Assembly: GCA_012838795.1 (NCBI GenBank)
Contig: DUOO01000010.1
Span: 26,411 to 90,410 of the forward strand
Reading direction: 5' to 3'
DNA: 64,000 bases
Origin: Clostridiaceae bacterium
GTDB lineage: Bacteria; Bacillota; Clostridia; Saccharofermentanales; DTU023
Shown here: piece by piece, positions 1-64,000 of the stretch
Position numbering within the stretch: the stretch's first letter is position 1
Layout: every line of letters begins with the position of its first letter
The notes under the pieces: model-generated
Seen by the model: the letters and a program-made list of their open reading frames with translations, nothing else
What the model was told of the DNA's origin: nothing
The model's database searches: none
Program-made: the position numbers and the translations under genes

Positions 1-73
1 CTTAGGTATATTCATAAAGCACGTTTTTTATAAAATAACAATTTGAATAAAATGCCTATTGGGAGGAAAGTTG

Positions 74-502
74 ATGAAAACATATGTTGCGAAACCATCA
101 GAAATTGAACGCAAGTGGTATGTGATCGATGTTGCAGACCAAATATTGGGTCGTGTTGCGACGGAGATTGCGACTATTTTGCGCGGTAAACATAAACCTG
201 AATATACACCTTTCTTAGATACCGGCGATTATGTAGTTGTTGTCAATGCAGACAAAATTAAAGTTAGCGGTAAGAAAGAAAAAGACAAGGTGTACCGCAG
301 ACACAGTGGTTATCCCGGTGGTCTGAAGGAAGTTACCTTAGGTGAAGTCAGAGCAAAACATCCTGAAAGAATCATTAAACATGCTGTTAAAGGCATGTTG
401 CCGAAAAACGCTTTAGGTCGTCAAATGCTAAAGAAATTAAAAGTTTATGCAGGACCTGAGCACAATAATCAAGCACAAAAACCTGAAGTTTGGGAAATTT
501 AG
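74..502 (+). CDS. rplM: 50S ribosomal protein L13
   Basis: Translation [20 protein letters not shown]... is a canonical L13 N-terminus. The GGGAGGA Shine-Dalgarno at 61-67 favours ATG 74 over the TTG at 59 used by the ORF track. Confidence 0.95.
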
Positions 503-518
503 CGAAAGGAGCGATTAA

Positions 519-917
519 ATGGCAAATCAAGATTTTTATTATGGAACCGGTCGTCGTAAACGGGCAATAGCAAGAGTTCGTCTATATCCGGGTACGGGTA
601 ATATCGAAATTAATGGTAAAGAATTTGAAGATTATTTTGATATCGCAACTTTGCGTTATATTGTGATGCAACCTTTGAATGCAACCGGTTCAGGCAACAA
701 ATTTGATATTAAAGTCAATGTTCACGGCGGTGGAATTTCCGGTCAAGCCGGCGCAGTACGTCACGGTATCTCAAGAGCATTGGTTGAAGCAGATGCTGAT
801 GAATACAAAGCTACTCTTAAGAAAAACGGTTTCCTGAGCAGAGATTCCAGAGTTAAAGAACGTAAAAAATACGGTCTCAAGAAGGCTCGTAAAGCATCCC
901 AGTTCTCAAAACGTTAA
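519..917 (+). CDS. rpsI: 30S ribosomal protein S9
   Basis: [14 protein letters not shown]... and C-terminal [12 protein letters not shown] are typical of S9. AAAGGAG RBS upstream. Conserved rplM-rpsI pairing. Confidence 0.95.
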
Positions 918-1023
918 TTTATCATTTCATTATTTTGTCAAGTTTTCGGAAATTCGGGTTATCTCAAAATCGAATTATTTCAAAAGTTCGATCCTGTAAA
1001 ATTTCGAAATTATAAAAGCAGAA

Positions 1024-1053
1024 GGGAATGTCTCCCCGAGACATTCCCTTTTT
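1024..1053 (+). terminator. Rho-independent terminator after rpsI
   Basis: Perfect 11-bp stem gggaatgtctc / gagacattccc (1024-1034 / 1038-1048) followed by TTTTT. Confidence 0.8.
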
Positions 1054-1102
1054 GGTCGTTACCTCAATAATTTAAAATCCTCAAAACCTGAATCGCCTTT
1101 CC

Positions 1103-1396
1103 CGTAATTTTTGGCGCAGATGGCCCGCTTTCCAGCTGTTTTATGTCAAAAAAGCCGTCTCTGCGGATCCGAGCCGACAGTACACCCGCAGGCTCGTAAT
1201 TCTTGGCACAGATGAGCCGCTTTCCAGCTGTTTTATGTCAAAAAAGCCGGCTCTGCGGATCCGAGCCGACAGTGCACCCGCAGGCTCGTAATTTTTGGCA
1301 CAGATGAGCCGCTTTCCAGCTGTTTTATATCAAAAAAGCCGGCTCTGCTGATCCGAGCCGACAGTGCACCCGCAGGCTCGTAATTCTTGGCACAGA
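1103..1396. repeat. Tandem repeat, 92-bp unit, about 3.2 copies
   Basis: The string cgtaatt(c/t)ttggc(a/g)cagatg recurs at 1103, 1195, 1287 and 1379, an exact 92-bp period. Units are near-identical and more GC-rich than the surroundings. Each contains nested dyads (cggctc..gagccg, ctgcgg..ccgcag). Confidence 0.9.
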
Positions 1397-1526
1397 TTAA
1401 TTTTTCACTATCCATGTTTAAGACAGAGCTATTTTATGTTAAGCTAAATAAAATCCGTTTGATATTTGTATATGTCGTAAATGTAATGTGTATTTATTAT
1501 ATGATTAAGGGCACAAAAGGTATTTC

Positions 1527-2495
1527 ATGAAAATATTAAAAAGTTTGTTTTTGTCTCTATGTAGTATTTGTTTGTTATTATTGATTGCGTGTAATTCCGG
1601 TTCAACAGCGGAAACCAATTCAACATCGGCAAACAAAACGTTAAATATTGAATCAAATGTAATTTCTCAGGATATTTCTCAAAATACATCCGAAGGAGAG
1701 AATGACTTTTCGAATATTTCTGAAAAGGATTTGTCTACAATTGCATCTAACAAACAACAAGCCGAAAGCGAGCAACAAGCCGAATCTGAACAACATAACG
1801 CAGATGCTGTACTTGAAGATGATGGAGAACAAGATGAAAATATTGTTCAAAATGATATAGACTTACGAAAATTAGCTGATTACAATTATATTGCCATTAC
1901 TTTTGATGATGGACCGGTTTCCGAAAATGACGAAAAATTATTGGAGTTGTTTAGCAAATATAATGGTCATGCTACTTTTTTCTATAACGGATATAAAATC
2001 GAAAATGATCCCGATATACTGAATAAAGTATTAGAACAAGGATCAGAGCTGGGGAATCATACATATAATCATCCTAATCTCAATACTATGAATGCTGAGC
2101 AGACCCTGGCAGAAGTCGAATCATTAAATGATTTGATTAAAAGTATAACCGGTACGGTTCCTGTTTTTGTCCGACCACCATATGGAGAATACAATCAAGT
2201 GACATTAGATACATTGCCTTACCCTTTGGTAACTTGGAATGTAGATACACGCGATTGGGCGGAACTGGATGTTGATTATATTCGGGATAGTATTTTAGGA
2301 GCACCTCCCGGTTCGATCGTTTTATGTCATTCTATCGTTAATGAAACCGTTTCGGCAGTTGAGCAAGCCTTGCCGATTTTATATGAGCAAGGATATCGAT
2401 TTGTCACTTTGTCAGAATTATTTGAAATTTATGAAGTTGAACCGAAAGCACATTATGTCTATTGGTTTCCCTCTTCTCCTGTAATTGATGAATAA
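1527..2495 (+). CDS. Polysaccharide deacetylase (NodB/CE4 domain) lipoprotein
   Basis: Signal peptide with lipobox LLIAC. NodB motifs TFDDGP, HTYNHP, RPPYGE and LCHS. QQAESEQ low-complexity linker. Confidence 0.85.
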   Translation: MKILKSLFLSLCSICLLLLIACNSGSTAETNSTSANKTLNIESNVISQDISQNTSEGENDFSNISEKDLSTIASNKQQAESEQQAESEQHNADAVLEDDGEQDENIVQNDIDLRKLADYNYIAITFDDGPVSENDEKLLELFSKYNGHATFFYNGYKIENDPDILNKVLEQGSELGNHTYNHPNLNTMNAEQTLAEVESLNDLIKSITGTVPVFVRPPYGEYNQVTLDTLPYPLVTWNVDTRDWAELDVDYIRDSILGAPPGSIVLCHSIVNETVSAVEQALPILYEQGYRFVTLSELFEIYEVEPKAHYVYWFPSSPVIDE

Positions 2496-2609
2496 CCTTT
2501 TCGCGATGAGAATCAAGATCTGCTAATAAAAAGAATCTACAATTTATTTTAATTAACAATTATTTAAATTGCTATTATTTGCAAATTAAGTTAAGCTATT
2601 AGAAATAAT

Positions 2610-2690
2610 AAATTCGAGATTAAATCAAGTCAACTAAGCAAGTTAAATCATAAAGTTTTAACTTGCTTTTTTGATTTCCGGAAAGGAGCT
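2610..2690 (+). repeat. Copy 1 of a ~75-nt duplicated intergenic element with a terminator-like hairpin
   Basis: aaattcgagattaaatcaagtca..taagcaagttaaa(2636-2647)..tttaacttgctt(2657-2668)TTTTgatttccggaaaggag. Near-identical to the element at 3443-3520. Confidence 0.7.
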
Positions 2691-2811
2691 TGTTGACCAA
2701 AAAAATATTAAGTCCGCAAAATAACAAATAATTCTCTTGGGTTTAATGAATACTCAAATTAAATTGATATTTATTATTAATTTAATTAATCTATAAAAAG
2801 GAGCAAGAATA

Positions 2812-3360
2812 ATGAAAAGAATAATATTGATCATACAAATAATCGCTTTAATTATTAGTCTAACTGCTTGCGCTGCTTGCGATAATGAAGAATCCGGAGA
2901 TACATCTACTGTAAAACCGGTTATCGAAAATATTAATGAGGAAAGACAAGAAAAACATACTGTTAAAACAGATAAAGAAGCTGACTCAGAGCTTAAGGCT
3001 ATACAAAAGACTGTTACAAATACAAAAAACACAATTGCCCAAAATACCGGCAATACTACCAAGAGAGCCGGACAAAAAGTCAAGGAAAATGCTAAAACCA
3101 CTGCTGCTGCAAAGCAAACTATAACTACAGGAAGTAGTTCACAAGTAACAACTCATACAACTAAAAAAATAACAGTTGCACCGCCCACAAGAGCTACGAC
3201 AACACCTCCTGCCGAAGCAACGGCGGCTTCTTCTTATTCGGATTGGCTCTATGAACAGACCGGCACAACTACTATAACGATAGAATACCCTGCTGTAACT
3301 GAACAACAACAGGCTATCGACTACTATAAATGTAATTGCGGACAAACAAAAGCTTCGTAA
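2812..3360 (+). CDS. Hypothetical lipoprotein, T/A/K-rich low complexity
   Basis: AAAGGAG RBS. Signal peptide with lipobox LTAC. No recognisable catalytic motif. Confidence 0.6.
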   Translation: MKRIILIIQIIALIISLTACAACDNEESGDTSTVKPVIENINEERQEKHTVKTDKEADSELKAIQKTVTNTKNTIAQNTGNTTKRAGQKVKENAKTTAAAKQTITTGSSSQVTTHTTKKITVAPPTRATTTPPAEATAASSYSDWLYEQTGTTTITIEYPAVTEQQQAIDYYKCNCGQTKAS

Positions 3361-3442
3361 ATTTAATAGCCTATAGCAAAGGCTTTTAGATAGAAATATA
3401 AACCGTGCTTGGATTAATAAACCAAGCAATATTTCAAAAATA

Positions 3443-3520
3443 AATTCAAATTAAATCAATTCATTTAAGCAAGTTAAAATTTTGAGTTTTGACTTGCTTT
3501 TTTGATGTTCGGAAAGAAGG
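3443..3520 (+). repeat. Copy 2 of the ~75-nt duplicated intergenic element with a terminator-like hairpin
   Basis: aaattcaaattaaatcaattca..taagcaagttaaaa(3467-3479)..ttttgacttgctt(3487-3499)TTTTgatgttcggaaagaag. The stem has one G-U pair, so it folds fully only as plus-strand RNA. Confidence 0.7.
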
Positions 3521-3581
3521 TGAAAAATCGAAAACAAAAAACAAAAAAATTAGAAAGTAATTTAACAAAAAGGAGAAATAT

Positions 3582-6500
3582 ATGATTGAAACTAAAGCTA
3601 AAAAGAAGAACAGACTATTAATGCTTATTTTAGCGTTAATCATGGTACCAGGTATGATTCCTGCGATGTCGAATTCGGAAGTCAAAGCTGCTCCGCCCCC
3701 GGTGTCTATAAGTCACAGCATTGGGACTCATACACTTAGTACAAGCGGTGAGCCACGAAAAATACTTCAAATGAATCTGACAGATGAAGCTATGTCAGAT
3801 TTGAGACAAATTTATGGTGCCGGTGCATTGTTTTTGACTGATGGTGGTATATATCAACCCCAGACACACGATATACATATAGATGGGCAGATTGCTTTTT
3901 GTGCTAATCCCACTGTCGCAGCCGGAACAACCTATACCGATAAAGTAACGATCAGTTCTACTGAAGTTAATAGTGAGAACTACCAACAATTCTTTGGTTC
4001 TTATTCCAATTATCGTTATCCGCTACACTATTTGAAAGAAAAGATAATTAATTATTATGGTAATGAGCAAGTAATAATAAATCATGCTGCAATTGCTTTT
4101 TTATCCGGTATTATCCAACAATCAAATATTTCAAATGCAATAACGCAAGAGTTAATTGATACCTGGAAAACAGAAAGACCGGGTGAAGATATAGCGAATG
4201 TAATTAATGTAGCTGAATTAAAAGCTACAACTAATGCTTTCTTTTTCAGTTGGTATTATTCATTTGATGCCGAGATAGCAAGAGCTACCGGCGGATCAGT
4301 CACAACTTTTGCCTCATCAGATGTAATCAATTCTTTTTTGAATTTTTACGGCTTTGTTTATTCGAAAATTGCAGACGGTACAATTAAGCTGTTAAACCCT
4401 GCAGTCAATATCTACTACACACCAAATACTCCGAGTACAGTACCTGTTGGCTCTAATGTGCAAGTAGTTCATGCAATTTCCGGCAGTTTGAAAATTGAAG
4501 AGAAAGGAAGTCTGAAACTGTTGAAAGTATCTTCCCGACCGGCAGATACAAATAATAATTCAAACTATTCTCTGGCAAATGCCGAGTATGCTATCTATAG
4601 TTCAAGAGCAGATGCCAATGCTGATAGAAACCGTTACAAAAATAACAACGGTATAGAACAGTTACTTATTACTAAGACAGACGGCAGTTCAAATATCATT
4701 AGAGATCTTCCTGCCGACACATATTATGTAAAAGAGATTAAAGCTTCTAAAGGATTTAAGCTAGATCCCAATGTTTACGAGGTTGAAGTAAAACCGGGTG
4801 AAACAGCTGAAGTTAAATCAACTGAAGTGCCGGAAAATACAGGACTAAAGCTGTTAAAATCATCAGCCAATACTATTGCGACAAATGGTAATAATTGCTA
4901 TAGCTTAGCCGGAGCCACCTATGGTGTTTATGTGACCAGAACTGACGCAAACAGCAATACTAATTCTAAAGGTACTTTAACTACCACAGCCAACGGTTCA
5001 ACTAACGTTATCATGAACCTGCCTGCAGGAACATATTATGTTAAGGAAATCAAAGCCCCTAAAGGTTATATCTTGGACAATAAAGTATATGAAGCAATAT
5101 TACAACCGGGAAAAACAACTGAAGTCACAGTACAAGACCGACCGCTGGATGACCCGGTATCTATTCTGTTAAAAAAAGAAGCTGCTCATAATAATACACC
5201 CCTGGCTTTGGCGGAATTTACTGTTAAATTCTATGGCGGAGATTATGCAGATAATGTTGACCCGGAAACTTTAGGTGCAACCCCGACCAGAACATGGGTA
5301 CTGAGAACTGATGGAAACGGTATTGCAAATTTCAGAAGAGGGCAAGAAAACTTTACTTATGACGGTCAAGCTTATAGCTATAAAGTATCCGGTGATGATT
5401 TCTATTTAACAGCACAAGGATACCCCACCTTCCCTCTCGGTACAGTAACGATCCGGGAAACTAAAGCACCACAAGATTATAAAATTAACAATGAAGTCTT
5501 TGTCAGGAAGATCCAGCCGGGAGTAGATCCGGGTAGCGTTATTACCTATAATCCGCCTACTATACCGAATGAACCTATTCCCGGTAAACTCCAAGTGGTT
5601 AAAGAATCCGCCAATAAAGATATGACGGATAATAACTCCAAGTATAGCTTTACAGGTATTGAATACGGTTTGTTTAAGACAAAAGCCGATGCTGAAGCAA
5701 GGAAAAATAAAATCGGTATGTTTACTTTAAAAGTAAACGGAACTTCGAATATTATCGGGGATTTAATTCCGGCTACCTACTATGTAACTGAAACTAAAAC
5801 CAGTGGCGGTTACGTTTTAGACAATACAGTTCATACAGTTAACGTAGTAGGAGAGCATTTGATCACAGTCAATGTGATGGACACGGAAGACTTGGCTCAA
5901 TCTGCACCGGTAAATATTTTAATCCAAAAAGTAGACAGCGAAACAGGTCAGGCTATACCGCAGGGCGACGCTAGTTTAGCCGGAGCGGAATTTGAAGTTA
6001 ATTACTATAAAGGCGAACATACTTTAGGTACAGTACCGACGGCAGCACCGAATGCTACCTGGATTATTACTACTGATGAGACAGGTAAAGCAAGTATGGC
6101 CAGTGCCAGAGGCAGCAATCTTTATAAAAACAGTAAAGGTGAAACGGTTATTCCTTTAGGTTATTTAACGATTAAGGAAATTACTGCACCAGAAGGTTAT
6201 TTAATTAATGATAAGTTAATCTCATATAAGATTAATTCCACAGGTACAGGAGAAACTATTTCTATTTTACAAAACTTGACCGAAGAACAAAAAAAGGTTG
6301 AAGAAGAAGTAATTAAAGCACCGTTCAGTTTAAGAAAAGTCATGACAACAGGCGAACAATCTGAAGTCGTTGACGTGGAAGTGGATGCGGTATTTGTAGC
6401 GATTGCTGATAAATATGTTGTGAAGTACGGCTCAATGGAAGAAGCGTTAAAGCATACAGCCGAATATGCTCCGAGCGAATGGGACAGACTGGTTACAGAT

Positions 6501-9500
6501 AATAACGGTAATGCTACATCCAAGCCTTTAGCCTATGGTTTATACCGGGTAGTACAAACCGAAGGTAAAGATGAAACAAGTTTACTTAAAAGACCGTTTA
6601 CCTTTGAAGTCAAGTCAACAGACCAGGAGATTGTCGAATATACGGTAAACAACGTTCCTGCAAGATACCCTGTGCGGATTGTGAAAAAAGATGCTGTTAC
6701 CGGAGAAAATGTAATACTTAATTCCGCAAGCTTTAAGATTAAGGATCAAACTACCGGTGAATATGTTAAACAAAAAGTAGGTTCTAGATGGTATGACACG
6801 TTCATGACTACAGCTGAACAGCAAGGAGAGATCCTGCCCGGCACGTTCTATGTACCGACCGAAGACGACGGTACAACGGTAACTCCTCTTAAAGTGAAAC
6901 CGGGAACATACTTTATCGAAGAAGTAGGAACTCCGGAGGGTTTTGTTGTTCTGGAAGAACCGAAAGAACTGATTATCGGTGAAGATTATGTAACCCATAC
7001 CGACCAGGACTTAGACGAGATCATCGAAGTAGTGATCGAAAATGAACCGCAATACGGAGAATTAACCTTACATAAGCAAGGCGAATTGTTCAAAGAATGG
7101 ACACAAAGAAGCGTTACTCTGCCGGTTCAAGCCGAAGGTAATACCATCGGCGAAGAGGTTGAAGTGCCAAGAGCAAACGAAACTCTAAGCTTAACCAGAG
7201 TATATCAGGAAATAGCGGAACCTGGCGAAGAAACTGTCGAAGAATCTGTTGCGGAAGAAGAAATAGATTCAGAAGCAACTGGAACTGAAACAGAATCTGA
7301 ATCTGAAACTAATCCGGAGACAGAAGGAACAGGAGAACCACTCTTACCTGCAGGTGACGGTTCGGAAGAAGAAACCATTACTGAAGTGACTGAAATAGCA
7401 ACCGATGAAAACGGATATTTCTCAGAAGTTGTTGAAACAGGCACATACACGGTAACCGATAAAGACGGTAATCTTGTGGCTGAGCTTGTAGTACCCGATG
7501 GTGAAACAGCGACTTTAGAATTTACACTGACCGAAACTAAAATGGAAGGTGTCTATCAGGAAGGTGAAGTTACTGACCAGGTCTTTACCTATAATCAGGC
7601 TGTTTATGAGCAAGGTTATTTAGCCGGAGCGGAATTTGAGCTGAAAGCAGCAGAAGAGATTAAATCCTATGACGGACAGACAGTTTTCTACGAAAAGGAC
7701 GATAAATTGCTGTTCGCCCAAAAGGATATAAAGAACGGCTCAGGCGAAGTCATTTATAAGAAAGGTGAAGTTATTACTTTACCGGAACTCACTGCTGAAC
7801 AAATGGCGGATAAGACTTTGGTGGACAGCAAAGTTGTAACCGAAGCAGATCAGGCGATTGTCTTATCAAGGATTCCTTTAGGTAAATATACTTTAACCGA
7901 GATTAAAGCACCGAAAGGCTATATTTTAGATAGGGAAGAAAGAAGCTTTGAGTTCACACCCCGGGAGAAAACAGTCCTGGTAGACTTAAAAGAAACACCT
8001 TTAATCGAGAATGTACGTCAAAAGCTTGATGTTTCTTTACAGAAAACACTTCTCTCCACACCCTACTTTGAAGAAACGGGTTTTGAGAATATCGTGATCG
8101 GAATGTACACGGCAGAAGAAATTTTGGGTCTGGCTCAAGACAGTTTAGTAGCTGTAATGGCTCCGGACAAAGACGGAAAAATGACAGCGAAAAATATCCC
8201 GCAAGGCAATTACTACTTCAAGGAAATCTCAACCAAAGACGGTTACATTTTAGATGAAACTGAATACAGTATTACGGTTGAAGCAGACGAAAATGCTACA
8301 GATGATAAAATCACAGTCCTGAAAGAGCCGATTGTTAACCAGCCGGCAACCAAAAATATTAAAGTTGTTAAGGTAGATAAGTTTACACAAAAGCCCCTTA
8401 TCGGAGTAGAGTTTAACTTATTCAAATTAATGGCTGACGGTTCTAAACTGCCGATCATCAACCTTTTAACCTCTGATTATATTTTTATCACTGATCAGAA
8501 CGGAGAAATCCTGATCGAGGGTTTACCGCATGGCACATACTCTTTGGAAGAGATAAAAGCACATGACGGTTATATCAAAGAAAGCGAAAGCCGGGCTATT
8601 TCCGTTGCAGACGACAGCAAGCTGGCGATTAAAGTAGAGAACGAGCCGACCCGGGTATCTTTTAATAAGATCGACGGTAAAACAGGTGAACCTGTTATCG
8701 GAGCGACTTTAAGGCTTGTTAACCGGGACGGCAATCCGCTTTATTTAGATGAAAACGGATACATCACAACCGAAGATCAGGGAACTCTTGCCGAATGGCT
8801 TACAGACGGTACACCGTTTATTGTCAAGGGGTTATCTATAGATACTCTGTACACCGTAATCGAAGTGAAAGCACCGGCAGGCTATCACAAAGCTGAACCG
8901 GTCAGCTTCAGAGTAGTAGAGCAAACAGGATTACAATTAACTGAGATTCCTAATACACCGTATGAACCTGAAATTAAAACCAAGGCCTTTAACAGCGATA
9001 CCAACGGAAAAGAAGTTCATGCAATCAGTAAAGCCAAGCTTTGTGACCTAATGACTTACGTTGACCTAATCGAAGGCAGAGAACATAAAGCTGTAGCGAA
9101 GCTTGTCTTGAAGAATAATCCCGAAGTTGTGATAGCAGAAGCTGAAATAATCTTTACTCCGCAAGAAAAAGACGGAGAAGTGACGGTATGCTTTGGCGAA
9201 ATTGATTTAACGAAATTAGCCGGTGAACAGCTGGTGGTATTTGAAAAAGTATTTGATCTGACAACAGGGTTCGAAGTTGCAAGTCATGAAGATATTAATG
9301 ACGAAGATCAGACAATAACCGTAGTGCCGGTAGAAATAGGAACTAAAGCTTCCTATGACAATGGTAATAAGCAAAATCATGCACTGAAAGAGCTGGTAGT
9401 CAAAGATACTGTTTCCTATACAGGATTAATCGTTGGTGAAACCTACATGGTCAAAGGCTGGCTAATGGATAAATCTACAGGCGAAGCTCTTTTAATAGAT

Positions 9501-9833
9501 GGTGAAAAAGTTACAGCTGAAACTACATTTATTGCTGAAACAACAGACGGTACAGTTAAGATGACCTTTACTTTTGACGGAAGCGAATTAGCCGGGAAAG
9601 ACTTAGTTGTCTTTGAAGAGCTTTATTATAATAGTGAACTGATTGCCGAACATAAAGACATTAATGATAAAGAACAAACCATAACAATTGAAAAACCGGC
9701 AGCACCCGCTATACCGACTAAACCGGTAACCAATGACAATAGTGTTAACTTTGTAGTATATCTGGCAAGCGGTAGTATTGCTCTGCTATTTGCAGTAGCT
9801 TTCATGTTCATAACAGGAAAGAAAAAAGAATAA
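3582..9833 (+). CDS. Giant (2083 aa) cell-surface adhesin: signal peptide, candidate thioester domain, ~11 Cna-B/SpaA-type domains, acidic linker, 2 VaFE/Thr-Gln ester domains, C-terminal membrane anchor tail
   Basis: Signal peptide KKKNRLLMLILALIMVPG..VKA/A. About 11 repeats carry Y(Y/F)xxE(I/T)KAPxGY(I/V)LD-like motifs. E/T/S-rich acidic linker at nt ~7205-7400. Two repeats with LVVFE ... HxDxxDxxQT at nt ~8970-9690. Hydrophobic segment followed by a KKKE tail. Confidence 0.85.
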   Translation: MIETKAKKKNRLLMLILALIMVPGMIPAMSNSEVKAAPPPVSISHSIGTHTLSTSGEPRKILQMNLTDEAMSDLRQIYGAGALFLTDGGIYQPQTHDIHIDGQIAFCANPTVAAGTTYTDKVTISSTEVNSENYQQFFGSYSNYRYPLHYLKEKIINYYGNEQVIINHAAIAFLSGIIQQSNISNAITQELIDTWKTERPGEDIANVINVAELKATTNAFFFSWYYSFDAEIARATGGSVTTFASSDVINSFLNFYGFVYSKIADGTIKLLNPAVNIYYTPNTPSTVPVGSNVQVVHAISGSLKIEEKGSLKLLKVSSRPADTNNNSNYSLANAEYAIYSSRADANADRNRYKNNNGIEQLLITKTDGSSNIIRDLPADTYYVKEIKASKGFKLDPNVYEVEVKPGETAEVKSTEVPENTGLKLLKSSANTIATNGNNCYSLAGATYGVYVTRTDANSNTNSKGTLTTTANGSTNVIMNLPAGTYYVKEIKAPKGYILDNKVYEAILQPGKTTEVTVQDRPLDDPVSILLKKEAAHNNTPLALAEFTVKFYGGDYADNVDPETLGATPTRTWVLRTDGNGIANFRRGQENFTYDGQAYSYKVSGDDFYLTAQGYPTFPLGTVTIRETKAPQDYKINNEVFVRKIQPGVDPGSVITYNPPTIPNEPIPGKLQVVKESANKDMTDNNSKYSFTGIEYGLFKTKADAEARKNKIGMFTLKVNGTSNIIGDLIPATYYVTETKTSGGYVLDNTVHTVNVVGEHLITVNVMDTEDLAQSAPVNILIQKVDSETGQAIPQGDASLAGAEFEVNYYKGEHTLGTVPTAAPNATWIITTDETGKASMASARGSNLYKNSKGETVIPLGYLTIKEITAPEGYLINDKLISYKINSTGTGETISILQNLTEEQKKVEEEVIKAPFSLRKVMTTGEQSEVVDVEVDAVFVAIADKYVVKYGSMEEALKHTAEYAPSEWDRLVTDNNGNATSKPLAYGLYRVVQTEGKDETSLLKRPFTFEVKSTDQEIVEYTVNNVPARYPVRIVKKDAVTGENVILNSASFKIKDQTTGEYVKQKVGSRWYDTFMTTAEQQGEILPGTFYVPTEDDGTTVTPLKVKPGTYFIEEVGTPEGFVVLEEPKELIIGEDYVTHTDQDLDEIIEVVIENEPQYGELTLHKQGELFKEWTQRSVTLPVQAEGNTIGEEVEVPRANETLSLTRVYQEIAEPGEETVEESVAEEEIDSEATGTETESESETNPETEGTGEPLLPAGDGSEEETITEVTEIATDENGYFSEVVETGTYTVTDKDGNLVAELVVPDGETATLEFTLTETKMEGVYQEGEVTDQVFTYNQAVYEQGYLAGAEFELKAAEEIKSYDGQTVFYEKDDKLLFAQKDIKNGSGEVIYKKGEVITLPELTAEQMADKTLVDSKVVTEADQAIVLSRIPLGKYTLTEIKAPKGYILDREERSFEFTPREKTVLVDLKETPLIENVRQKLDVSLQKTLLSTPYFEETGFENIVIGMYTAEEILGLAQDSLVAVMAPDKDGKMTAKNIPQGNYYFKEISTKDGYILDETEYSITVEADENATDDKITVLKEPIVNQPATKNIKVVKVDKFTQKPLIGVEFNLFKLMADGSKLPIINLLTSDYIFITDQNGEILIEGLPHGTYSLEEIKAHDGYIKESESRAISVADDSKLAIKVENEPTRVSFNKIDGKTGEPVIGATLRLVNRDGNPLYLDENGYITTEDQGTLAEWLTDGTPFIVKGLSIDTLYTVIEVKAPAGYHKAEPVSFRVVEQTGLQLTEIPNTPYEPEIKTKAFNSDTNGKEVHAISKAKLCDLMTYVDLIEGREHKAVAKLVLKNNPEVVIAEAEIIFTPQEKDGEVTVCFGEIDLTKLAGEQLVVFEKVFDLTTGFEVASHEDINDEDQTITVVPVEIGTKASYDNGNKQNHALKELVVKDTVSYTGLIVGETYMVKGWLMDKSTGEALLIDGEKVTAETTFIAETTDGTVKMTFTFDGSELAGKDLVVFEELYYNSELIAEHKDINDKEQTITIEKPAAPAIPTKPVTNDNSVNFVVYLASGSIALLFAVAFMFITGKKKE

Positions 9834-9879
9834 GAGACTCTAATTGTTTATATGATTAGAATTTAAAGCCTCTAAATTT

Positions 9880-9907
9880 GAGGGAGATTTATTCTTAGAT
9901 CTCCCTC
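9880..9907 (+). terminator. Hairpin downstream of the adhesin gene (weak terminator candidate)
   Basis: 9-bp stem gagggagat / atctccctc with a 10-nt loop. No clear T-tract follows. Confidence 0.35.
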
Positions 9908-9949
9908 TCTAACTGCAAATTGTCTAAAAAATAGAAATGGAGAAAAGTA

Positions 9950-10462
9950 ATGCAAGTAAATAATTTTCGACAAGATTATATAAATCGAAATACCGGATAC
10001 AATCATTCAGAAAGCAAAAAAGCAGAACATGCTTCTTCTTTCTATTCCAAGGTAAATCCTTATGACCTGATGACAGAAGAAATGCTTGAAAGAGTTCCTG
10101 AACTTTATTCTCAAGAGGATGTTGCTCTTGCCGATAAAGAAGTTCATGCTGCTTATATTATTCTCGGATATGATTGGACTTGGTATTTAACAGAATGTGA
10201 CAAAGAAACAGGTGATGCTTTCGGTTTAGTAGTAGGTCTTGATCCTGAATGGGGATACTTTAATTTAAAAGAACTTGAAAAACTTAATGCTCAAAGATTA
10301 ATTTTAGAAGATTTTCCGAAGACATTCAGAGAAATTAAAGATACTGAATTATCCGGACAGTTAACTTCCGAAGAGTTAAACAGAATTTTCAACGGACAAT
10401 TGAGCTTTACTACAGATGAAAAAATACAATTAGATGAAAGTTATGAGTATGAATTATATTAA
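9950..10462 (+). CDS. DUF2958-like protein
   Basis: The core PELYSQEDV..DKEVHAAYIILGYDWTWYLTE..GDAFGLVVGLDPEWGYFNLKELE matches my recollection of the DUF2958 signature (LYsqE .. wtWYvtE .. fGlv.G.e.ElGYfsl.EL), a family common on plasmids and conjugative elements. Not verified by HMM. Confidence 0.55.
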   Translation: MQVNNFRQDYINRNTGYNHSESKKAEHASSFYSKVNPYDLMTEEMLERVPELYSQEDVALADKEVHAAYIILGYDWTWYLTECDKETGDAFGLVVGLDPEWGYFNLKELEKLNAQRLILEDFPKTFREIKDTELSGQLTSEELNRIFNGQLSFTTDEKIQLDESYEYELY

Positions 10463-11306
10463 AAAAAACGAGATGATGTTTGTAGAAAATGCAGAAAAAA
10501 AACAAAGACCGATCAGATTGATGATTCTTATATTCTTGCTATTGCTTAGCGGAATCTTGTTTGCAAAATACTTTCTTGCGAAGAAAGAAGTATCAAAAAG
10601 AACAAAAGATATTGAAGAAAACATTGTGATCGCAGAATCAATAATCGCGACTGAAACAACTTACGCAGAACAAACAGTCGATCCGGATCATTCTTATATA
10701 CCGAGCCAGATAAAAACTCAAGAAAGAAAAGTAAATTATCCGGAACAGTCAAAGCTGCTTCTAGATCAATTAAATGAACGGTATGAAACAGATAAGATCA
10801 TTGCATTTCTCGATACGGGCGAAGGCGGTATCAGGGAGATAATAGCTTTTGATCCGGATAGCGATTATTACGACAGACGGGATATTAAAGGCAACTACGA
10901 TCATAGCGGAACAGTCTTTCTTTATAAAGAAAATAATAGTGTACTTGATGATTATACGAACTATTTCGGTCATTCCATGCAGGACGGAACCAGACTTAAA
11001 AAGCTTGTAGATTACGAGAAAAACAAAGAGCTGATAGAATCAGTAAAACTTTATACTTACGACGGAATACTAATCTATGAGCTTGTTCAGATAGTAGAAG
11101 TAGAAAGCAAATGGTACGACAAATATAAAACTTGGGAGCAAGCAGATTTTATAGAATTTTATGAGAATTCAGCTGTTGAGGGCAACTTGATAATGCGTAA
11201 TCAATCTTATGATCCGCATAGCAAATATATGACCCTTAATACTTGTCAGGATTATTCGGGAAAAATAAAGACTGTTGCGATATATAAGTTGATCGAGATT
11301 TTATGA
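10434..11306 (+). CDS. Divergent class B sortase-like transpeptidase with an N-terminal TM anchor
   Basis: TM helix RLMILIFLLLLSGILFAKYF. YFGHSMQDGTRLKKL resembles the SrtB IYGHxMxDGxMF motif (His180). MTLNTCQDY resembles TLSTC (Cys271). The start codon is uncertain because the ORF overlaps the DUF2958 gene end by 29 nt. Confidence 0.7.
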   Translation: MKVMSMNYIKKNEMMFVENAEKKQRPIRLMILIFLLLLSGILFAKYFLAKKEVSKRTKDIEENIVIAESIIATETTYAEQTVDPDHSYIPSQIKTQERKVNYPEQSKLLLDQLNERYETDKIIAFLDTGEGGIREIIAFDPDSDYYDRRDIKGNYDHSGTVFLYKENNSVLDDYTNYFGHSMQDGTRLKKLVDYEKNKELIESVKLYTYDGILIYELVQIVEVESKWYDKYKTWEQADFIEFYENSAVEGNLIMRNQSYDPHSKYMTLNTCQDYSGKIKTVAIYKLIEIL

Positions 11307-12551
11307 TTAAAAGACAGGCAGACCCGGCGGTTTGATGTCATATGGGACTTGTTTTGCTATTTTTAGATTTTCCATTAAACGAGCAGGATAAACGCTCTTG
11401 GTACCATATCTCTGATGTAAAGAGAACATAACATCTTCTAAGTCTTCCAGTTTCGCAAGTTTGCTGAAATCATGAAATATATTTATTTGTCTGGGGATAT
11501 CAGACGACTCGAGGTTAATTGCTGTAATTGTTAATGAACGGATCGGCTTTTTCCAATCGTAACGCTCTTTAAATAATATAAAACCGTTTTGCGAAATATA
11601 AAAAGCATTATATGTAGCATATGGTAACGGTGCTTGAAATTCTGTGCTGGACATGTCATTTCTCCGAACACCGATCTGCACTCCACTTGCCCTTAAGCTG
11701 TGTGAACGCAATCTTTTAGAGACATTTTCGCTGAGAGCTAACAAAACACGCCATACTTCAATATCAGTATATAAATCTTCGGTTGTAGTTATACCGTGCC
11801 CTACTGTTTTGACCGGGATGGATTCACCATAAACCCTGACCCTGCCGTTATCTAAACCGTTAGCCCATAGCCATAATTTTATGCCGTTTATGCCTAACTT
11901 AGATTGTAAAAAAGCAGGATCGGTTCGAGCTAAATCGCCGATGGTTAAAATGTTATATTTAGTTAGTTTTCTTTCGGTAGCATACCCTACCCCGAGTAAA
12001 CTTCTGACCGGTAGTTTGAATATGAGATCAGTGTAATTTTCCCGGGATACATAGGTTATAGCATCCGGTTTATTCATGTCGCTACCGAGTTTCGCAAAAA
12101 TCTTATTGAAGCTTACTCCAATCGATAATGTCAGTTTAAGTTCTTTTTTTACTCGATTACTGATAAGTTTGGCAATTTGCATGCCGCCGCCGAATAAAGC
12201 TTTGCTGGCAGTTACATCAAGCCAACATTCATCAAGACCGAAGGGTTCAATTTGGTCTGTATAGTCATAATAGATATTGTGAGCTAATTTCGAGTGTAAA
12301 ATATATTGATCATATTGTGGCGGAACGGTAATTAAGTTCGGACATTTTTGTTTTGCTTGCCAGATAACTTCTCCGGTTTTAACACCTTGCTGTTTCGCTT
12401 CCTCTGATTTAGCAAGAATGATACCGTTGCGATCAGCCTGAGATCCGGCTACAGCTACCGGCTTGCCATGCAGACTGGGATTTAATTTGATTTCGACTGA
12501 AGCATAATAAGCGTTCATATCACAATGCAATATTGTTCGATCCTGCCTCAA
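11307..12551 (-). CDS. dinB: Y-family DNA polymerase (Pol IV / DinB-like), paralogue 1
   Basis: ILHCDMNAYYASVE and GLDECWLDVT catalytic motifs. TTG start 12 nt after AAAGGAG. Its stop codon abuts the sortase stop codon (11306/11307). Confidence 0.85.
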   Translation of the reverse strand: MRQDRTILHCDMNAYYASVEIKLNPSLHGKPVAVAGSQADRNGIILAKSEEAKQQGVKTGEVIWQAKQKCPNLITVPPQYDQYILHSKLAHNIYYDYTDQIEPFGLDECWLDVTASKALFGGGMQIAKLISNRVKKELKLTLSIGVSFNKIFAKLGSDMNKPDAITYVSRENYTDLIFKLPVRSLLGVGYATERKLTKYNILTIGDLARTDPAFLQSKLGINGIKLWLWANGLDNGRVRVYGESIPVKTVGHGITTTEDLYTDIEVWRVLLALSENVSKRLRSHSLRASGVQIGVRRNDMSSTEFQAPLPYATYNAFYISQNGFILFKERYDWKKPIRSLTITAINLESSDIPRQINIFHDFSKLAKLEDLEDVMFSLHQRYGTKSVYPARLMENLKIAKQVPYDIKPPGLPVF

Positions 12552-12580
12552 TTGTTTATAACACTCCTTTCAAGTACTCG

Positions 12581-12606
12581 ACAAAAAGAACAAACGTTCT
12601 TTTTGT
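12581..12606. promoter_or_regulatory. LexA (Cheo/SOS) box within a 26-bp perfect palindrome upstream of dinB paralogue 1
   Basis: acaaaaaGAACaaacGTTCtttttgt has 11-bp perfect arms around a 4-nt spacer. The core GAAC-N4-GTTC at 12588-12599 matches the Gram-positive LexA consensus CGAACnnnnGTTCG. Confidence 0.7.
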
Positions 12607-12785
12607 CTCAAGTAGATTATATAGAAATTCGGTTAATTAGATCAAGGGAAAATTTATTTAAAAATGACAATTAGAAATTAATTTATCTTGATTTTTTTGA
12701 ATATGCTAATATACAAATGTGTTAAAGAATTTTTAAATTTATTTTATATTAATGTACCGAGCCATCTGTAAAAAAGGATGAAATT

Positions 12786-13505
12786 ATGAAAAACAGTGAT
12801 TCAAGTAAAGTAAATCAGAATTTAAAAGATTTGAATGAAAAAAATACAGAAGAAATCGATTCAGTCGAAAAGCAATTAATTGAAGAAGCTCGAAAAAAAG
12901 GAGATTCTTATTATATTTTAGATCTTGGATCAGAATACTATAATGGAGTTGTACGTGAACAAAATTTTGCGAAAGCTTTTGAATATTACACAATTGCCTC
13001 AGAAATGGGAAATGTCATTGCTTTAAGCAATTTGGGATATTGTTATTTATACGGTCGTTCTGTACCTAAAGATACGATAAAAGCCCTGGAATGTTATGAA
13101 GCGGCAGCTGATCTTGGTGATATTAATGCCACATATAAAGTTGGAGATTTTTATTATTGGGGAATATTTCCGATTACGCAAGATCGAGAAAAAGCCGTGG
13201 AATATTATTTGACGGCTTATGATTTAGTAATAGAAGATGAATATCCTGATATTAGTAATTACCCGGATGTTTGCTTACGGCTGGCAGATTGCATTTTCTA
13301 CGGTTTAACAGATTTTTTTGATTTAGAAGATGCATTGGATTTTTACAATGAAGCCAAAGTCTTTTTTGATATCAGGATTAACGAATATAATGATCGTATG
13401 TCCGATAAATTACTAAAACGAGCTGAAGAAGGTATCTTAAAAACCCGGCAACGAATTGCAGAAACTGAAGATGACTCTATTGGTTCAGAAAGATCACTGC
13501 AATGA
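12786..13505 (+). CDS. Sel1-like (TPR-family) repeat protein
   Basis: Repeated A..YY..A...G...A...LG.CY..G.GV.KD pattern, e.g. GNVIALSNLGYCYLYGRSVPKDTIKALECYEAAADLGD. Confidence 0.75.
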   Translation: MKNSDSSKVNQNLKDLNEKNTEEIDSVEKQLIEEARKKGDSYYILDLGSEYYNGVVREQNFAKAFEYYTIASEMGNVIALSNLGYCYLYGRSVPKDTIKALECYEAAADLGDINATYKVGDFYYWGIFPITQDREKAVEYYLTAYDLVIEDEYPDISNYPDVCLRLADCIFYGLTDFFDLEDALDFYNEAKVFFDIRINEYNDRMSDKLLKRAEEGILKTRQRIAETEDDSIGSERSLQ

Positions 13506-13529
13506 AATGAAAAAATCCTTTTTCAGTAT

Positions 13530-13588
13530 CTGCTTACTTTTCGAAGTTAGCAAATGAAAATATGCACAGCTCAAGATTCTGAGCAAAA
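13530..13588 (+). repeat. Copy A of a ~60-nt dispersed intergenic element
   Basis: ctgcttacttttcgaagttagcaaatgaaaatatgcacagctcaagattctgagcaaaa aligns with 42706-42765 with few mismatches. Contains the small dyad gctca..tgagc. Confidence 0.6.
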
Positions 13589-13621
13589 TCGGTATTAATT
13601 AGGTTTTGAGTAAGGACAAAA

Positions 13622-14131
13622 ATGCAGGAAAAATTTTATCAGACAAATTCAGTTGAAGAAACATATCTTTTTGGTGAAGCACTTGGCAGATGTTTGGCTG
13701 CCGGTGATGTTTTAGCCCTGGACGGAGAATTAGGTGCAGGTAAGACTACGATAAGCCATGGGATTGCGAAAGGATTGGGTATCACTTCTCCGATTTCAAG
13801 TCCGACTTTTACGTTATTGTTTGAACATCCGGCAGGTACCGGCAATTTACCCTTATTCCATTTTGATGCATATCGGCTTACAGATGAAATGGAATGGTAT
13901 GATGCAGGTTTTATGGATTATTTTGATAATCAGGGAGTTGTAATAATTGAATGGGCGTCTAAAATAAAGAATGTTTTACCGCCAACTGCAAAGTGGCTGT
14001 ATATTACAACTGATCTTGTAAAACCGAATCAAAGGATTTTCAGATTAAATATTGAGTGTGATTCGAGTTTTAATTTGGAACATTTGACTGCTTGGGAGAT
14101 TACACAAGAACTGAAATTAGACTTATACTAA
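13622..14131 (+). CDS. tsaE: tRNA t6A37 biosynthesis ATPase TsaE
   Basis: P-loop LDGELGAGKTT, SPTFTL and HFDAYRL motifs. Confidence 0.85.
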   Translation: MQEKFYQTNSVEETYLFGEALGRCLAAGDVLALDGELGAGKTTISHGIAKGLGITSPISSPTFTLLFEHPAGTGNLPLFHFDAYRLTDEMEWYDAGFMDYFDNQGVVIIEWASKIKNVLPPTAKWLYITTDLVKPNQRIFRLNIECDSSFNLEHLTAWEITQELKLDLY

Positions 14132-14223
14132 AATTATATTATGTTTGTCAATCGAAAATAGGATTGACAAACAACTCAAGAATACATTATCGAAAATTAG
14201 AACGAGGCGGATAATTTAAAGAT

Positions 14224-15027
14224 ATGACAAAATATATTTTGGCAATTGATTCATCAGGTTCAAGTCTTTCAGTTGCTCTGTCAGAAAATAATTTAATTAG
14301 AGCAGAAAAATTTCTTAATATATCGAATCAGCATTCGGTAAATTTGTTGCCTGCTCTGGATAGCATGATGCAGGAAATTGAGAAATCTTATGATGATTTA
14401 TCGGCTGTGGCCGTAACTGTCGGGCCCGGTTCATTCACGGGTATCAGGATAGGTGTGTCTACCGCAAATACGATGGCATACGGTTTGAATATTCCTGTAA
14501 TAGGAATTTCAGCTCTTGAAGCTTTGGCTTTCCCGTATAGGAATCAAAAGGATATTATATTAGCGGTTTTTGATGCTCGCGGCGGGAGACTTTACGGTGC
14601 ATTTTTCCAACAAGGAAAAAGGCTTACGGAAGATCAGCAATTTGTTGATCAGGATTTACCGGAATTGGTCAAAACTCAATTCTTAAACCAAGATTTTCAA
14701 GAAAAATTGTTAATTCAAGAATCAAAAGCAATTGAGAAAAAGCAAGATTCAAAGCAAAATTCTTTCGCAGAACAATCGATTACGATTCTGGGTGACGGAT
14801 TTCAAATGGCAAAAACTTTATTGAGCGAGCTTGACCTTAAGCTAACACCACGTGAGTCGGTTCTGACCAAACAGGATTATATTTCAGCATCTTCAATCGG
14901 TCATTTAGCATGGGAGAAATTAGAAATAAACTTCCGATTGTCTGAAGAAGGTTACCTGGAACCGGTAAAGCCGAATTACTGTGTGGTTACTCAAGCGGAA
15001 CGCAATTTAACTAAAAAGAAGAAATAA
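14224..15027 (+). CDS. tsaB: tRNA t6A37 biosynthesis protein TsaB
   Basis: ILAIDSSGSSLSVAL and GPGSFTGIRIGVSTA motifs. Adjacent to tsaE. Confidence 0.85.
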   Translation: MTKYILAIDSSGSSLSVALSENNLIRAEKFLNISNQHSVNLLPALDSMMQEIEKSYDDLSAVAVTVGPGSFTGIRIGVSTANTMAYGLNIPVIGISALEALAFPYRNQKDIILAVFDARGGRLYGAFFQQGKRLTEDQQFVDQDLPELVKTQFLNQDFQEKLLIQESKAIEKKQDSKQNSFAEQSITILGDGFQMAKTLLSELDLKLTPRESVLTKQDYISASSIGHLAWEKLEINFRLSEEGYLEPVKPNYCVVTQAERNLTKKKK

Positions 15028-15070
15028 AAGCTGCAAAAATCAGCTTTGTTGTAGATTTGAATTTATTAAA

Positions 15071-15100
15071 TTGACATAATAAAGCCAATGATTTTATACT
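15071..15100 (+). promoter_or_regulatory. Candidate sigma-A promoter for the HPr-like-uvrC unit
   Basis: TTGACA (15071-15076), 18-bp spacer, TATACT (15095-15100). Confidence 0.4.
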
Positions 15101-15164
15101 TATTAAAAATAATAGTGCAGGTTTTATGGATAGAACCTTATAAAATTATTTTATTGGAGGAAAT

Positions 15165-15425
15165 ATGGCAACCAAATCTATTCTGATCAATTGGGAAGAA
15201 GGCATTGAAATGAAATCAATAGCCTTGTTGATACAAAAAGCTTCCGCCTTTAATTCAACAATATATATTTCTCGTGGTGACCGCCGTGCTAATGCCAAAA
15301 GTCTGCTCGGAATGATGTCGCTCGGGATTGAAGATGGTGTTGAATTAAGTATTACTGCAGAGGGACCTGATGCAGAAGAAGCAGTAAATGTCGTAGCGGA
15401 TTTTTTAGAAAATCCTGATTCGTAA
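15165..15425 (+). CDS. HPr-family protein lacking the phosphocarrier histidine (Crh-like)
   Basis: Aligns by eye along its whole length to B. subtilis HPr. GIHARPA is replaced by GIEMKSI (Glu15, codon 15207-15209). The regulatory site KS(46)LLGMMSLG is retained. Confidence 0.8.
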   Translation: MATKSILINWEEGIEMKSIALLIQKASAFNSTIYISRGDRRANAKSLLGMMSLGIEDGVELSITAEGPDAEEAVNVVADFLENPDS

Positions 15426-15446
15426 AGGAACAATTGTTGAAATAAG

Positions 15447-17333
15447 ATGTCTGAAAATCATAATTCTTTTGATGCCAGACTAGACTTGATACCACATGAA
15501 CCTGGTGTGTACTTGATGAAAGATGCATCCGGTTCTGTTATTTATGTAGGTAAAGCCAAAAATCTTCCTCAAAGATTACGCAGCTATTTTGCGCCTAATC
15601 CGGTTGCAGATCCGAAAATCTTGGCAATGATTTCTCATATTGCAGATTTTACTTATATTATTTGCCAAAACGAACTGGAAGCTTTAATTTTAGAGAACAA
15701 TTTAATCAAAAACGAGCGTCCGAAGTATAATACTCTTTTACGAGATGATAAAGAGTATCCCTATATCAGAGTGACATTGAATGAATTATACCCGCGGATT
15801 CTCAAAGCTTACAGGATCGGTTCAGATCGAGAGCAGGGTACACGATACTATGGCCCGTATCCGGCAGGTGATTTGGAAAGAGCATTGAAAGCGATTTATC
15901 GAATTTTTCCGGTGATGACTTGTAACAGAGTTTTGCCCAGAGACATAGATAAAAAGCGTCCATGTTTAAAATATTATATTGATCGCTGTATCGGCCCTTG
16001 TAAAGGCGATGTTTCTGTCGAAGAATACCGAGCCAGCGTGATGGAAATTTGCAGATTTCTTGATGGGCAATATGATGATCTCCTGAGTTTAATTAAGACG
16101 AAAATGAATCAGGCGGCAGCTGACATGCAATATGAGAAAGCAGCGGTTTGGCGTGACCGTTATCAAGATTTGCAAAAATTGACTGCCGGTCAAGTGACAG
16201 TTACAAAAAATCCCGAAGATATAGATGTTTTAGGAATTTTTCGCAATGGCAGTGAAATTTGCATTCAGAAACTGGAAATTCGAAATGGTCGGATGATCGG
16301 CTCGGTCAGCTCTTTTTTGCCGGATCAGGATGAATCCGGGGATGAATTGTTGACAGCTTTTCTTAAACAACATTATGCTGAGTCTTCATATATTCCGAAA
16401 CTGATTTTGTTGCCGCTCGAGTTGAATGATCAGACTCTGCTGGCGGAATATTTATCACAATTGTCAGGATTTAAAGTGCAATTACGTCATCCGCAGCGCG
16501 GTGAGAAAAAACAATTGTTAAAGATGGCGGAAACCAATGCAGAGCAAAATCTGAGACGCCATACTTTGATCGGAGGATCGGCGAATGGTTTATCACATAC
16601 CTTGAAAAATCTGGCAGATATTTTCGGTTTATCCGAAGTGCCGCATAGAATTGAAGCTTATGATATTGCAAATATCGGAGTTGAAGATCGTACCGGATCG
16701 ATGATTGTTTTTACTGAAGGTAAACCCTTGCGTTCAGCATATCGTCATTTCAAGATTAAGAGTTTTGAAGGAATCGATGATTATCGTTCAATGCAAGAAA
16801 TATTAACGCGCAGGCTTAAACGTCTTAAAGATGATAAGTTTGGCAGTCAGCCGGACTTGATTTTGATTGATGGTGGTTTTGGGCATGTGAACGCAGTAAA
16901 ATCAATTTTAGAAAAATACGCACCGGAAATACCGATAGCCGGCATGGTAAAAGATGCAAGACATCGTACCAGGGGTTTAGTATTGACTACAGGTAAAGAG
17001 ATTAAATTAAAAACGGAAATTTCAGATAAAGAGGAAACACCCGATCAAAGAAGCGAAAGATTAGGCTTGCTGAGACTGGTAACTGCAATTCAGAATGAAG
17101 CTCATCGTTTTGCACAGCGTCTACATAAAAAATCAAGACTTAAAAGCACGATCCGTTACAGTTTGGAAGATATTCCGGGGATCGGTCCGGCAAGGCGCAA
17201 AGCTTTATTAAAACATTTTCGCACTGTGAAAAATATTTCTCAAGCTGAATTATCGGAATTGAAACAAGTTCCCGGTTTACCGGAGAAAGCTGCGGAAACC
17301 GTTTATAAACATTTCAGAAATAGAGATATTTGA
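15447..17333 (+). CDS. uvrC: Excinuclease ABC subunit C
   Basis: GIY-YIG N-terminus (GVYLMKD..VIYVGKAKNLPQRL). C-terminal HhH region (IPGIGPARRKALLKHF). Length 628 aa. Confidence 0.95.
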   Translation: MSENHNSFDARLDLIPHEPGVYLMKDASGSVIYVGKAKNLPQRLRSYFAPNPVADPKILAMISHIADFTYIICQNELEALILENNLIKNERPKYNTLLRDDKEYPYIRVTLNELYPRILKAYRIGSDREQGTRYYGPYPAGDLERALKAIYRIFPVMTCNRVLPRDIDKKRPCLKYYIDRCIGPCKGDVSVEEYRASVMEICRFLDGQYDDLLSLIKTKMNQAAADMQYEKAAVWRDRYQDLQKLTAGQVTVTKNPEDIDVLGIFRNGSEICIQKLEIRNGRMIGSVSSFLPDQDESGDELLTAFLKQHYAESSYIPKLILLPLELNDQTLLAEYLSQLSGFKVQLRHPQRGEKKQLLKMAETNAEQNLRRHTLIGGSANGLSHTLKNLADIFGLSEVPHRIEAYDIANIGVEDRTGSMIVFTEGKPLRSAYRHFKIKSFEGIDDYRSMQEILTRRLKRLKDDKFGSQPDLILIDGGFGHVNAVKSILEKYAPEIPIAGMVKDARHRTRGLVLTTGKEIKLKTEISDKEETPDQRSERLGLLRLVTAIQNEAHRFAQRLHKKSRLKSTIRYSLEDIPGIGPARRKALLKHFRTVKNISQAELSELKQVPGLPEKAAETVYKHFRNRDI

Positions 17334-17345
17334 AAAGAGGTATTT

Positions 17346-18086
17346 ATGTCTGTATATTGCTTGGCAGACTTTCATTTGAGCAATCAAGCCAATAAGCCGA
17401 TGCATAAATTCGGTCAGGAATGGATAGACCACGATTTGAAAATCAAAAAAAATCTGCAACATCTGCTGACTGATGCAGATTTACTCTTAATCCCGGGAGA
17501 TACTTCTTGGGCGATTAATTTGGATGAAGCAAAAAAAGATTTGGTTTTTATCAGTGAATTGCCCGGAAAAAAAATTCTTCTGCGCGGTAACCATGATTAT
17601 TGGTGGGGAACACTAAATAAAAATTATCGGGCAATGGCCGCCTGGCAAATTGATAACATCGACTTTTTACAAAATAATGCTTTCAGAGTTGAAGATCCGG
17701 ATTTGGGTGGCTTATTGATAGCAGGTACACGCGGTTGGATTTTTCCTAATGACCCTAAATGGCAAAAAGCTGATCAAAAAATATTTGACAGAGAAATCCA
17801 ACGTTTGGCATTATCATTGAGCCGAGCGGAAAATTTGAGACAACCGGGGGATAAAATGATTGTGATGACTCATTTCCCGCCGGTAAATCAACAACTTGCA
17901 ATTTCCGAATTTACCAAACTGATGTATAATCATCAGGCAGATGTTTGCGTGTTCGGACATATTCATCATAGTGAAAGTCCTTATCAACTTTCAGGCAAAT
18001 TAATTCATGGGATACCGCTTGTTTTGACGGCTTGTGATCAAGTTGATTTTCAGCCTATACTATTAGATGATTATCTGAAATCGTAA
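17346..18086 (+). CDS. Metallophosphoesterase (calcineurin-like) family protein
   Basis: Motifs DFH, GD(x)SW, GNHDYWW and GHIHH. Confidence 0.75.
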   Translation: MSVYCLADFHLSNQANKPMHKFGQEWIDHDLKIKKNLQHLLTDADLLLIPGDTSWAINLDEAKKDLVFISELPGKKILLRGNHDYWWGTLNKNYRAMAAWQIDNIDFLQNNAFRVEDPDLGGLLIAGTRGWIFPNDPKWQKADQKIFDREIQRLALSLSRAENLRQPGDKMIVMTHFPPVNQQLAISEFTKLMYNHQADVCVFGHIHHSESPYQLSGKLIHGIPLVLTACDQVDFQPILLDDYLKS

Positions 18087-18127
18087 ATGGCGAAATAGTT
18101 TTAGATGATTGAAAGGAATAACAATAA

Positions 18128-19012
18128 ATGGCAAAAAGTATGACCGGTTTCGGTAAAGCTTTAATTACAGAAGATGATCTGACATTTTCTGTTGAAATTA
18201 AATCGGTTAACCAAAAAAACAGAGATTTACGAATACATATGCCCTATACTCTCAATTCTTTTGATGCTCAAATAAGAAAATTGCTTGACACTTATATCAG
18301 TCGTGGCTATGTCGATGTCAACATTAATTATGAAGATTTATCAAGTGAACCGAATCTAAAATTGGATTTGAACAATGCCATAGCCTATTTAAATATATAT
18401 AGTGAAATCGAAGAATTAACCGGAGAAAAATTGACCTCGAAAGCAGTTCTCTTGGCGAGAAATAATAATTTGATAACTAAAGCAGAACAGGAGCTGGATG
18501 AAGACCGATATTTACCGATTCTGCTTAAAACTTGTGAACAGGCTTTGCAAGAGTTTGATGCGGCAAGACAAGCTGAAGGTACCCATTTAATCTCCGATTT
18601 AAAACAAAGAATTGAAACAATGCAAAGCATTGTAGAGAAAATTGCATCACGAGCCGAAACTGTACCTGAATATCATAAAATGCGTCTTTTGGAACGGTTG
18701 GCAAATTTAGTTGATGAGAATTTGGAAGAATATTACGATGGTCAACGAGTTGCTGCGGAAATTGCGGTTTTTGCTGATCGTGCTGATGTAACCGAGGAAA
18801 TCATTCGTCTCAAAAGTCATCTCAAACAATTTTTGGGTATACTTGAATTGGATGAACCGATCGGCAAAAATTTAGATTTTCTGGTACAGGAATTACTGCG
18901 TGAAACTAACACAATAGGTTCCAAAGCCAACGATTTGGAAATTACTCAAATGATAGTGGAAATGAAATCAACTATTGAAAAAATCAGGGAGCAAGTTCAA
19001 AATATTGAATAA
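18128..19012 (+). CDS. yicC: YicC/YloC family stress-induced protein
   Basis: N-terminal SMTGFG and C-terminal NTIGSKAND motifs. Conserved yloC-remA-gmk-rpoZ gene order of Firmicutes. Confidence 0.85.
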   Translation: MAKSMTGFGKALITEDDLTFSVEIKSVNQKNRDLRIHMPYTLNSFDAQIRKLLDTYISRGYVDVNINYEDLSSEPNLKLDLNNAIAYLNIYSEIEELTGEKLTSKAVLLARNNNLITKAEQELDEDRYLPILLKTCEQALQEFDAARQAEGTHLISDLKQRIETMQSIVEKIASRAETVPEYHKMRLLERLANLVDENLEEYYDGQRVAAEIAVFADRADVTEEIIRLKSHLKQFLGILELDEPIGKNLDFLVQELLRETNTIGSKANDLEITQMIVEMKSTIEKIREQVQNIE

Positions 19013-19131
19013 TTTTTAAGATAGATTGAGAGTATTAAAGATTTCTGTTATTCTTAACCACTGGAACAATGTATTGAGATAAATTTAAAATAATAATAAA
19101 ATAATAATTTTAAGAATTCGAGGTGAATTAG

Positions 19132-19380
19132 GTGGAGAGCTCAATATTTATCAAAGTAGGAGATTCAAGCGTTATTTCATTACAGCGTTTAATTGCGATT
19201 GTTGATGCCGACTCGGCTCCGATTCGCAGAATGATTCAAGAAGCACGCGAACGTGGAACTTTGATCGATACGACTTATGGTAAGAAGAATCTCTCTGTTT
19301 TGATTATGGATAGTGACCATGTAATTTTATCTTCGCGAACAGTCGAACAGTTGAATACGATTATTGAAGCTGCTTTATGA
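19132..19380 (+). CDS. remA: RemA/DUF370 family regulator
   Basis: The signature RLIAIVDADSAPIRRMIQEARERGTLIDTTYGKK..DSDHVILSS is present. GTG start with GAGGTG RBS. Confidence 0.8.
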   Translation: MESSIFIKVGDSSVISLQRLIAIVDADSAPIRRMIQEARERGTLIDTTYGKKNLSVLIMDSDHVILSSRTVEQLNTIIEAAL

Positions 19381-20009
19381 TGGATAATATAAAGGATAAT
19401 ATAATGAAGCAAGGCAAAATATTATGTGTATCCGGACCTTCAGGTGTAGGAAAAGGTACGGTTATCAGCAAATTGATGGAAAAACGTCAAGATTTTGTAT
19501 TGTCAATTTCTATGACGACTCGCAACCCGCGCGGTGAGGAAAAAGATGGGGTTGATTATTATTTTTGCTCTGCAGCTGAATTTCAGGATTTGATTACTAA
19601 AAAAGAAATCTTGGAATTTGATGTTTATTCAGGAGAATATTATGGAACACCGGTAGCTCCGATTCGGGAATTTGTTAGAAACAAACAAAATGTAATTTTG
19701 GACATTACAATTGCCGGTGCTTTACAAGTGAAGAAAATATTTCCTGAAGCGCTAATGGTATTTTTATTGCCGCCGTCAATGGAGGCGCTATATGACAGAT
19801 TATTAAAAAGAGATACGGAAACCGAAGATCAGATTCAGGCCAGAATCAAACAAGCGGAAATTGAGATCTTACATGTGGAAAAATTTGAATACGCCATCTT
19901 AAATGATAAAATAGAAGACACTGTTTCAAAACTGGAAGCAATTATTATTGCTGAAGAATGTAAATATTACAATCAATCTGCAATATTAAAAAAATTTTTT
20001 GATTTATAA
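19377..20009 (+). CDS. gmk: Guanylate kinase
   Basis: P-loop SGPSGVGKGT and TTR.PR.GE motifs. The ATGA overlap with the remA stop suggests translational coupling. An alternative start at 19404 is possible. Confidence 0.9.
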   Translation: MMDNIKDNIMKQGKILCVSGPSGVGKGTVISKLMEKRQDFVLSISMTTRNPRGEEKDGVDYYFCSAAEFQDLITKKEILEFDVYSGEYYGTPVAPIREFVRNKQNVILDITIAGALQVKKIFPEALMVFLLPPSMEALYDRLLKRDTETEDQIQARIKQAEIEILHVEKFEYAILNDKIEDTVSKLEAIIIAEECKYYNQSAILKKFFDL

Positions 20010-20058
20010 TATATAAAAAGACTGATAAATAAAACTTATGTCAGGGAAGGGAAAAAAT

Positions 20059-20514
20059 ATGCTGACCGAACCATCAATAGAAGAATTATTGCCAAAAGCC
20101 GAAAATCGTTATGTTTTGGCGATGTTGACTGCTAAAAGAGCAAGACAATTAGTCGACGGAGCACAACCTATGGTTAATCAAAAAACTGACAATTTTGTTT
20201 CTTTGGCAGCAGAAGAGATTAAAGAAGATCAAGTCAAAGCTGTTAAAGGGCAGCATGATATCAAAGTGCCTTTGCGACCGGAAGTTGAAGCAGCAAGATT
20301 GAATGCTGAATTGGAAGCTGAAGCAAAACGCCGAGAAGTTCAACATGCCGAGAATAAACGTAATGCCGAACGAGTTCAAGCACGTGAAAGAGTGCTTGAA
20401 AGAGCTCAATTTGCTGAAGATGAAAAAGAAGTCAACAAGAATTTGGCTGAGCAGTTTTTGCGTTTAGTTAATGAAAATGCCGGATTCGGCAATAACGCAC
20501 AGGATGAAGATTAA
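20059..20514 (+). CDS. rpoZ: RNA polymerase omega subunit with a long charged C-terminal extension
   Basis: The omega core MLTEPSIEELL..NRYVLAMLTAKRARQL is present. GGGAAGGGA RBS favours ATG 20059. About 80 extra E/R/A-rich residues at the C-terminus. Confidence 0.8.
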   Translation: MLTEPSIEELLPKAENRYVLAMLTAKRARQLVDGAQPMVNQKTDNFVSLAAEEIKEDQVKAVKGQHDIKVPLRPEVEAARLNAELEAEAKRREVQHAENKRNAERVQARERVLERAQFAEDEKEVNKNLAEQFLRLVNENAGFGNNAQDED

Positions 20515-20561
20515 GTTGTAAAATATGTCAATCATATTAGAAAAAGGAGACTATAGATATT

Positions 20562-21950
20562 ATGAAGGCACAAGATAAATCCATGGAGACAATTGTAAAT
20601 CTGGCGAAGAATCGCGGTTTTGTCTATCCCGGTTCAGAAATTTATGGCGGCTTGGCAAATACATGGGATTATGGTCCCTATGGTGTTGAACTGAAGAATA
20701 ATATCAAAAAAGCCTGGTGGCGAAAATTTGTTACGGAAAATCCGTATAATGTAGGAATAGATGCTGCGATTTTGATGAATCCGCGTACTTGGGAAGCATC
20801 AGGTCATGTTGCCGGTTTTTCTGATCCTTTAATTGATTGCAAAGAATGTCGCAACCGTTATCGTGCGGATAATTTAATTGAAGATTTTAACAAGGAACGC
20901 GGCATTAAAGAAAGTGTTGAAGGTTTCTCCAATGAACAGTTGAGCGATTATATCGCACAGAATGAGATTCCTTGCCCGAGTTGCGGTAAAAAAGATTTTA
21001 CCAAAGTCCGTCAATTCAATCTCATGTTCAAAACATACCAGGGTGTCACCGAAGATAGTCAAGCAGAAATCTATTTAAGACCTGAAACTGCACAAGGTAT
21101 TTTTGTGAATTTCCGTAATGTTCAGAGAACTTCAAGAAAACAAATTCCTTTCGGGATTTGCCAAATTGGCAAGTCTTTTAGAAATGAAATAACTCCGGGT
21201 AATTTTATTTTCCGAACACGCGAGTTTGAGCAATTGGAATTGGAGTTTTTCTGTAAACCGGGGACCGATTTGGAATGGTTCGAATATTGGCGAAATTTCT
21301 GTATGCAATGGTTGCTTAATTTAGGAATCAAAGAAGAAGATTTACGCTTAAGAGATCATGGTCAGGAAGAATTGTCTCATTATTCCGTTGCAACGACCGA
21401 CTTTGAGTTCCGATTTCCATTCGGTTGGGGTGAATTATGGGGAATAGCCGACCGCACTGATTTTGATTTAAGACAACACATTGAGCATAGCGGCAAAAAT
21501 CTCTATTATCGTGATCCGTATACCAATGAAGAATATATTCCATATGTTGTTGAACCTTCGCTGGGTGTTGATCGAATGCTTTTGGCATTCTTATGTAATG
21601 CATATGATGAAGAAGAGCTGGAAGATGGCAGTATCAGAACAGTTTTACGCTTGCACAATGATTTGGCACCGGTGAAAATTGCCATTTTGCCTTTGTCAGG
21701 GAAATTATCCGAACAAGCGAACGAAGTATATTCAATGCTGATGAAGAAATTCACTTGTGAGTTTGATGATCGTCAATCTATCGGCAGAAGATATCGTCGC
21801 CATGATGAAATCGGAACACCTTACTGTGTGACATTTGATTTTGATTCTTCGGAAGATGAGATGGTAACGATTCGCGAACGTGACAGTATGGAACAAATCC
21901 GTATTCCGATTATAGAATTATTAAGTTATTTCAGCGAAAAACTTGATTGA
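20562..21950 (+). CDS. glyQS: Glycine--tRNA ligase (dimeric class II GlyQS)
   Basis: [31 protein letters not shown] and class II motifs. Length 462 aa. Confidence 0.95.
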
Positions 21951-22235
21951 TTTTCGTTGTTGTGCAGCTTATAATACTCTCGATTGTTTCATATGGAATT
22001 TCGGTGTAACGGTTAACAAATTTTTGTTGGTACAACAATAGAAAAAAAGATAATATGTCGCAGATAACAGATAAAAATTTGACTAACATAGCTAAGAATG
22101 ATAATCTTTTTTTGTCACTGTTTTACTTATATCTTACTTTAAGAATCTGAAAAAGTGACAAATAAACATGAAATAATTAACGAATAGATTTATATATGAG
22201 AAAAAGAGTTGTAAAAAATGTAGCTTCAACTAAAA

Positions 22236-22268
22236 TAGGATTGATATTAAGGATATTAGGATTGATAT
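22236..22268 (+). promoter_or_regulatory. 12-bp perfect direct repeat (taggattgatat x2, 21-bp period) in the ppdK upstream region
   Basis: Copies at 22236-22247 and 22257-22268, two helical turns apart. Possible regulator binding sites. Confidence 0.35.
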
Positions 22269-22277
22269 ATTGATAAG

Positions 22278-22313
22278 CCGTACTACTGTGCAATGTCAGT
22301 GGTATGGTTTTTT
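22278..22313 (+). terminator. Strand-specific intrinsic terminator-like hairpin 52 nt upstream of the ppdK ATG
   Basis: An 11-bp stem ccguacuacug / cagugguaugg with two G-U pairs, so it forms only as plus-strand RNA. 8-nt loop, then TTTTTT (22308-22313). Confidence 0.55.
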
Positions 22314-22364
22314 ATATTAAAAATAGATGTATTATATAGCAATAAAAATAACGGAGGTATGTAA

Positions 22365-24986
22365 ATGCAAAAATATGTTTATATGTTCACGGAGGGTAAT
22401 GCTGCAATGCGTGAATTGCTCGGAGGTAAAGGTGCTAACTTGGCAGAAATGATCAATTTGGGCCTGCCTGTACCGGGAGGATTTACAGTTACAACTGAAG
22501 CTTGTACTCGTTATTATGCAGACGGCGAAGAAATCGCATCTGAAATTATAGAGGAAATCAAAGATTCAGTAGCAAAATTAGAGCAAACAACGGGAAAGAA
22601 TTTTGGTGATCCTGAGAATCCTTTATTGGTTTCAGTACGTTCAGGTGCCAGAGCATCAATGCCGGGCATGATGGATACAGTTTTAAACTTAGGTTTAAAC
22701 GATGAAGTCGTTGACGGATTAACTAAACTGTTCGATAACAGAAGATTTGCTTTAGACAGCTACCGTCGTTTCATAATGATGTTCAGTGACGTTGTTATGG
22801 AAATTGACAAAGCCAACTTTGAAAGAGTATTTGATGCTGCAAAAGAAGCCCAAGATATTGAGCTTGATACAGATTTGACAGCGGATGACTTAGAAAAAAT
22901 AGTTGCAGAATATAAAGTAATTTATAAAGAACAAACAGGCGATGATTTCCCGACAGATCCGTTTGAACAATTAATTTTAGCTGTTACGGCAGTTTTCCGT
23001 TCTTGGAATAATGACAGAGCGATCTACTACCGCCGTATGAATAATATCCCTGCAGAATGGGGTACAGCCGTTAACGTACAAGAAATGGTTTACGGCAACA
23101 TGGATGATACATGCGGCACCGGTGTTGCTTTCACCAGAGATCCTGCTACCGGTGAAAATGTTCTGTACGGTGAATACTTAATGAATGCTCAAGGTGAAGA
23201 TGTTGTTGCCGGAGTACGCACACCTGAACCGATTTCTCATTTAGAGGACCAATCAAAAGAATTATATGATCAATTTGAAGAAATTGGTGAGATTTTAGAA
23301 AAACACTATGGCGATATGCAAGATCTCGAGTTCACAATTGAACGCGGTAAACTATTTATCTTACAAACCAGAAATGGTAAACGTACAGCCCAAGCTGCAT
23401 TGCGCATCGCTGTGGAAATGGCGGAAGAAGGTTTAATTTCCAAAGAAAAAGCTTTGATGACAATTGATCCGACTCAACTTAATGCTTTATTGCATCCGCA
23501 ATTTGACCAAGCAAAATTAGCTGCTGCCGAACCGATTGCCAAAGGCTTGCCGGCTTCACCGGGTGCAGCAACGGGTACCATTGTTTTCACAGCTCAACAA
23601 GCAAGTCAAGAAGCTGAAAAAGGCAAGAGTGTAATTTTAGTTCGTGATGAAACCTCCGCTGAAGATATTGAAGGAATGCATGCTGCTCAAGGTATCCTGA
23701 CAGTTCGTGGCGGCATGACATCTCATGCAGCTGTTGTAGCTCGTGGTATGGGTACTTGCTGTGTGGCCGGTTGCAGCGCTGTTTCTATTGACGAAGAAGC
23801 AGGCACAATGACTGTTGAAGGCGTAACATACAAAGAAGGTGACCCAATTTCATTAGACGGCTCAACCGGTTTTGTTTATGCCGGCAAAATTGACACTGTT
23901 AAAGCTGAAATTACTGACCATATGAAAACCATCATGGACTGGGTTGATGAAATCAGAGTATTAAAAGTCAGAACAAATGCCGATTCACCTGAAGATTCAC
24001 AAACTGCGATCGATTTAGGTGCCGAAGGAATCGGTTTAACCCGCACCGAGCATATGTTCTTTGCTGCAGACCGTATTTTACCTTTCCGCCGCATGATTGT
24101 TGCCGATACTGAGGAAGAAAGAAGGACTGCTTTAGATGAAATCTTACCGGTTCAACAAGCTGATTTTGAGGGTATCTTTGAAGTAATGGTAGGTAAACCG
24201 GTAACAATTCGTTTATTAGACCCGCCTCTCCATGAGTTCTTACCTACAGAAGATGAAGAAATTAAAGAATTAGCAAATGATCTGGGCATTAAAGTTGATG
24301 ATCTGAAAGTAAAAATGCACAACTTAGAAGAAATCAATCCGATGCTCGGACACAGAGGTTGTCGTTTGGCTATTTCATATCCGGAGATTGCTGAAATGCA
24401 AACAGCTGCGATTATCGGCGCTGCTTTAGCGAAAACCACCGATGCCGAACCGATTGTTCCGGAAATCATGGTGCCGTTGGTAGGTGATGTTAAAGAATTT
24501 GAATTCTTGAAAGAAGTCATTACTAAGACTGCTGATAAACTGATTGCTGAAAGTGGTAAAAAATTAGAATATCACGTAGGTACGATGATTGAGATCCCAA
24601 GAGCTGCTTTAACATCAGGCAAGATCGCTTTAGAAGCAGATTTCTTCAGCTATGGTACAAATGACTTAACCCAAATGTCATATGGTTTATCCCGTGACGA
24701 TGCAGGCAAGATTCTGGATACTTACATTCATCGCGGCATCTATGATTCAGATCCGACAGCTCATTTAGACATTGAGGGTGTCGGTCGTTTGATGACAATT
24801 TCCTCAACTGAAGGTCGCAAGGCTAAACCTGAAATAAGTTTAGGAATCTGTGGTGAACATGGCGGTGATCCCGGTGCGGTAGAATTCTGCCACAGCTTGA
24901 ACTTCGATTATGTTTCCTGCTCACCGTATCGTGTACCGATTGCAAAATTAGCAGCTGCTCAAGCTCAAATTAAGAATCCGAGATAA
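22365..24986 (+). CDS. ppdK: Pyruvate, phosphate dikinase
   Basis: N-terminus MQKYVYMFTEG..LGGKGANLAEM. Phospho-His region GGMTSHAAVVARG. PEP-utilizer C-terminal domain. Length 873 aa. Confidence 0.95.
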   Translation: MQKYVYMFTEGNAAMRELLGGKGANLAEMINLGLPVPGGFTVTTEACTRYYADGEEIASEIIEEIKDSVAKLEQTTGKNFGDPENPLLVSVRSGARASMPGMMDTVLNLGLNDEVVDGLTKLFDNRRFALDSYRRFIMMFSDVVMEIDKANFERVFDAAKEAQDIELDTDLTADDLEKIVAEYKVIYKEQTGDDFPTDPFEQLILAVTAVFRSWNNDRAIYYRRMNNIPAEWGTAVNVQEMVYGNMDDTCGTGVAFTRDPATGENVLYGEYLMNAQGEDVVAGVRTPEPISHLEDQSKELYDQFEEIGEILEKHYGDMQDLEFTIERGKLFILQTRNGKRTAQAALRIAVEMAEEGLISKEKALMTIDPTQLNALLHPQFDQAKLAAAEPIAKGLPASPGAATGTIVFTAQQASQEAEKGKSVILVRDETSAEDIEGMHAAQGILTVRGGMTSHAAVVARGMGTCCVAGCSAVSIDEEAGTMTVEGVTYKEGDPISLDGSTGFVYAGKIDTVKAEITDHMKTIMDWVDEIRVLKVRTNADSPEDSQTAIDLGAEGIGLTRTEHMFFAADRILPFRRMIVADTEEERRTALDEILPVQQADFEGIFEVMVGKPVTIRLLDPPLHEFLPTEDEEIKELANDLGIKVDDLKVKMHNLEEINPMLGHRGCRLAISYPEIAEMQTAAIIGAALAKTTDAEPIVPEIMVPLVGDVKEFEFLKEVITKTADKLIAESGKKLEYHVGTMIEIPRAALTSGKIALEADFFSYGTNDLTQMSYGLSRDDAGKILDTYIHRGIYDSDPTAHLDIEGVGRLMTISSTEGRKAKPEISLGICGEHGGDPGAVEFCHSLNFDYVSCSPYRVPIAKLAAAQAQIKNPR

Positions 24987-25065
24987 TTTTTAATATCACT
25001 CCGTATTTATTGTATAGACTCGAAATAAGAAACTGTTCGAGCAGATCATGAGGAGAAATAAAAAG

Positions 25066-25097
25066 ACCGCTTAGTGTTTTGTACAAGCGGTTTTTTT
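25066..25097 (+). terminator. Rho-independent terminator after ppdK
   Basis: Stem accgctt / aagcggt followed by TTTTTTT, flanked by an upstream A-tract. Confidence 0.7.
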
Positions 25098-25150
25098 ATT
25101 TCTCTGGTTATCTGTAACTCAATTTTAATATAAATAATCCATCTGAATTC

Positions 25151-25206
25151 TTGACGAACTACAACATGTATGGTAAAAATGTTAAAGGACAACTACATAT
25201 AGTACT
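25151..25206 (+). promoter_or_regulatory. nrdDG promoter with two NrdR-box-like sites
   Basis: TTGACG (25151-25156), ~17 bp, TAAAAA(T). Box 1 is ctaCaAcATgTatggt at 25159-25174 (about 10/16 to the NrdR consensus acaCwAtATaTwGtgt). Box 2 core CTACATATAG is at 25193-25202 (9/10 to the core). Box centres are ~31 bp apart. Confidence 0.5.
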
Positions 25207-25355
25207 TTCAAGTCGTCGCAAGACGTACACGGAAACAGGTGTAAATCCTGTGCGGTCCCGCCGCTGTAACGCTTATCGATTTTCACATAACCACTGAGCA
25301 TTGAGCTTGGGAAGGGTGGAAGGGGAGCGAAGCCAGAATATGTGTCTTGAAAGTT
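25203..25355 (+). promoter_or_regulatory. Cobalamin (B12) riboswitch aptamer
   Basis: Conserved strings ggaaacaGGTGtaAATCCtgtGCgGtCCCGCcgCTGTaa, CCACTG, gggAAGG and a B12-box-like gaAGCCAGaa. Closing helix P1 is actttcaag (25203-25211) / cttgaaagt (25347-25355). Confidence 0.8.
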
Positions 25356-25423
25356 ATCCGTGTCACGATGTATGACAGGAGCGGGTAAGCAATATTGCGA
25401 TTTTATTTTAAGCTGTGTCGTTT

Positions 25424-25453
25424 ATAACTCTCTTCTGTCGGAAGGGAGTTTTT
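25424..25453 (+). promoter_or_regulatory. Expression-platform hairpin sequestering the nrdD Shine-Dalgarno (also terminator-like)
   Basis: aactctcttc (25424-25433) pairs with gaagggagtt (25441-25450, containing the SD) with one mismatch. Followed by TTT and ATG 25454. Confidence 0.45.
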
Positions 25454-27763
25454 ATGTTAAAGAAAACGGGGTTGGCATACCCGAAAAATATTCTTAAGCG
25501 CGATGGCTCGTTGATGCCCTTTGATGTTTACAAAATCCGCCAAGCTATTTATAAAGCTAATCGTACAATACCCAGTGAAACGATGAACGATAATGAATTG
25601 GATATGATTACTGAGAATGTTGTGCGTAAACTTAAGGACATTGATACTCCGGGAGTAGAACAAATACAAGATATTGTTGAATTTGAGTTGATGAGTTTCG
25701 GTGTCATGCGTACTGCGAAGGCTTATGTTATCTATAGAGCAGAACATGCTAAACGCAGACAGGCAGCAAATAATCTTATGGAGAACTATAAGCAGATAAC
25801 TTTTTCCGACTCGCTCGACAGTGATTTGAAAAGAGAAAATGCCAACATCGACGGCAATACGGCAATGGGTACTATGTTGAAGTACGGCTCGGAAGGTGCA
25901 AAATCTTTTGTTGACAACTATGTTCTACCTGAAGATATGGCCCATGCACATGCTGATGGCTTGATCCATATCCATGACAAAGATTTCTACATGTTGACAG
26001 CGACATGTTGTCAAATTGACTTGCAAAAGCTTTTTAAAAACGGATTCTCAACCGGTCACGGACATTTAAGAAGTCCGCAAAGTATAGAAAGCTATGCGGC
26101 TCTTGCCTGCATCGCAATCCAAGCCAATCAAAATGAAATGCATGGTGGCCAAAGCATTCCGGATTTTGATTATGCTATGGCGGAAGGTGTGAACAAAAGT
26201 TTCCGCAAACATCTTACTGACGTGCGAAATAGTTTTGAGGATTTAACAAGTACTCTAAATTCTTCCTTTTCCGGTATGGAAAATTTGCAAAATATAGATA
26301 CTGAACTGCTGAAAAACTTGGAAAACAAAAGCTATGATGATTTATTGGCTATAATGGCAGAACTTGAAGCAGGGAAAGCAGAGTACGTATTACTGGATAT
26401 TGTTAATAAACGCACAATTCGCAGCACGAATCAGGCGATGCAGGCATTAATTCATAATTTGAATACAATGAACTCGAGAGCGGGAGCACAAGTTCCTTTC
26501 AGTTCACTTAATTACGGAACGGATACTTCAGAGTCAGGTCGTCTGGTGATTCGCGAATTGTTACGTGCAACCTGGGATGGCTTGGGCAGAGGAGAAACGG
26601 CAATTTTTCCCGTGCAGATATTTAAGGTAAAGGACGGTATAAACACTCGACCGGGTGATAAGAACTACGATCTGTTTCAGCTTGCGATCAAAGTTTCTGC
26701 AAGAAGATTATTTCCTAATTTCAGTTTTCTTGATGCTCCTTATAATCTTGCTTTTTATAAAGAAGGTGACAGCAATTCCGAGGTAGCTTATATGGGTTGT
26801 CGAACAAGAGTTATCAGTAATGCTTATGACCCGAATCACGAGTGTACCAAGGGCAGAGGCAATTTAAGCTTTACTTCGATTAATTTGGTACGACTCGGTA
26901 TTGAGGCAAGAGGTGATTTGGAGAAATTTTATCAAAGTCTTGATGAAACGATGGAGCTGGTTTTTCGACAGTTAAGACAGCGTTTTGAAATCCAACGCAG
27001 AAAAAAAGCCAAGAATTATCCTTTCTTAATGGGACAGGGATTATGGTTGGGATCTGAATACTTGGAAGAAGATGATGAACTAACTGAAATTTGGAAACAC
27101 GGTACACTTTCAATCGGTTTCATCGGTCTGGCGGAGTGTCTTGTTGCTTTGACCGGAAGTCATCATGGCGAATCCGGCGAAAGTCAAAAACTGGGTCTTG
27201 AAATTATCACTTACATGCGTAAAAAATGTGATGAGCGCACGCAAGCAGAACTGTTAAATTACACATTACTGGCTACACCGGCAGAAGGGCTCTCCGGTCG
27301 TTTTGTAAAACTTGACCGGGAACGTTTCGAAAATCTCCCCGGAATTACTGATCGTGATTATTATACAAATTCATTCCATATTCCCGTCTACTTCCCTATT
27401 GCGGCAACTAAGAAAATTGATCTTGAAGCTCCATATCACGCTCTGACCAATGCCGGTCATATCTCTTATATTGAGATGGACGGTGATCCGCTGCAGAATC
27501 TGGAAGCATTCGAAAAATTGATTATTTATATGAAAGAGAGAGAAATAGGGTACGGTTCTATCAATCATCCTGTTGATCATGATCCGCTTTGCGGTTATAG
27601 CGGTATTATCGAAGATGTATGCCCCGGTTGCGGAAGAAAAGAGAGCGAAGGTCCGCGTTTTCACCGCATACGACGCATCACGGGATATCTGGTAGGAACT
27701 ATTGATCGCTTCAATGATGCCAAAAAGAAGGAGTTGTTTGATCGTGAAAAGCATTCCATATAG
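25454..27763 (+). CDS. nrdD: Anaerobic ribonucleoside-triphosphate reductase (class III)
   Basis: ATP-cone N-terminus (KRDGSLMPFDVYKIRQAI). C-terminal Zn-ribbon CPGCG and the glycyl-radical motif RIRRITGYL. ATG 25454 is preceded by GGAAGGGAG. Confidence 0.95.
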   Translation: MLKKTGLAYPKNILKRDGSLMPFDVYKIRQAIYKANRTIPSETMNDNELDMITENVVRKLKDIDTPGVEQIQDIVEFELMSFGVMRTAKAYVIYRAEHAKRRQAANNLMENYKQITFSDSLDSDLKRENANIDGNTAMGTMLKYGSEGAKSFVDNYVLPEDMAHAHADGLIHIHDKDFYMLTATCCQIDLQKLFKNGFSTGHGHLRSPQSIESYAALACIAIQANQNEMHGGQSIPDFDYAMAEGVNKSFRKHLTDVRNSFEDLTSTLNSSFSGMENLQNIDTELLKNLENKSYDDLLAIMAELEAGKAEYVLLDIVNKRTIRSTNQAMQALIHNLNTMNSRAGAQVPFSSLNYGTDTSESGRLVIRELLRATWDGLGRGETAIFPVQIFKVKDGINTRPGDKNYDLFQLAIKVSARRLFPNFSFLDAPYNLAFYKEGDSNSEVAYMGCRTRVISNAYDPNHECTKGRGNLSFTSINLVRLGIEARGDLEKFYQSLDETMELVFRQLRQRFEIQRRKKAKNYPFLMGQGLWLGSEYLEEDDELTEIWKHGTLSIGFIGLAECLVALTGSHHGESGESQKLGLEIITYMRKKCDERTQAELLNYTLLATPAEGLSGRFVKLDRERFENLPGITDRDYYTNSFHIPVYFPIAATKKIDLEAPYHALTNAGHISYIEMDGDPLQNLEAFEKLIIYMKEREIGYGSINHPVDHDPLCGYSGIIEDVCPGCGRKESEGPRFHRIRRITGYLVGTIDRFNDAKKKELFDREKHSI

Positions 27764-28304
27764 ACATACTGAAGATAAACATTTGGAAGGTGAATTTCTA
27801 CATATTGCCGGTTTGGAAAAAAACTCTGTTGTTGATGGACCGGGGATTAGAATGGTGATATTTGCACAAGGTTGTCCTCACCGTTGTCCCGGTTGCCATA
27901 ATCCGGAAACTCATTTGACTATCGGCGGTAAACTTCGAACTGTAGAAGAGCTGATCTTAAATTATGAGGAAAGTGCTTTGTTGCGGGGAGTTACACTATC
28001 CGGCGGTGAGCCGTTTTTACAAGCAAAAGCTTTTTCCTGTTTAGCCAAAGCCATACAAGATAGAGGTGGTGATGTAATAACATATACCGGATATTATTTT
28101 GAGAATCTGCAGAAAATGAATGATCAGGATGTGGACGCTCTTCTATTATCTACAGACTTACTAATAGATGGGCCCTTCATAAAGAAACTAAAAACTTTGG
28201 CGTTGCCTTTTCGCGGTTCCCGTAATCAACGGTTGATTCCTTTAAGCGAAGCAGGACAAAAGCTTTATCAAAGTATAGAATTGGCACAAGTAGCACGTTT
28301 TTAA
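27744..28304 (+). CDS. nrdG: Anaerobic RNR activating protein (radical SAM)
   Basis: VVDGPGIRMVIFAQGCPHRCPGCHNPETH cluster motif. GTG 27744 (or TTG 27738) follows GAAGGAG (27727-27733) and overlaps the nrdD end. Confidence 0.85.
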   Translation: MKSIPYRHTEDKHLEGEFLHIAGLEKNSVVDGPGIRMVIFAQGCPHRCPGCHNPETHLTIGGKLRTVEELILNYEESALLRGVTLSGGEPFLQAKAFSCLAKAIQDRGGDVITYTGYYFENLQKMNDQDVDALLLSTDLLIDGPFIKKLKTLALPFRGSRNQRLIPLSEAGQKLYQSIELAQVARF

Positions 28305-28350
28305 TTTGGCACTTGATTGAGTATCAATATAATTGTTATCATTTAACATT

Positions 28351-29139
28351 ATGACTATTCGATCAACAGACACATCAGATACGACAATAAATAATAGGCT
28401 GAGAGCTACTGAATTGGATGTGATCCGGGGCTTTGCAATTATTTTAATGTTCGGTCATCATTTTATGTATGATGTTCATTATATATTCGGCTATCCTAAT
28501 TTCAGTTGGCTGTTCGGTCCGGCGATGGAGAGCATTTATCATCCGCTGATTTATATTTTATTTCTTGGCGTTGCCGGTGCCTGCAGCTGCTTTTCCCGCA
28601 ATAATTTGAAACGTTCAGGCAGACTGGCTCTGATTGCTTTGGGGTTAACTCTGATAACTTCAATTGTTTCAGCAGTCATCAAATCAGATTATTATATTTT
28701 GTGGCAAGTTATTCATTGTCTGGCATTCTGTAATTTACTGAATGGTTTGTTGGAAAAAACGGTTTTGTCTGAAAAAATAAAAATAGTTATTTTGCTTCTT
28801 ACGGGTTTTATAATCCTTTTTTATGTACCGCAAATATTTAATGTTTTTAATTTGGATTATAAAGGATCTCCGTTATTATTACCGTTCGGAATCGGTTATT
28901 TGCGTCCGGAAGTTCCCGGAATGCTTGATTATTTACCCTTGATTCCGTATAGCGGATGTTTTTTTATCGGAGTAGCTTTGGGTAAAATTATTTATCCCGG
29001 CGGCAGGATACAAAAACAATATTGCAGCGGAAAAGTCTTCAGACCATTGGCTTTTATGGGCAGGCATGCTTTGTTAATCTATGCAATTCATCAACCGATT
29101 TTGATAGCTGTGATTTGGTTATGGACAAAATTATTTTAA
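28351..29139 (+). CDS. DUF1624-like integral membrane protein (acyltransferase-like)
   Basis: Multi-pass membrane protein. The N-terminal R..ELD..RG.A...M...H motif is typical of DUF1624/heparan-glucosaminide N-acetyltransferase-like proteins. Confidence 0.55.
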   Translation: MTIRSTDTSDTTINNRLRATELDVIRGFAIILMFGHHFMYDVHYIFGYPNFSWLFGPAMESIYHPLIYILFLGVAGACSCFSRNNLKRSGRLALIALGLTLITSIVSAVIKSDYYILWQVIHCLAFCNLLNGLLEKTVLSEKIKIVILLLTGFIILFYVPQIFNVFNLDYKGSPLLLPFGIGYLRPEVPGMLDYLPLIPYSGCFFIGVALGKIIYPGGRIQKQYCSGKVFRPLAFMGRHALLIYAIHQPILIAVIWLWTKLF

Positions 29140-29156
29140 TTAAGAAAGAATAATCT

Positions 29157-30650
29157 ATGCGAGTCATTTTAGAGAACCATCAAGAATATCAGAGCATTGC
29201 GGAAATATTACGACTATTTTTTCTTGAAGTCGGGAAATTGGAATCAGGTGTTATCTTAGTAGCGGATTCGGAATATTCGGATATGGTTTTATTTTCTGCC
29301 ATTGAATATGAAGTAAGCTTGGAACAAATGCGTAATCAGGCTGATCAAACTGAAATATTAGTCCAAAGTCAAATAGCCGATTCGGATTTATCGATTTCAG
29401 CAAAGGTAATCCCTTCAGCTCTTAGACGTGAAATAAAAAGACAAACTTACTTCTTATTGAGTGAGTTAACAGATATCCGCTATCCGTGGGGATCACTTAC
29501 AGGTGTGCGACCGACTCAAATAGCCTATCGCAGTTTTTTGGAGAATGAGCAGAATAAAAACCGGACAATTCAAGATTTGATCGAGAATTGGTACGTTATC
29601 CCGGAGAAAGCAGAGATCGGATTGAAAACTGCTTTGGCTGAAGTTGCAATTCTATCAGATTTACAACCCGAATTACCGATGTTATATATCGGAGTACCTT
29701 TTTGTACAACAAGGTGTAGCTATTGCAGCTTCATCACACAAGATTCGATTAATTTAGGTGCGGAATTAGATATCTATGTGGAAGCTTTATTGCAGGAGAT
29801 TGTCGAAGTTTCAGATTATTTGAGACAAATTAATAAACCGTTTCAAGCAATCTATATGGGCGGAGGAACACCGACAGCTCTTTCCGATCAAGGCTTTGCA
29901 AAAGTGATGACAGCAATTAAGGAGCGGATTCCGCAAACAAAGAATTGTGAAATTACGATAGAAGCCGGCAGACCTGATTCGATTACACCTGCAAAGTTTA
30001 CCGCGATCAAGGAGTTATCCGAGACCAGAATATGTATCAATCCTCAAACAATGCATGACCGAACATTACGTACGATTGGCAGAGACCATTCGGTTGAAAA
30101 TGTTTATCAGACATATCAACTCGCACGAGCTCATCAATTTTCATCAATTAACATGGATTTAATTCTGGGGCTTCCGGGTGAAACGGGAGATGACTTTTTA
30201 TATTCTTTAGAAAAATTGCTGGAGCTGGATCCCGAAAACATTACAATTCATACTATGGCATTGAAAAGATCTGCTTTCTTACAACAACATGCCGAACAAT
30301 ATCTGAAATTAAGATTTCCTGATCCGGAATTAAGCGATGCATTTACTGTTGCGATTCGGAAATTGGAAAAGCAAGGTTATCAGCCTTATTATTTATATCG
30401 CCAAAAGAATGTGCGTGGCGGTTTGGAGAATATAGGATTTGCGAAATCGGGACATGCTTGTATCTATAATGTCGGTATGATGAGTGATCGAATTTCAGTT
30501 GTGGGCCTGGGCAGCGGTTCAAGTTCGAAAAGAGTAAATGGTGACCGTTTGGAGCGGATATATAATCCAAAAGATTTAACAAATTATGTCGGGCGTCTTA
30601 CAGAAATAATTCAACGAAAAATAGATTTTTTCTCGGAATCAAACTCATAA
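29157..30650 (+). CDS. hemZ: HemZ-like radical SAM protein (oxygen-independent coproporphyrinogen oxidase family)
   Basis: CxxxCxxC cluster PFCTTRCSYCSF, GGGTP motif and a HemN-like C-terminal region. A ~180-aa N-terminal extension is typical of HemZ. Confidence 0.75.
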   Translation: MRVILENHQEYQSIAEILRLFFLEVGKLESGVILVADSEYSDMVLFSAIEYEVSLEQMRNQADQTEILVQSQIADSDLSISAKVIPSALRREIKRQTYFLLSELTDIRYPWGSLTGVRPTQIAYRSFLENEQNKNRTIQDLIENWYVIPEKAEIGLKTALAEVAILSDLQPELPMLYIGVPFCTTRCSYCSFITQDSINLGAELDIYVEALLQEIVEVSDYLRQINKPFQAIYMGGGTPTALSDQGFAKVMTAIKERIPQTKNCEITIEAGRPDSITPAKFTAIKELSETRICINPQTMHDRTLRTIGRDHSVENVYQTYQLARAHQFSSINMDLILGLPGETGDDFLYSLEKLLELDPENITIHTMALKRSAFLQQHAEQYLKLRFPDPELSDAFTVAIRKLEKQGYQPYYLYRQKNVRGGLENIGFAKSGHACIYNVGMMSDRISVVGLGSGSSSKRVNGDRLERIYNPKDLTNYVGRLTEIIQRKIDFFSESNS

Positions 30651-30784
30651 TTATAATTTGTAAAATACTTATCAATTAGTTCTTGTCTTATCAATTATAA
30701 ACGTTTAAGATGTATAGTAATTTGGCTTTTTTGCAGTGAAGTTTCATCAATCAAAGTCAAGAGATATTACATAGGGAGATAACC

Positions 30785-31738
30785 ATGAGAATAATTGAAG
30801 GTAAGAAGATTGCTATTGTAGGTGCCGGAAAAGTCGGAGCAAACATTGCTTATGTCATGTCTATACGCCATACATGCAATGAGTTGGTATTGATAGATAT
30901 TGACCAAAAGAGAGCAGAGGGCGAGGTTATGGATATCAAACATGGCTTGCCTTTTTTAAATCAAATGGAAATATATGCAGGGGATTATTCAGATATCAAG
31001 GGTTGTGACATTATTGTGGTAACTGCAGGTGCCAAACGTAAACCCGGTGAAACTCGTTTGGATTTAGCGGAAAAAAATTGTCGTATAGCTAAATCAATAA
31101 CCGAAAGCATCATGAAATATTATGATGGAGGAATCATTTTAGTTGTATCAAATCCGGTTGATGTATTAACATATCATGTCAGCAAATGGACCGGATTACC
31201 GCGCGGTACGGTTGTCGGATCAGGTACGGTTCTTGATGGTATTCGTTTACGGACTTTGTTATCCGAAAAATTTAATATCGATATGAAAAATGTTCATGCT
31301 TATGTTTTCGGTGAACATGGTGAGACTCAATTCCCCGCTTGGAGTTTTTCGAATATTTCCGGTTTCAGCATTGAAGATTATTGTGCAGCATCCGGGATCG
31401 ACTTGACGGAAGAGGAAAAATCAGAAATAGCTGAAAAAACCAAAAAAGCCGGAGCTGAAGTTATTAAGCGAAAAGGTGCGACTTTTTACGGTATCGGTAT
31501 TGCAACGACTGAACTTTGTAATTCATTTATTAATAATGAAAATACAATTCGTACGGTAGGTTGTGTTTTAGATGGTGAATACGGTCTGAGTGATGTTGTT
31601 GTTAATGTTCCTTGTATTGTCGGCAGCAAAGGCATTGAAAAAGTGCTTAAAGTACCATTGCCGCCGGATGAGATGGAACTTCTGCACAAATCTGCTGCTG
31701 CTGTTCGTTCGGTAATTGAAGTGACCGCAGATATTTAG
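30785..31738 (+). CDS. ldh: L-lactate dehydrogenase
   Basis: KIAIVGAGKVGANIAY Rossmann motif, VVTAGAKRKPGETRLDL, and GEHGETQ with the catalytic His. Confidence 0.9.
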   Translation: MRIIEGKKIAIVGAGKVGANIAYVMSIRHTCNELVLIDIDQKRAEGEVMDIKHGLPFLNQMEIYAGDYSDIKGCDIIVVTAGAKRKPGETRLDLAEKNCRIAKSITESIMKYYDGGIILVVSNPVDVLTYHVSKWTGLPRGTVVGSGTVLDGIRLRTLLSEKFNIDMKNVHAYVFGEHGETQFPAWSFSNISGFSIEDYCAASGIDLTEEEKSEIAEKTKKAGAEVIKRKGATFYGIGIATTELCNSFINNENTIRTVGCVLDGEYGLSDVVVNVPCIVGSKGIEKVLKVPLPPDEMELLHKSAAAVRSVIEVTADI

Positions 31739-31765
31739 TAATAAAATTATAATAAATATTAATTG

Positions 31766-31808
31766 AAACACTCCGAAAAAGCAGTTACTTTCAATTCGGA
31801 GTGTTTTT
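31766..31808. terminator. Bidirectional terminator between convergent ldh and pepA
   Basis: Perfect 12-bp stem aaacactccgaa / ttcggagtgttt, with a T-tract on the plus strand and an A-tract upstream. Confidence 0.8.
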
Positions 31809-31823
31809 GTGTTGTGATAATAT

Positions 31824-33254
31824 TTAATTGGCCGACAATAATTCTACCAATGTTTTAACGTGAACACCTGTAGCACGTTCCGGCAAATAATCATTTTCTT
31901 TACTTAAATAAGCCGTTCCGGCGATGTCTAAATGAATCCAAGGTGTATTGTTTGCAACAAATTCACCGATAAATTGACCTCCGGTGATTGTTCCTGCCAA
32001 ACGTCCGCCAACGTTTTTAATATCGGCAACTCTCGATTTATTGGCTTCTGCAAGTTTTTTATCATTTGGCAATAACCAGACTTTTTCTCCGACTTTATTT
32101 GCAGCTGCTTCAAATCTTTGATAAAAAGCATTGTTATTGGTAATGACACCGGTATATTCTTCACCCAGAGCGACCAGACAGGCACCGGTTAAGGTTGCTA
32201 AATCAATTACCTGATCAACTTTCAGATTGTTCGTAGCATAGTAAACCGCATCTGCCAGAGTAACCCGTCCTTCAGCATCCGTATTACCGATTTCAATTGT
32301 TTTGCCGGACAACGAGTTAATAATGTCACCGACTTTGAATGAAGTTCCGGAAATCAAGTTTTCGCAAGCTGCAATAACACCATACGCATTTGTCTCAGCT
32401 TTAGTTTTGGCCAATGCATACATTGTACCGATGACTGTACCTGCACCGCCCATGTCGCAATGCATACTTAACATTCCGTCAGAAGGTTTTATCGAATAGC
32501 CGCCGCTGTCGTAGGTAATGCCTTTACCGACTAAACCGGTAATTTGCTCGGAGTTCGGGTTGCCTTGATATTTCATGACGATTAATTTCGGTTCTTTACT
32601 TGAACCTTGGGCAACTGCCAGGAAGGCTTCCATACCGATTTCTTTTATTTGCTCACGATTATATACCCTTACTTCAACACCTAAATGTTGAAGGGAGTCC
32701 GCTGCTGCTTGAGCCAAAGTCTCAGGATAAATGTAATTTGAAGTTTGGTTTACCAGATTTCTGGCTAAGAAAACTCCGTCCATAATATCTTTTAACTTGT
32801 TAAATGCATCTTGCATTTTTTCTTCTGAGCCGTTGTCCGGAGTATAATTTATCGTCAATTTTTTGACCGGGTTTTCAGATTTTTCAGATAAATATCGATC
32901 AAATTTATAAGTAGCCTGAATCATGCCTTCAGCAATTGATTGCATTACTTGGACATCACATTTTTCAGAAATTGGCGGCATTGTAATCTCAATTTCAGAA
33001 ATTTTATTTGCATTTGCGGTTTTATAGATTTTAAAACCTAAATAGCGTAACTCGTCAAAAGTCAAATTCTGATCGGCATTCAATCCGACTAGGATTGAAC
33101 CTCCGGATTCCGGATTCGGCAAATAAAAAACTTCAATGTGTTCCGCATTAAATGAGGTATTATCCTTTGCCCAATTAATCAAATTAACCCGGTTTTGATC
33201 TGAACTAAATATAACGGGAATTCCCCCATTTTGATAAAATCTTAAATTAACCAT
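31824..33254 (-). CDS. pepA: Leucyl aminopeptidase (M17)
   Basis: VGKGITYDSGGYSIKP and NTDAEGR motifs. Start moved to the ATG at 33254 (MVNLRF..), which is preceded by AAAGAGG. Confidence 0.9.
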   Translation of the reverse strand: MVNLRFYQNGGIPVIFSSDQNRVNLINWAKDNTSFNAEHIEVFYLPNPESGGSILVGLNADQNLTFDELRYLGFKIYKTANANKISEIEITMPPISEKCDVQVMQSIAEGMIQATYKFDRYLSEKSENPVKKLTINYTPDNGSEEKMQDAFNKLKDIMDGVFLARNLVNQTSNYIYPETLAQAAADSLQHLGVEVRVYNREQIKEIGMEAFLAVAQGSSKEPKLIVMKYQGNPNSEQITGLVGKGITYDSGGYSIKPSDGMLSMHCDMGGAGTVIGTMYALAKTKAETNAYGVIAACENLISGTSFKVGDIINSLSGKTIEIGNTDAEGRVTLADAVYYATNNLKVDQVIDLATLTGACLVALGEEYTGVITNNNAFYQRFEAAANKVGEKVWLLPNDKKLAEANKSRVADIKNVGGRLAGTITGGQFIGEFVANNTPWIHLDIAGTAYLSKENDYLPERATGVHVKTLVELLSAN

Positions 33255-33447
33255 AGTACCTCTTTCTAATTTGCTTGTTATTTGGAATTTGGATTTGAAA
33301 ATAACAAACACATCTTAATATTGAAAATATCTTTTGCTATCATAACGCAGAATCAGATTTGATACAAAACATCATTACAGATAACTTATCGTGAGATATA
33401 GGAGTTTAAATTTACTGAATTAAGCTCTGGCGAAAAAATATTAAAAA

Positions 33448-34692
33448 TTATTGATTTCTGCCGAGTTTAAGAAAATCACCACCCATTTGCTGATTAAGCT
33501 CGAAGATAAGATTCTTGATTTGATCTTGTTTTGCTGAATTTTTGGATTTATTGCTATCATCCGCAACGGATAGGTTGCTTGAAACAATATCGGCAAAAGA
33601 CATTTGAGTATAAACTTCACCTTGATTTTCCAAACCGGAAACAGTGACTGCCAATAACCTGATTGGAGTTGTTTCATCCCATAATTCATTGATCAGCTGC
33701 CAGACAATCGGCCAGACTTGATCACGTTTTTGAATATGCCGGTTCAATGTGGTTTGACGGGAAAAAATTTGAAAATCGGAGCTTTTCAATTGAACTTGTA
33801 TTACATTGCATACTTTTTTCGATTTTATTAATCGTGTAACAACTTCATCAACTAAACCGGATAAACCTTCTCTGATTTTTTCCCAACCGGTTAAATCTTC
33901 GCTGAATGTCATGCCGTTACCGATCGATTTAGCTTCATCTAATTCGGAATACTTCTGTACTTCACTATTTTCTAAACCGCGTGCATATAAACTAAGGTTT
34001 TCTCCGATTTTACCGAGATAAGAAGCAAGAAAATCAGGGTCGGTTTTCGCAATATCACCGATAGTATTAATATTAAGGATTCTTAAACGTTCAGCAGTTA
34101 CTTTTCCGACGTAAAGTAAATTTGTAATATCAAGCGGCCAAACTTTTGTTGTTAAATCTTCCGGTAAAATAACAGTGGTTGCATCAGGTTTTTTGAAGTC
34201 ACTGCCCAGCTTGGCCAAGATTTTATTAAAAGAAACACCGACTGATATTGTCAGACCGATGCTTTCTCTGATTCTTTTTCTGAGCAAATCGGCAAATTGT
34301 GCCGGACTCGCAGCATAGTTTTGCCATAAATCAGTCATGTCTAAAAAACTTTCATCAATACCGAAAGGTTCAACCCGTTCGGTATATTCACGATAAATAT
34401 TATTGATTTTAATGGAATATTCTTGATAAAGATCATGGTGCGGACTTACACAAATTAAATCAGGACATTTGCGTTTAGCCTCGGAAATTGTTTCGGCAGT
34501 AATAACTCCTGCTTCTTTTGCCAATTGGTTTTTGGCCAAGATAATACCGTGTCTGTTTTCCGGATTACCTGTAACTGCCATCGGTAAATTACGTAATTCC
34601 GGGCGCAATAAACATTCTACTGAAGCATAATAACCATTACAATCGCAATGTAAAATTGTTCTGTGAGGGTTAATTTTACTTGAAAGTTCCAT
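33448..34692 (-). CDS. dinB: Y-family DNA polymerase (Pol IV / DinB-like), paralogue 2
   Basis: ILHCDCNGYYASVE and GIDESFLDMT motifs. The ATG at 34692 (MELSSK..) is preferred over the TTG at 34728. Confidence 0.85.
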   Translation of the reverse strand: MELSSKINPHRTILHCDCNGYYASVECLLRPELRNLPMAVTGNPENRHGIILAKNQLAKEAGVITAETISEAKRKCPDLICVSPHHDLYQEYSIKINNIYREYTERVEPFGIDESFLDMTDLWQNYAASPAQFADLLRKRIRESIGLTISVGVSFNKILAKLGSDFKKPDATTVILPEDLTTKVWPLDITNLLYVGKVTAERLRILNINTIGDIAKTDPDFLASYLGKIGENLSLYARGLENSEVQKYSELDEAKSIGNGMTFSEDLTGWEKIREGLSGLVDEVVTRLIKSKKVCNVIQVQLKSSDFQIFSRQTTLNRHIQKRDQVWPIVWQLINELWDETTPIRLLAVTVSGLENQGEVYTQMSFADIVSSNLSVADDSNKSKNSAKQDQIKNLIFELNQQMGGDFLKLGRNQ

Positions 34693-34889
34693 TGCCTTAT
34701 ATTCCTTTAAATGATGCAATTTAGTCAAAGAACATGATTGCTGAATATTATAAAATTTTATTTAATATTGCAATTAACTCAAATTAACTTTAACATAAAA
34801 ATATCTCAAATGGATAAAACTATATATCAAATAAATAAAGACAAAAAAATTTTGAGTTGCTCAAGATTTTTTGTAATTGAGGGTAGTGC

Positions 34890-35840
34890 ATGAAAACATA
34901 CGATTTTATCAGTTTAGGTGAAGTTTTGATTGATTTTATTCCGACCGGAAAAAGCAGAGATTTAAGTGTGAATTTCGGCGGTGCTCCGGCGAATGTTGCA
35001 GTAGCAATGAGCAGAAATCAGTTTGTCACGGCATTTTGCGGTATGGTAGGCGATGATGATTTCGGAAAATTAATTGCCTCAACTTTTGCGCAGGAAAACA
35101 TTGATTTTCTTTGCCCTGAATTCACAACAGAGGCTACGACAACTTTAGCTTTTGTCACACTAAGTGAAAGTGGGGACAGAAGTTTTACTTTTGCCAGAAA
35201 GCCGGGAGCAGATATGTTCATGGCCAAAGAACAGATACCACCGGAACAAATAGCCGAAACTAAAATGTTAAACGCAGGAACTTTATCAATGGTCAGCGGT
35301 CCTGCTAAAGAGACAACGATTTATGCTTTGCAAGAAGCTCATCGTCAGGGAAAAATTGTAACGCTTGATCTTAATTATCGTGATCAATTATGGAATTATG
35401 ATGCGGAAGCATGTTCTAAGGCTTTGCAAAATGTTTTGCCTTATGTTGACCTTTTGAAAGTTTCAGAAGAAGAAGTGGAGATGATCGGGATGCCGATTCA
35501 AGAAGCACTTGATCATTATAATATCACGGCAATTATAGAAACACTCGGGGCAGACGGGTCACAATGTCATATAAAGAATAGAATACTTAAACAGGAAGGC
35601 ATCAAGGCTAAAGTAAAAGATACGACCGGTGCAGGTGATGCTTTTTGGGGTGCTTTTTTGGCTGAAATATTACGTACGGGAAAATTAAAGGCAAAAGAAT
35701 TAGTTGAAGCCGATTTTGTGAATGCTTTACAAATGGGAGCTGTTTCAGGCTATTATTGTGTACAGCAAAAAGGCGCAATTGAGTCTTTGCCGACTTATTC
35801 AGAAATATTAGCTGTTAAAAACGAACTTTTTGATGCATAA
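34890..35840 (+). CDS. PfkB-family carbohydrate kinase (fructokinase-like)
   Basis: GGAPANVA N-terminal motif and DTTGAGDAF C-terminal motif. Confidence 0.8.
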   Translation: MKTYDFISLGEVLIDFIPTGKSRDLSVNFGGAPANVAVAMSRNQFVTAFCGMVGDDDFGKLIASTFAQENIDFLCPEFTTEATTTLAFVTLSESGDRSFTFARKPGADMFMAKEQIPPEQIAETKMLNAGTLSMVSGPAKETTIYALQEAHRQGKIVTLDLNYRDQLWNYDAEACSKALQNVLPYVDLLKVSEEEVEMIGMPIQEALDHYNITAIIETLGADGSQCHIKNRILKQEGIKAKVKDTTGAGDAFWGAFLAEILRTGKLKAKELVEADFVNALQMGAVSGYYCVQQKGAIESLPTYSEILAVKNELFDA

Positions 35841-35971
35841 ATATGTTACTGAATAAAGGTGACATAAGAGTCATTATATAGTAATTTGATATAGCATAAT
35901 CTATGTGATTTAAGAAAAAACAGAGATTAATGTTGTATTAAAAGCAGTATTAGAATTACGAGGAGAACTAA

Positions 35972-37720
35972 GTGAAGAAAAATCAACCATTACATTATGT
36001 AAGACAAATTGATGACCTGCGCGAGATGTTGCGTGGCAGTGTGAAAGAATATGCAGACAAAACAGTTTTTTTAACTAAACCTGAAATAGGCAAACCCTAT
36101 GTACCGGTGACATATGCAAAATATGGCAAAGACATTGAAGCTTTCGGCAGTAAGTTAACAGAAATGGGTGTGGTTAATGATGTCAGAGTAGCTGTTCTGT
36201 CAGAAACACGCTATGAGTGGTATGTAACTTATTTGGCCACGGTTACCGGTCTGGGTGTCATTGTACCTTTAGATAAAGAATTGCCTGCGAACGAAATCAA
36301 TTCAATGTTGCAAAGAGCAAAAGTCTCCGTTTTGGTCTACTCTTCGACATTGCGCGAAAAAGTACTAGAAGCGGCTGAAGGGCTTGCAACACTCAAAACT
36401 TTGATTTTAATGGATAATTATAAAAATGAAGTAGAACCTTTTACCAGCCGTGAAGTGAGTGAAACTTTGCCTCCGGAGTATTCATGGGAAGCGTTGCGAA
36501 AAGACGGTGAACAGTTATTGGCAGACGGATACAGAGATTATTTGGATTGTGAAATAGATCCTTTTGAAATGAGAATATTGCTTTTTACTTCGGGAACTAC
36601 TGCCAGATCCAAAGCTGTAATGCATTCACATCATTCAATCAGTTCTAATCTGATGGCAATGTGTTCAATGGTATATATCAATGATGATGTGTGTCTTTCG
36701 GTATTACCGTTGCATCATACATATGAATGTACCTGCGGTTTTCTTTGTCAAGTATACAGAGGCAATGCAGTTGCTGAACTTGAAGGCTTGCGCTATCTGG
36801 TCCAAAACCTGGCTGAGAGTAAAACTACTTTAATTTTAACGGTTCCTTTAATTTTGGAGGCTTTACATAAAAGAATCTGGAAATCAATTGATAAACAAGG
36901 TAAAAGAAAGAAAGTAGAATTTGCTTTAAAATTGACACGCGGTCTGAGAAAAATCGGTATAGATTTAAGAAAAAAAATCTTCAAAGATATTCATGCAGCA
37001 TTAGGCGGTCATATGCGTCTCTTAATTTCAGGCGGAGCGGCGATTGATCCTCAGGTATTACAAGACTTAAATGATTTCGGTTTCCTGGCGATTCAGGGAT
37101 ACGGTTTAACCGAATGTGGTCCGATCATGGCTTTGAATCGTGATGTTAATTACATGCATGAATCGGCCGGCTTGCCAATGCCCGGAACTGTAGCAGAAGT
37201 TTACGATCCGGACGAAGACGGAATTGGTGAATTCCGAACCAAGGGTCCGAATGTTATGCTGGGATATTATGGTGATGAAGATTTAACTGCTGAAACATTA
37301 CGTGACGGTTGGTTCTACACAGGAGATTACGGCTATATGACTGAAGATAATTTCTTAATCATCACCGGACGTAAAAAGAATGTCATTGTTACCAAAAACG
37401 GTAAAAACATTTTCCCGGAAGAATTAGAAGCACTCTTAAATCGTAATCCTGAAATTGCTGAATCAGTCGTCAGCGGTGTAGAAGGGAGAAATGGCGATTT
37501 GGATATTGTCGTGGAAATTTTTCCGGACGAAGAAGCAGTGCAAGAAACTTTAGGCAAACAATCTGTTACCGAAGAAGAAACATATGAATTGGTAGATTCT
37601 TTGGTCAAAGAATTGAATAAAGATCAGCCGATCTATAAGAAAATTAAAAAGGTAACTTTACGTAATGAACCTTTCGAGAAGAATACTTCAAAGAAAATTC
37701 TCAGAGATTATTCGAAATAG
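35972..37720 (+). CDS. AMP-dependent acyl-CoA synthetase (long-chain fatty acid--CoA ligase-like)
   Basis: AMP-binding motif LFTSGTTARSKAV, plus GYGLTE and YTGDYG motifs. GTG start after GAGGAG. Confidence 0.8.
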   Translation: MKKNQPLHYVRQIDDLREMLRGSVKEYADKTVFLTKPEIGKPYVPVTYAKYGKDIEAFGSKLTEMGVVNDVRVAVLSETRYEWYVTYLATVTGLGVIVPLDKELPANEINSMLQRAKVSVLVYSSTLREKVLEAAEGLATLKTLILMDNYKNEVEPFTSREVSETLPPEYSWEALRKDGEQLLADGYRDYLDCEIDPFEMRILLFTSGTTARSKAVMHSHHSISSNLMAMCSMVYINDDVCLSVLPLHHTYECTCGFLCQVYRGNAVAELEGLRYLVQNLAESKTTLILTVPLILEALHKRIWKSIDKQGKRKKVEFALKLTRGLRKIGIDLRKKIFKDIHAALGGHMRLLISGGAAIDPQVLQDLNDFGFLAIQGYGLTECGPIMALNRDVNYMHESAGLPMPGTVAEVYDPDEDGIGEFRTKGPNVMLGYYGDEDLTAETLRDGWFYTGDYGYMTEDNFLIITGRKKNVIVTKNGKNIFPEELEALLNRNPEIAESVVSGVEGRNGDLDIVVEIFPDEEAVQETLGKQSVTEEETYELVDSLVKELNKDQPIYKKIKKVTLRNEPFEKNTSKKILRDYSK

Positions 37721-37802
37721 TGAGATTTCAGCACGATTCATCACTGGCGAATCCGTTGACTGAGCGAACCTGTTATGGAGATAACTATTTAGGAGGTTTA
37801 AC

Positions 37803-38945
37803 ATGAAATTTACATCCGACAAAAACAGAATCATTTTGATTCCCGACTCTTTTAAAGGAACGATTTCTGCAACTGAAATATGTGAAATAATGACAAATTC
37901 TGTGCGAAAATTCTTACCTGATGTGGAAATTACCGCTATTCCGGTTGCAGACGGTGGTGAGGGAACGGTAGATGCTTTGATCTTGGCGATTGGCGGAGAG
38001 ATTGTCAATGTTGATGTTAAAGGTCCTTTAATGCAGGACATGAAAAGCTTTTACGGCATTTTACCGAATGGCTCGGCAGTAATCGAAGTTGCTGCAGTTG
38101 TCGGATTGCCCCAAATGGAAAAACTTGCAGTTATGGATGCAACTACATATGGTGTAGGCCAATTAATCAGTGATGCTCTGGCAAATGGTCATACTAATAT
38201 TATTGTCGGTTTAGGAGGCAGTGCAACAAATGACGGTGGTGCCGGTGCTTGCTCAGCTTTGGGAATTAAATTTTTTGATAAAGATGATAATGAATTTGTA
38301 CCGGTCGGCAGAACGCTGATTGATATTGAACGTATTGATGCTTCAGGTAAAAATCCTGATTTGAATAATGCGACCATCAAATTGATGTGTGATATCAACA
38401 ATCCTCTTTGTGGAGAAAATGGTGCAGCTGCTGTATTCGGACCGCAAAAAGGTGCTACGGAATCGGATGTTATCGCATTGGATGCCGGTTTGAGAAATTT
38501 TGCGAAAATTGTTAAACGTGACATTGGTGCAGATATCCTTGATGTTCCGGGAGCAGGTGCAGCAGGCGGTATAGGTGGCGGTTTCTATGGTTTGTTAAAT
38601 GGCAAATTGGAAATGGGAATAGATGTAATTTTGGATATTGTAAAATTTGATGAATTATTAGCTGATACAAGTATTATTTTTACAGGAGAAGGCAAAATAG
38701 ATTCACAATCTTTAAGTGGAAAAGTTGTGATAGGCATCGCAAAACGTGCTAAAAAACAAAATGTCCCTTTAATCGCAGTAGTAGGTGACATCGGTGATAA
38801 CATGGATGAAGCTTACGACTATGGGGTAACGGCAATTATGAGTACAAACAGAGTTGCCGTACCTTTTAAAAAGGCTAAATTGAGAGCCAAATCAGATCTG
38901 GCTTTGACAATGAATGAAATTATGCGCTTGCTGACACTTGAATAA
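37803..38945 (+). CDS. glxK: Glycerate kinase
   Basis: ILIPDSFKGTISA and PVADGGEGT N-terminal motifs, GGSATNDGG, and C-terminal TGEGKID. Confidence 0.85.
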   Translation: MKFTSDKNRIILIPDSFKGTISATEICEIMTNSVRKFLPDVEITAIPVADGGEGTVDALILAIGGEIVNVDVKGPLMQDMKSFYGILPNGSAVIEVAAVVGLPQMEKLAVMDATTYGVGQLISDALANGHTNIIVGLGGSATNDGGAGACSALGIKFFDKDDNEFVPVGRTLIDIERIDASGKNPDLNNATIKLMCDINNPLCGENGAAAVFGPQKGATESDVIALDAGLRNFAKIVKRDIGADILDVPGAGAAGGIGGGFYGLLNGKLEMGIDVILDIVKFDELLADTSIIFTGEGKIDSQSLSGKVVIGIAKRAKKQNVPLIAVVGDIGDNMDEAYDYGVTAIMSTNRVAVPFKKAKLRAKSDLALTMNEIMRLLTLE

Positions 38946-39079
38946 ACTGTAGAGTTGTATTTCGGACTTGCACAAATTTATGTTTATCCAAATTTTTTAC
39001 GGCATAAACTAAAATTTCGTGCAAGTTAATTTTCTTCTTCCGGATGAATTGCATTCTTGTTCTGAAGTATCTATAATAA

Positions 39080-39465
39080 AGCGACAATTAAATTAAATGC
39101 GATGACGGGAACAGTAAATCAGGCGCAAAGGGAGAATAGCGAATGGGGGATGGTGTAAGCTCCGTTTCTCTGCCGGATCGAAAATCATCCTTGAGCAGTG
39201 AACCTGAATTTTTAGCAAATTAATTGCCGAAATCTTTGTATTTTTTATTGATTGCTTTGAAAAGAAGAAGACTAAATTAGTAAGGCGAACCGCTTGCTTA
39301 TAATAGTCCTGCGTTAGTGGAAAAAGAGATAAATTTATTTGTAATTCAGAATAGATAACTTTTATTATAAAGTTATTCAATAGAGTGAATAATACAATTA
39401 ATTTATAAAAACGGGTGGTACCGTGCAGATTTGCGCCCCGGGTAAAGAGGCGCTTTTTTATTGAA
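39080..39465 (+). promoter_or_regulatory. T-box leader (Ile-specific candidate) upstream of ileS
   Basis: Stem I start gcgatgacgggaacagta. AUC triplets at 39177-39189 in the putative specifier region. T-box aaacGGGTGGTACCGtgc at ~39408-39427. Terminator gcgcc..ggcgcTTTTTT at 39433-39459. Confidence 0.8.
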
Positions 39466-39503
39466 AAAATGAAATTGATTTTAAATTACTTGAAGGAGTA
39501 AAT

Positions 39504-42500
39504 ATGTATACAAAAGTAGATAGTTCGTTAGATTTTGTTGAACGCGAGAAAAAAATAAGTGAGTTTTGGAATGCCAATAATATTTTTAACAAGCAAACAG
39601 AACTCCGGAAAAATGGTGAGAAATTTGTCTTTTATGACGGGCCGCCGACAGCAAACGGTAAACCCCATATAGGCCATGTTTTAACCAGAGTTATTAAAGA
39701 CGTTATTCCGCGTTATCACAGCATGAAAGGCAAAAACGTATATCGTAAAGCAGGTTGGGATACTCACGGCTTACCGGTTGAACTGGAAGTAGAACGTCTG
39801 CTGGGTCTAGACGGTAAAGATCAAATTGAAGAATACGGAATAGAACCTTTTATAAAAAAATGTAAAGAAAGTGTTTGGAAATATACGACAGAATGGGAAG
39901 AAATGTCAGAAAGAATTGCTTTTTGGGCAGACATGGAGAATCCATATATCACGTACGAGAATGAATATATCGAATCAGGCTGGTGGGCATTACGCCAAAT
40001 CTGGGATAAAGGTTTGATTTATCAAGGACATAAAGTCGTGCCGTATTGTCCGCGGTGCGGAACTGCTTTATCGAGTCATGAAGTGGCTCAAGGTTATGAA
40101 GATGTCACTGAACCTTCGGTATATGTGCGTTTTGCCGTTGAGGGTGAACCTGATACATATCTGACCGCTTGGACAACGACTCCCTGGACATTGCCGTCTA
40201 ACCTGGCACTTTGTGTACATCCGGAAGAATATTATGTGTTAGCCGAAGTAAATCAAGATGTGGATGGAACAGAAAAGAAAATCCGCTATTATGTCGGTGA
40301 ATCCTTAGCCGAGGATGTTTTAGGTGAAAATTACACTGTAATCGAAAGGATGCAAGGTAAGGATCTGGTTAACAAGAAATATCAACCGTTATTCCCGTAT
40401 GCCGAACCCCTGATTGCACAACAGAGAAAAGATGCTTTTTATGTTGTAATGGACACATATGTCACAATGGATGAAGGTACCGGAATAGTTCATCAGGCAC
40501 CTGCATTCGGTGATGATGACGCACGTGTCGGTCGTGCCTATAATTTGCCTTTTGTTCAATTTATTAAAGAAGACGGAACTATGCCGGAAGAAGCAACAGA
40601 TTTTGCAGGCTTATCCTTCAAGGAAGCAGATCCGAAAATTATTGAAAATTTAGATAAACGCGGATTATTAATCAAAACTCAGGAAAATACGCATAATTAT
40701 CCGTTCTGTTGGCGTTGTCATACTCCGTTGATGTACTATGCCCGTCAGTCTTGGTTTATTAAAATGACTGAATTAAGAGATCAGCTTGTTGCCAACAATA
40801 ATACTGTCAATTGGATCCCGCCGACCATCGGTACCGGTCGTTTCGGCAAGTTTTTAGAAAATGTCGTAGACTGGGCTTTATCACGTGAAAGATACTGGGG
40901 TACTCCATTACCGATTTGGCGTTGTAAAGATTGCGGACATGATCATTTAATCGGTTCAATTGAAGAGCTGAAGTCAATGTCGGATAATTGTCCTGAAGAT
41001 ATTGAATTACATCGTCCTTACATAGATGCAGTACATCTTAATTGCCCTGAATGTCAAGGTAAGATGCAAAGAGTTCCGGAAGTTATTGACGGTTGGTTCG
41101 ATTCAGGCTCAATGCCTTTTGCCCAATATCATTACCCTTTCGAAAATCAGGAATTATTTAAGAAAACATTCCCTGCTGATTTTATTTCCGAAGCCGTTGA
41201 TCAAACCAGAGGCTGGTTCTATACTTTAATGGCTTTGGGTACGGCAGTATTTGATCGCTCACCGTTTGAAAATTGTATCGTAATGGGGCATGTTCAGGAT
41301 GAACAAGGTCGCAAGATGTCGAAACATATAGGGAATGTTGTCGATCCGATTGAAGTTTTGGATGAAGAAGGTGCGGATGCCGTGCGTTGGTATTTCTTCA
41401 GTAATAGCCAACCCTGGTTGCCATCGCGCTTTTCAGCTCAAATGGTTAATGAGATGAAACGTAAATTTATCAGCGGATTCTGGAACACCTATGCTTTTTA
41501 TGTTTTATATGCCGATATTGATAAATTTGATCCAGATAAATACCAACTTGATTATGACAAATTAAGTGTCATGGATCATTGGATTTTGAGTCGTTTAAAC
41601 ACCTTGGTCAAAGATGTTGATCAACGCATGGCACAATACGATATCACCGGCTCAACTCGGGTTATGGAAAATTTCGTTGATGATCTGACGAACTGGTATG
41701 TTCGCCGTTCACGTGATCGTTACTGGGGCTCAGGTATGGAACAAGACAAAATCAATGCATATATGACATTGTTTACCGTTTTGGAAACTTTGACGAGATT
41801 GTCCGCTCCGTTCGTTCCTTTCATGACAGAAAGCATTTATCAAAATATAGTAGTAAACTTTTTTGCAGATGCCCCGGAAAGCGTTCATTTATCTGATTTT
41901 CCGATTTATGATGAGACTATGATTAAGCCGGAATTGGAGCAACAAATGCAACTTGTTTTGGACTTAGTCAATCTCGGCCGTTCTGCCAGAAATCTTTCAG
42001 AAATAAAAATACGTCAACCTTTGGCAAAAATGTCAATCGTTTCTGATGACAAACTGGACGATGCATATATTCCTTTAGTTGCCGATGAATTAAATGTCAA
42101 GCAAATTGAATGGGTAACTGATGCAACTGAATTACAGGATTATCAATTCAAACCGCAACTCCGCTTATTAGGACCGCGTTTCGGCAAAAACTTAGGTGAG
42201 GTAAGCAAAAAACTTGCGTCGATTGATGGTCGGGCAGCATATGTAGAATTGCAAGCAAAAGGTCAAATCGAATTGGAAATTGCCGGTGTTCCGGAAATTT
42301 TCACGGAAGAAGATTTGCTGGTTTCTTCAATTCAAGCTGAGGGTTTGGCAACAGCTTCCGATCATGGTGTAACGGTTGCTTTGGATACAGCATTAACTCC
42401 TGAATTAATTGATGAAGGGAATGTACGTGAAATCGTTTCAAAAATCCAAAATATGCGTCGAGACAGCGGATTTGAAGTTGCTGACCGTATTAATCTGTAC

Positions 42501-42668
42501 TATGCGGACAATGCAGAATTGGGAGAATTGATTGAGCGCTTTGCCGATACAATAAAAGAAGATGTTTTAGCTGTGTCTGTTGCACCTTTGCCTGGCGGTG
42601 TACCTCATGTATCAAGTGTAAACATTAATGGCAAAGATTTAACAATCGGCTTGGAAGTTGTCAGCTAA
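39504..42668 (+). CDS. ileS: Isoleucine--tRNA ligase, long (type 2-like, 1054 aa) form
   Basis: HIGH motif (PHIGHVL), KMSKH motif and CP1 editing domain. Length ~1050 aa rather than the ~920 aa of type 1. Confidence 0.95.
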   Translation: MYTKVDSSLDFVEREKKISEFWNANNIFNKQTELRKNGEKFVFYDGPPTANGKPHIGHVLTRVIKDVIPRYHSMKGKNVYRKAGWDTHGLPVELEVERLLGLDGKDQIEEYGIEPFIKKCKESVWKYTTEWEEMSERIAFWADMENPYITYENEYIESGWWALRQIWDKGLIYQGHKVVPYCPRCGTALSSHEVAQGYEDVTEPSVYVRFAVEGEPDTYLTAWTTTPWTLPSNLALCVHPEEYYVLAEVNQDVDGTEKKIRYYVGESLAEDVLGENYTVIERMQGKDLVNKKYQPLFPYAEPLIAQQRKDAFYVVMDTYVTMDEGTGIVHQAPAFGDDDARVGRAYNLPFVQFIKEDGTMPEEATDFAGLSFKEADPKIIENLDKRGLLIKTQENTHNYPFCWRCHTPLMYYARQSWFIKMTELRDQLVANNNTVNWIPPTIGTGRFGKFLENVVDWALSRERYWGTPLPIWRCKDCGHDHLIGSIEELKSMSDNCPEDIELHRPYIDAVHLNCPECQGKMQRVPEVIDGWFDSGSMPFAQYHYPFENQELFKKTFPADFISEAVDQTRGWFYTLMALGTAVFDRSPFENCIVMGHVQDEQGRKMSKHIGNVVDPIEVLDEEGADAVRWYFFSNSQPWLPSRFSAQMVNEMKRKFISGFWNTYAFYVLYADIDKFDPDKYQLDYDKLSVMDHWILSRLNTLVKDVDQRMAQYDITGSTRVMENFVDDLTNWYVRRSRDRYWGSGMEQDKINAYMTLFTVLETLTRLSAPFVPFMTESIYQNIVVNFFADAPESVHLSDFPIYDETMIKPELEQQMQLVLDLVNLGRSARNLSEIKIRQPLAKMSIVSDDKLDDAYIPLVADELNVKQIEWVTDATELQDYQFKPQLRLLGPRFGKNLGEVSKKLASIDGRAAYVELQAKGQIELEIAGVPEIFTEEDLLVSSIQAEGLATASDHGVTVALDTALTPELIDEGNVREIVSKIQNMRRDSGFEVADRINLYYADNAELGELIERFADTIKEDVLAVSVAPLPGGVPHVSSVNINGKDLTIGLEVVS

Positions 42669-42675
42669 AGATTTT

Positions 42676-42717
42676 GAGCAGAAACCGGTATCTCAACCCC
42701 GGAATCTGCTCACTTTT
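42676..42717 (+). terminator. Rho-independent terminator after ileS
   Basis: Stem gagcagaaaccgg / ccggaatctgctc (11/13 paired) followed by acTTTT. Confidence 0.7.
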
Positions 42718-42765
42718 CAGAGTCCTGCAAATCAGAATTTGCACAGCTCGGAATTCTGAGCAAAC
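42706..42765 (+). repeat. Copy B of the ~60-nt dispersed intergenic element
   Basis: ctgctcacttttcagagtcctgcaaatcagaatttgcacagctcggaattctgagcaaac aligns with 13530-13588. Confidence 0.6.
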
Positions 42766-42787
42766 TTAAGAAAGACATGATACATTT

Positions 42788-43387
42788 ATGTTAAAAAAAA
42801 TATTGATCATAATATTAGTTTTGATTTTACTGATCTTTTTGCCTAATTTATATATTTTAGTAACGACTTCCGGTCAAATAACGACGCTTGAGCACATTTC
42901 CACCCAAGACTCTCAAGACTATGAATGTGCATTAATTTTTGGAGCAGGGGTACGTGACGGAAAACCTTCGCCGATTTTACAAGAACGCTTGAATATGGGA
43001 GTAGCATTATACCAAGCCGGTATAGTGCCTAAGTTATTACTCAGCGGTCAAGGTTCAGCTGATGGTCAAGGATATGATGAAGTCATAGTAATGCGAGAAT
43101 ATCTCTTGGCTAAGAATGTACCCGATACAGCTCTGATTCTTGATAAGTCAGGTTTCTCTACTTACGAAAGTATTGAACGTTGTTTGAAAACTTACAATTT
43201 ACAAAAAGTATTATTGGTTACCCAAAAATATCATCTTTATCGTGCAGTCTATCTTGCCAATCAACTGGAACTTGAAACTATTGGTGTGATTGCGGATCAA
43301 CGTAGACTCCCCGGTCAATTTATGCGTGAGATCAGGGAGGTCTTTGCACGTGACAAAGACTTTATAAAAGGGATAATTAAACCTTAA
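42788..43387 (+). CDS. SanA/YdcF (DUF218) family membrane-anchored protein
   Basis: N-terminal TM helix. ALIFGAGV..GKPSPILQERL and LLLSG motifs typical of DUF218/SanA. Confidence 0.75.
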   Translation: MLKKILIIILVLILLIFLPNLYILVTTSGQITTLEHISTQDSQDYECALIFGAGVRDGKPSPILQERLNMGVALYQAGIVPKLLLSGQGSADGQGYDEVIVMREYLLAKNVPDTALILDKSGFSTYESIERCLKTYNLQKVLLVTQKYHLYRAVYLANQLELETIGVIADQRRLPGQFMREIREVFARDKDFIKGIIKP

Positions 43388-43449
43388 ATTAAGGTTAGTT
43401 AAACCTGATATCCCCGGATGACTGTTTCTCATCTTTAGAGGTAAAAGGA

Positions 43450-44022
43450 GTGAACAAAAACCATTTTAATTTGATATTGGCCGGTGTTTTGGCAGGTTTA
43501 TATTTAGTTCTTACCTTACCTTTTGCTCAAATTACATCCGGAATGATCCAGTTCAGATTAGCGGAAACAATGACTGTTTTACCTGCTCTGACTCCGGCGG
43601 CTATTCCCGGAGTTTTTCTCGGTTGTTTGTTGGCAAATCTGCTTAATCCGCAAAATCTCGGTCCGGTTGACATTATCGGAGGTAGTCTGACAACTTTATT
43701 GGCAGCCTTTTTAACTTATTATTTAGCAAAACCGTTTCGGCGATATTTGAAAATGACTCAATCCCAAAAAGTTGAAGAGACCGGATTACGCCATCGTGCA
43801 AATATTTCTAAAATAGTTGCTCTGCTTCCGCCGGTAATTCTTAACGGATTGATAGTAGGAACATATTTACCATTTCTATTCTCAGCGGAAACTCCTGCTA
43901 TCGGTGTTATCCTGGCAACAATATTATCAATAACAGTATCTCAAACGATTGTAATTTTCGGGCTGGGATTACCTCTTTTAATTGGTTTGAGTAAAAATAG
44001 AGCCATTTTGAAATATATCTGA
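43450..44022 (+). CDS. queT: QueT family queuosine-precursor transporter (ECF S-component-like)
   Basis: IQFRLAETMTVLPAL..PGVFLGCLLANL..GPVDIIGGSLTTLLAA matches the QueT (COG4708) pattern as I recall it. GTG start. Confidence 0.7.
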   Translation: MNKNHFNLILAGVLAGLYLVLTLPFAQITSGMIQFRLAETMTVLPALTPAAIPGVFLGCLLANLLNPQNLGPVDIIGGSLTTLLAAFLTYYLAKPFRRYLKMTQSQKVEETGLRHRANISKIVALLPPVILNGLIVGTYLPFLFSAETPAIGVILATILSITVSQTIVIFGLGLPLLIGLSKNRAILKYI

Positions 44023-44100
44023 TATATTATTGCTTGTAAGCTATAGTAAATTTAAAAAGTTGTACATCAAAAAGAAAAAGTTACACATCAAAAAGAAAAT

Positions 44101-44823
44101 ATGACACAATCACATTATTTTAATCCGGATCAAAATTTAGATAATGAAATAAAAATAATTGACTACACAATTGACCGGCGTAATTTTAGCTTTATTACGG
44201 ATCGCGGTGTTTTCTCTCGTAACAAAGTGGATTATGGTACAAATGTTATGTTGAAAACTGTTCTCAGAGAATCAAGAGATAACGATTCAGATATTTCCGG
44301 CCTTAACAATTATGTAAAACATGACAAAGTTCAAGAAACTTTCACTGAACAGATTGAGGATAAAGCGATGAAATGTCTGGATTTAGGTTGTGGCTATGGA
44401 GCTGTTTCGATTGTTCTGAATACTATTTTTCCGGAACAAAAATGGTATGCAACGGATATAAATCCAAGAGCGGTTGAATTAACTAAAAGAAATTCAAAAA
44501 AATTTGGTTTGGATATTACTGCAATTGAATCTGATGGTATTCCGGAATCACTGACTTCATCAAATGGATCTGGTAAAAGAATAAAATTCGATTTAGTTAT
44601 ATTAAATCCGCCAATCCGTACAGGAAAAGATGTTTATTATCGGTTGTTCGCTGAAGTTGCTGAGGTCATCAATGATAACGGCATTTTCTATACTGTTATT
44701 CAAAAAAAACAAGGTGCAGTTTCGGCATTAAAATATTTGCAAAGTTTATTTTCAGATGTAATTGTTGCGGATAAATCAGGTGGCTATCATACGATTCGTT
44801 GTAGAACTCCTATTCCTGATTAA
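44101..44823 (+). CDS. Class I SAM-dependent methyltransferase (RsmC/YbxB-like small-domain MTase)
   Basis: LDLGCGYG SAM motif and the NPPIRTGK motif. Confidence 0.75.
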   Translation: MTQSHYFNPDQNLDNEIKIIDYTIDRRNFSFITDRGVFSRNKVDYGTNVMLKTVLRESRDNDSDISGLNNYVKHDKVQETFTEQIEDKAMKCLDLGCGYGAVSIVLNTIFPEQKWYATDINPRAVELTKRNSKKFGLDITAIESDGIPESLTSSNGSGKRIKFDLVILNPPIRTGKDVYYRLFAEVAEVINDNGIFYTVIQKKQGAVSALKYLQSLFSDVIVADKSGGYHTIRCRTPIPD

Positions 44824-44885
44824 GATTAAAGAATAGTCAAAGCATCACGAATTACATTTATTTCTAAAAATTTGGAGATGATATC

Positions 44886-45437
44886 ATGTCGAATAAATCT
44901 GAACAAAGAGGATATTCCATTCAAGCGATAGGTCAAGACAGCCACAGATTTGTGGAAACAGATGATCCGAAAGTTTTGGTATTGGGCGGAGTAGAAATAA
45001 AGGACTGTTCCGGACTTGCAGGGAATAGTGACGCAGATGTTCTGCTTCATGCTTTAACAAATGCAATATCAGGAATTACGTGTAAACCGATTCTGGGAAC
45101 TATTGCTGATGAATTGTGTTTAAATCATGGGATTACGGATAGTCAAGTGTACTTGGAATTAGCTTTAGCAGATTTAGAGGATCTTAACTATGAGATATTA
45201 CATATAAGTTTTACAGTTCAAGCTCGCCGGCCTAAACTTTTACCTTTAATCCCAAAAATCAGAGAATCGATTGCTCAAATAACGGAACTTGATTCTGAAC
45301 AAGTTATGATTACTGCAACCAGCGGCGAAGGTTTGACAGATGTCGGACGTGGCGAAGGCATAGAAGCTTTTTGTGTGATTTCAGTTGCACCACAACAATT
45401 GAATGACAATGATTTAGTTGGATCAAAATCTGAGTAG
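44886..45437 (+). CDS. IspF (MECDP synthase) homologue with altered active-site residues
   Basis: GQDSHRF (Asp/His Zn ligands), LGGVEI, RRPKLLPLIPKIR and GRGEGIEA are all IspF-like. However GNSDADV has Asn47 where IspF has the third Zn ligand His, and the DIGKxFPDTD motif is replaced by ILGTIADELC. Confidence 0.7.
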   Translation: MSNKSEQRGYSIQAIGQDSHRFVETDDPKVLVLGGVEIKDCSGLAGNSDADVLLHALTNAISGITCKPILGTIADELCLNHGITDSQVYLELALADLEDLNYEILHISFTVQARRPKLLPLIPKIRESIAQITELDSEQVMITATSGEGLTDVGRGEGIEAFCVISVAPQQLNDNDLVGSKSE

Positions 45438-45505
45438 TAAAAAGATATTAGCAATCGATTACCCGCCCTTATTGGAATAATTACTTGAAATTTGCACAGG
45501 AAGAG

Positions 45506-46072
45506 CTAAGTTTTGGCCAATACTTTCTTCAGCGACTTTACCAGAATTTCCGCAGTGAAATAACCTAAAACAACCGAAACGATATCCTTAACGATAAAAG
45601 GCAAAGATCCGACGATTGCCGCAGCAATAAAGTTCATCTCAGTACTTGCTGCTAGCCAGAGAATCCCAGGCAGATGACAACAGATCAGTCCTGAAAGAGA
45701 TAATAGAATAGCCCATAAATATAAGATTGGCGGGGGGTTATTTTTTATCAAATTGCCGGCCAGACCGATCAGGATAATCATCGGTATGAATCCTATCAGA
45801 TATCCGCCTGTAGGTCCCACTAGTTTTGCCGGCCCGGAACCGAAATTTGAGAAAACCGGCAAACCGATCAAACCTAAGAGCAAATAGACTCCAACGATGA
45901 ATATGCCCATTTTCGAACCTACAAGGAATCCGATTAAGGCAATTGCAAAGGTTTGCATTGTAACAGGAATTCCGCCCGGAAGATTAAAAGATATTTGTGT
46001 ACAAACAATTAAAACGGCAATCATAAAAGCACAAACTGTGATTTGTCGAATTGATAGTCTTGAATTTGTCAT
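45506..46072 (-). CDS. bioY: Biotin transporter BioY
   Basis: Six-TM protein with P.T.Q.FA..L.G and GP.GGYL.GF motifs. Immediately downstream of birA. Confidence 0.85.
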   Translation of the reverse strand: MTNSRLSIRQITVCAFMIAVLIVCTQISFNLPGGIPVTMQTFAIALIGFLVGSKMGIFIVGVYLLLGLIGLPVFSNFGSGPAKLVGPTGGYLIGFIPMIILIGLAGNLIKNNPPPILYLWAILLSLSGLICCHLPGILWLAASTEMNFIAAAIVGSLPFIVKDIVSVVLGYFTAEILVKSLKKVLAKT

Positions 46073-46107
46073 CTTTTGCTTTCTCTTCTCTGATTTGAAA
46101 CTATATT

Positions 46108-47121
46108 TCAGTTTGATTTCTTGTGTAAAGTTGCTTCACCATGATTGATTGTTTCAATAGAACCATCTTTAAGTTTGATCATCAGCTCAAATTCATCGTC
46201 AATATCCAGAACTTCAGCCTGTAATAACTTATTGTTATGCCAAATATCTACAACTTTATTTGTCAGTATAGATTTTTCACGAAACACTTCTAAAGCCGAT
46301 TCTGAACTTTTCGATTCTCCGAATATTTCCCATTGGTTTAAAAACTCGGCAATGATACTGTTTCTTAATCCTGGACGCTTTTCAGCTGTTGAATAAATTG
46401 CAGCTGCTGTATTGGCTAATTCTTCAGGAAAATCATTTTTAGGTTGATATACATTTACGCCTACGCCGATTACCAGATATGATATCGTTCTGGTTTCGAA
46501 ATCCAACTCAGCTTCACTCAAAATGCCGGCTACTTTTTTGTTATCGATATATACATCATTAACCCATTTAATTCCTGTGTTTTTACCGGAAATTTTATCG
46601 ATCGCTTTTGCTAAAGCTACTGCAGCTAAAGCCGGACATTTTTGGCTGAGGTTATAGTCTTGATTTGGTCTGAGTAACAAACTAAAGTATATACCGGTTC
46701 CGGGGGGTGAGAAAAAATCTCTTCCCCTCCTGCCACGCCCGTTTTCCTGAGCATTGGCAACAATTAGTGTTCCGGAAGCTGCTTTTTCTCGGGCTTTTAT
46801 TTTAAGAGCATTATTAGTGGAATCAAGCGTATCAAAAACTTCAATTTGGTATGTATCGGGATTATTGAGTTTTAATCTGATCCCTTCAGCGGAAAGCTGA
46901 TCCTGTTCATGTTGCAATTGATATCCTCTGCCGGTTACGGATTTAATTGAATATCCTGCAGATTGCAGTTTTTTGATTGTACGCCAAATTGTATTTCGAC
47001 TGACTCCGGCTTGTTTTGCCAAAATGCCGCCTGAAATCCATTCACCGGTATTGGATTCCAGTTTTTTCAATACGAAAATTTCAATCTTATTTATATATTT
47101 ATTGTCAATAGTATCATTCAT
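46108..47121 (-). CDS. birA: Bifunctional biotin--protein ligase / biotin operon repressor
   Basis: N-terminal wHTH (ISGGILAKQAGVSRNTIWRTIKKLQSAGYSI), GRGRRGR biotin-binding loop and KWVNDV motif. Start at ATG 47121 (MNDTID..). Confidence 0.9.
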   Translation of the reverse strand: MNDTIDNKYINKIEIFVLKKLESNTGEWISGGILAKQAGVSRNTIWRTIKKLQSAGYSIKSVTGRGYQLQHEQDQLSAEGIRLKLNNPDTYQIEVFDTLDSTNNALKIKAREKAASGTLIVANAQENGRGRRGRDFFSPPGTGIYFSLLLRPNQDYNLSQKCPALAAVALAKAIDKISGKNTGIKWVNDVYIDNKKVAGILSEAELDFETRTISYLVIGVGVNVYQPKNDFPEELANTAAAIYSTAEKRPGLRNSIIAEFLNQWEIFGESKSSESALEVFREKSILTNKVVDIWHNNKLLQAEVLDIDDEFELMIKLKDGSIETINHGEATLHKKSN

Positions 47122-47376
47122 TAGTATCATTCATTCTTATTCGCAAATATTAATATATAAATGAAATAGACTCTATGTTTTATTACAATTATTCAATAAC
47201 AAGTATCAATAAACTTTTCTAATAATCGAATAAATCAGAGGCCGATTCAAACAATGATTATATTAATAAATACTAATCAGATTTTTTATATTGTCAACCA
47301 AAAAAATAAATAATTGTGACAATAATACAACAGATCCTATATTCTGATATGTCAAAAATAAAAGGTAACAGGTTAT

Positions 47377-47503
47377 GATGTGCCAATAATTACGTTCCTG
47401 CGGGTTCACTGTATGATCAGATCCGCAGAGCCGGCTTTTTTGACCCAGACTCATTTGAAAACCGGTCTGATGTGCCAATAATTACGCATCTGCGGGTTCA
47501 CTG
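47377..47503. repeat. Diverged, inverted 1.4-copy array of the 92-bp repeat family seen at 1103-1396
   Basis: gatgtgccaataattacg recurs at 47377 and 47469, the same 92-bp period. The sequence ..ctgcgggttcactg..gatccgcagagccggcttttttga.. is the reverse complement of the 1103-1396 unit at roughly 70 percent identity by eye. Confidence 0.7.
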
Positions 47504-47667
47504 CTTATCAAATTGATATAGTCTATAAAAATGAACGCAAAATTCATAAAACGAAATACAAGCAGTGACAATGTTTATATTAAAATAATGAAATAGATAT
47601 AAAAAGAACAAAAAAACAACGAGAATAATCTTGAAAGTAATTGATGTTAATTTAGAAGGAAAAGTCA

Positions 47668-48102
47668 ATGAGTGATACAAAATATGAAAAATCATGTGGT
47701 GCAATCGTTTTTACGCGTTTGAATGGCGAGATAAAGTACATTCTTGTTAAACAACAAAATGGTATTTATAGCTTTCCTAAAGGCCATGTTGAAAATGATG
47801 AAACCGAGCTTGAAACTGCACTCCGGGAAATAAATGAAGAAACCGGGTTGAATCCGAGAATAATTGACGGTTTCAAAGTATCAGATGAGTATCCGTTACC
47901 AAATAAAGACAATGTAATAAAACAAGTTGTCTATTTTTTAGCAGAATATCAAAATCAGCAATTTACAGCCCAAGAAGGTGAAATTATAAAAATTGCATTA
48001 ATGTCCTATGATGATGCCTTAAAAGTTTTTAATTGGGATAGTCAAAGACACTTACTCAAAGCGGCAAATGATTTTTTGTTAAATAATACGATAACCAATT
48101 AA
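47668..48102 (+). CDS. NUDIX hydrolase
   Basis: Nudix box GHVENDETELETALREINEETG. Confidence 0.8.
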   Translation: MSDTKYEKSCGAIVFTRLNGEIKYILVKQQNGIYSFPKGHVENDETELETALREINEETGLNPRIIDGFKVSDEYPLPNKDNVIKQVVYFLAEYQNQQFTAQEGEIIKIALMSYDDALKVFNWDSQRHLLKAANDFLLNNTITN

Positions 48103-48457
48103 TTGAGCAAATAGGTAAACAATAAGCCTGCTGAGAGATGACAAAATTACAATCCATTACCCCCAATTACATATAAAGATGTGTCATAGTCGATTTATGT
48201 CTATATGATCTTTAAGTACAATAAATAAACAAAAAAAAGATGTAAACTAGACAGATTTTCATGCAATGCGTATAATAAAAAAATATTAGAAGTAATTGTA
48301 GAGTAATACAATAAAGATACTCATTTTCCGAAAGGTTTCTGGCAGACTGAAATATTTCCCATAGATTTCAACATAACATGTTTAGGCGCAATGTGGAAAA
48401 CAGGAAATATTAAGAGGAATGCGGGATACGTTTCAACAGAATCTAAGTAGGTGCAAA

Positions 48458-49630
48458 ATGATTGAATTAAAAAACATATATAAAAAATTCCCGGGAGGTT
48501 CAGTTGCCTTAAACAATGTTTCCTTTACTGTTGAAAAGGGTGAGTTTGTCAGCCTTATCGGTCCTTCAGGCTGTGGAAAAACAACATGTTTACGAACTGT
48601 TAATCGAATGACAGAATTAACCGGAGGCAGTATTCTGATCAACGGGAAGAACATTAATGATCTGAATCCCACGATTTTAAGACGTTCGATCGGGTATGTA
48701 GTGCAACAAATCGGATTAATGCCTCATATGACAATTTATGAAAATCTTATAACTGTTCCGAAACTGTTAAAATGGCCGGAAGAAGAGCTAAAGGCAAGAG
48801 CTCATCAATTAATCCGTTATGCAGAGCTACCGGAGGAATATCTGAAATATTATCCGGCCGAGTTATCCGGTGGACAGCAGCAACGTATCGGAGTAATGCG
48901 AGCTATAGCAGCGAAACAAAAAATTGTTTTGATGGATGAACCGTTTGGAGCATTAGATCCTGTTACCCGAAATGCTTTGCAGAATTTTATTATAAGATGG
49001 CATAATAAATTGAATGTAACGGTTATTTTTGTTACTCATGACATGGATGAAGCGCTGAAATTATCAGATAAAATTGTGATAATGAATAAAGGGGAGATTG
49101 TTCAATATGATACTCCGGAGAATCTGTTTAATAATCCGGTTAATGGATTTGTTGAAGAATTTGTCGGGGCAGGAAGACATTCAGAAGGTCAGCTGATTTT
49201 AAATGCTTTGCGACCGTATTTAATACCCACGGCAACGGTTAATATCACAAGTACAGTTGAAGATACTTTAGAAATTCAGGCGGAGCAAAATTCAAAATAT
49301 ATCTATGTCGTAGATGATGATGAGAAACTAATAGGATATATTGATGCTGATGATATTAGTGAAGCTGCACATGACATGCCGATATCAGATTATGTGAAGG
49401 ATACGGCATATGCTGATTTGGACACCAATTTAAAAGATGTGTTGTTTTTACTTAAACGCCTTGATTATAAACACATACCTGTAGTTGATGCGGATAACAA
49501 GTTTCAAGGTTTAATCACAGTGTCTTCAATATCAAGCCAAATTCATGAACAATTACTTGATTCTCATACGCCTCCGACTAGCATAAAAGATACCTGCAAG
49601 AATGATTCTCTCATCAAAAAGGAAGAATGA
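48458..49630 (+). CDS. opuCA: Osmoprotectant (betaine/carnitine/choline) ABC transporter ATPase with tandem CBS domains
   Basis: Walker A GPSGCGKTT, signature LSGGQQQR and Walker B LMDEPF. C-terminal CBS pair. A-B-C-D gene order as in opuC/opuB. Confidence 0.85.
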   Translation: MIELKNIYKKFPGGSVALNNVSFTVEKGEFVSLIGPSGCGKTTCLRTVNRMTELTGGSILINGKNINDLNPTILRRSIGYVVQQIGLMPHMTIYENLITVPKLLKWPEEELKARAHQLIRYAELPEEYLKYYPAELSGGQQQRIGVMRAIAAKQKIVLMDEPFGALDPVTRNALQNFIIRWHNKLNVTVIFVTHDMDEALKLSDKIVIMNKGEIVQYDTPENLFNNPVNGFVEEFVGAGRHSEGQLILNALRPYLIPTATVNITSTVEDTLEIQAEQNSKYIYVVDDDEKLIGYIDADDISEAAHDMPISDYVKDTAYADLDTNLKDVLFLLKRLDYKHIPVVDADNKFQGLITVSSISSQIHEQLLDSHTPPTSIKDTCKNDSLIKKEE

Positions 49631-49631
49631 A

Positions 49632-50258
49632 ATGACAGATTGGCTTATGCAAAATGGAACGAGGCTTTTAGAGAAAATTTTTGAACATGTCTATATGTTT
49701 GCAATTGCTTTAATTGTCGGAATATTAATAGCTGTGCCTCTGGGAATCTTTATATCCAGGTATAGAAAAACTTCTCAGGCGATTATTTCTGTGACTTCAG
49801 TATTGCAAACATTTCCATCGTTGGCAGTACTGGCTATTATGGTACCTATATTAGGTATCGGAAAAATACCGGCCATTGTGGCACTTTCTTTATATTCGTT
49901 ATTACCCATATTAAGAAACACCTATTTGGGTATCGTGAATATGAGTCCAGGAATAGTGGATGTAGCAAAAGGCCAGGGCCTGTCTTCAGCTCAGGTTTTA
50001 AGAGGAGTAATTTTACCTTTGGCTGCTCCTGTAATTATGTCGGGAATCAGAGTTTCAGGTGTATACTTGATTGCTTGGACAACACTCGCAGCGTATATCG
50101 GAGCCGGTGGTTTGGGAGACTTTATATATACCGGATTACAAAATTATGATATCAACTATATTCTGGGAGGGACGATTCCCGTTTCTCTGATGGCGATCCT
50201 CTTTGATTTGCTTTTTGGGAAAATAGAGAAGAAGGTTACACCGAAAACCCACAGGTAG
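49632..50258 (+). CDS. opuCB: Osmoprotectant ABC transporter permease
   Basis: BPD-type permease of 208 aa. The ATG lies 1 nt after the opuCA stop. Confidence 0.8.
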   Translation: MTDWLMQNGTRLLEKIFEHVYMFAIALIVGILIAVPLGIFISRYRKTSQAIISVTSVLQTFPSLAVLAIMVPILGIGKIPAIVALSLYSLLPILRNTYLGIVNMSPGIVDVAKGQGLSSAQVLRGVILPLAAPVIMSGIRVSGVYLIAWTTLAAYIGAGGLGDFIYTGLQNYDINYILGGTIPVSLMAILFDLLFGKIEKKVTPKTHR

Positions 50259-50278
50259 TGTTTGAGGAAAGGGAAAAT

Positions 50279-51286
50279 ATGAAGAAGAACAAAAAAAAGC
50301 TGATATATATGGTTTTGATCTTCTGTTTAAATATTATTTTACTAACTTCCTGCTCATGTGCTTTTCCCGGTTTAGGAGGCTCTGCTCAGGATAATGATAT
50401 TGTAATAGCGGGTGGAAATACGACAGAAAGACAAATTGTATCAGAAATTGTTAAGCAAATGATTCAGCATTATTTACCGGAATCTAAGGTTCATATAATC
50501 AATAATCTGGGCTCAACTCCTATTATTTATAATTCTCTGATAAATGGTGATACTAATGTTGCCGGAGTGATGTATACAGGCACCTCTTTGACAGGAGAAT
50601 TGGGAATGGATCCTCTGGGATCGGCAGAGGAGACAATGGAAGCAGTAGTCAAAGGTTACTATGAGCGTTTTGATATAGTTTGGTTTCCATCTTACGGTTT
50701 TGAAAATACATATTCCTTTATGCTTACTAAAGAAACCAAAGAAAAATATAATTTGAATAATACGAGTGATTTAGAACAATACGCAGATGTTTTGCGCGTT
50801 GGTGTTGATTCGGCTTGGCTTGATCGTCCGGGAAAAGACGGTTATCAAGGATTTTTGGATGTATATGGATTTGGTTTTGACAATCTTTTTTCTATGGACA
50901 TCGGTTTAGTTTATGAAGCAATTGCATCGGATCGTCTCGATATTGCCCTAGGCTACTCGACGGATGGCAGAATAAGCTCATATGATTTGGTTATGTTGGA
51001 AGATGACAGAGACTTATTTCCGCCTTATGAAACAAGTCCGGTAGTCACGATGGATTTATTAAAACAAAAACCGGAACTGGAATGGATTCTGTTAAAGCTG
51101 CAAGGACAAATTTCGTTAGAGACAATGCAGGACTTGAATAATGCGGCTGATGAATTAAAAACGGAACCCTATAAAGTTGCGAAGAATTTTTTGGCAGAAA
51201 ATAATTTTTTTGAAGAAGTGGCTCGCAGTTCTTTAAAAGAGATACCGCTTTACAAGGATTTTGATTTAGATTTTGAACAAGATTAA
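50279..51286 (+). CDS. opuCC: Osmoprotectant ABC transporter substrate-binding lipoprotein
   Basis: Lipobox LLTSC. OpuAC-type binding fold motifs (GYSTDGRI, LEDD...FPPY). Confidence 0.8.
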   Translation: MKKNKKKLIYMVLIFCLNIILLTSCSCAFPGLGGSAQDNDIVIAGGNTTERQIVSEIVKQMIQHYLPESKVHIINNLGSTPIIYNSLINGDTNVAGVMYTGTSLTGELGMDPLGSAEETMEAVVKGYYERFDIVWFPSYGFENTYSFMLTKETKEKYNLNNTSDLEQYADVLRVGVDSAWLDRPGKDGYQGFLDVYGFGFDNLFSMDIGLVYEAIASDRLDIALGYSTDGRISSYDLVMLEDDRDLFPPYETSPVVTMDLLKQKPELEWILLKLQGQISLETMQDLNNAADELKTEPYKVAKNFLAENNFFEEVARSSLKEIPLYKDFDLDFEQD

Positions 51287-51307
51287 AAGTGCAGTGGAGA
51301 AAGAGAA

Positions 51308-51958
51308 ATGACAGTTTTATTTCAATATTTTTCTGAAAATTGGCGATATATTCTTATACAGAGTCGAACTCATTTTCTAATTTCATTATATGGTGTCTTG
51401 TTAGCTTGTTTAGTTGCGATACCGTTAGGAATTCTGTTAGCTTATAAAAAGAAAAGTAATTCTTTATCAATGATGATCGCCAATATCTTACAAACTATTC
51501 CGTCGATTGCAATGTTGTCAGTATTGATGATTTTTTTCGGATTAGGCAGCAATACGGTTATAATTGCGAATTTTCTTTATTCCTTATTACCGATACTGAA
51601 AAATACATATGCAGGTATAACGAATGTCGACCCGAAATTGCTGGATGTTGCAGAAGGCTTGGGAATGACCAGGATTCAAAGACTATTTAAAGTGGTTCTT
51701 CCTTTAAGCATTTCGATAATCATAGGAGGAATTAAAAATGCCATAGTTGTTGCGGTAGGTATTACAACTGTCGGTACTTTTGTCGGATCCGGCGGCCTCG
51801 GTGATATCATTACGCGAGGAATCAATATGGTAGATGCAGGTGAAGTAGTATGGGCAGGAGCAATTGGAGCAGCCTTTATGGCAGTTTTGCTGGATATATT
51901 ATTGGGATTTGTTGAGAAGAAACTTACGCCGAAACAGAAGAGAGTATCATCTTTTTAA
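51308..51958 (+). CDS. opuCD: Osmoprotectant ABC transporter permease
   Basis: Second BPD-type permease, a paralogue of 49632-50258. Confidence 0.8.
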   Translation: MTVLFQYFSENWRYILIQSRTHFLISLYGVLLACLVAIPLGILLAYKKKSNSLSMMIANILQTIPSIAMLSVLMIFFGLGSNTVIIANFLYSLLPILKNTYAGITNVDPKLLDVAEGLGMTRIQRLFKVVLPLSISIIIGGIKNAIVVAVGITTVGTFVGSGGLGDIITRGINMVDAGEVVWAGAIGAAFMAVLLDILLGFVEKKLTPKQKRVSSF

Positions 51959-52140
51959 TGTATAAACAGATTTTTGATTATCGAATATTTAATTAATGCT
52001 TATGTGTTATAAAAAATCAAAACATTCTATACTATGATCAGCAGAAGGAAAATTTCGGAAGCAGATTTACGTTCTCCGGTCAATAGAAAGATGTTTTCTG
52101 ATTAAATATTATAATTCTTAAGAAAGTGAGGAGTTCCAGA

Positions 52141-53304
52141 ATGAAATATAATTTTGAAGAACGAAGATCAAGGGCAAATGTGGGTTCTTATAAATGGAAT
52201 GCCATGGGTGATCAGCCGGAGGATGTTATTCCTTTATCGACAGCCGATATGGAATTACTTTCCCCACCTGAAATAATAGAAGCTTTGAAAAAAGTGGCTG
52301 AATTCGGGATGTGGGGCTATACATGGTGGGATGAAAAATACTCCGATGCCATGCGTCATTGGATGCAAACCAGACACGGTTGGGAGATAGATCCGTCTTG
52401 GATTGTTCAGTTAAATGGCGTAGTCCAAGGTTTATATGCAGGAGTACGCGCTTTTACAGAGCCGGGAGATAAAGTATTAATAACCACGCCGGTTTATGGT
52501 CCTTTCTATAGAGCAATAAACTTGAATAATCGAGTAGTAGTAGAAAATGAGTTGGTGTTAAAAGACGGACGTTACGAAATTGACTTTGAAGATTTTGAAG
52601 AAAAAGCGAAGACAGCAAAAATATTTTTCCTGTGCAGCCCTCACAATCCGGTCGGACGTGTTTGGACGGCGGAAGAATTAAAAAGAATGGGAGATATTTG
52701 CAATAAATATAATGTATTGGTCTTTGCCGATGAGATTCATTTTGATTTTATTATGCCGGGTCATAAACATATTTGCTATGCGAATTTAGGAAAAGAATAT
52801 GCCGATAATTCGATTACACTCAATGCTGCAAGTAAAACTTTTTCATTGGCCGGACTTTGCGTAGGTAATGCCATTATTTCCAATGCCGAGCTCAGAGAAC
52901 GTTTTGATTTGGAAGTAAATGTTTCAGGATGTTATACCTACAGCATTTTCGGCAATCAAGCTTTAGTTACCGCATATACAGAGTGCAGCCAATGGTTGGA
53001 TGAATTAATCCGGCATATATATGGCAATTACATATATTTCAAAGAATATATGGGCAAAAACCATCCTGAAATATGGGTAGCAGACCTGGAAGGAACATAC
53101 TTAGCTTGGTTTGATTGTCGCTGTTTCGGAATGGAAAGCAAAGAGCTGGGCGAGTTTTTAGAGAAAGAGGCACAGCTGTTTTTTGACCATGGATATATCT
53201 TTGGTAGCGGTGGTGACGGATTTGAAAGAATAAATCTTGCATGTCCGAGAAAAGATTTAGAGAATGCACTTCGACGGTTTACCAACGCAGTTTCAAAGCT
53301 GTAA
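52141..53304 (+). CDS. patB: PatB/MalY-family PLP-dependent C-S lyase (cystathionine beta-lyase-like)
   Basis: N-terminus R..SYKW and PLP lysine region SASKTFSLAGL. Class I/II aminotransferase fold length. Confidence 0.8.
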   Translation: MKYNFEERRSRANVGSYKWNAMGDQPEDVIPLSTADMELLSPPEIIEALKKVAEFGMWGYTWWDEKYSDAMRHWMQTRHGWEIDPSWIVQLNGVVQGLYAGVRAFTEPGDKVLITTPVYGPFYRAINLNNRVVVENELVLKDGRYEIDFEDFEEKAKTAKIFFLCSPHNPVGRVWTAEELKRMGDICNKYNVLVFADEIHFDFIMPGHKHICYANLGKEYADNSITLNAASKTFSLAGLCVGNAIISNAELRERFDLEVNVSGCYTYSIFGNQALVTAYTECSQWLDELIRHIYGNYIYFKEYMGKNHPEIWVADLEGTYLAWFDCRCFGMESKELGEFLEKEAQLFFDHGYIFGSGGDGFERINLACPRKDLENALRRFTNAVSKL

Positions 53305-53517
53305 ATCTTTATTTCATAATTTGCTGAATCATCACAGGATGAGGTTCGGAGTAAATATCTGTATTTATTTTGATGTTCAGCAACTAAAGCGAAATTCGTT
53401 AAGATTGTTTTGCGTAACTTGATTAACTTTTTAGTAAAAATAAACTATAATATTATAGATTATAGTTAAAAAGACAGAAAAACATTTTAACAAATATAGA
53501 AAAAGAGAGGAATGTTT

Positions 53518-54660
53518 ATGGATTTCAAATTTACGGATGAAACACAATTATTGCAGGAGATGGTTAGTGAGTTCACGGAAAAAGAAATTGCACCGATTGC
53601 GGCGGAAATTGATGAAGAAGAAAGATTTCCGGAGGAAGTAGTAGCTAAAATGGCTGAATTAGGCTTTTTAGGTATTCCATTCCCGGAAGAGTACGGTGGT
53701 GCCGGAATGACAAATTTAGACTATGTTGTTGCGGTAGAAGAAATTTCTAAAGCATGTGCAAGTACAGGTGTTATTGTGTCAGCACATACATCTCTGGCAG
53801 CTTGGCCAATTTATCATTTTGGGACAGAAGAACAAAAACAAAAATATTTGGTCCCGTTAGCAAGTGGAGAAAAATTAGGAGCGTTCGGTTTGACAGAACC
53901 CGGAGCAGGTAGTGATGCTGCCGGACAAGAGACGAAAGCTGAAGATAAAGGTGATCATTATTTATTAAACGGAAATAAGATTTTTATAACGAACGGTTCT
54001 TATGCTGATATTTATGTTGTCTTTGCAATGACTGACAAAGAACAGGGAAACAGAGGTATCAGTGCGTTTATTCTGGAAAAAGGTATGCCGGGATTTAGCT
54101 TCGGTACAAAAGAGAAAAAAATGGGAATTCGTGCTTCTGCAACTTATGAATTGGTTTTTGATGATGTAAAAGTGCCGAAAGAAAATCTGTTAGGTGAACT
54201 GAATAAAGGTTTCGGTGTTGCAATGGCAACATTAGATGGCGGACGTTTAGGTATCGGAGCTCAGGCTTTAGGTATTGCTGAGGGAGCATTTAATGAGGCT
54301 CTTGCCTATGTTAAAGAACGCGAACAATTTGGCAGACCGCTTTCCAAATTCCAATATACTCAATTTAGATTAGCTGATATGTACTCACGTATAGAAGGTG
54401 CTAAATTATTGTTATACAGAGCGGCTTGCATGAAAGATGAAGGAGTTCCTTATTCAGCAGAAGCTGCCATGGCGAAGCTCGTGTGCTCAGAAACTGCCCG
54501 TGAGATTACATGGCAAGCAGTGCAGCTGTTCGGAGGATATGGCTACACAAGAGAATATCCGGTAGAACGTATGATGAGAGATGCAAAAATAACCGAAATT
54601 TATGAAGGAACTTCCGAAGTCATGAAGATGGTTATTTGGGGCAAATTGAACAGAATGTAA
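53518..54660 (+). CDS. Butyryl-CoA dehydrogenase-like acyl-CoA dehydrogenase (canonical catalytic Glu)
   Basis: Very Bcd-like throughout (FGLTEPGAGSD, LDGGRLGIGAQALG). The C-terminal ITEIYEGTSEV carries the MCAD/Bcd-type catalytic Glu. Confidence 0.9.
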   Translation: MDFKFTDETQLLQEMVSEFTEKEIAPIAAEIDEEERFPEEVVAKMAELGFLGIPFPEEYGGAGMTNLDYVVAVEEISKACASTGVIVSAHTSLAAWPIYHFGTEEQKQKYLVPLASGEKLGAFGLTEPGAGSDAAGQETKAEDKGDHYLLNGNKIFITNGSYADIYVVFAMTDKEQGNRGISAFILEKGMPGFSFGTKEKKMGIRASATYELVFDDVKVPKENLLGELNKGFGVAMATLDGGRLGIGAQALGIAEGAFNEALAYVKEREQFGRPLSKFQYTQFRLADMYSRIEGAKLLLYRAACMKDEGVPYSAEAAMAKLVCSETAREITWQAVQLFGGYGYTREYPVERMMRDAKITEIYEGTSEVMKMVIWGKLNRM

Positions 54661-54711
54661 TAATTCGGTTCTTTTAAGGACTGCTGAGCCGGTTACAGGT
54701 ACAATGAAGAA

Positions 54712-54739
54712 GGGTTTGCATGATTAGTTCAGCAAACCC
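54712..54739 (+). terminator. Hairpin between the Bcd-like gene and the first CoA-transferase (attenuator or weak terminator)
   Basis: 8-bp stem gggtttgc / gcaaaccc with a 12-nt loop, followed by tgattatt. Confidence 0.4.
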
Positions 54740-54804
54740 TGATTATTAATTATACTAAAGTTCGAAAAACATATTTTAATTTAGAAAAGATAAGGAGTGT
54801 AATT

Positions 54805-55986
54805 TTGCAACCATTAAAATCTTTGACAGTCATAGATCTGACAGAAGGCAATTATTTTGCCGGTAGTATGTTTGCCGATTATGGAGCAACGGTTATAAAA
54901 ATAGAAAAACCTGATCTGGGAGATAAATTGCGTCAGCGTGGCCGACCAGGCGAAGAAGGCAGATACCATAGCTACTATGATCGGGCAAAGAAAAGCATAA
55001 CTCTTGATATAAGCACTTCGGAAGGTCAGGAAATATTAAAAAAATTAGTACAAAACGCAGATATGTTTTTGACCAATATATCTTTGGAAAAAATTAGTGA
55101 ATATGATATTTCTTATGAGACATTGAAAGCTTTAAAACCGGATTTAGTGTACGGTTTATTAACACCTTTCGGAGAGGAGGGTCCGTGGAAGGACTATCCT
55201 GATTATAATCTGCTGGTGATGAGCCGCAGCGGTTTGCAGGAGAATACCGGTTTCCCGGAAGAACCGACAAGACTGGGTTTCCCATTATCATACATGTATA
55301 GCGGCTGGCTTTTAAGTGCAGGAATGTTGGCAGCTTATATACGTGCCAAAAAGACCGGAGAAGGTGCAAAAGTATCGAACAGTTCCTGGCATATGATGAT
55401 GTCGGTTGACGATACTTATGTCGAAAATCTTCTCGGGTTAAACGTGTTGCCTAAACGAATCGGCAACGGCTTTCCGACAACTAATCCGACAGATACATTT
55501 CGTTGTAAGAATGGCTGGTTTTCATTAAGTATCGGTACTGATAAACAGTGGATTTCGTTTGCACGGGAATGTGGTCGTGATGATTGGGCCGAGGATCCTA
55601 AATATGCACATGATCCCGCCAGATCTATGGAGAATTATTTCGGTGATCTGGATCAACAATTAAATGATTTCTTTAAGACGATTACGGTACAGGAAGCGGA
55701 TGAGATTTGCAGAAGAGCGATGGTACCCGGTGGTCCATGTAATACTATTGCCGAGCTTATCGAAGATGAGCAAGTTGCCAGCAGAGAAATGATTTTGGAA
55801 ATGGAAGATTCCAATGGCCAAAAGAGTCTGCAGATCGGTAAAGCTGCTAAATTTTCAAAAGAAAATGAAATGGATAACAACTTAGCTCCTGCGCCTGAAT
55901 TAGGAGAGCATACGGAAGAAATACTCAATCAACTTGGAATCAACCAAGAAGAAAGAGTGTTATTGAAAAAACAAGGAATTATTTAA
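54805..55986 (+). CDS. Family III CoA-transferase (CaiB/BaiF family), paralogue 1
   Basis: N-terminal L..L.V.DL.. glycine-rich fold and overall CaiB/BaiF-like architecture. TTG start 7 nt after AAGGAG. Confidence 0.85.
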   Translation: MQPLKSLTVIDLTEGNYFAGSMFADYGATVIKIEKPDLGDKLRQRGRPGEEGRYHSYYDRAKKSITLDISTSEGQEILKKLVQNADMFLTNISLEKISEYDISYETLKALKPDLVYGLLTPFGEEGPWKDYPDYNLLVMSRSGLQENTGFPEEPTRLGFPLSYMYSGWLLSAGMLAAYIRAKKTGEGAKVSNSSWHMMMSVDDTYVENLLGLNVLPKRIGNGFPTTNPTDTFRCKNGWFSLSIGTDKQWISFARECGRDDWAEDPKYAHDPARSMENYFGDLDQQLNDFFKTITVQEADEICRRAMVPGGPCNTIAELIEDEQVASREMILEMEDSNGQKSLQIGKAAKFSKENEMDNNLAPAPELGEHTEEILNQLGINQEERVLLKKQGII

Positions 55987-56026
55987 TAGGAGCTTGTCCA
56001 TAAAACCATAAAAGAAAGGGGAAATC

Positions 56027-57238
56027 ATGCCTGAAGAAAACAAAGGAATGTTATGCGGAGTAAAAGTACTTGATTTCACTTTAGCTTTATCAGGTCCTTT
56101 TGTAGCTTGGAACCTTGCAGATTGGGGGGCGGATGTTTATAAAGTGGAACGTTTATATTACGGAGACCAGGCTCGTCATTGGGATCCTATTGTGAACGGG
56201 TTGAGTACACTTTTTGTGGCATATAATAAAAATAAGAAAAGCATAGAAATAGATTTGTCGAAAGATGAAGGCAAACAAATAATTTATGATCTGGCTAAGG
56301 AATGCGATATTGTATTAGAAAACTTCAAGAGCGGTTCAATAGATCGCTTAGGTTTAGGCTATGAAAAATTAAAAGAAATCAATCCTAAATTAGTGTTCTT
56401 GTCACTGAGCGGTTTTGGTGCAACAGGACCTTTAAAACCTTATCCGTGTTACGATGCTATTGCTGCAGCCAGAAGCGGTTTTGCCAGCAGCAGCGGCAAA
56501 CCGGACGGAGCTCCTGTGAAGGCCGGTAATGCTATTTGCGATACTTTAGCAGGTACCTATGCACTTAACGCTGTATTAATGGCATATATCGATGCTCAAA
56601 TAACGGGAGAAGGAACACATATCGATTTAAGTATGACGGACGTCGCAATGGAAACGGTAGCAGAAAGCTTGATCGATTATTCTTATGATCAAGATTTTCA
56701 AATGCGAACAGGAAATCATGATCGATATTTTGCTCCTTATGGAATTTTTAAAGCTGCGGACGGCTGGGTTTCGATTATTGTTGATTCAGAGGAACGTTGG
56801 GCGGTATTTTGCAAGGAGTTAGAGCTCGCTTCAATTATGGATGATGATCGATTTGTTAATAATGCGAAAAGACTTGAGAATAAAGAAGAGTTAATTGAAA
56901 TTATTGAAAATAAAACAGAGAGATTATCTCGATTTTCAATAGAAAAGAAATTACTGGAAGCAGGAGTTCCGGCTTCCGCTATGCTGACTTTTATTGAAGC
57001 ATACACATCAGATCATACAAATTCAACCGATGTGCTGCAAATGGTCAATCAAAATAATATCGGTATGATGCGTTTCTATACGAATCCTTTGCGATTTAAT
57101 GATGAAGTATGTTCAATTCGTTCCGGAACTCCGTTGCTCGGAGAACATACGGTCGAAATCTTAGAAGATATAGGATACTCTGAAGAGAACATACAGGAAT
57201 TGTTAAAAGAAGATGTAATTGGAGAAAGTTTAATATAA
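56027..57238 (+). CDS. Family III CoA-transferase (CaiB/BaiF family), paralogue 2
   Basis: GVKVLDFT..SGPF N-terminus. The C-terminal LGEHT.EILEDIGYSEENIQELL resembles the E. coli CaiB C-terminus (ILKNIGYSENDIQELV) as I recall it. Confidence 0.85.
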   Translation: MPEENKGMLCGVKVLDFTLALSGPFVAWNLADWGADVYKVERLYYGDQARHWDPIVNGLSTLFVAYNKNKKSIEIDLSKDEGKQIIYDLAKECDIVLENFKSGSIDRLGLGYEKLKEINPKLVFLSLSGFGATGPLKPYPCYDAIAAARSGFASSSGKPDGAPVKAGNAICDTLAGTYALNAVLMAYIDAQITGEGTHIDLSMTDVAMETVAESLIDYSYDQDFQMRTGNHDRYFAPYGIFKAADGWVSIIVDSEERWAVFCKELELASIMDDDRFVNNAKRLENKEELIEIIENKTERLSRFSIEKKLLEAGVPASAMLTFIEAYTSDHTNSTDVLQMVNQNNIGMMRFYTNPLRFNDEVCSIRSGTPLLGEHTVEILEDIGYSEENIQELLKEDVIGESLI

Positions 57239-57315
57239 GAGTTATATTTTGCCTTTTAATACAGTATTATTTTTCGTGTTAAATGTTATTTTTTAAAATA
57301 TATAAAGGAGAAAAA

Positions 57316-58089
57316 ATGAGCAAAGAAAAAGTTTTGACTTCATTGGAAGATGGAATTCTGTTAGTAACTTTAAATCGTGAAGAAAAGCGTAATGCCATAG
57401 ACCCGGATACGGCACAACAATTAGAAGCTATTTTCAATGATGCAGAGAAAAATGATGAAGTTAGAGTAATAGTGTTAACCGGAACGGGAAATCGCAGTTT
57501 CTGTGCAGGGGAAGACTTGTCTGTATTTAGTGACAGCGGCGAAAGTCAAACTACAGTAGAACATGGTTTTGCGGGAATTACCGAAAGATTTTCAAGCAAA
57601 CCGTATATTTGTGCAGTGAATGGAACGGCGGTAGCAGGGGGTCTGGAAATTGCACTGTCGTGTGACATCATTGTAGCTTCTGAAAATGCCAGGTTTGGCT
57701 TATCGGAAGTAAGAGTCGGTTTGTTGGCAACCAGTGGCGGTTTAGTCAGATTACCGAACCTTGTTCCTCCTAAGATTGCTGCTGAAATGGCTTTGACCGG
57801 ACAATTGATCAATGCGGAAAAGGCGGAAAAAATTGGTTTGGTAAATTATGTAGTAGCTGAAGACGCCGTGTTGGAAAAAGCGTTAGAGATTGCAAAAACA
57901 ATTAAGAAAAATGCTCCGATTTCATTACGCCTGACTAAAGAAATTCTCCGGCTTTCCGGCCAAGTTTCTTTTGAAGATGCCATGAAATACAGCTCGCTTT
58001 GCTGGGACTATATTGAAAAAACGGAAGATGCCCAAGAGGGGCCTAATGCATTCCTCGAAAAAAGAGAACCGCAATGGAAAAACAGATAG
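57316..58089 (+). CDS. Enoyl-CoA hydratase/crotonase, CaiD-like
   Basis: Crotonase fold (FCAGEDL, AVNG.A.GGG.E.AL.CD). GFAGITE, VRLPNLVPP and the C-terminal EDAQEGPNAFLEKREPQWKNR resemble E. coli CaiD ([37 protein letters not shown]) from memory. Confidence 0.85.
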   Translation: MSKEKVLTSLEDGILLVTLNREEKRNAIDPDTAQQLEAIFNDAEKNDEVRVIVLTGTGNRSFCAGEDLSVFSDSGESQTTVEHGFAGITERFSSKPYICAVNGTAVAGGLEIALSCDIIVASENARFGLSEVRVGLLATSGGLVRLPNLVPPKIAAEMALTGQLINAEKAEKIGLVNYVVAEDAVLEKALEIAKTIKKNAPISLRLTKEILRLSGQVSFEDAMKYSSLCWDYIEKTEDAQEGPNAFLEKREPQWKNR

Positions 58090-58192
58090 AATTTCATTGT
58101 GATTTGAAAGAACATAGTTCAAATTGGGTTTTCTCGTTAACTTGAACAAAGAATAATAACGAGAAACCGAATCAACATATAAGAACAAAATG

Positions 58193-58238
58193 ATCTATAT
58201 ATATGCTCGATTTTTCGAAGTCGAGCATATATATAGAT
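58193..58238. promoter_or_regulatory. 18-bp perfect inverted repeat (10-nt spacer) between the crotonase and etfB
   Basis: atctatatatatgctcga (58193-58210) and tcgagcatatatatagat (58221-58238) are perfect reverse complements. Confidence 0.8.
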
Positions 58239-58274
58239 AGCAGAAAAAATATGAATGAAAAATGGAGGACGTTA

Positions 58275-59084
58275 GTGAACATTTTAGTTTGTGTAAAACA
58301 AGTGCCGGATACTACGGAAATCAGAATTGATCCGGTTAAGAAAACTTTGATCAGGGATGGCGTTCCGAGCATCCTGAATACCTTTGATGCTTTTGCTTTG
58401 GAACAGGCATTGCAACTGAAGGATAAGAATCCCGCCAATGTTAAGATTGTTGTTGCGTCTATGGGACCTAAACAAGCGGAAACGATGTTGAGGGATTGTT
58501 TAGCAGTTGGAGCAAATTCGGCTTATTTGATTACGGATCGCAAATTTGGTGGATCCGATACCTATGCGACAAGCTATATTTTATCTAAAGCTATGAAAAA
58601 AATTGAAGAAGAGGAAGGCTCTTTCGATATGATTTTTTGCGGTAAACAAGCGATAGATGGAGATACCGCTCAGGTAGGACCTGAATTGGCAGAACATTTG
58701 GGTTTACATCAAATTACTTATGCTATTAATATCACATTAAATGAAGATAATACTACTGCTTTAATCACTCGTGAAGTTGATGAAGGAAAAATTGTTGTCG
58801 AAGCCCGGATTCCTGTGTTGGTTACTTTTACCAAAACGGATGATTTAAGATTTGCCTCTATTATGAATAAGATGAAATCTAAGAAAGCGGAAATCAAAGA
58901 AATCAACTACGAAGATTTAGAAGGCATTGACGATACGAAAATCGGCTTGAAAGGATCCCCGACCAGGGTTGTGAAGTCGTTTACGCCGGATGTCAAGACT
59001 GACGGTATCATAATTCGCGAAGATGATCCTAACGAGGCTTTTGAGAAATTTGCCGAAGAGCTTGAAAAAGCGAAATTGTATTGA
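58275..59084 (+). CDS. etfB: Electron transfer flavoprotein beta subunit
   Basis: (V)NILVCVKQVPDTTEIRIDP is a canonical clostridial EtfB N-terminus. GTG 58275 lies 5 nt after GGAGGA. The longer ORF-track start is unlikely. Confidence 0.9.
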   Translation: MNILVCVKQVPDTTEIRIDPVKKTLIRDGVPSILNTFDAFALEQALQLKDKNPANVKIVVASMGPKQAETMLRDCLAVGANSAYLITDRKFGGSDTYATSYILSKAMKKIEEEEGSFDMIFCGKQAIDGDTAQVGPELAEHLGLHQITYAINITLNEDNTTALITREVDEGKIVVEARIPVLVTFTKTDDLRFASIMNKMKSKKAEIKEINYEDLEGIDDTKIGLKGSPTRVVKSFTPDVKTDGIIIREDDPNEAFEKFAEELEKAKLY

Positions 59085-59101
59085 CAGTGAGAGGTAAAAC
59101 T

Positions 59102-60109
59102 ATGTTTGAAAACAAGAATTTTTGGGTATATATAGAAACTAAAGAAGATGGATCTGCTAAAAATGGCGGCTTAGAACTTTTAGGACAAGCTCGTGAAATG
59201 GTGGATCAGGTAGATGAAGAAGTTATTGCCTTGATTATTGGTAATAATGTTGATAAAGCAGTAGAGCAAGTCAAAAAATACGGTGCAACATCTGCAATTG
59301 CAGTAACCGGAGATGTATACTCTGAATATAATACGGATGTGTACGCCAATGCAGTAGTAGAAAATGTTAAGGAATATCAACCGAATGTAATTTTAATTTC
59401 AGCTACCAGTTTGGGCAGAGATTTAGGACCGCGTGTAGCGGGTCGTTTAGCAACTGGCTTGACCGCAGATTGTACATCTTTAGGTTTTGAAGTTGATAAA
59501 AAAGAAGTTCAATGGACACGTCCGGCTTTTGGCGGAAATCTCATGGCGACAATCATATGTGCAGACCATAGACCTCAGATGGGAACTGTTCGCCCGGGTG
59601 TATTTGAAAGAAAAGAATACGAAATATCTCCGAACTTTGAAGTTATTACCAAGGATATCGACTTTCCGCAAGAGAAAATTCTTTCTCGTATTGTCGAGGT
59701 AATAGTAGATGAAGATGCAGATAACGTCGATTTGGAAGGTGCAGAAATTATCGTTTCCGGTGGTCGCGGACTCGGAAAACCGGAAAATTTCAAATTAATT
59801 GAAGAATTGGCAGAAGTATTAGGCGGAACAGTAGGTTCTTCGCGTGCAGCCGTTGACGCAGGATGGATTTCTCATGCTCATCAAGTAGGACAAACGGGAA
59901 AAACGGTAGGCCCGAAATTATATATTGCATGCGGTATTTCCGGTCAGATTCAACATCTGGCAGGGATGTCCGGATCGGATGTTATCATTGCTATCAATAA
60001 AGATGAGAATGCACCGATTTTCACAGTTGCGGATTACGGAATTGTAGGCGATTTGTTCACTGTTGTACCGAAATTGACAGAAAGAATTAAGAAGAAGAAA
60101 AATCTATAG
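59102..60109 (+). CDS. etfA: Electron transfer flavoprotein alpha subunit
   Basis: C-terminal FAD-binding region SGGRG..SRAAVDAGW..QVGQTGK.V.PKLYIA.GISG.IQH. No N-terminal ferredoxin domain. Confidence 0.9.
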   Translation: MFENKNFWVYIETKEDGSAKNGGLELLGQAREMVDQVDEEVIALIIGNNVDKAVEQVKKYGATSAIAVTGDVYSEYNTDVYANAVVENVKEYQPNVILISATSLGRDLGPRVAGRLATGLTADCTSLGFEVDKKEVQWTRPAFGGNLMATIICADHRPQMGTVRPGVFERKEYEISPNFEVITKDIDFPQEKILSRIVEVIVDEDADNVDLEGAEIIVSGGRGLGKPENFKLIEELAEVLGGTVGSSRAAVDAGWISHAHQVGQTGKTVGPKLYIACGISGQIQHLAGMSGSDVIIAINKDENAPIFTVADYGIVGDLFTVVPKLTERIKKKKNL

Positions 60110-60219
60110 TATCCTAATACAAGATATTTATCCGGTTTGTTCAAGTTTTCTTAAACAAGAATCAGAAAGATAGACAAATAAAAGATAAATAATAGCTCAT
60201 TATAATTATTTAAGTATCC

Positions 60220-60253
60220 AGAGCTGCTATTTATAAGGAATAGCGGCTCTTTT
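60220..60253 (+). terminator. Rho-independent terminator after etfA
   Basis: 12-bp stem agagcugcuauu / aauagcggcucu with one G-U pair, 7-nt loop, then TTT. Confidence 0.65.
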
Positions 60254-60329
60254 ACTTTGTTTAATGGGAATATAATATTTTTTGATATACTATGACAAAA
60301 CTATCTTTTTGATTGTTGTTAAGTACGAA

Positions 60330-60863
60330 TTACTTGTTTTTGAATTTTTCATAATGTCGACCGAGTGCATTAAGTGGCGGACACCAATTAATAAATAATG
60401 ATACACAAAGTCCTATTGTCATATTAATAAATCTGTCTGCTACATATATAAGAGGATCACTAATCCCTGATGAAGATAAACATGTAAGCATATAATAGAT
60501 TAGACCTATTGCTATACCGTCAGATAATTTCAATAAATTGAAAATTATCATCAAAGGTATTGTAAAAAGAGAGAATAAAATAACATAAAGTAAAGATAAG
60601 CTTTCAACATTTAATACACCGACAAAAAGATAGTAAAATATAATTGAATATATACCACTGATGACGATTCCCAAAATACGAAGTTTTCCGCGTGAGTAGG
60701 AACTATCCATATTAATTTGCATTACCAAAATAGCTGATATACCTGAAGTAACCATATTAGGAGAATCTCGCAAAATATCTATGGTGATACAAATAAATAT
60801 AGCCAATGTTGTTTTCAACATTCGCATCCCGGGTAGAAAATGACGTATTTTATTTTTTTGCAT
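60330..60863 (-). CDS. ArAE/FUSC (UPF0421)-like membrane protein, membrane domain only (177 aa)
   Basis: The R.LKTTLAIFICI N-terminus and the C-terminal R..N..IG...S..IN...PP pattern resemble aromatic-acid-exporter-family proteins. Roughly half the usual length. Confidence 0.5.
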   Translation of the reverse strand: MQKNKIRHFLPGMRMLKTTLAIFICITIDILRDSPNMVTSGISAILVMQINMDSSYSRGKLRILGIVISGIYSIIFYYLFVGVLNVESLSLLYVILFSLFTIPLMIIFNLLKLSDGIAIGLIYYMLTCLSSSGISDPLIYVADRFINMTIGLCVSLFINWCPPLNALGRHYEKFKNK

Positions 60864-60966
60864 TGTTAATTAATTTTCTATGTACTTTGTAAATTTTGTG
60901 CATAATAAATCAGATATGCCGGCAGCAAATCTTTGGCCGGCAACTGTATGAGATCAAATTAAAACT

Positions 60967-60997
60967 GCCAAACAATTACCGCCGGTAATTGTTTGGC
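60967..60997 (-). terminator. Rho-independent terminator after the MFS gene (minus strand)
   Basis: Perfect 14-bp stem gccaaacaattacc / ggtaattgtttggc with a 3-nt loop. On the minus strand it is followed by aGTTTTaattt. Confidence 0.75.
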
Positions 60998-61029
60998 GTT
61001 CTAAAACTGTTCTTGACAGCTGATTATTA

Positions 61030-62337
61030 CTAATCTGCTGCAGCTTCTTTTGCTGCCACAACTTTTTTGTGTTTGACAACGATTTTTTCGCCTAATATCG
61101 CAACTACAATACCGACAGCTGCCGTAATAAGCAAGAAGGTAAATATTCTCTTATAAGCAACCAACTGATCCAGATTGTCTAACCAATTTCCAAATAAGGT
61201 ATGGATAAAAGTATCCGGCAAATAACCTAATAAGGAAGCTGCACCGACAACACTGCCTACCATCATTTTCGGCGTTCCGGCTTCATCGATGATCGCCCAA
61301 TAAAGGGAGCGATTTCCGTAGCTGGCAAAACTGATTACTACCATAATTACCATCATTAAAATCAATGTTGAATTGGAAGGCGCAACTCCGACAAGAGCTA
61401 ATGAACCTAATAAAGCGATAACACATCCGACAATCAACATGAATGTAGAGCGTTTCATTTTAGTTGAGGCAATCCCGAAGACAGCAGATGCTGCCAGCCG
61501 GCTACCTTGAGCTCTGATTGCCTGGAACGTTCCTGTCGCAACTACAGTAAGTCCTGCGAAAGCTTGGAGATACGGGGCGTAATATGCTGCGACAGCATTC
61601 GCTGTAGAAGAAACGAAGATCATTACAATTAATACCCAAGTAATTGGCAACTTAAATGTACCGAGTATAGCTCTGATACTTTCTCTCATATTAGTATTCG
61701 ATACACCTTCGGCCTCCATTTTGGGGAAGAGGAACTGCATCAATATACCGACAAGAATCATGATAATTGATACAACAATTACCAGGAATGTGATTCCCTT
61801 AATATTACCTTCAGTTGTATCTACTATTTTTTTGGCGAAATAAGAGAAAGCTGCGATCCATACAGCGTTCAAAGCAAGTGTTACTATACCGCGACCGCCC
61901 TCTAAGGCACTATACATACCGCCTTGCTCGTCTGAACCGGCAATTAAGTTAACGACCTTGATTGATGCTGACCAATAGGTCAAAACGGTAGTAAAGGCCC
62001 ATAAAGCATGAATAATCAGTATTACCGTATAGCCCGGCCATGTGGCTAACCAAAGACCTAATGCACCGCTGGAAATCATTGAAAAGACTAACAGCTTTTT
62101 CGGGCTGAATCTATCTGCAATAATTCCGCCCGGCAAGTAGAATATTACGTTAAATAGTCCGTAAATTGACATTGTGTTCCCAAATTTTTCAGCTTCACCT
62201 ACCAAACCCATGGCTTGTTGCAAAGGTTCGAAAAAGGTGTATCTGATATAAGGCAGAACATAAATGGTTTCAAGCGAAAGAATCATCAGTATAAGAACAA
62301 TAAATTGATTCTTTCTTGATGTTTTTGATTTTGACAT
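61030..62337 (-). CDS. MFS transporter (12 TM)
   Basis: 435-aa polytopic protein. The D-R-x-x-x-K loop (IADRFSPKKLL) after TM2 is typical of the MFS. GAGGAGG RBS. Confidence 0.8.
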   Translation of the reverse strand: MSKSKTSRKNQFIVLILMILSLETIYVLPYIRYTFFEPLQQAMGLVGEAEKFGNTMSIYGLFNVIFYLPGGIIADRFSPKKLLVFSMISSGALGLWLATWPGYTVILIIHALWAFTTVLTYWSASIKVVNLIAGSDEQGGMYSALEGGRGIVTLALNAVWIAAFSYFAKKIVDTTEGNIKGITFLVIVVSIIMILVGILMQFLFPKMEAEGVSNTNMRESIRAILGTFKLPITWVLIVMIFVSSTANAVAAYYAPYLQAFAGLTVVATGTFQAIRAQGSRLAASAVFGIASTKMKRSTFMLIVGCVIALLGSLALVGVAPSNSTLILMMVIMVVISFASYGNRSLYWAIIDEAGTPKMMVGSVVGAASLLGYLPDTFIHTLFGNWLDNLDQLVAYKRIFTFLLITAAVGIVVAILGEKIVVKHKKVVAAKEAAAD

Positions 62338-62383
62338 ATTTACCTCCTCATATCATTCCTATTTTCATTAATATTTAATTAAT

Positions 62384-62426
62384 AACTGATACAATTATTT
62401 TATTTGGATTGATAATTGTATCAGTT
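62384..62426 (-). promoter_or_regulatory. Perfect 15-bp stem-loop between the CaiA-like gene and the MFS gene
   Basis: aactgatacaattat (62384-62398) and ataattgtatcagtt (62412-62426), with a 13-nt loop. Confidence 0.7.
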
Positions 62427-62443
62427 TAGGATATGCAATTTAT

Positions 62444-63583
62444 TTATTCATATTGTCTAAGTATTTGTTTAGTAGCAATTAATGTTTGAATTTCACCTGT
62501 TCCGCCGGAAATACGTGTGATTCTCAAGTCGCGATAAATCCTGCTTACACGACTGCCGCAGTAACCGATGCCGGCCAAAACTTGCATTGCATGATCAACC
62601 ACTTCATTTGCGGCTTCTGAGCAATACTGTTTTGCTAAAGAGGCTTCTTCACGTTTCAGAATACCTTGATCTTTATTCCAGGCGAAATGCAAGCAAAGAT
62701 CTCTCATGGTATAAATCCGCATTGCCATCTGCATGATATGGTTTCTGATCAGTTGTCTGCTTGTAATGGGTCTGCCTTGAACAAGCCTTTGATTGGCATA
62801 CCTGCAGGCATCTTCATAGGCACATAAAGCTTGACCATATGCATTGAAAGCATCAACCAGTCGTTCGTAATCCAGAGCACTGGAAGCAGCCGTTAAACCA
62901 TTTCCGATACCGCCGAAAATAGCAGCCTCGCTTACGACAACATCATCAAACCAAACATCGCATACATCTTCCATGTTCAGACCCATTTTTTCCATGGGTT
63001 CGACTCTGGCACCTTCTACTTTCGTAGGAACGAAAAACAAAGTTAATTCTTCGGGATTCTCTGAATTCTTTGCTAAAGTCATACAATAGTCGCTGTTTGT
63101 TGCCCCGGAAATAAAGTGCTTATGTCCGTTAATGGAGTAATTTCCGTCCTCTTTTAGCGTATATGTTGTTTGAATTGAATTGGAAGATAAGTCAGTTCCG
63201 GCACTTGGCTCAGAATAGCCTTGTGAAAAAGCCGATTTGCCTTCAAGGAATAAAGGCATAAACTTGTCAATTTGCTCCTGGGTTCCGTCAGTTTGCAGGT
63301 CGTCTACTTTTACATGTTCCCAGAACAGGTAGATAGGTGCACCAAGACGTCCCATCTCTTCCATGGCTAAAAACATGGATACTGCTCCCTCTCCGTCTCC
63401 GCCGTATTCTTCCGGAATGAACATACTATGTAAGCCTAAGTCAGAAATGATATCCCACCATTTTTGGGGGAACTCATGATTTCTGTCACATTCCAGAAAA
63501 TATGGTTCCAGATTTTCACGTGTCATTGCATCTCTGATAGCTTCGACCATTAGCTCTTGTTCTTCTGAAATTCTAAAATCCAT
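62444..63583 (-). CDS. CaiA-like acyl-CoA dehydrogenase (crotonobetainyl-CoA reductase / BbuA-type candidate)
   Basis: MDFRISEEQELMVEAIRD, GTQEQIDKF, AYGQALCAYEDACRYANQR and RDLRITRISGGTGEIQ parallel E. coli CaiA (MDFNLNDEQELFVAGIRE, GTQEQIDK, NYGTAMCAFEDAARYANQR, RDLRVDRVSGGSDEMQ) as I recall it. GAGGAGG RBS. Confidence 0.8.
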   Translation of the reverse strand: MDFRISEEQELMVEAIRDAMTRENLEPYFLECDRNHEFPQKWWDIISDLGLHSMFIPEEYGGDGEGAVSMFLAMEEMGRLGAPIYLFWEHVKVDDLQTDGTQEQIDKFMPLFLEGKSAFSQGYSEPSAGTDLSSNSIQTTYTLKEDGNYSINGHKHFISGATNSDYCMTLAKNSENPEELTLFFVPTKVEGARVEPMEKMGLNMEDVCDVWFDDVVVSEAAIFGGIGNGLTAASSALDYERLVDAFNAYGQALCAYEDACRYANQRLVQGRPITSRQLIRNHIMQMAMRIYTMRDLCLHFAWNKDQGILKREEASLAKQYCSEAANEVVDHAMQVLAGIGYCGSRVSRIYRDLRITRISGGTGEIQTLIATKQILRQYE

Positions 63584-63661
63584 AACTCCTCCTCTAAAAT
63601 AATATCTTATTTATTAAAAATGATTGCCAGGTTCCATTTTAGCTAAACTAATCCCGAGCAA

Positions 63662-63689
63662 CTTATAAAACATTCTAACGTTTTATAAG
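63662..63689. promoter_or_regulatory. 10-bp perfect inverted repeat upstream of the CaiA-like gene (operator candidate)
   Basis: cttataaaac (63662-63671), 8-nt spacer, gttttataag (63680-63689). Lies ~80-105 nt upstream of the start codon at 63583. Confidence 0.4.
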
Positions 63690-64000
63690 TATTCTTGCGC
63701 GATTATTATTGATTAGTTATAATGGCAACCAGCCAACCATAGTAAATATTACGAGTACAGAGTACAGTATCCAAAGCACCATGTACGTTGTTATTTTAAC
63801 ATAAGCTTTTTTGTAAAACAAGAATGAATTGTGATAATTGAACAAGGTGAATGGTGATTTTTAGTAATATTTTCTATGCAAAATATCGATTTTGAAAATA
63901 TAATAACGGTCTGTCTTTTGGAAAAACTTACCCGAAATTATTCAAAGAAGACGACTGTTGTGGTAGAATTATATAAGATATTTACGCACTCAAAGCAAAA

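Follow-up and report, generated by a model that had tools for sequence, protein, structure and literature searches.

The locus considered here occupies the last part of the window, i.e., the whole 64,000-nucleotide stretch of DNA that was analysed. The nine open reading frames of the initial annotation were all recovered at their positions, and with the families given for them, by Pfam/NCBIfam searches. Together with their flanking features, they are arranged as follows:

48419..51958, plus strand: OpuC-type betaine/carnitine/choline ABC importer (proV family, ProW/ChoW-like permeases and OsmF-like binding protein)
52126..53304, plus strand: PatB-family C-S lyase with class I/II aminotransferase fold (TIGR04350, 408 bits, cut-off 340)
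53512..54660 (likely start 53518), plus strand: ACAD1, Bcd-type acyl-CoA dehydrogenase (four ACAD Pfam domains)
54805..55986, plus strand: CoAT1, family III CoA-transferase subunit of BbuB type (PF02515, CoA_transf_3, 290 bits)
56027..57238, plus strand: CoAT2, family III CoA-transferase subunit of BbuC type (PF02515, CoA_transf_3, 355 bits)
57283..58089 (likely start 57316), plus strand: ECH, CaiD-like crotonase-fold enoyl-CoA hydratase/dehydratase (ECH_1, 207 bits)
58203..59084, plus strand: EtfB, beta subunit of a Bcd-associated bifurcating-type Etf (PF01012)
59081..60109, plus strand: EtfA, alpha subunit of a bifurcating-type Etf (ETF and ETF_alpha domains)
60220..60250, plus strand: terminator-like hairpin closing the plus-strand operon after etfA (13-bp stem, then T-run)
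60330..60863, minus strand: small membrane protein of 177 aa, ArAE_1/FUSC_2-like (Pfam ArAE_1, 51 bits)
60967..60997, minus strand: terminator-like hairpin closing the ACAD2-MFS unit (14-bp stem, then T-run)
61030..62337, minus strand: MFS transporter, conserved cluster member (MFS_1)
62444..63583, minus strand: ACAD2, CaiA/YdiO-family acyl-CoA dehydrogenase (NCBIfam CaiA model as top match)
63584..64000, no strand: divergent intergenic region at the window end, beyond which lies the rest of the cluster

For ACAD1, the start proposed initially at the second Met (53518, MDFKF...) is likelier than 53512, and for ECH, whose reading frame opens at 57283, the start proposed at 57316 agrees with the alignment to CaiD. 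A promoter-like site precedes ACAD1 at 53423-53451. Since a terminator lies between the MFS gene and the gene of the small membrane protein, the latter probably forms a separate transcription unit; among the related loci compared, this protein was seen only in the window and in locus L001.

When synteny was searched for, as the initial annotation had suggested, orthologues of ACAD2 (66-74% identity) surrounded by the same gene set were found in about 36 genomes of Clostridia, namely from Lachnospiraceae, Oscillospiraceae, Clostridium brassicae, Hungatella and others, with at least three gene orders among them. Such a recurrence is far beyond chance, and the fact that the gene set has outlasted at least three rearrangements in different families argues for functional coupling. 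The gene cluster is real and conserved among many gut Clostridia, and the window contains the larger part of it. The remainder can be read from contigs matching the window, i.e., L131 and L130 (100% and 99.99% identical over 11.5 kb, respectively) and L132 (100% identical across its 9.8-kb overlap), all of which continue past the window end into genes for a FixA-like EtfB', a FixB-like EtfA' (together Etf') and a CaiC-like ligase, with an Aes-like esterase gene past the ligase being reached in L130. A CaiC-like ligase, previously listed as absent, stands just past the window end, and the apparent absence of CaiC-like and FixA/FixB-like genes is a window-edge artefact. For the ligase, identity to CaiC amounts to 38-39%, and the CaiC model (cut-off 651) gives 592 bits, ahead of the second-ranking family at 351; Etf' is 41% and 35% identical to FixA and FixB, respectively, and 34-40% to YdiR/YdiQ. 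The esterases of the cluster match the BD-FAE and Aes families, orthologues of the MFS transporter (41-52% identity) are present in most loci, and most genomes add an MBL-fold hydrolase and a LacI-type regulator; SSS and YitT transporters also occur. Of the other absences noted at the outset, those of BCCT, CaiE and FixCX hold for the window and 40 related loci alike, as does that of BbuD/E/F; CaiF and a CaiB orthologue are missing too. As for the adjoining OpuC-type importer (ATPase, permease, binding protein, permease), its assignment was borne out by the ATPase, which passes the proV-family cut-off of 326.6 with 353 bits; this importer was not found in the other loci, is a neighbour in the lineage of the window only, and lies outside the conserved gene set.

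ACAD2 is 40.6% identical to CaiA, 38.8% to YdiO and 30.6% to BbuA, and its top NCBIfam match is the CaiA model (381 bits, under the cut-off of 540). The tree agrees with the initial view of a divergent, CaiA-like ACAD: the ACAD2 clade and the superclade uniting it with CaiA and YdiO both obtained 100% bootstrap, branching with CaiA specifically received 49-57% support, and the phylogeny sets ACAD2 apart as a third lineage next to CaiA and YdiO. Its catalytic-residue pattern is that of CaiA/YdiO, namely SGGT for YEGT plus an IVD-type Glu, with a DYERL motif also common to both, and its presumed activity is that of an enoyl-CoA reductase. A role as BbuA-type trimethylamine (TMA) lyase, as initially suggested, was rejected on the lower identity to BbuA and the position of ACAD2 outside the BbuA clade, which leaves TMA elimination to crotonyl-CoA without homology support.

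ECH fits its earlier description as CaiD-like, with 41% identity to E. coli CaiD and both catalytic Glu kept. On the NCBIfam CaiD model, it scores 199 bits, under the cut-off of 500 and not as top family; among solved structures, mycobacterial EchA proteins come closest, and of the first three, two are deposited as carnitinyl-CoA dehydratase. The transferases, on the other hand, had been credited with diagnostic strings of CaiB, an identity ruled out by only 24% (CoAT1) and 27% (CoAT2) identity to CaiB against a one-to-one match with the Bbu pair: CoAT1 is 38.4% identical to BbuB (276 bits, BbuC 143 bits) and CoAT2 40.5% identical to BbuC (319 bits, BbuB 196 bits). Experiments have demonstrated complex formation between BbuB and BbuC and their synthesis of gamma-butyrobetainyl-CoA (PMC8364193). 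In CoAT1, the catalytic Asp is replaced by Tyr in all orthologues and the subunit is presumed non-catalytic, whereas CoAT2 keeps this Asp in an ICDTLAG motif. In an exhaustive scan of 1.84 billion representatives, the nearest single-domain relative of CoAT1 was the BbuB family, and a fusion of about 800 aa (P0361), joining a BbuB-like domain to a CoAT2/BbuC-like domain, supports the function of CoAT1/CoAT2 as a heteromer.

The third component, annotated initially as a canonical Bcd with EtfBA, is a canonical Bcd/Etf of the bifurcating type. The best solved relative of ACAD1 is Clostridioides difficile Bcd of the Bcd/EtfAB complex (5OL2_C, 558 bits; CarC 384), and the canonical YEGT catalytic Glu is retained; EtfB scores 295 bits on the NCBIfam EtfB model and 232 on AcrB, and the best solved relatives of EtfA are without exception bifurcating Etfs, i.e., CarE of Acetobacterium woodii CarCDE (6FAH; 349 bits), C. 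difficile EtfA (314), A. fermentans (306) and T. maritima FixB (306). This module is a fixed member of the cluster and, in difference to Bcd/EtfAB and CarCDE, both flavin-based electron-bifurcating enoyl-CoA reductases, is set inside Cai/Bbu-like genes rather than with thl/hbd/crt or carAB. Most likely, ACAD1/EtfBA would be a second enoyl-CoA reductase, NADH-dependent and ferredoxin-reducing, with crotonobetainyl-CoA, crotonyl-CoA or another enoyl-CoA as candidate substrates; we propose that the pathway would thereby serve as an energy-conserving electron sink.

A clear job for the always-present Bcd/EtfBA would be supplied by the fuller scheme of the initial annotation, in which one organism converts carnitine or gamma-butyrobetaine to TMA and crotonyl-CoA, ACAD2 with or without Etf' acting as BbuA-analogous TMA-lyase and Bcd/EtfBA taking crotonyl-CoA to butyryl-CoA. 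BbuBC-type transferases are present, and in E. timonensis the crotonyl-CoA from BbuA is handled by enzymes encoded elsewhere in the genome. We nevertheless regard this scheme as very doubtful: besides the phylogenetic position of ACAD2, the canonical YEGT Glu kept by BbuA is missing in it, homologues of BbuD/E/F are absent, and carriers of the cluster are not in the published set of BbuA homologues (>70% identity). With the E. timonensis bbuABCDEF (gbu) cluster, which converts gamma-butyrobetaine to TMA (PMC8364193), the locus shares the adjacent family III CoA-transferase pair, in the same order and with one subunit devoid of catalytic Asp; it differs by having no BbuA orthologue, both ACADs being 31-34% identical to BbuA and outside its clade, and none of the BbuD ferredoxin, BbuE BCCT transporter and BbuF thioesterase.

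Compared with E. coli caiTABCDE and fixABCX, which serve the anaerobic reduction of carnitine to gamma-butyrobetaine, homologues of CaiA, CaiC, CaiD and FixA/FixB would follow the same logic of thioester activation, dehydration and enoyl-CoA reduction, but the BbuB/BbuC-type heteromer stands in place of CaiB, CaiT/BCCT, CaiE, CaiF and FixCX are missing, and Bcd/bifurcating EtfBA, MFS transporters and Aes-like esterases are added. By homology, the cluster combines relatives of Cai proteins, of the Bbu transferase pair and a Bcd/Etf module; the early remark that its composition fits neither known system holds for both cai and bbu, and, in line with the suggestion of an undescribed variant, no published description of the cluster was found in the literature.

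On these similarities, the cluster probably reduces carnitine-type compounds; if so, Gram-positive bacteria would join the route from dietary carnitine to trimethylamine. Our preferred reading, held tentatively and at somewhat less than an even chance, is a CoA-dependent reductive pathway from (acyl)carnitine or crotonobetaine to gamma-butyrobetaine. Substrate would enter via the MFS transporter, with OpuC as a possible second route in this genome; Aes-like esterases just beyond the window would free carnitine from acylcarnitines; the CaiC-like ligase would make the first betainyl-CoA; and CoAT1/CoAT2, as a BbuB/BbuC-type heteromer, would then charge new substrate with CoA, drawing on the product thioester or on a short acyl-CoA as donor. 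The CaiD-like crotonase would dehydrate carnitinyl-CoA to crotonobetainyl-CoA; the latter would be reduced by ACAD2, supplied with electrons by its Etf partner of FixAB/YdiQR type, to yield gamma-butyrobetainyl-CoA. The betaine-CoA interpretation given at first stands as regards the homology of ACAD2, ECH and the BbuBC-type pair; CaiB likeness falls, and TMA elimination is not supported.

In favour of the carnitine reading, four Cai/Fix-type parts occur together (ACAD2, CaiC-like ligase, ECH and Etf'), the OpuC-type importer adjoins them in this genome, and the 38-39% identity of the ligase can be counted in, since CaiC of the bona fide caiABC-fixABCX cluster of metagenomic locus L133 is equally distant (39.6% to E. 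coli CaiC). The one-to-one pairing of CoAT1/CoAT2 with BbuB/BbuC and the retention of the gene set despite rearrangement count on this side as well. An MFS transporter and an Abhydrolase_3 esterase again adjoin CaiA/CaiC-type genes in L133 and in Propionibacterium freudenreichii, where the MFS and esterase genes tracked acylcarnitine depletion, higher carnitine and putative gamma-butyrobetaine (PMC11007987). The L133 esterase is 38% identical to the Abhydrolase_3 esterase of the cluster, and the MFS transporters are 27% identical over their full length; the MFS/alpha-beta-hydrolase/caiABC/fixABCX clusters differ, though: CaiA (60% to E. coli) and CaiB (43%) are the true proteins there, FixCX is present, and the Bcd/EtfBA module and BbuBC-type pair are missing. 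Against the carnitine reading, no gene reaches the NCBIfam equivalog cut-off of a Cai protein, generic crotonase models outscore the CaiD model for ECH, BCCT/CaiB/CaiE/CaiF/FixCX are lacking, a second complete enoyl-CoA reductase module is not required by the scheme, the LacI-type regulator and the SSS and YitT transporters are not typical of betaine systems, and ACAD2 is as near to YdiO, whose function is unproven, as to CaiA. In addition, carriers come from rabbit, roe deer and an anaerobic digester, and the name Clostridium brassicae suggests a plant origin, so that dietary carnitine cannot be the general driver.

The nearness of ACAD2 to YdiO bears on a non-betaine substrate, which we consider rather unlikely: either an anaerobic YdiO-type short-chain acyl-/enoyl-CoA pathway, e.g., from 3-hydroxybutyrate, its esters or crotonate to butyrate, or car/fld-like reduction of ester-bound hydroxycinnamates, where the acid, freed by esterases, would be activated by ligase and transferase before reduction of the enoyl-CoA by the ACAD/Etf modules. 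ACAD2 and Etf' are equally similar to YdiO/YdiQR and CaiA/FixAB, ACAD1 is a near-canonical Bcd, CarE of caffeyl-CoA reductase is the top solved relative of EtfA, and the BD-FAE and Aes esterases, the LacI-type regulator, the absence of a BCCT transporter and, in this lineage, the ArAE-like protein would all suit. Conversely, relative to E. coli ydiF-ydiO-ydiQRST-fadK, the ligase is CaiC-like and not FadK-like (25%), and the transferases are BbuBC-type, with no match to YdiF, nor to YdiST, in the window and related loci; ACAD1 is much nearer Bcd than CarC, and the cluster has no 2-hydroxyacyl-CoA dehydratase, hbd or thiolase.

Also unlikely in our view is the same chemistry on another "onium" carboxylate than carnitine, e.g., delta-valerobetaine (5-AVAB), 3M-4-TMAB, 4-TMAP, beta-alanine betaine or a sulfonium such as DMSP, with CoA-thioester activation and two successive enoyl-CoA intermediates, each reduced by one ACAD/Etf module. 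The Cai/Bbu similarities, all only about 40%, are compatible with a shifted substrate, two reductase modules would suit two enoyl-CoA steps (e.g., a C5 betaine via a dienoyl-CoA), and the top-scoring models for ACAD1, EtfA and EtfB are those of acryloyl-CoA reductase (AcrC/AcrA/AcrB). Besides, outside its own family CoAT1 is most closely related to two-domain family III transferases, an architecture shared by DddD, which acts on DMSP. DMSP is, however, rare in mammalian guts, and NCBIfam has no specific DddD model, which makes the 800-aa relatives only candidate DddD orthologues. 3M-4-TMAB and 4-TMAP are carnitine analogues derived from Lachnospiraceae, for which a 2025 preprint names no genes. 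The broad host range, herbivores included, further suits such substrates.

Of note, the PatB C-S lyase recurs beside the cluster although the carnitine scheme gives it no role, which counts against that reading; in 10 other loci, its orthologues (65-89% identity) lie at most 10 kb from the cluster, on one side or the other.

Every gene that the initial annotation had named is present in the ORF list and, in the Pfam and NCBIfam scans, belongs to the family ascribed to it, and the OpuC-type ABC importer claimed beside the locus is indeed found there. A six-gene plus-strand operon, which opens with a Bcd-type acyl-CoA dehydrogenase (ACAD1), faces a convergent minus-strand pair, namely an MFS transporter and a CaiA/YdiO-type acyl-CoA dehydrogenase (ACAD2), as follows:

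48419-51958, OpuC-type ABC importer, upstream of the PatB gene
52126-53304, plus strand, PatB-family C-S lyase, upstream of the plus-strand operon
53423-53451, candidate promoter-like site before the plus-strand operon
53512-54660, plus strand, ACAD1, first gene of the operon
54805-55986, plus strand, CoAT1, family III CoA-transferase
56027-57238, plus strand, CoAT2, family III CoA-transferase
57283-58089, plus strand, ECH, crotonase
58203-59084, plus strand, EtfB
59081-60109, plus strand, EtfA
60220-60250, plus strand, terminator-like hairpin of the plus-strand operon
60330-60863, minus strand, ArAE_1/FUSC_2-like membrane protein, 177 aa
60997-60967, minus strand, terminator-like hairpin after the MFS gene
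61030-62337, minus strand, MFS transporter, converging on the plus-strand operon
62444-63583, minus strand, ACAD2, converging on the plus-strand operon

The gene of the 177-aa membrane protein is probably a unit separate from ACAD2-MFS. Since the promoter scan returned 37 sites where 38.5 were expected from shuffled sequence, i.e., no enrichment, single promoter-like sites are mere suggestions; scanned against Rfam, the locus gave no regulatory RNA. The remainder of the window consists of ordinary chromosomal housekeeping genes.

The locus continues past the window end. Two contigs from public metagenomes (L130 and L131), both encoding an identical ACAD2 protein, agree with the window over 11.5 kb at 99.99-100% identity; a third contig, L132, overlaps it by 9.8 kb at 100%, and all three run on beyond it. 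On L130, four genes lie divergent from ACAD2, their products being:

EtfB', 257 aa, 41.5% identical to E. coli FixA and 39.5% to YdiQ
EtfA', 304 aa, 35% identical to FixB and 34% to YdiR
CaiC-like AMP-ligase, 524 aa, 38% identical to CaiC and 25% to FadK
Abhydrolase_3 esterase, 336 aa

As contigs identical to the window carry a CaiC-like ligase just further on, the absence of CaiC reported in the initial annotation is an artefact of the window edge. The apparent lack of FixAB is dismissed likewise, EtfB' and EtfA' being Etf partners of the FixA/FixB type to which YdiQ/YdiR are equally close; EtfA' is distant from all Etfs of solved structure. The genome closest to the window is a Saccharofermentanales MAG (L001) whose ACAD2 is 96% identical; its ligase scores 592 bits on the NCBIfam CaiC model (cut-off 651; next family 351), and its esterase, with 371 bits, falls short of the cut-off of 389 set for the Aes acetyl-esterase model. 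At the far cluster end in this MAG, after two esterases, sit a tryptophanase/tyrosine-phenol-lyase-family gene (479-1924, minus strand), which scores 556 bits with the model of the tryptophanase subfamily, and a gene for a patatin-like phospholipase (2639-3517, plus strand).

The genes of this locus form a conserved cluster and are not neighbours by mere chance. Scanning of genomes and MAGs revealed about 36 with an ACAD2 orthologue (66-74% identity), and in the protein search with ACAD2 an identity gap down to 44% follows below the orthologue group. The carriers include Roseburia, Petralouisia muris, Lachnospiraceae bacterium 3-1 and Eubacterium sp. 14-2, together with Oscillospiraceae, Pygmaiobacter, Faecalibacterium and Hungatella MAGs, Clostridium brassicae and a digester MAG, the hosts of genome carriers being represented by human, mouse, cat, rabbit and deer guts. 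Mapping of the window proteins onto the carrier loci, combined with clustering of all ORFs there, yielded a consensus set comprising (i) on one strand, EtfA, EtfB, the CaiC-like ligase, EtfA' and EtfB', and (ii) on the other, CoAT1, CoAT2, an MBL-fold hydrolase, ECH, ACAD2, ACAD1 and an SSS transporter, with, on the same strand as CoAT1/CoAT2, sometimes YitT, and an MFS transporter, an esterase and a LacI-type regulator. Because this one gene set is kept in at least three orders, i.e., that of Lachnospiraceae, one in which etfBA separates ACAD2 from ACAD1, and that of the window, functional coupling is argued for, ACAD1 and both Etf pairs included. A word-indexed search with CoAT1 gave 441 relatives (90%-identity clusters, E<=1e-30), the best 120 of which are 57-94% identical, indicating that the family is common in public metagenomes. 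Between CoAT2 and ECH, L009 (8359-8979) and the corresponding stretches of 14 further loci encode a 206-aa MBL-fold, glyoxalase-II-like hydrolase, which occurs in most cluster versions, is missing from the window lineage, and may be a thioesterase in the place of BbuF. A PatB-family C-S lyase is encoded no more than 10 kb away from the cluster in 10 further loci, which belong to different families (including L012-L015, L019, L020, L023, L025 and L035), on varying side and strand, and no betaine-pathway role is evident for it.

ACAD2 is 40.6% identical to E. coli CaiA, 38.8% to YdiO and 30.6% to BbuA, the TMA-lyase of Emergencia timonensis (reference sequence from the supplement of PMC8364193), and its top NCBIfam match is the CaiA model at 381 bits, under the cut-off of 540. 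Neighbour-joining with 200 bootstraps recovers clades of ACAD2 (100%), CaiA (100%) and YdiO-like proteins (99%), which unite in a superclade at 100%; within it ACAD2 joins CaiA at only 49-57% and CaiA joins YdiO at 42%, and BbuA falls outside it. The active site of ACAD2 follows the CaiA/YdiO layout, RISGGT replacing the canonical YEGT Glu and an IVD-type Glu being found in DYERL; YEGT/WEGT is kept in BbuA and ACAD1. From its identity, its position outside the BbuA clade and its different catalytic motif, ACAD2 is rejected as a BbuA orthologue; ACAD1, at 33.9% to E. timonensis BbuA, is likewise outside that clade, and the bbu discovery paper counted as BbuA homologues hits of >70% identity. 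The likeness to CaiA initially noted for ACAD2 extends equally to YdiO.

The CoA-transferases had been likened to CaiB on account of shared strings, which does not hold, since identity to CaiB is 24% for CoAT1 and 27% for CoAT2, and their 116 and 164 bits on the CaiB model fall short of its cut-off of 413; no solved transferase is closer to them than CaiB. Once bbuB and bbuC had been recovered from a metagenome contig with a 100% BbuA match (L097), CoAT1 paired with BbuB (38.4%, 276 bits, vs 143 bits to BbuC) and CoAT2 with BbuC (40.5%, 319 bits, vs 196 bits to BbuB), the gene order CoAT1-CoAT2 being that of bbuB-bbuC. The catalytic Asp (D169 in CaiB) is present in CoAT2 and BbuC, whereas every CoAT1 orthologue, the window protein included, has Tyr there and BbuB has Glu. 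By reciprocal pairing, order and this Asp asymmetry, CoAT1/CoAT2 are a pair of the BbuB/BbuC type, predicted to form a heteromer. The word-indexed lists for CoAT1 and BbuB are filled by the orthologues of each protein and as such uninformative on nearest relatives. In an exhaustive HMMER scan of 1.84 billion representatives, the best single-domain relative of CoAT1 outside its own family is a BbuB family representative (P0376, 65% to BbuB); its other top matches there are proteins of about 800 aa with two fused family III transferase domains (P0361-P0375 and others), numerous among the 1,887 matches at E<=1e-30, which we take to be of DddD-like architecture, a family for which NCBIfam holds no specific model. 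In P0361, the N-terminal half is BbuB-like and the C-terminal half CoAT2/BbuC-like, which supports a CoAT1/CoAT2 heteromer with one catalytic subunit. For BbuB and BbuC, experiments have established complex formation and the need of both for gamma-butyrobetainyl-CoA synthesis (PMC8364193).

In ECH, initially likened to CaiD, identity to CaiD is 41% and both crotonase Glu are conserved; generic crotonase models outscore the CaiD model, on which it reaches 199 bits (cut-off 500). A metagenomic contig (L133, 6612-17951, GC 52%) carries a canonical-type cai cluster, with a MaoC-fold hydratase for CaiD and an MFS transporter for CaiT, in the order MFS, Abhydrolase_3, caiA, caiB, caiC, MaoC, TetR, fixABCX; its CaiA-clade protein (P0051) is 60% identical to E. 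coli CaiA, its esterase 38% to that of the window lineage, and its CaiC 39.6% to E. coli CaiC, the same distance as the window-lineage ligase. In Propionibacterium freudenreichii, MFS and alpha/beta-hydrolase genes track acylcarnitine depletion, higher carnitine and putative gamma-butyrobetaine (PMC11007987). Three lineages thus have an MFS transporter and an esterase alongside Cai-type enzymes.

By sequence comparison, ACAD1 is a near-canonical Bcd, with 558 bits to the C. difficile Bcd of the Bcd/EtfAB complex (5OL2_C) and 384 to CarC. The best matches of EtfA are all bifurcating Etf alpha subunits, and a Bcd-type dehydrogenase with the YEGT Glu adjoining EtfB and EtfA of predicted bifurcating type corresponds to a Bcd/EtfAB complex. 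Always present in the cluster, Bcd/EtfBA is probably a second, bifurcating enoyl-CoA reductase, of which the E. coli cai scheme gives no account. This module would have a place in a full route to TMA, by which one cell, in many gut Lachnospiraceae/Oscillospiraceae, would take host or dietary (acyl)carnitine to TMA and butyrate: ACAD2 with its own Etf would perform the C-N cleavage that is the task of BbuA in Emergencia, and the crotonyl-CoA so formed would be reduced by Bcd/EtfBA, whose electron bifurcation would conserve energy. Such a route, which we consider improbable, would imply a second, independently evolved anaerobic TMA-lyase and overturn the view that carnitine to TMA needs two organisms.

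Judged by gene content, the cluster is a member of neither known system, as had been proposed, and combines modules shared with cai and others shared with bbu with a Bcd/Etf complex. Compared with E. coli cai/fix, it has CaiA-, CaiC- and CaiD-like parts that stay under the NCBIfam cut-offs, and FixA/FixB-like ones, but no CaiB, CaiT, CaiE or FixCX; compared with bbu, it has a BbuB/BbuC-type pair but no BbuA, BbuD, BbuE or BbuF; and it differs from the YdiO system in a ligase only 25% identical to FadK and in lacking YdiF and YdiS. E. coli CaiT, CaiE, FixC, FixX and YdiS had no tblastn match (E<=1e-5) in the window and 40 related loci, nor had the BbuD ferredoxin, BbuE BCCT transporter and BbuF thioesterase, and YdiF was absent from the same set; the initially reported absence of BCCT, CaiE and FixCX thus extends to all these loci. 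Literature searches limited to open-access papers turned up caiTABCDE, bbu/gbu and the Propionibacterium cluster and no account of the present one.

The homology pattern is best accounted for by a CoA-dependent reductive pathway from carnitine-type betaines to gamma-butyrobetaine, in which, after uptake, (i) acylcarnitines would be de-esterified, (ii) the CaiC-like ligase would prime with CoA, (iii) the BbuBC-type heteromer would cycle CoA, (iv) the CaiD-like crotonase would dehydrate, and (v) ACAD2 with the FixAB-type Etf would reduce. This account is held tentatively, as somewhat short of probable, because all Cai similarities are under curated equivalog cut-offs, ACAD2 is equidistant from YdiO, there is no BCCT transporter, the regulator is of LacI type, SSS and YitT make up the other transporters, herbivores and non-gut settings figure among the carriers, and PatB is unexplained. 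A non-betaine acid as substrate seems rather unlikely, and a related onium compound unlikely.

Anaerobic gut conversion of carnitine to gamma-butyrobetaine is credited at present to the cai operon, which one paper describes as widespread in Enterobacteriaceae (PMC10653785), and the step from gamma-butyrobetaine to TMA to few bbu/gbu carriers (PMC10989800). A cluster that joins Cai-like and Bbu-like enzymes in common gut Clostridia, where it is widespread, bears on which organisms of the anoxic gut process carnitine and acylcarnitines. Should the substrate be carnitine-type betaines, its carriers would be new, abundant Gram-positive players in the pro-atherogenic carnitine/gamma-butyrobetaine/TMA axis and contributors to acylcarnitine turnover, with marker genes overlooked by present cai/bbu screens and a candidate case of electron-bifurcating "betaine respiration"; should it be another, the cluster would still stand for a CoA pathway with two reductases that is widespread and uncharacterised and has cultured carriers, among them Petralouisia muris NM01_1-7b, Lachnospiraceae bacterium 3-1 and Clostridium brassicae ZC22-4.

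Another contig (L135, 600-18400) encodes a YdiO-like dehydrogenase 42% identical to ACAD2 (P0049). Alongside it are FixC, EtfBA and, at the position of FixX, a 91-aa ORF, together with genes for a crotonase, an AMP-ligase and an OYE/2,4-dienoyl-CoA-reductase-like flavoenzyme, a pair each of family III CoA-transferases and CitMHS transporters, and UbiA/UbiE/polyprenyl synthase genes; the set represents a different, uncharacterised CoA pathway that is apparently quinone-linked. Elsewhere in the window, a cobalamin riboswitch directly precedes class III ribonucleotide reductase genes, which would place a B12-independent enzyme under B12 control:

25194-25363, plus strand, cobalamin riboswitch (Rfam RF00174, 80.5 bits)
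25415-27763 and 27702-28304, anaerobic class III ribonucleotide reductase NrdD and radical-SAM activase

The 2083-aa product of 3582-9833 (plus strand), a surface protein bearing six SpaA (prealbumin-like) and two T-Q ester-bond domains, resembles large adhesins of Gram-positive bacteria, and two Y-family (ImpB/MucB/SamB) DNA polymerase genes lie <22 kb apart on the minus strand (11307-12551 and 33448-34728).

Follow-up and report, generated by a model that had tools for sequence, protein, structure and literature searches.

The window (i.e., the whole 64,000-nucleotide stretch of DNA analysed here) carries on its minus strand a gene for an acyl-CoA dehydrogenase (ACAD) of the CaiA clade, which we will refer to as P0001. 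Its open reading frame of 379 codons is preceded by a strong Shine-Dalgarno sequence, and it has as neighbours genes for a second ACAD, two CoA-transferases, a crotonase, Etf proteins and a transporter, with further genes of the same kind lying beyond the end of the window. The features are listed below, with the basis of each assignment in brackets.

53512..54660, plus strand: Bcd-like ACAD paralogue with the canonical layout, LDGGRLG and Glu365 at 54604-54606 (alignment, NCBIfam)
54805..57238, plus strand: two family III (CaiB-family) CoA-transferase genes (NCBIfam matches all below cut-off)
57283..58089, plus strand: CaiD-like crotonase gene (41% identity to E. coli CaiD; NCBIfam CaiD model 199 bits, cut-off 500)
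58203..60109, plus strand: clostridial-type EtfB and EtfA genes (domain and profile matches)
61030..62337, minus strand: MFS transporter gene, directly downstream of P0001 on the same strand (Pfam MFS_1)
62444..63583, minus strand: CaiA-clade ACAD gene, P0001, 379 aa (open reading frame and translation)
62504..62506, minus strand: codon of Gly360, in the J-K loop at the position of MCAD Glu376 and of the Bcd catalytic Glu (translation, alignments)
62861..62863, minus strand: codon of Arg241, anchor of the helix-G alignment (invariant in alignments A1 and A3)
62864..62866, minus strand: codon of Glu240, proposed catalytic acid/base in helix G, at the position of IVD Glu254 and LCAD Glu291 (translation, alignments, AlphaFold2 model)
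63586..63594, minus strand: Shine-Dalgarno sequence GAGGAGGAG, with two bases (TT) between its end and the ATG (direct sequence reading)
Locus L004 2423-3199, beyond the window end, divergent from the P0001 gene: FixA-like gene (41.5% identity to E. coli FixA)
Locus L004 3312-4226, beyond the window end, divergent from the P0001 gene: FixB-like gene (35% identity to E. coli FixB)
Locus L004 4346-5920, beyond the window end, divergent from the P0001 gene: CaiC-like ligase gene (38% identity to E. coli CaiC)

We found that P0001 contains all three ACAD domains (N-terminal PF02771, middle PF02770 and C-terminal PF00441), with Pfam scores of 73.3, 70.2 and 125.2 bits against gathering cut-offs of 22.9, 33.3 and 22.4, respectively, which places it in the ACAD superfamily. 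The best NCBIfam model was CaiA (NF002885), whose equivalog cut-off of 540 was missed at 380.8 bits, and the YdiO-type model PRK12341 came a close second (371.1 bits, cut-off 537). E. coli CaiA resembles P0001 in its length class, in its N-terminus (MDF..EEQEL) and in sequence (40.6% identity, sister clades), whereas P0001 differs in scoring below the CaiA equivalog cut-off and in belonging to a small-genome Clostridia bacterium. This genome (2.09 Mb) encodes only two ACADs, both of them at this locus. The nearest public relative is a Saccharofermentanales metagenome-assembled genome (96% identity), and homologues at 66-74% identity were found in Roseburia, Lachnospiraceae, Petralouisia muris, Oscillospiraceae, Hungatella and Clostridium brassicae, among others.

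Two positions for the catalytic base of ACADs have been described: Glu254 of IVD and Glu291 of LCAD project from helix G, and these residues are topologically equivalent, as catalytic bases, to Glu376 of MCAD in the J-K loop (PMC11153573). P0001 has the IVD/LCAD type of layout, i.e., a helix-G Glu that replaces the J-K-loop Glu. Specifically, positions 62852-62878 of the minus strand translate to ALDYERLVD and positions 62495-62515 to RISGGTG, and when P0001 was aligned with solved ACADs by HMMER (5lnx, 4n5f, 4u83, 4m9a, 2dvl, 2vig) we found S359-G360-G361-T362 opposite Y-E-G-T and Y239-E240-R241 opposite x-G-R. A preliminary description of this DNA had reported a Gly at the canonical Glu site of the CaiA-like protein, and both the translation and the HMMER alignments bear this out (RISGGTGEIQ, Gly360). 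It had also reported the canonical Glu in the Bcd-like paralogue, which can be read directly from the sequence as Glu365 in the loop motif IYEGTSEV (codon 54604-54606), together with LDGGRLG at helix G. The same description had aligned the Glu of ALDYERLV with Glu254 of IVD, and here too we arrived at the same residue, Glu240. Alignment A1 pairs DYERLVD and RISGGTGEI of P0001 with NMERAIL and SIGAGTNEI of an IVD orthologue, P0100. The corresponding segments of human IVD (1ivh) are LDLERLV and EIGAGTSEV, and P0100 shows no gaps against them; the residue mapping from P0001 to human IVD is thus made in two steps, via P0100. In entry 9jq4, which holds an IVD variant, the sequence is LDLARL, with Ala exactly at the helix-G Glu of 1ivh. 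Glu240 itself was invariant in 8 close homologues (alignment A2) and throughout the 52 CaiA/YdiO-clade rows in the tree described below.

An AlphaFold2 (AF2) model of P0001, built from a 53-sequence alignment (mean pLDDT 93.8), places E240 within the counterpart of helix G (residues 229-265) and G360 in a loop (residues 357-362) between helices 345-356 (J) and 363-377 (K). Given that the alignments are anchored on the invariant Arg241, beside which they are gap-free, and on the GT motif, and given the AF2 secondary structure, Glu240 occupies the IVD/LCAD base position, with Gly360 replacing the MCAD/Bcd base. The model has an ACAD fold, with Foldseek TM-scores of 0.88-0.93 to SCAD, MCAD, IVD, LCAD and an engineered MCAD mutant, T255E/E376G. 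IVD (1IVH) and LCAD (8W0T) have, like P0001, a Glu ahead of the invariant Arg in helix G and a small residue at the MCAD Glu376 site; however, while their TM-scores to the P0001 model are 0.90-0.91, their identity is just 25-26% (1ivh, 8w0z). This identity, together with the distant tree rows, argues against orthology of P0001 to either enzyme, and a phmmer search of the PDB with P0001 ranked Bcd/SCAD types above both. IVD and LCAD work physiologically in the direction of oxidation. We found no solved CaiA-clade structure in sequence and Foldseek searches of our PDB copy, in which the best identity was 32%. For the C-terminal half of P0001, the match to the 1egc/1egd sequence (77.8 bits) was better than those to the remaining human MCAD sequences, 1ege/1t9g and 2a1t/8sgp (71.2-71.3 bits). 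In Foldseek, 1egd and 1ege bear an identical title, that of the MCAD T255E/E376G mutant; we take the 1egc/1egd sequence to be that of the mutant and 1ege/1t9g to be wild type. On this assumption, the higher score would be a small hint, independent of the alignments above, in favour of the helix-G layout.

The layout is not confined to P0001. E. coli CaiA (b0039, MG1655) reads FDHERFL and RVSGGSDEM, and E. coli YdiO (b1695, a putative acyl-CoA dehydrogenase/enoyl-CoA reductase) reads FEMERLI and RIGGGTDEI, each with a Glu in helix G and a Gly in the J-K loop; CaiA additionally matches P0001 in combining the helix-G ER with the loop S-G-G (DHER/VSGGS compared with DYER/ISGGT). In the CaiA/YdiO-group homologues P0002-P0083 a Glu precedes the Arg and the loop residue is Gly or Ala, the sole exception being P0082, a fused fragment. 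To place these sequences we used a tree of 86 sequences obtained by a quick maximum-likelihood search (IQ-TREE) with midpoint rooting only. In this tree a CaiA/YdiO superclade of 52 rows, every one of them with the E/G or E/A combination, was split from the remaining sequences with an SH-aLRT support of 100. Within it, the clade of P0001 (8 rows) was sister to that of E. coli CaiA (6 rows; SH-aLRT 99) and the YdiO-like sequences formed a separate branch, so that this quick, midpoint-rooted tree groups P0001 with CaiA rather than with YdiO. By sequence, then, P0001 is placed in a Clostridia-specific branch that is sister to the enterobacterial crotonobetainyl-CoA reductase CaiA. Four residues of P0001 (Ser359, Tyr85, Tyr141 and Tyr249) were common to the CaiA clade only.

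We also searched 1.84 billion cluster representatives (50% identity) exhaustively with phmmer and took the best 150 matches. Among the 129 of these that were full length, 54 had a helix-G Glu without a loop Glu and approximately 64 had a J-K-loop Glu. Since the two were never found together (0/129), the helix-G Glu and the J-K-loop Glu are mutually exclusive alternatives in these representative clusters. A relocation unique to P0001 can be dismissed, as YdiO and many unrelated clusters have the helix-G Glu too. Instead, the helix-G layout is an ordinary one, namely the family-wide state of CaiA/YdiO and a common one in prokaryotic ACADs, and would be an ancestral trait of the whole superclade and no adaptation peculiar to P0001. 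The tree contained a single IVD-like and a single LCAD-like row, both on long branches outside the CaiA/YdiO clade, and on that thin sampling no kinship with IVD or LCAD is apparent; the helix-G base of CaiA/YdiO may represent a relocation independent of the one in IVD and LCAD.

The exceptions to a J-K-loop base listed in two ACAD papers are IVD, LCAD and benzylmalonyl-CoA dehydrogenase only (PMC11153573, PMC11659651), to which the CaiA/YdiO superclade would be a large addition. The case appears to be unlisted rather than unknown, being visible in any alignment, and full-text searches found no statement of the catalytic residue of CaiA or YdiO and no mutagenesis of its base.

The preliminary description had further proposed that the relocated base suits an enzyme acting on a bulky trimethylammonium acyl-CoA, whether by reduction or by elimination of trimethylamine (TMA). 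To our knowledge, a single ACAD that eliminates TMA is known, namely BbuA. The BbuA of Emergencia timonensis acts in this way on gamma-butyrobetainyl-CoA, and its gene resembles that of P0001 in encoding an ACAD-fold flavoenzyme beside two family III CoA-transferases, with a trimethylammonium acyl-CoA as the substrate, which for P0001 is a predicted one (PMC8364193). All 18 BbuA sequences in supplement 7 of that study read VEARLG and RIWEGTSEIQ, i.e., they have the canonical loop Glu and an Ala before the Arg (PMC8364193). Compared by eye, these motifs do not match the DYERLV and RISGGTGEIQ of P0001. Two observations weigh against tying the relocated base to a bulky trimethylammonium acyl-CoA, namely that the YdiO branch has the helix-G layout and that BbuA keeps the J-K Glu; as a pointer to TMA elimination the relocation fares no better, the layout of BbuA being the opposite one. 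Considering that the YdiO branch has the layout and BbuA does not, we conclude that the relocation predates carnitine-type (betaine) specificity and does not track it, and a layout that is family-wide therefore carries no special signal on substrate or chemistry. In sum, the residue positions given in the earlier description stood up to the alignments and the AF2 model, while the functional rationale built on them did not, given that YdiO shares the layout and BbuA lacks it.

The gene of E. coli CaiA adjoins fixAB-, caiC- and caiD-type genes, and putative counterparts of these lie near the gene of P0001. The CaiC-like ligase scored 575.9 bits against the NCBIfam crotonobetaine/carnitine-CoA ligase model (cut-off 651), with the next model at 358.6, and the FixA-like protein scored 204.1 bits against the FixA model (cut-off 219) and higher against the YdiQ model; the CaiC-like, FixA-like, FixB-like and CaiD-like proteins are thus all present near P0001 and all fall under their equivalog cut-offs. 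For the two CoA-transferases the top NCBIfam model was succinate-glutarate CoA-transferase. The two transferases are only 24-27% identical to E. coli CaiB; judged by sequence, they appear as near to other family III enzymes as to CaiB, with no predicted CaiB specificity. In contrast to the E. coli cai cluster, no homologues of CaiT, CaiE, FixC or FixX were seen in the cluster of P0001, which adds a Bcd, a second Etf pair, an MFS transporter and an esterase. To convert carnitine to gamma-butyrobetaine, a pathway requires a single ACAD and a single Etf, and the cluster has two of each.

To see how far this arrangement is conserved, we tallied 36 Clostridia loci in which the CaiA-like gene reached 60% identity or more, detecting their neighbours by homologue search (tblastn). 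The cluster is conserved in about 36 genomes of gut Clostridia. A Bcd-like neighbour was found at 33 of the 36 loci, mostly directly downstream of the CaiA-like gene, followed in frequency by a CaiD-like gene (32), two transferases (29), FixAB-like genes (28) and a CaiC-like ligase (26). An MFS transporter homologue and a family IV esterase were each found at 20 loci, clostridial EtfBA at 18-19 and PatB at 11. The usual gene order in these related loci was CaiB1-CaiB2-(MBL hydrolase)-CaiD-CaiA-like-Bcd. The gene for P0001 thus flags a cai-like cluster that is conserved among gut Clostridia, which we regard as more interesting than the base layout itself and which could bear on the microbial metabolism of carnitine, gamma-butyrobetaine and TMA.

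Taking the alignments and the AF2 model together, P0001 is probably a FAD-dependent ACAD of the CaiA/YdiO superclade with Glu240 as its catalytic acid/base. The most economical reading of its activity would be that of a FAD-dependent enoyl-CoA reductase/acyl-CoA dehydrogenase of the crotonobetainyl-CoA type, and on this reading we infer the catalytic role of Glu240, the substrate and the electron donor as follows. In the reductive direction, a 2-enoyl-CoA would receive a hydride from reduced FAD at C-beta and a proton from Glu240 at C-alpha, where this residue would act as proton donor or acceptor. The substrate would be crotonobetainyl-CoA or a close analogue, and the electrons would be supplied by the FixAB-like flavoprotein encoded divergently just past the end of the window. 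We put the odds that crotonobetainyl-CoA is the real substrate at roughly even. The true substrate may differ because neither the Bcd that is conserved next to P0001 nor the additional pair of Etf proteins would be required for a simple pathway from carnitine to gamma-butyrobetaine.

One alternative is that P0001 is a generic YdiO-type short-chain enoyl-CoA reductase (acting on, e.g., crotonyl-CoA) with no link to betaines, in which case the helix-G Glu would still be the base. E. coli YdiO does resemble P0001 in having the helix-G Glu, the J-K Gly and a FixAB-type Etf partner (YdiQR for YdiO, a predicted one for P0001), and P0001 is 38.8% identical to it, as against 40.6% to CaiA. The two NCBIfam scores are likewise nearly equal (380.8 bits for CaiA, 371.1 for the YdiO-type model) and both below cut-off, the FixA-like protein prefers the YdiQ model over that of FixA, the CoA-transferases lack CaiB specificity, and most related loci have SSF and MFS transporters instead of BCCT. 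On the other hand, the tree pairs the clade of P0001 with CaiA (SH-aLRT 99) and not with YdiO. The YdiO-like sequences differ from P0001 in their separate branch, in reading G-G-G for S-G-G and in lacking Tyr85, Tyr141 and Tyr249, so that these three residues and Ser359 are shared with the CaiA clade alone. Moreover, the neighbouring ligase best fits the crotonobetaine/carnitine-CoA ligase model (575.9 vs. 358.6 bits), and for plain crotonyl-CoA the cluster already has a canonical Bcd. We consequently regard a YdiO-type function as unlikely. Annotations within the YdiO-like branch were limited to generic or putative acyl-CoA dehydrogenase.

A wider reading concerns the cluster as a whole, i.e., the CaiC-like ligase, FixAB-like Etf, two CoA-transferases, CaiD-like crotonase, CaiA-like ACAD, Bcd, EtfBA, MFS transporter and esterase. 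It is conceivable, if very unlikely, that these genes encode a Gram-positive, carnitine-type betaine pathway which reaches further than the enterobacterial cai pathway and releases TMA without bbu genes. In such a pathway the CaiA-like enzyme, either by itself or paired with Bcd-EtfBA, might with similarly small probability lead to crotonyl-CoA and on to butyryl-CoA plus trimethylamine. The gene content would be compatible with this long shot, but the catalytic layout lends it no support. If true, gut Lachnospiraceae and Oscillospiraceae would have a second anaerobic way of forming TMA that has so far gone unrecognised.

Also very unlikely, we believe, is that P0001 is itself a BbuA-like TMA lyase acting on gamma-butyrobetainyl-CoA, whose crotonyl-CoA product would then be reduced by the adjacent Bcd-EtfBA. 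Such a lyase would account for the retention of Bcd and a bifurcating-type EtfBA beside the CaiA-like gene (33/36 loci) and would fit a genome without any further ACAD, and BbuA shows that the ACAD fold is capable of TMA elimination (PMC8364193); however, the BbuA layout is the opposite one (J-K Glu in RIWEGTSEIQ, Ala at helix G in VEARLG) and P0001 groups with the reductase CaiA in the tree. The partners differ as well: the ferredoxin, BCCT transporter and thioesterase of the bbu cluster (PMC8364193) were absent from the 36-locus homologue tally and from the Pfam-annotated gap genes of locus L013. The published list of bbu carriers, for its part, comes from a search with a membership criterion of >70% identity to E. 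timonensis BbuA (PMC8364193). We retain the crotonobetainyl-CoA-type reductase as the preferred reading of P0001. An inactive or pseudo-enzyme was rejected, given that the clade shows no variation at Glu240, at Arg241 or at the residues that bind the nucleotide, and that the gene has a strong ribosome-binding site.

A gene cluster of about 12 members (window 53512-63583 together with loci L005-L039 and L045) is conserved across 36 gut Clostridia genomes. Its genes encode the CaiA-like acyl-CoA dehydrogenase (ACAD) and Bcd, a FixAB-like Etf and EtfBA, a ligase, two CoA-transferases, a CaiD-like crotonase, an MBL hydrolase, an esterase and transporters. The cluster retains two ACADs and two Etf pairs; a simple pathway from carnitine to gamma-butyrobetaine needs neither the second ACAD nor the second Etf pair. 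Several members lie on L004 (the locus of the same contig that reaches past the window end) or on L013 (the locus of one relative):

L004:2423-5920, contig DUOO01000010.1 (C31), window 64833 onward, cut off by the nearby window end: FixA-like, FixB-like and CaiC-like genes, divergent from the CaiA-like gene
L004:5954-6334, running off the contig end: family IV esterase (HGGG, Abhydrolase_3)
L013:16373-17389: family IV esterase
L013:8359-8979, flanked by the second CoA-transferase gene and the CaiD-like gene: GloB-like MBL-fold hydrolase

The FixA-like, FixB-like and CaiC-like genes opposite the CaiA-like gene mirror the E. coli caiTABCDE / fixABCX layout, and the CaiC-like protein matches the crotonobetaine/carnitine-CoA ligase model at 575.9 bits, below the cut-off of 651. 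The esterase was found repeatedly (20 of the 36 related loci) and could act as a hydrolase of acyl-carnitine or other esters, feeding the pathway. The GloB-like protein of L013 may be a thioesterase; the remaining relatives have a gap of 0.7-0.9 kb at its place, and the window has no such gap between CaiB2 (end 57238) and CaiD (start 57283).

Within the CaiA-like ACAD itself (P0001), Tyr85, Tyr141, Tyr249 and Ser359 are conserved across its own clade and that of E. coli CaiA, but not across YdiO-like or Bcd-like sequences. These four residues are candidate members of an aromatic cage that would bind trimethylammonium.

One clade of ACAD-like proteins (P0091, P0093, P0096-P0098, P0103-P0108, P0110 and P0113) lacks both known catalytic Glu residues: the helix-G Arg is preceded by Gly (IGDVGRGG), and the J-K site is occupied by Ala (GPSAGTSDI). 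In PDB 4rm7, a solved ACAD of unassigned function, FADGTDEV aligns opposite ISGGTGEI of P0001, which places Asp instead of Glu at the J-K catalytic site; the same G/D pattern occurs in 6 of the 129 representative clusters (those that were full-length among the best 150 matches to P0001).
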